Shown in pieces: positions 1 through 30,334 of a stretch of 30,334 nt of DNA; position 1 is the stretch's first letter, and each line of letters begins with the position of its first letter. A model generated the notes under the pieces. That model did not search any database, was not told the origin of the DNA, and was given only the letters and a program-made list of their open reading frames with translations. Where the stretch lies: the NCBI GenBank assembly GCA_964469765.1, contig CAYYAU010000001.1, forward strand, positions 1-30,334, read 5' to 3'. The DNA comes from an uncultured Clostridia bacterium (GTDB lineage Bacteria > UBA6262 > WVXT01 > CAYYAU01). Position numbers and translations under genes: made by a program.

Positions 1-1
1 T

Positions 2-250
2 ATTGTGGTTAAATCTATAGATGAAATGGAGAAAGAGATTAAAGAAAAAAAAGTATCTATCGGAATTATTACAGTTCCTGCACGAAATGCTCAGGATGTT
101 GCTGAACGGCTTATTAAATCAAGCATTGAGTGTATTCTTAATTTTGCGCCAGTTGCTTTGACAGTTCCGGAAAATGTGAAAGTAAAAAGTGTTGATCTGT
201 CAAGAGAACTTGAAACGCTTTCTTATTTCTTGGTTAACAAAAGAAAATGA
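2..250 (+). CDS. rex: Redox-sensing transcriptional repressor Rex, C-terminal part (5'-truncated by window edge)
   Basis: GIITVPARNAQDVAERL...ILNFAPVALTVPENVKVKSVDLSRELETLSYFL matches the Rex C-terminal NAD(H)-binding/dimerisation region. The frame is open to the window start. The stop overlaps the next ATG (ATGA 247-250). Confidence 0.9.
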   Translation: MVVKSIDEMEKEIKEKKVSIGIITVPARNAQDVAERLIKSSIECILNFAPVALTVPENVKVKSVDLSRELETLSYFLVNKRK

Positions 251-1302
251 AATATATTTCCAAAGATAATTTTTTAAAATTGTTAGAATTCTTACAGAGA
301 GATTATTATATCTATATTCCTATCAAAAAGGGTAATAAACTTTTCTATAAGAGGCTCATCAATAATAAAGATTCAAAAGCCAATATATCGCGTATTGATG
401 ATATGGTAATAGGTGGAGTGAGAATTTCTGAACCACTTAAGTCTTTTTTTGTTAAGGCACGGGAGAAAGTTGCAGAGGGTTTTAAATCTCCTTTACTTGA
501 AGAAAATAAGCCTTATTGTATTGTAGGTGTGAAGGCATGTGACTTAAAAAGCCTAGAGGTTTATGATTATGTCTTTTGTAATCATGATTATACAGACCCA
601 TTTTATATAAAAAAAAGAGAAGAGAATCTTATTATTTCTTCTGATTGTACCAATACTTTGGATACATGTTTTTGTTTAGCAGTGGGTGTGAAGCCTTATC
701 CTCAAAAAAATTTTGATATTAATCTTTCTGAAATTAATTCAGGTTTTATAATTGAGGTAGGGTCACAAAAGGGACAAGAGCTTATTAATAAATATCCATT
801 TCTTTTTGAAGAAACAGAAAATGAATTAATTAAGCAGAGAGATGAGAGAAGAGAAAAGGTTATCAAAAAGTTAAAAAAGAATATAGAAGAGAATAATGTT
901 CCAGATTACTCTCTTTTTAAAGGAATAATTGAAAGAAATTTTGAATCAGATATCTGGAAAGATGAAGCAAAAACTTGTGTAGAGTGTGGAGCCTGTAATA
1001 CAATATGTCCAACATGCCATTGTTTTCTCTTATATGACCAGATGAATAACAATAAAATGGCAAGATTACGGATATGGGATTCTTGTATGATAAAGGATTT
1101 TGCAGAAGTTGCTGGTGGGGCTAATCCAAGACCCAGATTATGGATGAGATTAAGAAATAGATTTGAGAAGAAGTTTGATTTTTTCTTTAAAGTAGCACAT
1201 CTCTATGCCTGTACAGGGTGCGGTAGGTGTATTTTAGCATGCCCAGCAAATATTGATATAAGAAAGGTGTTAAGGAGATTGGTTGATGCATCAAAAGGAT
1301 AA
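247..1302 (+). CDS. 4Fe-4S protein, AsrA / sulfhydrogenase beta (HydB) / FlxB family
   Basis: Motifs GVKACD, CTNTLDTCFC, CVECGACNTICPTCHCF, WDSC, RxRFxKKF and CTGCGRCILACP are typical of the AsrA/HydB family. Confidence 0.85.
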   Translation: MKYISKDNFLKLLEFLQRDYYIYIPIKKGNKLFYKRLINNKDSKANISRIDDMVIGGVRISEPLKSFFVKAREKVAEGFKSPLLEENKPYCIVGVKACDLKSLEVYDYVFCNHDYTDPFYIKKREENLIISSDCTNTLDTCFCLAVGVKPYPQKNFDINLSEINSGFIIEVGSQKGQELINKYPFLFEETENELIKQRDERREKVIKKLKKNIEENNVPDYSLFKGIIERNFESDIWKDEAKTCVECGACNTICPTCHCFLLYDQMNNNKMARLRIWDSCMIKDFAEVAGGANPRPRLWMRLRNRFEKKFDFFFKVAHLYACTGCGRCILACPANIDIRKVLRRLVDASKG

Positions 1303-2110
1303 TCCATATATTCCTATTGAAGCTGAGGTTAGTGAGGTTATACCAGAAACTCCAACAATAAAGACTATCAGGTTAAAGCCAAAAGAAAAGGTTTTGTTTA
1401 AAACCGGACAGTTTATTGAACTGACTATTCCTGGAGTTGGTGAGGCACCATTTACTCCATCATCAAAGCCATCATTGAAGGATACAATTGAAGTGACAGT
1501 AATGAGGGTGGGTAAGGTGACTGAGAAGATTCATCAGCTTAAAAAAGGTGATATTGTAGGAATAAGAGGTCCTTTTGGAAAAGGGTATCCATTGAATGAG
1601 TTTAAAGGTAAAGAAGTGGTTGTTATAGGAGGGGGTTGTGGTTTTGCTCCTTTAAGGAGTTTGATGTATGAGTTTTTGGAAAGAAGTAAAGAGTTTAAAA
1701 GGCTATTTTTCAGAGGTGGGTGTAAGACCCCTCAAGAGTTTTTATATAAACAGGAAATTGAAAAATGGACAGAAAGAAAGGATTTGAATGTAAAGATTAC
1801 GGTTGATAAAGGTGACCACAGTTGGAAAGGACATGTTGGACTTGTAACAAGTATTTTGGATGATTTAAAGATGAGTTATAAAAACGGTATTGCTGTTGTT
1901 TGTGGTCCTCCTATAATGATGAAGTTTGTGACTAAAAAGCTTCTTGATATGGGTTTTAAAGAAGAGAATATCTATCTTTCTATGGAAAAGAATATGTCTT
2001 GTGGGATTGGAAAATGTGGTCATTGTAGAATCGGGATATATTATGCCTGTAAGGATGGGCCTGTTTTTCAGTACGCTAAGATAAAAGATTTCCCAAATAT
2101 CTGGGAGTGA
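1283..2110 (+). CDS. FAD/NAD(P)-binding [2Fe-2S] oxidoreductase, AsrB / sulfhydrogenase gamma (HydG) / PyrK family
   Basis: GQF..GEAPF FAD-binding region, RGPFGKGY, GGGCGFAPLRS nucleotide-binding loop, CGPPIMM, and C-terminal MSCGIGKCGHC...CKDGPVF 2Fe-2S motif. Confidence 0.9.
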   Translation: MMHQKDNPYIPIEAEVSEVIPETPTIKTIRLKPKEKVLFKTGQFIELTIPGVGEAPFTPSSKPSLKDTIEVTVMRVGKVTEKIHQLKKGDIVGIRGPFGKGYPLNEFKGKEVVVIGGGCGFAPLRSLMYEFLERSKEFKRLFFRGGCKTPQEFLYKQEIEKWTERKDLNVKITVDKGDHSWKGHVGLVTSILDDLKMSYKNGIAVVCGPPIMMKFVTKKLLDMGFKEENIYLSMEKNMSCGIGKCGHCRIGIYYACKDGPVFQYAKIKDFPNIWE

Positions 2111-2132
2111 ATTTTCTATATTCTATAAGAGA

Positions 2133-2699
2133 ATGAAAACAAGCGCAGAACAGATTCATCAAGGAAAAATAAGTTTAAATCCTAAGAAAACGAAGGATAA
2201 AAGGCTTTTTATTGACCTGGATATTTGTTTTTCTAAACAATGTGAAAGCTGTGTAGTTGAATGTAGTTATCTGTATCATCAGCAGAAGATTGGTAATAAT
2301 GGGGTTATCTCTATAGCTGAACTTTCAACGTATGTTTTAGTTTGTCGTAGATGTGAAGAGCCTCACTGCATAAATGCTTGTCCTGTTGAAGCACTTGAAC
2401 AGCAGAAGGATAAGAATAATTTGCTTATTCGTCACAATATGAGATGTATTAGTTGCAAATCCTGTTCACATGCCTGTCCTTATGGAACAATTTATCCAGA
2501 GTTTGTTCCTTTACTGGTACACAATTGTGATTTTTGTTTGGATAGACGACAAGAAAAAAATGAGCCATTGTGTATTAATACCTGTCCTTATGGTGCCTTG
2601 AAATTAGTTAGCGGTGATGTTAAATTAGATGAACATACATTTCTTGTTGGAGATAATTTAGTGGTACATTCTACACATTGGGATAGAGAAAAGGCATGA
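2133..2699 (+). CDS. Polyferredoxin-type 4x[4Fe-4S] electron-transfer subunit (HycB/HydN/CooF/DmsB-like)
   Basis: Four Cys clusters: CFSKQCESCVVEC, CRRCEEPHCINACP, CISCKSCSHACP, CDFC...LCINTCP. Confidence 0.8.
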   Translation: MKTSAEQIHQGKISLNPKKTKDKRLFIDLDICFSKQCESCVVECSYLYHQQKIGNNGVISIAELSTYVLVCRRCEEPHCINACPVEALEQQKDKNNLLIRHNMRCISCKSCSHACPYGTIYPEFVPLLVHNCDFCLDRRQEKNEPLCINTCPYGALKLVSGDVKLDEHTFLVGDNLVVHSTHWDREKA

Positions 2700-3619
2700 A
2701 ATATATTTTTAATTTTTTATTTTATGGATTTTTATTAACCACCATTATAGGACTTTCTGCAAGTTGGTTAGATAGAAAGATTACCGCAAGACTACAGTAT
2801 CGGGTTGGACCTCCTTTTCTTCAGCCATTCATAGATATTATGAAGCTTTTAGGTAAAGAAACGCTTATACCAAAAGGTTCATCCAGCATTACTTTTCTGT
2901 TTGCACCTGTTTTAAGTTTTGCAGGGGTTATGATTGTGGCAACTTTGTTATGGATAAATACCATTAATCTTAATAAAGGTTTTTTAGGAGATATCATAGT
3001 GGTCCTATATTTGTTAATGTTGCCTTCCATTGGTCTTCTTTTGGGAGGATTTTCTTCAAGGAACCCTTTGGCAAGTCTAGGGGCTTCGCGTGAAATGAAA
3101 CTTATATTAAGTTACGAACTTCCTTTCTTACTTGCCATTCTTGTTCCTGTAATAAAATCTGGGTTATCTATAAAGGTTGGTGAAATATTAAGTTTTCAAT
3201 CTCACAATGGAGTAATTATTGGAAGTTTTTCAGGATTTTTAGCATTTTTAGTTTGTTTAATTTGTATACAGGCAAAGTTAGGACTTGTTCCTTTTGATAT
3301 TGCTGAGGCAGAGACTGAAATTACAGCTGGTCCTTTGATAGATTATTCAGGAACCCCTCTTGCTATATATAGGTTGACAAAGAATATGCTTTTATTTGTT
3401 CTTCCTTTCTTTTTAATAATATTATTTATGGGTGGAATAAGATTTAGTGGTGTGCATATACTATTTGGTATCTTGAAGTATATTGGACTGGTTTTATTAA
3501 TTACTGTGATAAGAAATACAAATCCACGAATAAGAATTGACCAGGCAGTAAAATTCTTCTGGTTAGTGATAACACCGCTTGCTGTAATCTCAACAATATT
3601 AGCACTAATAGGAAAGTAA
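2696..3619 (+). CDS. Complex I subunit 1-like membrane anchor of group 4 hydrogenase (NuoH/HycD/EchB/MbhM-like)
   Basis: DRKITARLQYRVGPPFLQPFIDIMKLLGKE, GASREM..LSYE and PFDIAEAETEI motifs, with about 8 hydrophobic segments. Confidence 0.9.
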   Translation: MKYIFNFLFYGFLLTTIIGLSASWLDRKITARLQYRVGPPFLQPFIDIMKLLGKETLIPKGSSSITFLFAPVLSFAGVMIVATLLWINTINLNKGFLGDIIVVLYLLMLPSIGLLLGGFSSRNPLASLGASREMKLILSYELPFLLAILVPVIKSGLSIKVGEILSFQSHNGVIIGSFSGFLAFLVCLICIQAKLGLVPFDIAEAETEITAGPLIDYSGTPLAIYRLTKNMLLFVLPFFLIILFMGGIRFSGVHILFGILKYIGLVLLITVIRNTNPRIRIDQAVKFFWLVITPLAVISTILALIGK

Positions 3620-3620
3620 A

Positions 3621-4052
3621 ATGAGTTTTAAACTAAAGGCATTGTTGAAGTCTCCTTGGGTTTTTCATTTATCTACAGGCAGTTGCAATAACTGTGATAT
3701 TGAGATACTGGATTGTCTTACTCCAAGGTTTGATATTGAAAGGTTTGGGATGTTACTTACTGGAAGTATAAAGCATGCTGATGTGCTTTTAATAACAGGA
3801 ATCTGTAATAGACAGTCTACGATAAGGCTGAAAAGATTATATCAGCAGATTCCAAAACCTTGTATTGTTGTTGCTGTGGGTCAGTGTGCGTTATCAAGAG
3901 GAATGTTTATACATAGTTACAACGCACCTGTTCCTTTGGATAAGGTAATTCCTGTTGATGTTTATATACCAGGTTGTCCACCGAAACCAGAAGCAATTAT
4001 TGCTGGAGTGGTTAAATTAATAGAAAAGGTGAGAAATAAAAAGCGAGGCTAA
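3621..4052 (+). CDS. Group 4 [NiFe]-hydrogenase small subunit (NuoB/HycG/EchC/MbhJ-like)
   Basis: GSCNNCDIE, RFDIERFG, HADVLLITG, AVGQCA and DVYIPGCPPKPEAI provide the four Cys ligands of the proximal cluster. Confidence 0.9.
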   Translation: MSFKLKALLKSPWVFHLSTGSCNNCDIEILDCLTPRFDIERFGMLLTGSIKHADVLLITGICNRQSTIRLKRLYQQIPKPCIVVAVGQCALSRGMFIHSYNAPVPLDKVIPVDVYIPGCPPKPEAIIAGVVKLIEKVRNKKRG

Positions 4053-4054
4053 AT

Positions 4055-4528
4055 ATGGAAAGAGAAAAGATTTTAGAGAGTATAAAAGAAAGATTTAAAG
4101 ATAATATAATTGAGGTTTTTGATAAATCAAAAGATAGAGTATATATAGAAATAAAACCCGAATTCTTAATAGATATAGTAAAGTATATATTTAAAGACTT
4201 GGGCGCAAGGTTTAATACAGCAACAGGTATTGATGCACGGTATTATATGGAAATTTTATATCATTTCATTATTGAAGACATTAATCTATTAATTTCTTTA
4301 AGGGTAAAACTAAACAAACAGAAATTGGAGATAACATCTATTGCTCCTTTGTTTGAAGGAGCTAACTGGATAGAAAGAGAGATTCATGAGATGTTAGGAG
4401 TAGATTTTAAAGGACATCCTGATTTAAGAAGACTTCTTTTATCTGATGATTGGCCTGAAGAGATTTGTCCTTTAAGATGTGATTATAAAGAATGGGATAA
4501 GAAGGCAATAAGAGATAGAGGAGAGTAG
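4055..4528 (+). CDS. NuoC-like 30 kDa subunit (EchD/MbhK-like)
   Basis: SIAPLFEGANWIEREIHEMLGVDFKGHPDLRRLLLSDDWP...PLR is the Complex1_30kDa signature. Confidence 0.88.
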   Translation: MEREKILESIKERFKDNIIEVFDKSKDRVYIEIKPEFLIDIVKYIFKDLGARFNTATGIDARYYMEILYHFIIEDINLLISLRVKLNKQKLEITSIAPLFEGANWIEREIHEMLGVDFKGHPDLRRLLLSDDWPEEICPLRCDYKEWDKKAIRDRGE

Positions 4529-4601
4529 GTTTGTATATCGTACATTCAAAAGTATCTCCAAAAGAAGAGTTATATGGTTTGATGTTTCGGAGAGGAAAAC
4601 A

Positions 4602-5783
4602 ATGACAAAGGTAAAAATTCCAATAGGACCTTATCATCCGTTGCAAGAAGAGCCTGAATTTTTTACTTTAACAGTTGAAGGAGAAAGGGTTATAGATATT
4701 GATGTAAGGATTGGTTATAACCATAGAGGGATAGAGAAGCTTTCAGAAACAAAGACATTTGATCAATCCACATTTGTTATAGAAAGAATCTGTGGTATCT
4801 GTTCAACAAGTCATCCATTTGCTTATACAAGAGCTGTAGAGGATATTATTTCTGTTGAGGTACCTGAAAGAGCAAAGTATATAAGAACAATAATAGCTGA
4901 GGGAGAAAGAATTCATTCACATCTTTTGTGGTTTGGTTTAGCTGGACATTTTTTAGGATATAATACAGTCTTTATGTGGGCGTGGAAAATAAGGGAAGAG
5001 ATATTAGATGTAATGGAGATTTTATCAGGAAATAGAAATAATTATGCTATGTTTAAACCAGGGGGAGTAAGAAGGGATATTAAATCTGAAGATATTTCCA
5101 TTGTGTTAAAAAAGGTTGATTCTATTGTTCCAACATTGCAAATGCTTAAGAAGGCTGTGATGGATGACTATGTTATTCATGCCAGAACTAAAGGTATAGG
5201 TATTCTTACAAAAGAGGATGCTATAAACTATTGTGCGTTAGGTCCTACTGCCAGGGCATCTGGTGTGAAGAAGGATGTGAGAAAGGATGTTCGATATGGA
5301 GCTTATGATAAGGTGGACTGGAATATGATTCTAACCTATAATGGAGATGTGTTTGATAAGGTTGTGGTTAGAATATTAGAGATTTTTGAGTCTATTAAGA
5401 TAATGAGACAGTGTTTGTTAAAGCTTCCTAAGACAGACATAGACCTTAATATTAAAGATATCCCTCCTGGTGAAGGAATAGGCACCCATGAGGCACCTCG
5501 AGGAGAGGTGTTTCATTATGTAAGAAGTGATGGAACAAATAGACCTGTTCGTCATAAAGTAAGAGCACCTACCTTTATGAATCTTCCCACATTTAAGGCA
5601 ACAGTTGTGGGAGAAACAGTCTCTGATGCAACAATAATTTTAGCTGCTATTGATCCATGTTATTGTTGTACAGAACGGATGGTTGTCCAGAATACAAAAG
5701 GTGATAGAATATTCAATGGCACTGATTTAATAAAACTCTCTCAGGAAAAAACCAACAGAATCAGGGAAAAGAAAAGATGTTAA
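4602..5783 (+). CDS. Group 4 [NiFe]-hydrogenase large (catalytic) subunit (EchE/HycE/MbhL-like)
   Basis: GPYHP, HRGIEKL, L1 motif ERICGICSTSH, EAPRGE, RAPT and L2 motif DPCYCCTER, followed by a short C-terminal extension. GGAGAGG RBS upstream. Confidence 0.93.
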   Translation: MTKVKIPIGPYHPLQEEPEFFTLTVEGERVIDIDVRIGYNHRGIEKLSETKTFDQSTFVIERICGICSTSHPFAYTRAVEDIISVEVPERAKYIRTIIAEGERIHSHLLWFGLAGHFLGYNTVFMWAWKIREEILDVMEILSGNRNNYAMFKPGGVRRDIKSEDISIVLKKVDSIVPTLQMLKKAVMDDYVIHARTKGIGILTKEDAINYCALGPTARASGVKKDVRKDVRYGAYDKVDWNMILTYNGDVFDKVVVRILEIFESIKIMRQCLLKLPKTDIDLNIKDIPPGEGIGTHEAPRGEVFHYVRSDGTNRPVRHKVRAPTFMNLPTFKATVVGETVSDATIILAAIDPCYCCTERMVVQNTKGDRIFNGTDLIKLSQEKTNRIREKKRC

Positions 5784-7429
5784 ATACACAACTTTTTAAA
5801 TTTGATGCGCTTTCTAATTTTGTAGGGATATTTATTATTTTCTTTTCATTACTTATAATAATTTACTCTTCTGGTTTTATGAAAGCAAAAAGAGGGTTAA
5901 TTCTTTATTATTTTTATATCGTGCTTACCCTTATTGCTTCTTTAGGGGCTGTATTTTCTAACAATCTGGTTCTGTTTATGGTATGCTGGGGATTTTTAGC
6001 GTTTCTTTTATACTTATTAATCTGGTTTGGAGAAAAGGAACACACCCCATCAACCGCTAAGAAATCGTTTATTATAATTGGTGGTAGTGATATCTTTATG
6101 TTGTTGGGATTGGCATTTGTATGGAAGATTACTGGTACAGTACAAATGGATAAAATAAGTCTTTTATTGAATACAAAGGCTTCTGTTTTTGCATATCTAT
6201 GTCTTGCAATAGGTGCATTTGCAAAAGCGGGCGCTATGCCTTTTCATACATGGGTTCCTGATACGGCTTCAGATGCCCCTACTCCAGTGACTGCGTATTT
6301 ACCCGCATCTTTGGATAAACTCCTTGGAATATATTTTCTTGGTAGGCTTTCTTTAGATATGTTTAAGATGGACGCTATAATGAACATTGTATTAATGAGT
6401 ATTGGTAGTATAACCATTATTGCTGCCGTGATGATGGCACTTGTTCAGCATGATTTAAAAAGGCTGTTAGGCTATCATGCTGTAAGCCAGGTTGGATATA
6501 TGGTATTAGGTATTGGGACAGGCACTGTTTTAGGTATTGCTGGTGGAATCTTTCATATGCTTAATAATGCTATATATAAAGCGGGTTTATTTTTATCAGG
6601 TGGAAATGTTGAGAAAAAAGCAGGGACAACAGATTTGGAAAGGCTTGGTGGGTTTGCTAAGTTGATGCCTATTAGTTTTATCACATTTCTGATTGCTTCG
6701 TTATCTATTTCAGGTGTTCCACCTTTTAATGGTTTTGTCTCAAAGTGGCTTATTTATCAAGGTATAATAGAAACAGGTAAATCTGGCGGTTATCTCTGGG
6801 TACTATGGCTTATTGCAGCAATGTTTGGTAGTGCACTTACATTGGCAAGCTTTATGAAGTTGGTCCATGCTGTTTTCTTAGGTCAACCATCTAAAGAGTA
6901 TAAAGTATCGAGTATCAAACATCGTGAAGTTAGTATAACAATGTGGATACCTGTAGTTATACTTGCAATATTATGTGTAGTTTTTGGTGTGTTTGCTTAT
7001 CAGATTCCTTTAAGGATTTTTATATTCCCTAGTGTTGGGTTTACAGGGGAGTTCTCTGGGTTATGGACCCCAAGTCTTGCTACTTTACTTATTTTAGTAG
7101 GGATTCTTCTAGGGGTTATAATTTATTTTATAGGAACAGTAACAAAAACACGCCAAACAGAGGTGTTTATAGGTGGTGAGATAATAGATGAGTATCCTCA
7201 AATGAGAGTTTCTGGAGCACGGTTTTATGATACAATCAGAGAGTTAGATATCTTAAAGAGTATCTATTCATTAGCAGAAAAGGGATACTTTGATATATAC
7301 AGGATTGGTCAAAGAATAATTTACAGTTTCAGTAGTTTGTTGAGATATTTTCATAATGGTATTTTATCTACTTACTTAGCTTGGTGTATTTTTGGAATGA
7401 TTATACTTTTTTATGTGCTTTTCAGGTAA
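5777..7429 (+). CDS. Antiporter-like proton-translocating subunit, NuoL/MrpA/HyfB type with C-terminal lateral helix
   Basis: AKAGAMPFHTWVPD, DLKRLLGYHAVSQVGY, HMLNNAIYKAGLFL, SISGVPPFNGFVSKW, and C-terminal HNGILSTYLAW resembling the NuoL end. Confidence 0.85.
   Translation: MLNTQLFKFDALSNFVGIFIIFFSLLIIIYSSGFMKAKRGLILYYFYIVLTLIASLGAVFSNNLVLFMVCWGFLAFLLYLLIWFGEKEHTPSTAKKSFIIIGGSDIFMLLGLAFVWKITGTVQMDKISLLLNTKASVFAYLCLAIGAFAKAGAMPFHTWVPDTASDAPTPVTAYLPASLDKLLGIYFLGRLSLDMFKMDAIMNIVLMSIGSITIIAAVMMALVQHDLKRLLGYHAVSQVGYMVLGIGTGTVLGIAGGIFHMLNNAIYKAGLFLSGGNVEKKAGTTDLERLGGFAKLMPISFITFLIASLSISGVPPFNGFVSKWLIYQGIIETGKSGGYLWVLWLIAAMFGSALTLASFMKLVHAVFLGQPSKEYKVSSIKHREVSITMWIPVVILAILCVVFGVFAYQIPLRIFIFPSVGFTGEFSGLWTPSLATLLILVGILLGVIIYFIGTVTKTRQTEVFIGGEIIDEYPQMRVSGARFYDTIRELDILKSIYSLAEKGYFDIYRIGQRIIYSFSSLLRYFHNGILSTYLAWCIFGMIILFYVLFR
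6897..6924 (+). repeat. Degenerate heptamer tandem repeat inside the NuoL/MrpA-like gene
   Basis: AGTATAA AGTATCG AGTATCA AACATCG. Confidence 0.6.
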
Positions 7430-7445
7430 ACCCTTAGGGTAAACA

Positions 7446-7991
7446 ATGATTGAACTTTATCTTTTATTATCTTTTGTAATTATTGCTGCTATTGTTGCTA
7501 TAGAGATTAATGATATGCTTTCTTCAGTAATAGCAGTTGGAGCTGTTGGTTTAGGAGTTTCAATGGCATTTTTGATACTAAAGGCTCCGGATATAGCAAT
7601 TACTCAGCTTGTTGTTGAGATACTTTGTCTTATTATTTTGGTACGGGCAACTTTAAAAAGAGACCTTCCATTTTCTACAAAAATAGGCTGGCTTCTTAAC
7701 GGTTTAATAACATTTGGGTTTATTATAATCTTTCTGGTTGTGGCAGTAAAGGCATTTAAGGATTTACCACAGTTTGGTTATCCGATAATGCGTGTAGCAA
7801 AGACATACATTCAGCGTGGATTAATTGGAACAGGTGCAGCTAATTTGGTTACATCTGTGATTCTTGATTTTAGAGCTTATGATACCTTAGGTGAAGCCAC
7901 AATATTATTTACTGCTGTGATTGGATTGCTTGCTGTTTTAAGGAAAATAGGGAGGAAAAAGACAGCAGATTCTCCGGAAGAAGATATATAA
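7446..7991 (+). CDS. Mrp-module subunit, DUF4040 + MnhB N-terminal type (MbhD/MbhE-like fusion)
   Basis: LKAPDIAITQLVVE (DUF4040-like) followed by GAANLVTSVILDFRAYDTLGEATILF (MrpA C-terminal/MbhE motif). Confidence 0.8.
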   Translation: MIELYLLLSFVIIAAIVAIEINDMLSSVIAVGAVGLGVSMAFLILKAPDIAITQLVVEILCLIILVRATLKRDLPFSTKIGWLLNGLITFGFIIIFLVVAVKAFKDLPQFGYPIMRVAKTYIQRGLIGTGAANLVTSVILDFRAYDTLGEATILFTAVIGLLAVLRKIGRKKTADSPEEDI

Positions 7992-7993
7992 AA

Positions 7994-8464
7994 ATGAAGA
8001 ATAAAAACCATAATTTCCAAAATAAACAATCAGGTATGAGTCTTATTGTAAAGACAGTTACTCGTCTTACGGTGGGACTTATACTTCTTTATGGAATTTA
8101 CATTCTCTTGCATGGCCATCTATCCCCAGGTGGGGGGTTTGCTGGTGGAGTGATTATTGCTTTAGCATTTGTTCATTTGATGCTTGCTTATGGGAAAGAC
8201 GTTGTCTTTAAAAGGGTATCTAAACAGATAGTCTCATTATGTGAAAGTATAGGTGCAGTGTTATTCTTAACTATAGCGGTGTTGGGCTTTACAGGAGGGT
8301 ATTTCTTTTTTAATTTTATATCAAAAGGAAAGCCATTTAAGCTTTTTAGTTCAGGTATAATTCCATTATGTAACATTGCTATAAGTTTAAAGGTTGGAGC
8401 TGGTTTGTTTGCAATATTTATTGTGCTTGTACTGTTAAAATTTAATAAAGAGGAAAAGAAATGA
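7994..8464 (+). CDS. mnhB: Na+/H+ antiporter subunit B (MrpB/MbhF-like)
   Basis: GHLSPGGGFAGGVI motif, GIIPLCNIAISLKVG, and four TM segments. Confidence 0.85.
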   Translation: MKNKNHNFQNKQSGMSLIVKTVTRLTVGLILLYGIYILLHGHLSPGGGFAGGVIIALAFVHLMLAYGKDVVFKRVSKQIVSLCESIGAVLFLTIAVLGFTGGYFFFNFISKGKPFKLFSSGIIPLCNIAISLKVGAGLFAIFIVLVLLKFNKEEKK

Positions 8465-8799
8465 TTGTATATATGTTTTGTATTGTAATGTTTTGTTTAG
8501 GAATCTACTGTATTTTAACAAAAAGAAATATTATTAAAATTATTATTGGCATTATGATAATAGAGTATTCCGTACATCTATTCTTTATTTTGGTAGGGTA
8601 TCGTATGAAGGGTAGAGCCCCTATTCTTTCGTCTAATGCAAAGATTTTAAATATGGTTGACCCTTTACCACAAGCCTTAGTACTTACAGCCATTGTGATT
8701 GGACTAGCAACAACAGCACTGCTTGTAGCATTTGCAATGAGGATATATGAAAAGTATGGGACATTTGATATAGATAAGATTAGGGAGCTAAGGGGATGA
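8461..8799 (+). CDS. mnhC: Na+/H+ antiporter subunit C (MrpC/MbhG/NuoK-like)
   Basis: RNIIKIIIG...VDPLPQALVLTAIVIG signature. ATGA overlaps at both ends. Confidence 0.9.
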   Translation: MIVYMFCIVMFCLGIYCILTKRNIIKIIIGIMIIEYSVHLFFILVGYRMKGRAPILSSNAKILNMVDPLPQALVLTAIVIGLATTALLVAFAMRIYEKYGTFDIDKIRELRG

Positions 8800-10298
8800 A
8801 TAATTATTATATATTACCTCTATTTACTGTTATACCATTAGCAGGTGCATTCTTAATCTCTCTTATTGGTAAAAGAATAAACAAAATTTCAGATATTCTT
8901 GGAATTTTCACATGTTTGTTACTCTGTTATATATCTTTTTTAAGTATTCATTTATATAATTTGTATGGAGTTTTAACTTATAATGTTGGAGGATGGAAAC
9001 CTCCTACAGGAATTGGTATGGTTTTAGACGGGTTTACTTCATTTATGTTGGTTGTAATAAATTTAGTTGCATTTTTAGTTGCTTTATATTCAAAGGACTA
9101 TATGGAGAAATTCACTTCAAAGGATAAGTTTTATACACTTTTTCTTTTAATGCTTGCGGGGATGAATGGAGTTATTATAACAGGTGACTTATTTAACCTA
9201 TTTGTATTTTTAGAGATTGCTGCTGTTGCAAGTTATGCATTGGTTGCTTTTGGTACAGAAAGGCATGAACTTGAAGCTGCATTTAAATACGCAATTATGG
9301 GAACAGTGGGTTCATTGTTTATTCTTTTAGGGATTGTTTTCTTATATAGTTATACTTCAACATTAAATATGGCTGATATGGCAGAGGTTCTTGCTCAGAA
9401 AGGAACAAACAGTATTGTTCTTATGGCAGGAGGCCTTTTTATAATGGGTTTTGGCTTAAAAGCAGCACTCGTTCCTTTTCATGCGTGGCTTCCTGATGCT
9501 CATCCATCTGCACCTGCACCAATTTCAGCTATGCTTTCGGGTGTTTTGATAAAGTCATTGGGTGTTTATGCAATATGTAGAATATTCTTTAATGTATTGG
9601 GTTTAACTTCAATAATATCTGCCATACTTATGTTTTTAGGTGTCTTGTCAATGGTTGTAGGTGCAATATTAGCAATTGGACAGTGGGACTTTAAACGACT
9701 TTTAGCCTATTCATCTATAAGTCAAATAGGTTATATTGTTTTAGGAATTGGTTTAGCCACTCCTCTGGGGATAATAGGAGGTTTATTTCATCTTTTAAAC
9801 CATTCCACCTTTAAGTCTTTATTGTTTCTTAATTCAGGTGCAGTGGAGTATTCAGTAGGAACTCGTAACTTAAAGGATATGGGAGGATTATCTCATAGAA
9901 TGCCTGTAACAACTACAACTGGTTTAATAGCATCTATGTCAATTGCTGGCGTTCCTCCTTTTAGTGGTTTCTGGAGTAAACTTATTATTATTATTGCTTG
10001 TGTAGAAGCAGGCAAGTTTCTGTATGCATTTTGTGCTGTATTAGTAAGCATACTTACTTTAGCAATGTATATGAAGGTTATAAGGTATGCATTTTTTGGA
10101 AGTTTAAAAGAGAAATTAAGAATGATAAAAGAGACTCCATTGTTTATGAAATTCTCTATGGTTGTGTTGGCGTTTATATGTTTGATAGGAGGAATATTAT
10201 TTATACCCTCACTAAAAGAGGTTTTCTTAAAACCAGCAGGCGACATTCTTTTAGAAGGAACAAAATACGCTACAATGGTTCTGAAAGGCATAAAATGA
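8796..10298 (+). CDS. mnhD: Na+/H+ antiporter subunit D (MrpD/MbhH/NuoN-like)
   Basis: GDLFNLFVFLEI, EAAFKY, KAALVPFHAWLPDAHPSAP, DFKRLLAYSSISQIGY and AGVPPFSGFWSK. Confidence 0.9.
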   Translation: MNNYYILPLFTVIPLAGAFLISLIGKRINKISDILGIFTCLLLCYISFLSIHLYNLYGVLTYNVGGWKPPTGIGMVLDGFTSFMLVVINLVAFLVALYSKDYMEKFTSKDKFYTLFLLMLAGMNGVIITGDLFNLFVFLEIAAVASYALVAFGTERHELEAAFKYAIMGTVGSLFILLGIVFLYSYTSTLNMADMAEVLAQKGTNSIVLMAGGLFIMGFGLKAALVPFHAWLPDAHPSAPAPISAMLSGVLIKSLGVYAICRIFFNVLGLTSIISAILMFLGVLSMVVGAILAIGQWDFKRLLAYSSISQIGYIVLGIGLATPLGIIGGLFHLLNHSTFKSLLFLNSGAVEYSVGTRNLKDMGGLSHRMPVTTTTGLIASMSIAGVPPFSGFWSKLIIIIACVEAGKFLYAFCAVLVSILTLAMYMKVIRYAFFGSLKEKLRMIKETPLFMKFSMVVLAFICLIGGILFIPSLKEVFLKPAGDILLEGTKYATMVLKGIK

Positions 10299-10798
10299 AT
10301 AAAAGTAGAGTAATTCTATTTTTTCTTGCGCTTATTGTGTGGTGTTTGTTGAACTGGAAACCTGATTGGCAACATATTATTATTGGAATTTTTGTTTCCG
10401 CAATTGTTGCTTTTTTAACAGGAGATTTATTTATTAATAGGCCTCATTTATTGAAACATCCATATAGATATGTATATTTTTTTGTTTATTATGCCCCAAA
10501 ATTTTTATGGGAATGTTTTAAAGCAAATCTTGATGTTGCATATCGTGTAATACATCCAAAGCTTCCAATAAATCCGGGTATTGTTAAGGTAAAGACTATT
10601 TTAAGGTCAGATACAGCCTTAACCTTTTTAGCCAATTCAATAACACTTACCCCTGGCACTTTAAGTGTGGATATTGATAAGGAGAATGGATTTTTGTATA
10701 TACACTGGATTGATGTTAAGGCAAAGGATATTGAACCTGCTACAAAGATGGTTGTTGAACGTTTTGAAAAGATTTTAAGCAGGATTTTTGAAGAGTAA
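10295..10798 (+). CDS. mnhE: Na+/H+ antiporter subunit E (MrpE/MbhA-like)
   Basis: Real start is most likely the ATG at 10295 (ATGA overlap with the mnhD stop), giving MNKSRVILF.... Contains KANLDVAYRVIHP..INPGIVKV and LANSITLTPGTL. Confidence 0.9.
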   Translation: MNKSRVILFFLALIVWCLLNWKPDWQHIIIGIFVSAIVAFLTGDLFINRPHLLKHPYRYVYFFVYYAPKFLWECFKANLDVAYRVIHPKLPINPGIVKVKTILRSDTALTFLANSITLTPGTLSVDIDKENGFLYIHWIDVKAKDIEPATKMVVERFEKILSRIFEE

Positions 10799-10815
10799 AA
10801 TTTGAGGATGTGTAA

Positions 10816-11184
10816 ATGAAAAAATTAAGATGGTTAATAGGAACAATTATTTTAATAATCATTTTAAGTTTGATTATATTAAGACCTCTTCCTTTTCTTT
10901 TTTATCCTGGTCTTCCTTATATAGGATTTTTAGGAAGAATTCTTTATATAATTATTCTTACCTGCTTTCTGTGTCTGTATCGTATATGGAAAGGCCCAAC
11001 AAGTGCAGATAGGATTGTTGCTATAGATATTTTAGGGATTCTTATTGTGGGATTATGTGCAGTGCTGACCATATCAACAGGTAGGTCCTGGTATATTGAT
11101 ATAGGTATAGCATGGGCACTACAAAGTTTTATAGGTAGTCTTGCACTTTCTAAGTATTTAGAGGACAAAGATTTTGATGAGTGA
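10816..11184 (+). CDS. mnhF: Na+/H+ antiporter subunit F (MrpF/MbhB-like), with hydrophobic N-terminal extension
   Basis: RIWKGPTSADRIVAIDILG motif and three core TM segments. Confidence 0.85.
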   Translation: MKKLRWLIGTIILIIILSLIILRPLPFLFYPGLPYIGFLGRILYIIILTCFLCLYRIWKGPTSADRIVAIDILGILIVGLCAVLTISTGRSWYIDIGIAWALQSFIGSLALSKYLEDKDFDE

Positions 11185-11214
11185 AATAAGCCACACATAT
11201 AAAAGAGAACCGTT

Positions 11215-11538
11215 ATGATAGATACAATAGGATTAATATTTATTTGTATTGGTTTAGCATTTGATATCTTTGGTTGTTTGGGTCTTATGAGACTTCCTGA
11301 TATATATACTCGTCTTCAGGCTGCTACAAAGTGCGTGACTTTAGGCACTTGTAGTATATTGTTTGGTGCATTTCTAATGGTTGGATTTACTGCTGCTGGA
11401 GTAAAACTTCTCTTATGTATTATATTTATCTTGTTAACTTCACCTGTGGCTGCCCACGCGATTGCTAAAGGTGCACATAAAGCCGGAATAAAGCTCTGTA
11501 GAGAAAGCACATGTGATAAATATGCTGAAGATAAATAA
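11215..11538 (+). CDS. mnhG: Na+/H+ antiporter subunit G (MrpG/MbhC-like)
   Basis: GLMRLPDIYTRLQAATKCVTLG and LLTSPVAAHAIAKGA. Confidence 0.9.
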   Translation: MIDTIGLIFICIGLAFDIFGCLGLMRLPDIYTRLQAATKCVTLGTCSILFGAFLMVGFTAAGVKLLLCIIFILLTSPVAAHAIAKGAHKAGIKLCRESTCDKYAEDK

Positions 11539-11544
11539 GCTAAA

Positions 11545-12159
11545 ATGAAACTACCAAAAGTAAGAGAGTTAATAGAGGCAATAAAGGCCATTATAAAAGG
11601 TCCTTATACCTCAAAATTTCCAAAAGAGCCACATACTCCTTATAGGAGTTTTAGGGGACAGCCTAAGTTTAATCAAGAGATATGTGTTGGTTGTCTCGCT
11701 TGTGAGGAGATTTGTCCTGTAGATGCAATTACTCACAAGGATATTGTTGATGAAAAGAAAAATGCTAAAAGAGTTATGATTCATTACACAGATGTGTGTA
11801 TATTTTGTGGTCAGTGTGAGGCAGTATGTATAGCTGAACATCAGGGAATTAAACTTTCCAATGAATGGGAGCTTTCATTTTTTGATAGAAAACAGGCATA
11901 CGAGACAATTGAAAAAGAGTTACAGCTTTGTGAAATATGCGGTGAGCCTATTGCTTGTAAAGACCATTTAAAATGGATTTCTAATAGATTAGGAGAACTT
12001 AGTTATTCAAGTCCTACATTGTATTTATCTCGTCTTAAGGATTTAGGAATAACGGATGAAAATATTGTCTCAGTATTAAAAGATAAAGGTCGTTCAGATA
12101 GAGTAAAAATTCTTTGTGCTCGTTGTAGAAGAGACACCACATTAACTACAAAAGAGTAG
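11545..12159 (+). CDS. NuoI/HycF/MbhN-like 4Fe-4S subunit of the hydrogenase
   Basis: GPYTSKFP, FRGQP, CVGCLACEEICP and CIFCGQCEAVC, plus extra C-terminal CEICG...CARC. Confidence 0.88.
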   Translation: MKLPKVRELIEAIKAIIKGPYTSKFPKEPHTPYRSFRGQPKFNQEICVGCLACEEICPVDAITHKDIVDEKKNAKRVMIHYTDVCIFCGQCEAVCIAEHQGIKLSNEWELSFFDRKQAYETIEKELQLCEICGEPIACKDHLKWISNRLGELSYSSPTLYLSRLKDLGITDENIVSVLKDKGRSDRVKILCARCRRDTTLTTKE

Positions 12160-12253
12160 AGAAAAAAATTGCAAAATGCAAATTTCTCATTTTAAATTTT
12201 TAAAATATTAATTTTACAATTTTCAATGAAATACAAAATTAATTTTAAAGATA

Positions 12254-12724
12254 ATGAAAAGCATATTCAAAAATATATTAAAAGGGAAGGTAGTTATTGT
12301 AGGGATTGGAAACATCCTTCGTGGTGATGATGCTGTTGGTCCAGAGCTTATAAAAAGACTTAAGTTAAAGATTAAAAATGAATCTCAGATTGAATTACTC
12401 GATGTAGGAGAAGCACCTGAGAATTATTTAGAAAAAATTGTAAAACAAACTCCTGATACTGTATTATTAATTGATGCAGTTGATTTTGGTGGTTCAGCTG
12501 GTAGTGTAACTCTATTAGAACAAGAAAGTCTTAAGGAAGACGGTTTAACCACACATAATGCTTCTTTAAAGTTGACTATTAAGTATTTGAAAGAAAGAAG
12601 TATAAACAGAATATTTATAATAGGAGTTCAACCAGAACAGATAAAGTTTGGTGGTGGTTTATCAAAGTCTGTAGACAAAACTCTTAATCAGATAAAAGAG
12701 GAAATAATTAAATGCATGAATTAG
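12254..12724 (+). CDS. hycI: Hydrogenase maturation endopeptidase, HycI type
   Basis: VGIGNILRGDDAVGP, GEAPENY, IDAVDFG, THNASL and IGVQPEQIKFG. Confidence 0.88.
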   Translation: MKSIFKNILKGKVVIVGIGNILRGDDAVGPELIKRLKLKIKNESQIELLDVGEAPENYLEKIVKQTPDTVLLIDAVDFGGSAGSVTLLEQESLKEDGLTTHNASLKLTIKYLKERSINRIFIIGVQPEQIKFGGGLSKSVDKTLNQIKEEIIKCMN

Positions 12725-13059
12725 GTATAGCACATGATTTGTTTGATATTCTAAACAAGAAGGCAAAGGAAAATAATCTGAAGAAAATAACAAAAGTCAG
12801 GATTAAAGTAGGTGTTGCTTCTGGAGTTGAAAAGGATTTTTTAAGACACAGTTTTGTTGACCATATATTTCCTAACACTATAGCTGAGGCAGCAGTATTA
12901 GAGATTACAGATGACCCTATAGAAGTGGTATGTAAAGATTGTAAAAAGAAGATAGAACAGCAACATTTTGTTATAAACTGTCCCCACTGTGGTAGTTACA
13001 ATATAGAAATTAATAGTGGTGATAGAGTATTTATTGAAAGTATTGAAGGAGAACATTAG
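12712..13059 (+). CDS. hypA: Hydrogenase nickel incorporation protein HypA
   Basis: N-terminal MHE Ni motif and zinc-finger CKDC...CPHC. Confidence 0.93.
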   Translation: MHELGIAHDLFDILNKKAKENNLKKITKVRIKVGVASGVEKDFLRHSFVDHIFPNTIAEAAVLEITDDPIEVVCKDCKKKIEQQHFVINCPHCGSYNIEINSGDRVFIESIEGEH

Positions 13060-13078
13060 AATTTAAAAAGGAGGATTT

Positions 13079-13366
13079 ATGTGCTATTCAGTACCACTTA
13101 CCGCTGCAATTACTACAACAATATTATGGAAGAGAAAAAAGACAGCTAAACTCTGGTGGCTTAATTTGCTATTTTATGGTGCTGCATTATTTGGAGTGAT
13201 TGACCACTTATGGAATGGTGAGCTTTTTCTTGTTTCTAAGGACTGGGTTAAGGATATAGGTTTAGGTATAGTAATAACTATTACAATATTTATCGTATGG
13301 AGTATAATGATAGTATTGGCAAAGATAGTTCCTTCTTTATCTTATTATTTAAATTTAAAAAAATAA
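13079..13366 (+). CDS. Hypothetical small membrane protein (about 3 TM)
   Basis: Strong AGGAGG RBS at about 13069-13074. Hydrophobic segments, N-terminal MCY, and a GVIDHLWNGELF stretch. No family recognised with confidence. Confidence 0.75.
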   Translation: MCYSVPLTAAITTTILWKRKKTAKLWWLNLLFYGAALFGVIDHLWNGELFLVSKDWVKDIGLGIVITITIFIVWSIMIVLAKIVPSLSYYLNLKK

Positions 13367-13383
13367 CCATACGGAGAATAAAG

Positions 13384-13926
13384 ATGAAACTGAATCTTAA
13401 TAAATGGTATAAAATCTTATCTCCAAGACCTGTGATTTTGATTTCTACTTTAAGTGACAAAGGGGTATCCAATACAGCGCCATTTAGTTTTGTAATGCCT
13501 GTATCTATTGAACCTGCTTTGATATCGTTTGCGTCACAACCTTCTCATGATACTGCTAAGAATATTTTGAGAACAAAGGAGTTTGTTGTTAATATTCCAG
13601 GATATAAGTTAATCAATAAACTGTGGATATGTGCAGAGGATTTTCCTTACGGAGTTAGTGAATTTGAAAAAGCAGGCTTGATTGAAGAAAAATCCTCAAA
13701 AGTAAAACCTCCAAGAATTAAGGAGTGTTTTGCTCATTTTGAATGCAAACTATTTAAAGAGTATACACTTGGTGACCATAAAGTGTTTTTTGGACGTGTA
13801 GTTTATGCCGATATAAGCGAGGAGTATTTTTCAAAGAACAAATATTTAATAACAAAAGCAAATCCTCTAATACATATTGGAGGAAATGAATTTGCCTCTA
13901 TTGATAAGATAACACTAGCTAAATAA
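13384..13926 (+). CDS. Flavin reductase-like (DIM6/NTAB, flavoredoxin-like) FMN-binding protein
   Basis: Start re-assigned to the ATG at 13384 (GGAG RBS, no overlap with the upstream gene). Contains PRPVILIST...NTAPFSF, HDTAKNI..TKEFVVN, PRIKECFAHFECK and GDHKVFFG. Confidence 0.85.
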   Translation: MKLNLNKWYKILSPRPVILISTLSDKGVSNTAPFSFVMPVSIEPALISFASQPSHDTAKNILRTKEFVVNIPGYKLINKLWICAEDFPYGVSEFEKAGLIEEKSSKVKPPRIKECFAHFECKLFKEYTLGDHKVFFGRVVYADISEEYFSKNKYLITKANPLIHIGGNEFASIDKITLAK

Positions 13927-13933
13927 ACTTTCA

Positions 13934-16282
13934 ATGTTAGGAAATAAAATAAAAAGAGTAAGAATAAACATCAACGGAAGAGTTCAAGGAGTTGGGTTTC
14001 GTCCTACAGTATATAGATATGCCAAGAATAGAAATCTTACTGGGTGGGTCTCTAATACATCCAGCGGTGTTGTGATAGAAGTAGAAGGAGACTTAGAAAC
14101 TATAGAAGGTTTCATTAACAGTATAAAAGCGTTTCCACCACCTCAAGCAAATATAACAAGCCTATCAACCTCTTTTCTGAATGTAAAGAATGAGAAACAA
14201 TTCACAATTCTTCCCAGTGTTACTCATTCTCAACCAAAGACACAAGTTTCACCTGATATAGCTATATGTCGGGATTGTTTAAAAGAACTGTTTAATCCAA
14301 ATGATAGACGGTATCTCTACCCATTTTTAAACTGCACTAACTGTGGCCCACGATTTACTATTATTAAAGGCATACCATATGATAGAAAGAATACAACTAT
14401 GAAGAAATTTAAGATGTGTCCTGTTTGTGAAGATGAGTATAATGACCCAATGAATAGGAGGTTTCATGCTCAACCCAATGCTTGTGCTGAATGTGGACCT
14501 AGAGTTCTATTAATAAAAAGCAAAGATAAAAGAGTCACTGTTTCAGATTATAAAGCTATAAAAGATAGTGTGCGGTTACTTAAACAAGGTAATATTATAG
14601 CTATTAAAGGATTAGGAGGATTTCATCTTGCTTGTGATGCAACAAATGAGAATGCAGTGAGAAGATTAAGAAGCAGAAAATATAGGGAGGATAAGCCCTT
14701 TGCAATGATGGTAAAGGATATTAATACTATTAAAAGATTTTGCGAAGTCTCTTTAGAAGAAGAGAAACTATTACTTTCCTCTAAACGGCCAATAGTCCTT
14801 CTAAAAAAAGTGCAAAATGTAAAGTGTAAACTGCAAAGTATAAAAAAGATTTCTGATGCGGTTGCTCCTAATAATAAGTATCTTGGGTTTATGTTACCTT
14901 ATACTCCACTTCATTATCTTTTATTTCAGGATTCATTATACGTTTTGGTAATGACATCAGGTAATATCTCTGATGAGCCCATTGCCTACAAAAACGATGA
15001 GGCTATTTTACGACTTAAAGGAGTTGCTGATTATTTCTTAACCCATAATAGAGATATTTACATTCACTGTGATGATTCAGTAACAAGGATTTTTAATAAT
15101 AAAGAGATAATTATCCGGCGGTCAAGAGGTTATGTTCCTCAACCTTTGAAGGTTCCTTTTTCTTTCAAATATGACACCTTAGCGTGCGGAGCTCATTTGA
15201 AGAATACCTTCTGTTTAGGAAAGGATAATGAGGTATTCTTAAGTCATCATATTGGTGATTTAGAGAATCTACAAACCTTCAGTGCTTTTGAGGAAGGAAT
15301 TGAGCATTTTAAAAAGATTTTTAAAATTAACCCCGAAGTAGTTGCTTACGACTTACATCCAGAATACCTTTCCACAAAATATGCTAAGGATAAATATCGC
15401 TTATCACTTACAACTCACCATTTTATACCTACCCAGCATCATCATGCACATATTGTAAGTTGTTTAGCTGATAACGGGTATTTTGGAAAAGTAATAGGTG
15501 TTACATTTGATGGCACAGGGTTTGGTGATGACGGGAATATTTGGGGTTCAGAATTTCTTATTGCAGATACAGTTGGATATAAACGAGTTGCACATCTTAA
15601 GTATGTTCCTATGCCAGGTGGTGAACAATCTATTAAAGAGCCTTGGCGGATGGCAGTTACTTATTTGTATTATGTGTATGGAGAGGATTTTCTTTCACTG
15701 AATATAGATTTCGTCAAAAGATTGAATAAGAGCAAATGGCAAATCTTAAAAAGAATGATAGAACAAAGGATAAACTCTCCTTTGACCTCTAGTATGGGAA
15801 GACTTTTTGATGCTATTTCTTCATTAATAGGGATAAGAGATACTATAAATTATGAAGCACAGGCAGCTATTGATTTGGAGATGAGAATAGATGAAGTTTC
15901 AAATTTCAGGTTTCAAATTTCAAATTATAAATATGCAGTTAGAAAAAAATATAATGTTTTTATTATAGACCCTAAAGATATTGTCATTGGAGTAGTGGAA
16001 GATTTAAAACAGTCTATCCCTGTAGGAATTATTTCATTTAAGTTTCACAATACTATTGCTGAGATTGTTGTGGATGTATGTAGGAGAATTTATATGAATA
16101 CGCACATTAAGGAAGTTGCTTTAAGTGGAGGAGTTTTTCAGAATATGTTTTTATTGGATAGGACATTTAATATGCTAAATAATGAGGGTTTTAAGGTTTT
16201 TATACATAATCATGTGCCTACAAATGATGGCGGAGTATGTTTAGGTCAGGCTGTTATTGCTAATGCTAAGTTAGGTGGGTAA
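13934..16282 (+). CDS. hypF: Carbamoyltransferase HypF
   Basis: Acylphosphatase GRVQGVGFRP, zinc fingers CRDC/CTNC and CPVC/CAEC, KGLGGFHLACDA, HHHAH, FDGTGFG, and PTNDGGVCLGQ. Confidence 0.97.
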   Translation: MLGNKIKRVRININGRVQGVGFRPTVYRYAKNRNLTGWVSNTSSGVVIEVEGDLETIEGFINSIKAFPPPQANITSLSTSFLNVKNEKQFTILPSVTHSQPKTQVSPDIAICRDCLKELFNPNDRRYLYPFLNCTNCGPRFTIIKGIPYDRKNTTMKKFKMCPVCEDEYNDPMNRRFHAQPNACAECGPRVLLIKSKDKRVTVSDYKAIKDSVRLLKQGNIIAIKGLGGFHLACDATNENAVRRLRSRKYREDKPFAMMVKDINTIKRFCEVSLEEEKLLLSSKRPIVLLKKVQNVKCKLQSIKKISDAVAPNNKYLGFMLPYTPLHYLLFQDSLYVLVMTSGNISDEPIAYKNDEAILRLKGVADYFLTHNRDIYIHCDDSVTRIFNNKEIIIRRSRGYVPQPLKVPFSFKYDTLACGAHLKNTFCLGKDNEVFLSHHIGDLENLQTFSAFEEGIEHFKKIFKINPEVVAYDLHPEYLSTKYAKDKYRLSLTTHHFIPTQHHHAHIVSCLADNGYFGKVIGVTFDGTGFGDDGNIWGSEFLIADTVGYKRVAHLKYVPMPGGEQSIKEPWRMAVTYLYYVYGEDFLSLNIDFVKRLNKSKWQILKRMIEQRINSPLTSSMGRLFDAISSLIGIRDTINYEAQAAIDLEMRIDEVSNFRFQISNYKYAVRKKYNVFIIDPKDIVIGVVEDLKQSIPVGIISFKFHNTIAEIVVDVCRRIYMNTHIKEVALSGGVFQNMFLLDRTFNMLNNEGFKVFIHNHVPTNDGGVCLGQAVIANAKLGG
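14811..14845 (+). repeat. Degenerate heptamer tandem repeat inside hypF
   Basis: TGCAAAA TGTAAAG TGTAAAC TGCAAAG TATAAAA. Confidence 0.7.
15395..15422 (+). repeat. Highly degenerate heptamer tandem repeat inside hypF
   Basis: TATCGCT TATCACT TACAACT CACCATT. Confidence 0.45.
15897..15931 (+). repeat. Degenerate heptamer tandem repeat inside hypF
   Basis: TTTCAAA TTTCAGG TTTCAAA TTTCAAA TTATAAA. Confidence 0.75.
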
Positions 16283-16288
16283 ACTAAA

Positions 16289-16504
16289 ATGTGTTTAGCT
16301 ATCCCAATGAAAATTATAAGAATAAATAGGGAAAATGCAACAGTAGAAATAAACGGTGTAGAACGTGAGGTAAGTCTACAACTATTGAATATGAATAATA
16401 TAAATATTGGTGATTACATTATAGTGCATGCTGGGTTTGCTATCCAAAAGATTAATAAAGAAGAAGCAAAACGCACCTTATCTATTCTAAAAGAGTTTAG
16501 TTGA
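16289..16504 (+). CDS. hypC: Hydrogenase maturation chaperone HypC
   Basis: MCLAIP N-terminus and GDYIIVHAGFAI. Confidence 0.96.
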   Translation: MCLAIPMKIIRINRENATVEINGVEREVSLQLLNMNNINIGDYIIVHAGFAIQKINKEEAKRTLSILKEFS

Positions 16505-16559
16505 TAAAATAATATGTTGATAAGTAAAATATTTTACACAGAAAAAAAGAGGCATAATT

Positions 16560-17657
16560 ATGAGATACATAGATGAGTATAACAATAAAAGGATTATAAA
16601 TGGTTTAATAGACAACATTCATCAAAAACTAAAAGGATATAGTAAAAAGATTGTCTTAATGGAGGTATGTGGAACTCATACAATGTCTATTTTTAGGTCA
16701 GGACTAAAAGAGCTTCTTCCGAGAAGGATAGAACTTCTTTCTGGTCCTGGTTGTCCTGTATGTGTTACACCTAACCATTATATTGATAAAGCGATAGCTT
16801 ATTCAAGAGTAAAGGATACAGTGATAACCACATTTGGAGATATGATGAGGGTGCCTGGTTCTGTCTCTACGTTAGAAAAGGAAAAGGCTAAAGGAGCAAA
16901 TGTGGTTGTTGTCTATTCACCTTTAGATGCTTTAACAATAGCTAAACTAAACCCAAATAAAAAAGTAGTCTTTTTAGGCATAGGATTTGAGACAACAGCT
17001 CCTTTAGTTGCCTCTACGATTGAGACTGCCAAAAAGAGTAATGTAAGGAATTTTTTTGTCTTATCTGGTCATAAGTTAATACCTCCAGCTATAGGGGCTT
17101 TAGTTAATAGTGGCGAGGTGATAATTGATGGTTTTATCTGTCCTGGTCATGTAAGTGCAATAATTGGAAGTAAGCCGTATAGATTTATTGCTGAAAAGTA
17201 TAATATTCCCTGCGTTATTACTGGATTTGAGCCTTTGGATATAGCCGAAGGTATTTATATGTTAGTAAAACAGATTGTAGAGCATCAAAAAGCAGATGTC
17301 CAGATACAGTATACTCGTATAGTAAAGAAAAAAGGGAATATAAAAGCATTAAGGGTAATGAATAAAGTTTTTAAAATAGAGGATTCTCAATGGCGAGGTA
17401 TTGGCTATATTTTGGCAAGTGGATTAAAACTCAGTAAGCCTTATCAACATTTTGATGCTGAAAGGAATTTTAAAGTAAATCTGCCAGAAAGTAAAGAACA
17501 TAAAGGATGTATCTGCTCAGAGATACTTCGTGGTGTTAAGACACCATTGGATTGTAAACTATTTAAGAAAAGATGTGTCCCTGAAAATCCATTAGGAGCA
17601 TGTATGGTCTCTTCTGAAGGCACCTGTAGTGCTTACTATAAATATAATAGAGAGTAG
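16560..17657 (+). CDS. hypD: Hydrogenase maturation protein HypD
   Basis: MEVCGTHT, GPGCPVCV, GFETT, PGHVS and C-terminal Cys cluster ending GACMVSSEGTC. Confidence 0.97.
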   Translation: MRYIDEYNNKRIINGLIDNIHQKLKGYSKKIVLMEVCGTHTMSIFRSGLKELLPRRIELLSGPGCPVCVTPNHYIDKAIAYSRVKDTVITTFGDMMRVPGSVSTLEKEKAKGANVVVVYSPLDALTIAKLNPNKKVVFLGIGFETTAPLVASTIETAKKSNVRNFFVLSGHKLIPPAIGALVNSGEVIIDGFICPGHVSAIIGSKPYRFIAEKYNIPCVITGFEPLDIAEGIYMLVKQIVEHQKADVQIQYTRIVKKKGNIKALRVMNKVFKIEDSQWRGIGYILASGLKLSKPYQHFDAERNFKVNLPESKEHKGCICSEILRGVKTPLDCKLFKKRCVPENPLGACMVSSEGTCSAYYKYNRE

Positions 17658-17662
17658 TAAGT

Positions 17663-18685
17663 ATGAAAGAACAAGAAAGAGTAACATTAGCATATGGAAG
17701 TGGCGGTAAGTTAATGCATCAGTTGGTTAATGATTTGTTTAAGAAAAAATTCAGTAATAAAATATTAGATGAGTTAACCGATTCAGCATTAATTGAAAAA
17801 TCATCTTCAAATGATTTTGTTTTTTGTTTTACAACAGATTCCTACACAGTAAGTCCACTATTTTTCCCAGGTGGAGATATTGGGAAGCTTTCAATCTGTG
17901 GAACAATTAATGACTTAGCAGTTATGGGAGCAAAGCCTCTTTATATCTCAACAGGGTTTATAATTGAAGAGGGTCTTGAATATAGGATTCTTGAGAGAAT
18001 AACCAGTTCAATGAAGAAAGTTATAGAAAAAGAGAAAGTAAAAATTGTTACCGGCGATATAAAAGTTGTTGAAAAAGGAAATGCAGATAAACTTTTTATA
18101 AACACATCTGGGATTGGAATAAGAAATAAAAAATTTAGTATCTCAAGAAAATCAATAAAACCTGGTGATAAAGTGATAATCAATGGATGTATCGGTGAAC
18201 ATGAGATTTCAGTTTTATCTGCAAGAGAAGGTTTTGATTTTAAAACAAAGATAGTCAGTGACTGTGCGTCTTTATGGGACTTAGTTATAAATATGTTAGA
18301 GGTCTGTCCACATATAAGGTTTATGCGTGACCCAACTCGAGGGGGAGTGGGTACTACACTAAATGAGATTGTAGATGGTATGGATTTTGGTATTTTAATT
18401 AAGGAAGACTTTCTTCCTATAAAGAAAGAGGTAAAAGGTATATGTGAAGTTTTAGGATTTGACCCACTTTATCTTGCAAACGAAGGAAAAATGGTTGCAA
18501 TAGTATCTAAAGATAATGCTGAGAGAGTTCTTAAACAGATGAGGAGAAATCCTTTAGGAAAGGATAGTTGTATCATCGGTGAAATAGTAAAATCTCCAAA
18601 AGGTAGGGTTATATTAGAAACCCATATAGGTGCGCACCGCATCGTTGATATGTTAACAGGTCAACAGTTACCAAGAATTTGCTGA
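17663..18685 (+). CDS. hypE: Carbamoyl dehydratase HypE
   Basis: GSGGKL, TTDSY, GTINDLAVMGA, MRDPTRGG and C-terminal PRIC. Confidence 0.97.
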   Translation: MKEQERVTLAYGSGGKLMHQLVNDLFKKKFSNKILDELTDSALIEKSSSNDFVFCFTTDSYTVSPLFFPGGDIGKLSICGTINDLAVMGAKPLYISTGFIIEEGLEYRILERITSSMKKVIEKEKVKIVTGDIKVVEKGNADKLFINTSGIGIRNKKFSISRKSIKPGDKVIINGCIGEHEISVLSAREGFDFKTKIVSDCASLWDLVINMLEVCPHIRFMRDPTRGGVGTTLNEIVDGMDFGILIKEDFLPIKKEVKGICEVLGFDPLYLANEGKMVAIVSKDNAERVLKQMRRNPLGKDSCIIGEIVKSPKGRVILETHIGAHRIVDMLTGQQLPRIC

Positions 18686-18700
18686 CAGAAAGAAAAGATT

Positions 18701-19726
18701 ATGAGTAAAATTGAATGTTCAAAACTGAATAACTTAAATGATGGAGAGATTTTGAACTTACGGTTGTGTGATTTAGAGTTAGAAATCGCACATACAGAAC
18801 TTCAAGGATATATTAACCAGTTATATAAAGAGCTAAAAGAAAAAGGGTTGAGTTTTTTCCCGGAGTGTTATTTTGCTGATGAATGGTTATGTCCTGATGG
18901 TGAGCCTGTTATAGGAATTCCTTTTTATCTTGCTCATTTTCGCCTTAAAAAGCTTGAAGAGAAATTTATGGGTGAAGTTGAAGGAGATACAAAAAGTTCT
19001 TGTATGGCTCTTTTAAGACACGAGACAGGTCATGCATACAACTATGCATATCTTTTACATAGAAGAAAGAAGTGGCGCCAGTTGTTTGGTCCTTTTTCTG
19101 CTGATTATCCTGAAAGGTATAGGTTTAGACCGTATAGTAAGAGTTTTGTTAGGCATTTAGATGACTATTATGCTCAGTATCATCCTGATGAGGATTTTGC
19201 TGAGACATTTGCTGTTTGGTTAGATCCTAACTCCAACTGGAAAGAAAAATATAAAGGATGGAAAGCATTAGAGAAGCTTGAGTATATTGATAAGTTGATG
19301 AATGAGATTAAAGGAAAACAACCTCTAATAAAAAAAGGAAAGAAATACTGGGCAATAAACAAATCAAAACTGAGATTATCAAATTACTATAAAAGAAAAA
19401 GAGAATTCTATTCTGAAGATTATCCTGATTTTCATGACCCACAACTTAAAAAGATATTTTCATCAATAGAAAAGTCAGAATCAAAAGTGGATGCCGCCAG
19501 TTTTATTAAAAAATATAGAAAACAATTATTAGACACTGTCTCATTCTGGACAAAAGAAAAGAAGTACGTTGTAAAAAGAATATTAAAGGATTTAAGTAAA
19601 AGAAGTAGTCAGTTGAATTTATATATATCTGGTAGCGAGATTGATACTATCTCCAAAATTACTACATATATTACTTCATTAATTATGACTTATATCTACA
19701 CAGGAAGATTCAAAAAAAGAAGATGA
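18701..19726 (+). CDS. Putative zinc-binding metallopeptidase (HExxH, Peptidase_Mx-like)
   Basis: RHETGHAYNY zinc motif and downstream YAQYHPDEDFAETFAVWL. No signal peptide evident. Confidence 0.75.
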   Translation: MSKIECSKLNNLNDGEILNLRLCDLELEIAHTELQGYINQLYKELKEKGLSFFPECYFADEWLCPDGEPVIGIPFYLAHFRLKKLEEKFMGEVEGDTKSSCMALLRHETGHAYNYAYLLHRRKKWRQLFGPFSADYPERYRFRPYSKSFVRHLDDYYAQYHPDEDFAETFAVWLDPNSNWKEKYKGWKALEKLEYIDKLMNEIKGKQPLIKKGKKYWAINKSKLRLSNYYKRKREFYSEDYPDFHDPQLKKIFSSIEKSESKVDAASFIKKYRKQLLDTVSFWTKEKKYVVKRILKDLSKRSSQLNLYISGSEIDTISKITTYITSLIMTYIYTGRFKKRR

Positions 19727-20742
19727 AAAAAGTATTAAAGGTTTTAGTTTTATTTGATAGTGCAGGTCCTCCGCCTGCAGACCAGAATTTTACTGAGCAG
19801 TTAAAAACAAAAGAGTGGAGCACCGAGGCTTCTGTTATAAATGCATTAAAAAAGTTGGGGCATAAGATTAAACTCTTAGGCGTATATGATGATTTAAGTT
19901 TAATTGTGAATGAGATAAAGTCTAACCAATATGATGTGGTTTTTAATCTAACAGAGGTGTTTTTAGGCAAGGCTTATTTTGATAAAAATGTTGTTTCAAT
20001 TCTGGAGATGCTAAAGATTCCTTTTACAGGCTCAGGTTCTGTAGCTCTTATGCTTTGTAATAATAAAGCTGTTAGTAAGAAAATATTAACTTTCCATAAA
20101 ATAAAGGTTCCTCACTTCCAAGTTTTCTATAGAGGAAAGAAAGTATGGAAACTAAAAAAACTGAAGTATCCTTTAATAATGAAACCTCTCACAGAAGAAG
20201 CATCAACAGGAATATCTCAAGCATCGTTTATTGATAATGATAGTAATTTTCAAGAAAGAATAAGATTTATACATGAACATCTCAAAATGGATGCAATAGC
20301 GGAAGAGTATATAGAAGGTAGAGAATTATATGTCAGTATTTTAGGAAATAAAAGGTTGAAGATGTTACCTTTAAGAGAGATGAAGTTTGGGCACATTCCA
20401 GATGATGAGCCCAAAATTGCTACATTTAAAGCAAAGTGGGATGAGAAATACAGGACAAGGTGGGGAATTAAGAATGATTTTGCTGAGGACATTTCAGAGC
20501 CAATAAAGGAGAAGATTTTTAATATCTGCAAGAAAGCATTTAAGGTATTATATTTACAGGGTTATGGGAGGTTTGATATAAGACTTACCAGAGACAGTGA
20601 GGTTTTTATTTTAGAAGCAAATGCGAATCCCTCTTTAGCACCCGATGATGAGGTTGCAATGGCATCTAAAAAGATGGGTATCTCTTACGAACAACTCACC
20701 GATACTTTAATAAGATACGCATTTACAAAAAAGGATTATTAA
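19723..20742 (+). CDS. ATP-grasp ligase, D-Ala-D-Ala ligase-like but non-canonical
   Basis: IPFTGS, NKAVSKKIL, MKPLTEEASTGI, EEYIEGRELYV, GYGRFDIRL and LEANANP. ATGA overlap with the peptidase stop. Confidence 0.8.
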   Translation: MKKVLKVLVLFDSAGPPPADQNFTEQLKTKEWSTEASVINALKKLGHKIKLLGVYDDLSLIVNEIKSNQYDVVFNLTEVFLGKAYFDKNVVSILEMLKIPFTGSGSVALMLCNNKAVSKKILTFHKIKVPHFQVFYRGKKVWKLKKLKYPLIMKPLTEEASTGISQASFIDNDSNFQERIRFIHEHLKMDAIAEEYIEGRELYVSILGNKRLKMLPLREMKFGHIPDDEPKIATFKAKWDEKYRTRWGIKNDFAEDISEPIKEKIFNICKKAFKVLYLQGYGRFDIRLTRDSEVFILEANANPSLAPDDEVAMASKKMGISYEQLTDTLIRYAFTKKDY

Positions 20743-20761
20743 CTTAATCTTCCCTTTTTTT
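20727..20761 (+). terminator. Possible weak intrinsic terminator after the ATP-grasp gene
   Basis: AAAAAAGG...CCTTTTTT with inner GATTA/TAATC pairing and a T-run. The stem is AT-rich and weak. Confidence 0.25.
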
Positions 20762-20785
20762 ATCTATGTATATTAAAAAATCCTC

Positions 20786-20814
20786 TTGATTTAAGAAGAA
20801 TAAATATATATAAT
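20786..20814 (+). promoter_or_regulatory. Sigma70-type promoter upstream of PEPCK
   Basis: TTGATT (20786-20791), 17-bp spacer, TATAAT (20809-20814), in the largest intergenic gap of the window. Confidence 0.65.
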
Positions 20815-20847
20815 ACCTTTAAATATTAAAAAAATTATATTAAAAAA

Positions 20848-22731
20848 ATGAAAAAAGAGAAATCTTTAAGGCTTTTGAAAGAAAAATGTGTTTCTGGTAG
20901 CTTTGAGAAACTTATGGATTTGAATAATCCAGCAGTTATTGATTTTGTTTTGAATACTGCTGTTCTCTGCAATCCAGACTCTATTTTTGTTAGAAGTGAT
21001 TCTAAAGAGGATGCAGAGTATATCAGAAATAGAGCAATACTGCTTGGAGAAGAGAAGAAACTTGCTACTGAAGGACACACTGTCCATTTTGATGGGTTTT
21101 ATGACCAAGCAAGGGATAAACAAAACACTTTGTATCTTTTACCTCAAGGACAAACATTGGGTTCTGACATTAAGTCAATAGAAAGAAATAAAGGATTAAA
21201 AGAGATTCATCATCTTTTGAAAGACATTATGCAGGGAAAACAGATGTATGTTTGTTTTTTTTGTTTAGGTCCTCTGGATTCCCCCTTTTCTATTTTAGCC
21301 ATTCAGATAACGGATTCAAGTTATGTGGCTCATAGTGAACACATTTTGATTAGAGATGGATATGAGTTGTTCAACAGACAAAGAAACAAAAATTTCTTTA
21401 GGTTTATTCATAGTGCAGGAGAGCTTGATGAAAACAATGTAAGTAAGAATGTAGATAAAAGAAGAATTTATATTGACCTTGAAGAGGACATTGTTTACAG
21501 TGTAAACACTCAATACGCAGGGAATACAATAGGACTAAAGAAGTTAGCTATGAGGCTTGCTATAAAGAAGGCTTCTAATGAAGGATGGCTTACAGAGCAT
21601 ATGTTCATAATGGGTGTTAAAGGAAAGAATAACAGAGTAACATATTTTTCAGGTTCTTTTCCGAGCGCTTGTGGTAAAACATCAACTTGTATGTTAGAGG
21701 GAGAAACCATAATAGGAGATGACATTGCTTATTTAAGAAAGATAGATGGTATAATAAAAGCTGTGAATGTAGAAAGAGGAATATTTGGGATTATAAGAGA
21801 TGTTAATTCAAAGAATGACCCTATTATATATGAAGCACTAACTAAACCTGGAGAGGTAATATTCTCCAATGTTTTAGTAACTGAAGATAATACGCCTTAC
21901 TGGATAGGAAAAAATGGGGATGTTCCCATAAAAGGGATAAATTATGCTGGTAACTGGCATATTGGGAAAACGGATGATTCGAACGAAGAAATAACTCCTT
22001 CTCATAAGAATGCACGATATACAATCAGATTGAAAGCATTAAAGAATGTGGATTCTCATTATAATGAGCCTTACGGTGTTGAGATTAAAGGTATTATTTA
22101 TGGAGCAAGGGATTCTGATACATCTGTTCCTGTTGAGCAGTCTTTTGATTGGCTCCATGGAGTATTAACAAAAGGTGCTACTATAGAGTCTGAAACAACC
22201 TCAGCAACGCTTGGTAGAGAAGGTGTAAGGAAGTTTAACCTTATGGCAAATCTTGACTTTCTTTCTATTCCTTTAGGAAGATATATAATGAATAATGTGA
22301 AATTTGCTGAAGGCGTAAAGAAGCCCCCTATAATTTTTTCAGTAAATTATTTTCTGAAGGATAAAGATGGAAACTATATAAGTGGAATAAAGGATAAACA
22401 TGTTTGGCTTAAATGGATGGAGTTAAGAATACATAATGATGTAGACGCTATTGAAACACCGACAGGTTATATCCCAAAATATAAGGATTTGGAAGGGTTA
22501 TTTAAGCAGGTTTTAAATAAAGATTATCCATATGAGAAATATATAAAGGAATTCACAATAAGAATTCCTGAAAACCTCGCTAAAATAGAAAGAATTGTCA
22601 AAATTTACAGAAAGGTTCCGGATGCTCCTAAAATTTTATTTGATGCACTTAAACAACAGGAGAAAAGACTAAAAGAAGCAGAGGCTAAATTTGGAGAGTA
22701 TATTCCACCAGAGAAGTTTATAAAAAAGTAA
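20848..22731 (+). CDS. pckG: Phosphoenolpyruvate carboxykinase (GTP)
   Basis: QYAGNTIGLKK, EGWLTEHM, GSFPSACGKTS P-loop, GDDIAY and HKNARYT; 627 aa. Confidence 0.92.
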   Translation: MKKEKSLRLLKEKCVSGSFEKLMDLNNPAVIDFVLNTAVLCNPDSIFVRSDSKEDAEYIRNRAILLGEEKKLATEGHTVHFDGFYDQARDKQNTLYLLPQGQTLGSDIKSIERNKGLKEIHHLLKDIMQGKQMYVCFFCLGPLDSPFSILAIQITDSSYVAHSEHILIRDGYELFNRQRNKNFFRFIHSAGELDENNVSKNVDKRRIYIDLEEDIVYSVNTQYAGNTIGLKKLAMRLAIKKASNEGWLTEHMFIMGVKGKNNRVTYFSGSFPSACGKTSTCMLEGETIIGDDIAYLRKIDGIIKAVNVERGIFGIIRDVNSKNDPIIYEALTKPGEVIFSNVLVTEDNTPYWIGKNGDVPIKGINYAGNWHIGKTDDSNEEITPSHKNARYTIRLKALKNVDSHYNEPYGVEIKGIIYGARDSDTSVPVEQSFDWLHGVLTKGATIESETTSATLGREGVRKFNLMANLDFLSIPLGRYIMNNVKFAEGVKKPPIIFSVNYFLKDKDGNYISGIKDKHVWLKWMELRIHNDVDAIETPTGYIPKYKDLEGLFKQVLNKDYPYEKYIKEFTIRIPENLAKIERIVKIYRKVPDAPKILFDALKQQEKRLKEAEAKFGEYIPPEKFIKK

Positions 22732-22732
22732 A

Positions 22733-23632
22733 ATGGTAACAGAGACTTTACTTTCAACAGTGCTGGATGATATACCTATCTTTAAAAAAGGAAAAGTAAG
22801 AGATATCTATAAAGTAAATGAGCATCTTCTTATTGTTGCAACAGATAGAATTTCAGCTTTTGATGTAGTAATGTCTAAGGGTATTCCTGGAAAGGGGAAG
22901 GTGTTAACCTCCTTGTCTATATTTTGGTTCAATTTTACAAAGGATATAATTAAAAATCATATAGTTCACACAGATTTTGAGAATATATGTTCATTTGATA
23001 AAAAATTAAGGAAATATAGAAATCAACTGGAACAAAGGTGTATGCTTGTTAAGAAAACAGAACCTATACCTATTGAGTGTGTTGTAAGAGGGTATTTAGC
23101 AGGTTCTGCCTGGAAGGAGTATAAAAACAAAGGGTCTATAAGTGGTATAAGGCTTGCTGATGGGTTAAAGGAATCAGAGAAATTATCCTCACCAATCTTC
23201 ACGCCTGCAACAAAAGCAGAAATAGGCCATGATGAAAACATAACAGATAAAAGAGCCAAAGATATCATTGGAAAAGACACATTTGAGTTTATAAAAGAAA
23301 AAAGTATAGCAATTTACAGAAAAGCATCTCAATATGCTCTTTCAAAAGGAATAATTATTGCTGATACAAAGTTTGAGTTTGGAGTTGTGGAAGATGAGAT
23401 TATACTGATTGATGAGATATTAACACCGGACTCCTCCCGATTTTGGCCAAAGGATGTATATGTTGTTGGGAAGTCGCAGCCAAGTTTTGATAAACAGTTT
23501 ATAAGGGATTATTTAGAGAGTATAAGTTGGAATAAAACACCCCCACCTCCAGATTTGCCATATGATATTGTAAAGAAAACTTCAGAAAAGTATCTCCAAG
23601 CTCTTAATATACTTATACCACCGCCTAAATGA
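22733..23632 (+). CDS. purC: Phosphoribosylaminoimidazolesuccinocarboxamide (SAICAR) synthase
   Basis: KGKVRDIY, TDRISAFD, ECVVRGYLAGS, ADTKFEFG, DEILTPDSSRFW and SFDKQFIRDYL. Confidence 0.96.
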   Translation: MVTETLLSTVLDDIPIFKKGKVRDIYKVNEHLLIVATDRISAFDVVMSKGIPGKGKVLTSLSIFWFNFTKDIIKNHIVHTDFENICSFDKKLRKYRNQLEQRCMLVKKTEPIPIECVVRGYLAGSAWKEYKNKGSISGIRLADGLKESEKLSSPIFTPATKAEIGHDENITDKRAKDIIGKDTFEFIKEKSIAIYRKASQYALSKGIIIADTKFEFGVVEDEIILIDEILTPDSSRFWPKDVYVVGKSQPSFDKQFIRDYLESISWNKTPPPPDLPYDIVKKTSEKYLQALNILIPPPK

Positions 23633-24303
23633 AAGAGATAAATATGCAAACAGAGATTTTGAGAATAAATCCTGCCAGCATTGAATTTTCCAAAATAAGG
23701 AGAGTTTCAGAGATAATTAAAAACGGTGGTGTGGTTGCCTTTCCCACAGAAACAGTCTATGGAGTAGCAGCAGATGCATTTAATGAAAAAGCCATAAGGA
23801 GGGTATTTGAAGTAAAAAAAAGACCCTTAGAAAGGCCTCTCCCTATTCAAATTGGGAAAAAAGAAGAAATCTTTAGATTAACAAGGCAGATTTCAAAGGT
23901 TAGTTTAAGGGTTATAGAAGAATTTTTCCCAGGTCCACTTACACTTATTCTCAAAAAATCTAAATATGTTTTGGATATTGTATCTGCAGGAAATGATACA
24001 GTTGCAATTAGAATGCCTGATGACGATATTGCTTTACATATCTTGAGAGAAGTTAATATTCCTCTTGTTGTGCCAAGTGCAAATATATTTTCAAAACCTC
24101 CAGCTGCTACTGCATTAGAGGTGAAGCGGTGTTTTGAAAATAATATTGATATAATTGTTGATGGAGGCAAAACAAAGTTTGGTATTTCATCAACAATCCT
24201 TGATTTAACTGATAAACCTTTCAGAATCTTAAGAATAGGCTGTATTAGTAAAGAAACAATTGAACAAGTGATACACACAGATATTCTTTTAGATGCACAT
24301 TGA
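23629..24303 (+). CDS. tsaC: L-threonylcarbamoyladenylate synthase, YrdC/TsaC domain only
   Basis: VAFPTETVYG, KKRP..RPL, PGPLTLIL, AIRMP, PSAN and STILD. No SUA5 C-terminal domain. An alternative start at 23644 is possible. Confidence 0.9.
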   Translation: MKEINMQTEILRINPASIEFSKIRRVSEIIKNGGVVAFPTETVYGVAADAFNEKAIRRVFEVKKRPLERPLPIQIGKKEEIFRLTRQISKVSLRVIEEFFPGPLTLILKKSKYVLDIVSAGNDTVAIRMPDDDIALHILREVNIPLVVPSANIFSKPPAATALEVKRCFENNIDIIVDGGKTKFGISSTILDLTDKPFRILRIGCISKETIEQVIHTDILLDAH

Positions 24304-24323
24304 TTTATCATCTGTGTGAATCA
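24269..24323. repeat. 14-bp imperfect inverted repeat straddling the tsaC stop codon
   Basis: TGATACACACAGAT (24269-24282) and ATCTGTGTGAATCA (24310-24323): 13/14 complementary, with a 27-nt loop. Confidence 0.75.
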
Positions 24324-24348
24324 ATTTTTTATCTGGACAGAACCAAAG

Positions 24349-25368
24349 ATGAAGACACAGGAATTTGACTATCATTTACCTAAAGAACTCATTGCACAAA
24401 CTCCTATTGAAAGAAGAGATTATTCAAGATTGCTTATTTTAAATCGTAAAGAGCAAAGCATTAAAGAAACAATATTTAAAAATATTGTAGAGCAGTTTAG
24501 CAGCTCAGATGTGTTAGTCCTAAATAATACAGAAGTTATTTTTGGAAAGATTTTTGGTAAAAACGCAGCAGGAAGAAATATTGAGTTTCTATTGTTAAAA
24601 GAAAAACAAAAAGGTGTCTGGGAGGTATTAGCAAAACCATCAAAAAAGGTTAAAGTTGGAGAGAAAATAATATTTGAAGATGGAAGTTATTCTGGAGAAG
24701 TTATAGATAGAACATCATTTGGTGGAAGGGTTATATCATTTTTTCCTAAAGATGTTTATAGGTTAATAGAAAAGTATGGAAGAGTTCCTTTACCGCCTTA
24801 TATAAAGAAGGATATTGAGGACCCCACTCGTTACCAAACAGTATTTGCAAAGAAACAAGGAGCCATTGCTTCACCTACTGCGGGTCTTCATTTTACTGAG
24901 GAGTTACTTTCCAATATAATTAAAAAAGGTGTAAAGGTGGTTTATATTACACTACATACTGGCATTGGTACTTTTAGACCAATAAGGGTTGAAGAGGTTG
25001 AAGAACACAGGTTAGAATCAGAGTATTTTGAGATTTCTGAAGGAACGGCTTACATTATCAATGAAGCAAAAAAATATAAAAGAAGAATAATTGCTTGCGG
25101 AACTACAGTAGTTAGAGCATTAGAGTCGCAATCTAACAGCGATGGATATGTTAAATCTAAAGAAGGGTGGACAGATTTATTCATTTATCCTGGTTTTAAT
25201 TTCAAGGTGGTGAATAATATTATAACAAACTTCCATCTTCCAAAATCTACTTTATATATGCTAGTATGTGCATTTGCAGGAAAGAATTTTGTTAAAAGAG
25301 CCTATGACTATGCTATAGAAAGAAGGTTCAGATTTTACAGTTTTGGGGATGCGATGTTTATCCTTTGA
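24349..25368 (+). CDS. queA: S-adenosylmethionine:tRNA ribosyltransferase-isomerase QueA
   Basis: Likely start is the ATG at 24349 (MKTQEFDYHLPKELIAQTP). Contains VPLPPYI, RYQTVFA, ASPTAGLHFT, GTTVVRALES, TNFHLPKSTL and YRFYSFGDAM-like C-terminus. Confidence 0.96.
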   Translation: MKTQEFDYHLPKELIAQTPIERRDYSRLLILNRKEQSIKETIFKNIVEQFSSSDVLVLNNTEVIFGKIFGKNAAGRNIEFLLLKEKQKGVWEVLAKPSKKVKVGEKIIFEDGSYSGEVIDRTSFGGRVISFFPKDVYRLIEKYGRVPLPPYIKKDIEDPTRYQTVFAKKQGAIASPTAGLHFTEELLSNIIKKGVKVVYITLHTGIGTFRPIRVEEVEEHRLESEYFEISEGTAYIINEAKKYKRRIIACGTTVVRALESQSNSDGYVKSKEGWTDLFIYPGFNFKVVNNIITNFHLPKSTLYMLVCAFAGKNFVKRAYDYAIERRFRFYSFGDAMFIL

Positions 25369-25402
25369 TTCTACATTTTATAAGAATATTGGTTAAGTTT
25401 TG

Positions 25403-27259
25403 ATGAAAAAGACATTAAAAAAAGAATTAGGGCTATTAGATGTATTCTGTATTGCAAGCGGTGCAATGATTTCATCGGGTCTTTTTATTCTACCTGGTTT
25501 AGCGTTCAATAAAACAGGAGCTTCTGTGGTGGTTTCATATATCCTTGCAGGTCTATTTGCTTTGCCAACTCTTTTAAGTAAAGCGGAACTTATTACCGCT
25601 ATGCCTAAAACAGGAGGGGATTATTTTTACATATCAAGAAGTTTAGGCACTGCTTTAGGAACAATTGCCGGATTTATAAGCTGGTTTTCCTTAAGTTTTA
25701 AAAGTGCATTTGCTCTTATTGGGATGGGTGCTTATACTGCATTAATTACACATATTCCTATACACTATATTGCTGTGTTCTTTTGTTTATTATTTATATT
25801 AGTAAATCTATTTGGAGTGAAAGAGGCTGGAAGATTTCAGGTATTTTTAGTAGTGGGGTTAATTGGTATCCTTTTATTTTATGTTATTAAAGGAATACCT
25901 TTTGTAAAGAATACTCATTTTACACCGTTTCTTAAGTCTGGTCTAAACAGTTTATTTGCCACAGCGGGGTTTGTTTTTATCTCCTATGGAGGATTAACAA
26001 AGGTTGCAAGTATTGCGGAGGAAGTAAACAATCCTGGTAAGAACCTTCCTTTAGGAATGCTCTTATCTCTTTTCATCGTTGGGGGATTATATGTATTTGT
26101 GGTATTTGTTACAATAGGGGTTCTTAATCCTTATACATTGAAAAGTTCTCTTACTCCAATTTCCGATGGAGCAAAGGTCTTTTCCGGTAATTTTGGAACT
26201 ATATTTTTAGGAATAGGAGCCATATTAGCGTTTATCTCAACAGCTAATGCAGGTATAATGTCTGCATCAAGATATCCATTAGCAATGAGTAAGGATAGGT
26301 TACTTCCACATATGTTTAGGTATATACACCACAGATATAGGACACCTTATATAAGTATTCTTTTCACTGGAATTTGGATGATAGTAATAATCCTTTTTTT
26401 AAGGTTAGAGATGCTTGTAGAAACTGCGTCAACACTTATGTTACTGCTTTACATATTTACGAACCTCGCTGTTATAGTGATGAGAGAAAGCAAGATTGTA
26501 TCATATCGGCCCAAATTTCATACGCCTTTCTATCCTTATATACAGATTCTAGGTATTATTGGTTGTTGTTTTTTAATCGGAGAGATGGGCGAAATTCCAC
26601 TCGTTATTACCACTGTGTTTTTTATTAGTGCATTTTTGTGGTATTTTATCTATGTCCATTTTAGAGTAAAGAAAGAGTCAGCGCTCCTTTATTTACTTGA
26701 GCGACTTGTAGGTAAGGATCAAGAGTTCTTAAGCAGTAACCTTTCAAAAGAACTTAAAGATATTATTGTAACAAGAGATGAAATTATTGAAGATAGGTTT
26801 GATGCCCTTATAAAAGAAAGCGAGGTTCTGGACATAAAGGAACAAATAAAGATGGAAGAGTTTTTTGAAATGGTTTCACAAAGAATTTCCAAGCAGATAA
26901 ATATAGATACTCATAAAGTTTTAAAAAAATTTATACATAGAGAACAAATCTCAACCACTGTAATAAGAAAAGGGCTGGCTATACCACATATTATGATTGA
27001 TGGAAAGAATATTTTCAAGATTCTTTTAGCACGGAGTAACAGAGGTATTCTTTTTACAGAAGGGCATTTGGTACATGCAGTTTTTGTTCTTATAAGTTCA
27101 AAGGACCAAAGGAATCTTCATTTAAAAGTGTTAGCTGCTATAGCTCAAATAACCCAGGATATTAGATTTGATAAGCAATGGCTTTCTGCAAGGAATAAAG
27201 ATGAAATAAAACACATTGTGCTTTTAGGAGAAAGAAAAAGATTTCTAAAGGATGATTAG
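25403..27259 (+). CDS. APC-superfamily (amino acid) permease fused to C-terminal PTS EIIA (PtsN/fructose-type) domain
   Basis: TM1 IASGAMISSGLFILPG, TM6 FISYGGLTKVASIAEEVNNP, SRYPLAMSKD and about 12 TM segments. C-terminal REQISTTVIRKGLAIPH...HLKVLAAIA is the EIIA motif. Confidence 0.85.
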   Translation: MKKTLKKELGLLDVFCIASGAMISSGLFILPGLAFNKTGASVVVSYILAGLFALPTLLSKAELITAMPKTGGDYFYISRSLGTALGTIAGFISWFSLSFKSAFALIGMGAYTALITHIPIHYIAVFFCLLFILVNLFGVKEAGRFQVFLVVGLIGILLFYVIKGIPFVKNTHFTPFLKSGLNSLFATAGFVFISYGGLTKVASIAEEVNNPGKNLPLGMLLSLFIVGGLYVFVVFVTIGVLNPYTLKSSLTPISDGAKVFSGNFGTIFLGIGAILAFISTANAGIMSASRYPLAMSKDRLLPHMFRYIHHRYRTPYISILFTGIWMIVIILFLRLEMLVETASTLMLLLYIFTNLAVIVMRESKIVSYRPKFHTPFYPYIQILGIIGCCFLIGEMGEIPLVITTVFFISAFLWYFIYVHFRVKKESALLYLLERLVGKDQEFLSSNLSKELKDIIVTRDEIIEDRFDALIKESEVLDIKEQIKMEEFFEMVSQRISKQINIDTHKVLKKFIHREQISTTVIRKGLAIPHIMIDGKNIFKILLARSNRGILFTEGHLVHAVFVLISSKDQRNLHLKVLAAIAQITQDIRFDKQWLSARNKDEIKHIVLLGERKRFLKDD

Positions 27260-27297
27260 ATTAAGCCTTATAATATACTTTTATTAGGAGAGATTTT

Positions 27298-28875
27298 ATG
27301 AAAGACACTTTGTTACAGAATAGAAAGGTTGTTATACTTGGAGGCGGCCCAAACAGGATTGGTCAAGGTATAGAATTTGATTATTGTTGTTGTCATGCTT
27401 CCTATGCCTTAAAGGAGGAAAACATTGAGAGTATTATGATAAACTGCAATCCTGAGACGGTTTCAACAGATTATGACACTTCAGATAAACTGTATTTTGA
27501 ACCTTTAACAGTTGAGGATGTATTGAACATAGTTGATATGGAAAAACCAATTGGGATAATTGTACAGTTTGGTGGACAGACTCCTTTGAATATTGCTGTT
27601 GCTTTAGAGAAAGCAGGGGTTAATATCTTGGGAACAACTCCTTCTTCCATAGATAGAGCTGAAGATAGAAAGAAATTTCAGCAGATGATTAAGAAATTAA
27701 AACTTATTCAGCCTGATAATGGAACAGCAACAACATTTGATGGAGCAAAAAGGATAGCTAACAGGATTGGTTATCCTGTAGTTGTGAGGCCATCCTATGT
27801 GTTAGGTGGAAGAGCTATGGAAATAGTATATGATGATAAGGATTTACAAAGCTTTATGGATAGAGCAGTTGAAGCGTCAGGTAAACATCCCATCCTTATT
27901 GATAAATTTTTAGAGGATGCCATTGAGGTGGATGTTGATGCAATAGCTGATGGTAACACCTGTGTTATTGGAGGTATTATGGAGCATATTGAAGAGGCAG
28001 GGATTCATTCTGGAGATAGTGCAATGGTCCTTCCTCCATACACGCTTGGGAATGATATAGTAACGGCTATAAAAAGAAATACCTATGCTTTGGCAAAGGA
28101 GTTAGATGTGAAGGGGCTCTTAAATATTCAGTATGCAGTGAAGAATAATATCGTTTATGTCTTAGAGGTAAATCCAAGAGCAAGTAGAACAATCCCCTTT
28201 GTAAGCAAGGCTATAGGTGTACCGTTAGCAAAACTTGCAACAAAGATTATGATTGGGAAGACATTGAAAGATTTAGGTTTTACAAAAGAAAAGGAGATTA
28301 AACATGTAGCAGTAAAGGAGTCTGTATTTCCATTTGTTAGATTTATTGGTGTTGATGCAATATTAGGTCCTGAAATGAAATCAACAGGTGAAGTGATGGG
28401 CATAGACACTATATTTGGAGGGGCGTATGCAAAGAGTCAGATAGCTGCTGGTCAGAGGTTGCCAACGCAGGGAAATGTATTTATCAGCGTGAAGAATCAA
28501 GATAAAAGGAACATTGTATTTATTGCGAAGAAACTCTTTGATTTGGGATTTAAAATATTAGCAACATCGGGAACAGCAGATGTTTTAATGAAGAATGATA
28601 TTGATGTAGTAGTTCTTCCTAAACTTTACGAAGGCAGACCTAACATTATTGATTACATAAAGGATGGTAAGGTTGATTTAATAATAAACACTCCATCAGG
28701 AAAACTCACTAAAGAAGATGAAACAAAGATTAGAGCCAATGCAATACTTTATAGAGTTCCATTAATAACAACAATTGCAGGAGCGCAGGCTTCAGTTAAT
28801 GGAATAGAGAACCTTATAAAAAGGAAAAAGATAAATGTGAAATCATTACAGGAGTATCATAAAGAGATGAAGTAA
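27298..28875 (+). CDS. carB: Carbamoyl-phosphate synthase large subunit, C-terminal half only (CPS.B + MGS-like domain)
   Basis: Begins at KVVILGGGPNRIGQGIEFDYCC, the start of the second half of CarB. Contains RPSYVLGGRAM, HSGDS, EVNPRASRT, EMKSTGEVMG and the MGS-like tail. AGGAG RBS upstream. Confidence 0.9.
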   Translation: MKDTLLQNRKVVILGGGPNRIGQGIEFDYCCCHASYALKEENIESIMINCNPETVSTDYDTSDKLYFEPLTVEDVLNIVDMEKPIGIIVQFGGQTPLNIAVALEKAGVNILGTTPSSIDRAEDRKKFQQMIKKLKLIQPDNGTATTFDGAKRIANRIGYPVVVRPSYVLGGRAMEIVYDDKDLQSFMDRAVEASGKHPILIDKFLEDAIEVDVDAIADGNTCVIGGIMEHIEEAGIHSGDSAMVLPPYTLGNDIVTAIKRNTYALAKELDVKGLLNIQYAVKNNIVYVLEVNPRASRTIPFVSKAIGVPLAKLATKIMIGKTLKDLGFTKEKEIKHVAVKESVFPFVRFIGVDAILGPEMKSTGEVMGIDTIFGGAYAKSQIAAGQRLPTQGNVFISVKNQDKRNIVFIAKKLFDLGFKILATSGTADVLMKNDIDVVVLPKLYEGRPNIIDYIKDGKVDLIINTPSGKLTKEDETKIRANAILYRVPLITTIAGAQASVNGIENLIKRKKINVKSLQEYHKEMK

Positions 28876-28928
28876 CCGTAGGAGTCAATCTATTTTAGGA
28901 ATGTGCCTATAAAGGTAAACAAATAACA

Positions 28929-29960
28929 ATGGTGAAAACAAAGATAATCTGTACAATAGGACCTGCGAGTAACAATATAACTGTATTAAGGAATATGATA
29001 TTTGCTGGTATGGATGTAGCAAGACTTAACTTTTCTCATGGCAATTATAGTATGCATAGAAAGTGTGTAGAAGTTGTAAGGCGATTAAACAAAAAGTATA
29101 GAAGACATATAAAGATACTTCAAGACCTTGAGGGGTATAGAGTAAGGATAGGAAAACTTGAAAACAAAACAACGATTAAATTAAAAAAAAGACAAAGAGT
29201 TTTTTTAACAAATCAAGCTTTATTATATAAGAAAGATGTTATTCCCTTTGATTACAAAGGTGCTTTGCAAATTATTAAACCAGGCAGCCATATTTTTATA
29301 GACGATGGTAACATTTGTCTTTTGGTAAAAGTAAGCACTAAAAGATATCTTGAAACAGAGGTTATTATTCCTGGTGTGGTTGAGGGATATAAAGGTGTTA
29401 ATATACCTGGTGTTAATTTGAAATTTAAAGGGTTAACAGAAAAGGATAGAATTGATATTCAGTTTGGAATAGAAAATAAAGTAGATTACATAGCTCAATC
29501 ATTTGTAAGAGATGAGAACGATATAATTGAAATAAAAAATTTAATAAAGCCCAAACTTCCTCATTGTAGAATAATTGCTAAAATTGAAAATAGATTAGGT
29601 ATTAAGAATATTGATGAGATAATAAATGTTTCAGATGGTGTTATGATAGCGCGGGGAGATATGGGTGTATCAATTCCAATATATAAAATTCCTATATTAC
29701 AGAAACGAATAATAAAAAAATGTAATAAAGAGAAAAAATTTGTTATTACAGCTACACAGATGCTTGAAAGCATGGTAGAAAATTTAAGGCCTACACGGGC
29801 TGAGGTTACAGATGTAGCAAACGCTGTTTTAGACGGAACAGATTTTGTTATGCTTTCAGCAGAAACTGCAACAGGGAAACACCCAGTAGAGACTGTAAGA
29901 ATGATGAATCAGATACTCAAATTTACTGAAAAACATAGGATTAATAATGGACCATATTAA
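28929..29960 (+). CDS. pyk: Pyruvate kinase, A+B domains only (no C-terminal regulatory domain)
   Basis: [52 protein letters not shown] and [10 protein letters not shown]. Ends at 343 aa. Confidence 0.92.
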
Positions 29961-30334
29961 TCTTAAAAGAGAAAGGATTTTTTCTCAATTAACAAAAGGA
30001 AGCATTTCAAAAAGTATTATGAGGCTAGCCCTACCTCTAATAATAGCAAATACATTTGGGATTGTGCTTGAACTCATTGATGCATTTTTTGTTGGTAAAT
30101 TAGGCACAGCATCTTTAGCAGCAGTTTCCTTAGCAGGGGTTGTAATATTCTTTTTAGCAACAATAGGATTTGGATTAGGAATAGGTTCAATAGCTCTTAT
30201 CTCTCGCTCATTTGGCGAAAGGAACTTTGAACGGACAGAAAGGATTATTATTCAATCTATTTATATAGGAATTGTTACTGCATTTTTTATTGGATTGATT
30301 GGTTTTTTCTATTCAGGAATAATTCTAAAATTCC
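29947..30334 (+). CDS. MATE family efflux transporter, N-terminal part (3'-truncated by window edge; not in ORF track)
   Basis: My translation from the ATG at 29947: [64 protein letters not shown]...[16 protein letters not shown]. No stop before the window end. Confidence 0.88.

What the first reader, a model, noticed from the sequence alone, without database searches (positions are those of the whole stretch)
2..5783. Rex-coupled membrane-bound group 4 [NiFe]-hydrogenase fronted by an NAD(P)H diaphorase module instead of a formate/CO dehydrogenase
Seen: rex, an AsrA/HydB-like Fe-S gene, an AsrB/HydG-like FAD/NAD(P) gene and a HycB/CooF-like polyferredoxin lead straight into NuoH-, NuoB- and NuoC-like genes and a NiFe large subunit. 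Junctions overlap or are at most 22 bp until the one 73-bp gap before the large subunit. No HydD/HydA (group 3b) genes and no fdhF/cooS lie in the window. Established: HycB/CooF-type subunits wire a donor enzyme (FdhF, CooS) to group 4 hydrogenases. HydB/HydG are the NAD(P)-reactive half of group 3b sulfhydrogenases. Characterised Mbh/Ech use ferredoxin. Rex senses NADH/NAD+. Inference: this is a chimeric NAD(P)(H)-linked, ion-translocating hydrogenase. Because NADH to H2 is uphill under standard conditions, it may run gradient-driven H2 evolution from NAD(P)H, H2-driven NAD(P)+ reduction, or a ferredoxin:NAD(P)+ branch. I know of no biochemical characterisation of this architecture, though similar clusters may already be noted in MAG papers.
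Basis: partly seen in the sequence, partly recalled or inferred. Interest (0 to 1): 0.82.

Follow-up and report, generated by a model that had tools for sequence, protein, structure and literature searches.

The report
Known Hun hydrogenase operon, Rex-controlled
This is a complete copy of the "Hun" operon, a membrane-bound nickel-iron hydrogenase with a sodium/proton antiporter module and an NAD(P)H-type flavoprotein front end. It was already described from uncultured sediment bacteria, but its true electron donor has never been tested.

Summary
In detail: gene identities, order and junctions are all as described. But the finding covers only the first 8 genes of a longer unit, rex plus the 16 genes hunA-hunP (2-12159), followed by maturation genes to 18685.

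The architecture is not new. It matches gene for gene the "Hun" supercomplex of Glass et al. 2021, including the CGIC/CYCC motifs, and the "Mbh plus adjacent oxidoreductase" of Atribacteria papers.

New here:
- HunA and HunB are full-length homologues of Pyrococcus sulfhydrogenase I beta and gamma, now solved as 9nez. All cofactor motifs are invariant in 54-63 orthologues.
- HunC and HunP are HycB-type and HycF-type, the wiring pair of formate hydrogenlyase.
- hunABC-hunD..G synteny holds in every one of 80 species-level loci with enough upstream DNA, across more than 10 phylum labels. One is the cultured Desulfosarcina variabilis.
- Rex operators lie just upstream of the operon in 29 of 53 testable loci, about 75-fold enriched.
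- The host is probably Omnitrophota.

The NAD(P)H-linked reading is better founded on homology than the published ferredoxin-only model. It remains untested.

Verdict: a known kind with an open mechanism. Interest is moderate.

The parts
2..250 (+). rex, 3' part (C-terminal 82 aa of the redox-sensing repressor). Its stop overlaps the hunA start by 4 bp.
   Evidence: NCBIfam Rex models, E 7.5e-26. Full-length orthologues sit in the same position in 19 loci.
247..1302 (+). hunA: Fe-S subunit, homologue of sulfhydrogenase beta (HydB) / AsrA, with 15 invariant Cys.
   Evidence: PDB 9nez_B, E 7e-46 over the full length.
1283..2110 (+). hunB: FAD/NAD(P)-binding [2Fe-2S] flavoprotein, homologue of sulfhydrogenase gamma (HydG) / AsrB.
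   Evidence: PDB 9nez_C, E 1.8e-57. Pfam FAD_binding_6, NAD_binding_1 and DHODB_Fe-S_bind. GGGxGxAP, CGPP and the 4 Cys are conserved in 63 sequences.
2133..2699 (+). hunC: HycB/CooF-type polyferredoxin with 16 Cys, enough for four [4Fe-4S] clusters.
   Evidence: Best PDB matches are HycB3 of HDCR (7qv7_A) and HycB (7z0s_B). The Cys are invariant.
2696..3619 (+). hunD: NuoH/MbhM-like membrane anchor.
   Evidence: Pfam NADHdh, E 4.5e-67.
3621..4052 (+). hunE: NuoB-like small subunit carrying the proximal [4Fe-4S] cluster.
   Evidence: Pfam Oxidored_q6. C22, C25, C89 and C119 are conserved.
4055..4528 (+). hunF: NuoC-like subunit.
   Evidence: Pfam Complex1_30kDa.
4602..5783 (+). hunG: group 4 [NiFe]-hydrogenase large subunit, with CGIC and CYCC motifs and a cleavable C-terminal extension.
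   Evidence: Best PDB match is MbhL 6cfw_L, E 3e-92, 44% identity. The motifs match Glass et al..
5777..7429 (+). hunH: NuoL/MrpA/MbhH-like antiporter-type subunit.
   Evidence: Pfam Proton_antipo_M.
7446..7991 (+). hunI: fused MbhD and MbhE domains.
   Evidence: Pfam MbhD and MbhE.
7994..8464 (+). hunJ: MnhB-like subunit.
   Evidence: Pfam MnhB.
8461..8799 (+). hunK: NuoK/MnhC-like subunit.
   Evidence: Pfam Oxidored_q2.
8796..10298 (+). hunL: MrpD/NuoN-like subunit, the second antiporter-type subunit.
   Evidence: Pfam Proton_antipo_M.
10295..10798 (+). hunM: MnhE-like subunit.
   Evidence: Pfam MNHE, E 9e-47. The ATG start at 10295 overlaps the hunL stop.
10816..11184 (+). hunN: MrpF-like subunit.
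   Evidence: Pfam MrpF_PhaF.
11215..11538 (+). hunO: MnhG-like subunit.
   Evidence: Pfam PhaG_MnhG_YufB.
11545..12159 (+). hunP: HycF/NuoI-type subunit with two [4Fe-4S] clusters and extra conserved Cys pairs in a C-terminal extension.
   Evidence: Best PDB match is HycF 7z0s_F (8e-19), ahead of MbhN 6cfw_N (2e-10).
12254..12724 (+). hycI-type maturation endopeptidase.
   Evidence: Pfam HycI. It follows hunP in 51 loci.
12712..13059 (+). hypA
   Evidence: Pfam HypA.
13934..18685 (+). hypF, hypC, hypD and hypE maturation genes (13934-16282, 16289-16504, 16560-17657, 17663-18685).
   Evidence: Assigned from the ORF translations by recognition, not by a Pfam scan. The tblastn queries built from these ORFs also hit downstream of hun in many loci.

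Best explanation
**What it is (shown).** The window carries a complete rex-hunABCDEFGHIJKLMNOP operon followed by hycI and hyp genes. This is the Hun complex of Glass et al. 2021, here in a low-GC, probably Omnitrophota, genome.

**How it most likely works.**
- Shown by homology: HunB binds FAD, NAD(P)(H) and a [2Fe-2S] cluster. HunA carries several Fe-S clusters. Together they are the counterpart of the NAD(P)-reactive beta/gamma half of Pyrococcus sulfhydrogenase I.
- Inferred: electrons pass HunB -> HunA -> HunC (four clusters) -> HunP (two clusters) -> HunE (proximal cluster) -> the [NiFe] site of HunG. HunC is HycB-type and HunP is HycF-type, the same pair that wires FdhF to the hydrogenase in E. 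coli formate hydrogenlyase.
- Inferred: redox turnover is coupled through HunD and the Mrp-like module HunH-O, which has two antiporter-type subunits, to H+/Na+ movement.
- Inferred: the enzyme is therefore a reversible NAD(P)H:H+ oxidoreductase tied to the ion gradient. At very low H2 it could vent NAD(P)H as H2 near equilibrium. At higher H2 it would need the gradient to push electrons uphill. In H2-rich settings it could run backwards as an ion-pumping H2:NAD(P)+ reductase.

**Regulation.** Rex operators shown in orthologous loci imply that the operon is switched on when NADH/NAD+ rises. That favours the reductant-disposing, H2-evolving direction in this lineage. Ferredoxin may feed in as well at HunC or HunP.
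For: **Identity as Hun**
- 16 genes in the published order, with the CGIC/CYCC motifs.
- Large-subunit relatives of 81-86% identity are labelled Omnitrophica or Atribacteria.

**Diaphorase module**
- HunB matches 9nez_C at E 1.8e-57 and HunA matches 9nez_B at 7e-46, both over the full length. All 15 HunA Cys and the 4 [2Fe-2S] Cys of HunB align with the Pyrococcus proteins.
- GGGxGxAP, CGPP, GPFG and all Cys ligands are 90-100% conserved across 54-63 orthologues.

**Wire**
- HunC's best matches are HycB proteins.
- HunP's best match is HycF rather than MbhN.

**Physical unit**
- Genes overlap or lie 1-22 bp apart in the window, and median gaps are -26 to +20 bp across loci.
- hunA-B-C-D..G order holds in every locus with enough upstream DNA, across more than 10 phylum labels.
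- In Spirochaetota-type loci the Mrp genes moved to a divergent operon, but hunABC stayed with hunD-G-P.

**Rex**
- rex lies in the locus in 29 of 53 testable loci, in three different positions.
- There are 38 operator-like sites in 13.6 kb of promoter DNA against 42 in the other 1.16 Mb.
- Rex is the most recurrent flanking gene family.

**Real hydrogenase**
- Both CxxC motifs, the C-terminal extension, hycI and hyp genes are present.

**Expression**
- Bird et al. 2019 report co-transcription in sediment.
Against: - No biochemical data exist for any Hun complex.
- NAD(P)H -> H2 is endergonic at standard conditions (about -320 against -414 mV). An ion-pumping module therefore fits a ferredoxin donor more naturally.
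- The published models assume ferredoxin.
- Rex control is not specific to NADH-using enzymes.
- The HunA-HunC contact is inferred from gene order and analogy only.
- HunB has a conserved basic residue (K/R148) where NADH-specific relatives carry an acidic one. This hints at NADPH or dual specificity, which fits less neatly with an NADH sensor.
- The operator is not visible in this window, which starts inside rex.
Confidence: 0.55

Rival explanations
1. Ferredoxin-driven, H2-evolving ion pump, the published Hun/Mbh model. Reduced ferredoxin is the only physiological donor, and HunABC merely serves as the ferredoxin entry and wire.
For: - This is the model of Glass et al. 2021 and the JS1 genome papers.
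- HunG is closest to ferredoxin-dependent MbhL.
- The energetics of Fd -> H2 suit an outward ion pump with two antiporter-type subunits.
Against: - It gives no role to the strictly conserved FAD/NAD(P)-binding fold of HunB.
- By established knowledge, Mbh takes ferredoxin directly at its NuoI-like subunit without such a module.
- HunAB's characterised relative, sulfhydrogenase I beta/gamma, is a pyridine-nucleotide module.
Confidence: 0.22
2. Three-way redox hub. Ferredoxin enters at HunC or HunP. Electrons can leave either to protons (H2) or through HunAB to NAD(P)+. The complex then acts as an Rnf-like Fd:NAD(P)+ oxidoreductase with a hydrogen vent, or as a confurcating NAD(P)H + Fd -> H2 enzyme.
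For: - The long HycB-type wire offers several surface clusters.
- JS1 lineages are reported to carry this complex where OP9 lineages carry Rnf.
- Rex control suits NADH/NAD+ balancing.
Against: - HunB resembles the non-bifurcating small flavoprotein type (PyrK/NfnA-like), and no second flavin site is evident.
- Omnitrophota with this enzyme also encode Rnf, so there is no strict complementarity.
Confidence: 0.15
3. HunAB is a sulfur, polysulfide or sulfite reductase site, so the complex disposes of electrons on sulfur compounds rather than exchanging them with NAD(P).
For: - The families carry 'sulfhydrogenase' and 'anaerobic sulfite reductase' names.
- Bird et al. mention possible reduction of sulfur compounds.
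Against: - No AsrC or siroheme subunit lies in the window or in the recurrent flanks.
- Scores are below the AsrA/AsrB equivalog cut-offs.
- HunG keeps a complete [NiFe] site and its maturation system.
Confidence: 0.04
4. HunAB belongs to a separate soluble enzyme, for example a group 3b hydrogenase encoded elsewhere, and is only co-transcribed with the membrane hydrogenase.
For: HunAB's nearest solved relatives are parts of a soluble 3b enzyme.
Against: - hunABC is invariantly adjacent to hunD-G in all loci with enough upstream DNA, including rearranged ones.
- Start and stop codons overlap.
- Omnitrophota MAGs with this enzyme are reported to have no other hydrogenase.
- HunP is the HycF type that docks a HycB-type partner.
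Confidence: 0.04

Closest known systems
Hun supercomplex (Glass et al. 2021, bioRxiv 10.1101/536078, later Environ Microbiol)
   Same: The same 16 genes occur in the same order: HunAB Asr/Hyd-like, HunC Fe-S, HunD-G plus HunP hydrogenase, HunH-O Mrp-like. The CGIC/CYCC motifs match. Omnitrophica is already listed as a host phylum.
   Different: - The published model has ferredoxin as donor and does not mention Rex or NAD(P)H.
- Here rex is the first gene of the operon.
- This copy is at most 86% identical in HunG to the nearest genome or metagenome relative found here.
Pyrococcus furiosus membrane-bound hydrogenase Mbh (group 4d, PDB 6CFW)
   Same: Mrp-linked membrane arm. The large subunit is 44% identical (E 3e-92). 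The NuoB/C/H/I-like core is shared.
   Different: - Mbh has no HydBG-like or HycB-like subunits and takes ferredoxin directly.
- Mbh has one antiporter-type subunit and Hun has two.
- Hun's NuoI-like subunit is HycF-type.
E. coli formate hydrogenlyase (group 4a, PDB 7Z0S) and Thermococcus onnurineus Mfh/Mch (group 4b)
   Same: A HycB/CooF-type polyferredoxin plus a HycF-type subunit wires a soluble donor enzyme to a group 4 hydrogenase. The 4b enzymes are also Mrp-linked.
   Different: The donor enzyme is FdhF or CooS in those systems. Here a flavin/NAD(P) module occupies that position, and no FdhF or CooS lies in the window.
Pyrococcus furiosus sulfhydrogenase I (group 3b, PDB 9NEZ/9NF0)
   Same: HunA and HunB align over their full length with the beta and gamma subunits and share all cluster ligands and nucleotide motifs.
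   Different: There are no group 3 large or small subunits (HydA/HydD). The module is attached to a membrane-bound group 4 enzyme.
Respiratory complex I
   Same: It has the same overall logic: a pyridine-nucleotide dehydrogenase module, an Fe-S chain, a NuoB/D catalytic pocket and antiporter-like ion translocation.
   Different: The N-module (NuoEFG, FMN) is unrelated to HunAB (FNR-like, FAD). The acceptor here is H+ at a [NiFe] site, not quinone.
Salmonella anaerobic sulfite reductase AsrABC
   Same: AsrA-like and AsrB-like proteins in the same order.
   Different: There is no AsrC. Scores are below the equivalog cut-offs.

Membership tests
Hun complex (Glass et al. 2021) | 16-gene operon hunA-hunP in the published order: Asr-like AB, Fe-S C, NuoH-like D, hydrogenase EFG, Mrp-like H-O, NuoI-like P. 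| tested here: met
   ORFs and Pfam/NCBIfam assignments compared with the paper's description.
Hun complex (Glass et al. 2021) | HunG metal-site motifs CGIC and CYCC. | tested here: met
   RICGICS at 62-68 and DPCYCC at 351-356. C355 is conserved in 99% of 81 sequences.
Hun complex (Glass et al. 2021) | HydDB assignment to group 4g, distant from other 4g sequences. | not testable with these tools
   HydDB is not available. [quoted passage not shown]
Group 4 [NiFe]-hydrogenase | Large subunit with both CxxC pairs, a NuoB-like small subunit with the proximal cluster, NuoH- and NuoL-like membrane subunits, and maturation by endopeptidase and Hyp proteins. | tested here: met
Mbh, group 4d (ferredoxin-coupled, Mrp-linked) | Mrp-type membrane module fused to the hydrogenase. 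| tested here: met
   MbhD/E, MnhB, C, D, E, F and G domains.
Mbh, group 4d (ferredoxin-coupled, Mrp-linked) | Ferredoxin is the direct donor, with no accessory donor module. | tested here: not met
   Three extra redox subunits, HunABC, are conserved. The donor itself cannot be tested by computation.
Group 4a/4b formate- or CO-linked hydrogenases | HycB/CooF-type polyferredoxin plus a HycF-type subunit. | tested here: met
Group 4a/4b formate- or CO-linked hydrogenases | FdhF or CooS catalytic donor subunit encoded with the complex. | tested here: not met
   None is in the window. In the 64 loci where both hunB and hunC were located, the hunB-hunC gap is at most 446 bp, so there is no insertion there.
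Group 3b sulfhydrogenase | Beta and gamma (HydB/HydG) diaphorase subunits. | tested here: met
   9nez_B and 9nez_C matches. Scores are below the NCBIfam equivalog cut-offs.
Group 3b sulfhydrogenase | Group 3 large and small subunits (HydA/HydD). | tested here: not met
   Absent from the window and from the recurrent flanking families. The rest of the genome cannot be tested.
Anaerobic sulfite reductase AsrABC | AsrC siroheme catalytic subunit, with AsrA and AsrB scoring above the equivalog cut-offs. | tested here: not met
   AsrB scores 259.8 bits against a cut-off of 288.6, and AsrA 122 against 323. No AsrC was found.
Rex regulon member | Rex operator (TTGTGAn6TCACAA) in the promoter. | tested here: inconclusive
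   The promoter lies outside the window. It is met in orthologous loci: 29 of 53 have a box within 250 bp of the operon start.

The most novel reading that the evidence does not exclude
Hun is a true pyridine-nucleotide-linked, ion-translocating group 4 hydrogenase, in effect a 'hydrogen-type complex I'. Its NAD(P)H-dehydrogenase module was recruited independently from a group 3b beta/gamma pair. Rex gates it so that it opens when NADH/NAD+ rises. It then couples NAD(P)H/H2 interconversion to the Na+/H+ gradient in energy-starved subsurface bacteria. This would be the first group 4 enzyme shown to use NAD(P)(H).
Probability: 0.45. Interest if true: 0.75.

Novelty: already known. Interest (0 to 1): 0.4.

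Why it matters
They come from sediments, aquifers and digesters, including Omnitrophota, Atribacterota, Spirochaetota and Desulfobacterota. Whether it takes electrons from ferredoxin or from NAD(P)H changes the energy budgets and the H2 thresholds assumed in models of subsurface fermentation and syntrophy.

If NAD(P)H is a substrate, it would be a second, independent invention of the complex I principle on the Mbh/Mrp scaffold.

The question can be tested. The operon is present in cultured organisms: Desulfosarcina variabilis str. Montpellier (locus L065) and, according to Glass et al., Kosmotoga.

Tried and rejected
- **Rex box inside the window.** Only chance-level matches were found, 3 against 2.3 expected. 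The operator has to be read from orthologous loci.
- **Internal promoters or terminators splitting hunABC from the hydrogenase.** Counts are at shuffle level.
- **A 'short' Hun without an Mrp module in Spirochaetota.** Rejected. hunH-L are encoded divergently just upstream of hunA.
- **HunC-HunD gene fusion in L058 as evidence of physical contact.** Rejected. That long-read contig is full of frameshifts, and hunB and hunF are also fragmented.
- **Atribacteria as host,** suggested by labels on large-subunit hits. The housekeeping CarB half points to Omnitrophota instead.
- **A recurrent NADH- or ferredoxin-producing enzyme in the flanks.** None was found. Rex and the maturation genes (hypF, hypD) are the main recurrent neighbours, along with a radical-SAM gene in 15 loci.
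- **NADH versus NADPH specificity from sequence.** Only a weak hint was obtained.
- **Literature.** Nobu et al. 2016 is not held in the library, and a search for a paper on the sulfhydrogenase I structure found none. No paper in the library links Rex to Hun.

Full report
**Observation**

The window is 30.3 kb at about 33% GC, and every credible gene is on the + strand.
- 2-250 encodes the last 82 residues of Rex (NCBIfam Rex models, E 7.5e-26).
- 247-1302 is an AsrA/HydB-type Fe-S protein.
- 1283-2110 is an AsrB/HydG-type FAD/NAD(P)/[2Fe-2S] protein.
- 2133-2699 is a 16-Cys polyferredoxin.
- 2696-3619, 3621-4052 and 4055-4528 are NuoH-, NuoB- and NuoC-like.
- 4602-5783 is a [NiFe] large subunit with RICGICS and DPCYCC motifs and a C-terminal extension.

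Pfam scans of the remaining ORFs show no HydA/HydD, FdhF, CooS or AsrC anywhere in the window.

**What the finding missed**

The unit does not end at 5783. It continues with:
- a NuoL/MbhH-like subunit (5777-7429);
- a MbhD/E fusion, then MnhB-, NuoK/MnhC-, MrpD-, MnhE-, MrpF- and MnhG-like subunits (7446-11538);
- a NuoI/HycF-like subunit (11545-12159);
- hycI, hypA, a small conserved ORF, a flavin-reductase-like gene, and hypF, hypC, hypD and hypE, ending at 18685.

Gaps stay between -7 and +30 bp through hunP. Promoter-like and terminator-like matches inside the operon are at shuffle level.

**It is the Hun complex**

Large-subunit relatives of 81-86% identity fill the 8000-candidate limit of the search. 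Where they are named, they are labelled Omnitrophica or Atribacteria.

Glass et al. 2021 (bioRxiv 10.1101/536078) describe a 16-subunit 'Hun' hydrogenase-Na+/H+ antiporter supercomplex in Atribacteria, Firmicutes, Omnitrophica, Elusimicrobia, Bacteroidetes and Kosmotoga. Its parts are:
- HunAB similar to AsrA/AsrB;
- HunC Fe-S;
- HunEFGP hydrogenase;
- HunD, H, I, L and K proton-pumping;
- HunI-O Mrp-like.

HunG carries CGIC and CYCC and is called group 4g by HydDB. The window matches this gene for gene and motif for motif.

That paper proposes ferredoxin as the donor and mentions neither Rex nor NAD(P)H as a substrate. Bird et al. [quoted passage not shown] Other JS1 papers call it MbhA-N and assume ferredoxin or formate. 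A review of complex I-like enzymes lists only ferredoxin, CO and formate as donors of the MBH family. HydDB treats 4g as a loose class of unknown function.

So the architecture is known and named, and its biochemistry is unknown.

**Host**

Homologues of the housekeeping CarB half encoded at 27298-28875 carry only Omnitrophota/Omnitrophica names. The contig is therefore most likely from Omnitrophota rather than Atribacteria.

**Module identities against solved structures**

| Subunit | Best PDB match | E-value |
|---|---|---|
| HunB | P. furiosus sulfhydrogenase I gamma, 9nez_C (full length) | 1.8e-57 |
| HunA | Sulfhydrogenase I beta, 9nez_B | 7e-46 |
| HunG | MbhL, 6cfw_L (44% identity) | 3e-92 |
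| HunG | HycE | 9e-77 |
| HunC | HycB3 of HDCR (top match); E. coli HycB also listed | 2.6e-13 (HycB3) |
| HunP | HycF, 7z0s_F | 8e-19 |
| HunP | MbhN | 2e-10 |

- After HydG, HunB's next matches are PyrK, NqrF and NfnA-type proteins.
- Every conserved Cys of HunA aligns with a Cys of the beta subunit.
- The HycF alignment includes a CxxC in HunP's C-terminal extension.

The peripheral arm is therefore formate-hydrogenlyase-like (a HycB plus HycF pair). The catalytic and membrane parts are Mbh/Mrp-like. The distal module is the diaphorase half of a group 3b enzyme.

**Conservation**

A scan of one genome per GTDB species with HunG found at least 576 genomes with relatives. The best 80 are 76-86% identical. 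They carry labels from Omnitrophota, Atribacterota, Elusimicrobiota, Spirochaetota, Hydrogenedentota, Fermentibacterota, Desulfobacterota, NC10, Sumerlaeota, Nitrospirota and Clostridia. One is the cultured Desulfosarcina variabilis str. Montpellier, L065.

tblastn with all window proteins shows hunA-hunB-hunC-hunD-E-F-G in the same order and strand in every locus that reaches far enough upstream. Median intergenic distances are -26 to +20 bp.

In Spirochaetota-type loci hunP follows hunG directly, and hunH-L sit in a divergent operon next to hunA. The membrane module moved, but hunABC stayed with the hydrogenase core.

Alignments of 54-81 orthologues show:
- **HunB:** GQF..PG.GE.PFTPSS, GPFG, GGGxGxAP and CGPP motifs, and the four [2Fe-2S] Cys, at 90-100%.
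- **HunA:** 15 invariant Cys.
- **HunC:** 16 Cys at 98-100%.
- **HunP:** eight cluster Cys plus two further conserved Cys pairs.
- **HunE:** the proximal-cluster Cys.

A nucleotide/flavin fold kept intact across this breadth argues that it is used.

**Rex**

The window begins inside rex, so its operator cannot be seen. The window itself has only chance-level matches to the Rex box. In the related loci:
- A full-length rex lies immediately upstream of hunA in 19 loci.
- It lies directly after hunP or about 2 kb further downstream in nine loci.
- It lies 0.7 kb upstream in one locus.

Matches to TTGTGAn6TCACAA with at most 2 mismatches fall within 250 bp of the operon start in 29 of 53 testable loci. 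That includes 25 of the 29 loci that carry rex. Where rex is the first gene there are often two boxes 21 bp apart. Where rex is elsewhere, a near-perfect box (TTGTGATTTTATTCACAA) sits 44-80 bp before hunA.

Overall there are 38 sites in 13.6 kb of promoter DNA against 42 in the other 1.16 Mb, roughly a 75-fold enrichment. Rex is also the most recurrent flanking gene family. Loci from Spirochaetota, Desulfobacterota, Hydrogenedentota and some others show neither rex nor a box.

I found no paper in the library that links Rex to Hun. This part appears to be a small new observation. Rex control fits a reductant-disposal role but does not identify the donor.

**Mechanism**

Shown by homology: HunB is a FAD/NAD(P)(H)/[2Fe-2S] protein and HunA a multi-cluster partner, like the NADP-reactive beta/gamma pair of sulfhydrogenase I. 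HunC and HunP are the HycB/HycF wiring pair. HunE and HunG form a complete [NiFe] site with its maturation system. HunD and HunH-O form an Mrp-type ion module with two antiporter-type subunits.

Inferred: an electron path HunB-HunA-HunC-HunP-HunE-HunG, with NAD(P)H/H2 interconversion coupled to the ion gradient.

Using standard potentials from established knowledge, about -320 mV for NAD(P)+/NAD(P)H and -414 mV for H+/H2:
- H2 evolution from NAD(P)H needs either very low H2 (around 1 Pa brings the H+/H2 couple to about -265 mV) or the inflow of roughly two ions per H2.
- The reverse reaction at high H2 could pump about one ion.

Rex derepression at high NADH favours the H2-evolving direction in this lineage. 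A conserved K/R at HunB position 148 aligns with the Arg of the HydG 'TAR' segment, and there is no acidic residue at the end of the second strand. This is a weak hint of NADPH or dual specificity.

**Rivals**

The published ferredoxin-only model remains possible, but it leaves the conserved nucleotide fold unexplained. A three-way Fd/NAD(P)/H2 hub is compatible with everything seen.

A sulfur or sulfite reductase role lacks a catalytic subunit. A separate 3b partner is contradicted by three points:
- hunABC is invariantly adjacent to the hydrogenase core.
- Codons overlap between the genes.
- Williams et al. 2021 report that Omnitrophota MAGs with this group 4g enzyme have no other hydrogenase.

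**Verdict**

The system is the already described Hun complex, so it is not a new kind. The points that remain of interest are:
- the unresolved donor, where the NAD(P)H reading is better grounded in homology than the published one;
- the Rex operator evidence;
- the wide, apparently mobile distribution of the operon;
- its presence in cultured organisms, where the question can be settled.

Noticed in passing
loci L001-L080 compared with window 2-18685: Hun core proteins (HunG 76-86%, HunE 71-90% identical) are far more conserved across loci labelled as more than 10 phyla than the adjacent Hyp proteins (about 30-64%). The operon looks laterally mobile or under unusually strong constraint.
   Followed up: partly
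window 11545-12159 (HunP): Beyond the eight Cys of two [4Fe-4S] clusters, HunP has conserved C129/C132 and C191/C194 pairs in a C-terminal extension. The first pair aligns with E. coli HycF. They could form a Zn site or an extra cluster site at the HunC interface.
   Followed up: partly
window 13079-13366: A 95-aa hydrophobic ORF with no Pfam match lies between hypA and hypF. Homologues of 51-58% identity recur in L014, L016, L033 and L043, downstream of hun where the position was checked.
   Followed up: partly
window 13297-13926: A flavin-reductase-like gene (Pfam Flavin_Reduct) is embedded among the hyp genes. It is shared only with locus L062, so it is not a conserved part of the system.
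   Followed up: partly
window 12254-18685: hycI, hypA, hypF, hypC, hypD and hypE are present, but no hypB was seen in the window.
   Followed up: no
window 27298-28875: A split carB: only the C-terminal half (525 aa) of the carbamoyl-phosphate synthase large subunit is encoded here, with no N-terminal half adjacent. Homologues of 520-545 aa are common among the hits; the few that carry a taxon name, mostly the longer ones, are Omnitrophota.
   Followed up: partly
window 28929-30334: The pyruvate kinase ORF has the barrel domain only (343 aa, no C-terminal domain). It is followed by an ORF that looks MATE-efflux-like by eye, not scanned against any family library, and that runs off the end of the window.
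   Followed up: no
window 25400-27259: An amino-acid permease is fused to a C-terminal PTS EIIA-2 domain.
   Followed up: no
L044 19569-21068 and 14 other loci: A radical-SAM gene of about 500 aa lies downstream of hun in 15 loci but not in the window. It looks ThiH/HydG-like by eye and was not scanned against any family library.
   Followed up: no
L029, L046, L069, L076 (Spirochaetota-type loci): The operon is rearranged. hunP follows hunG directly, and hunH-L are transcribed divergently upstream of hunA.
   Followed up: yes
L058 5700-11200: An apparent HunC-HunD fusion is an artefact of a frameshift-rich long-read assembly. hunB and hunF are also broken.
   Followed up: yes
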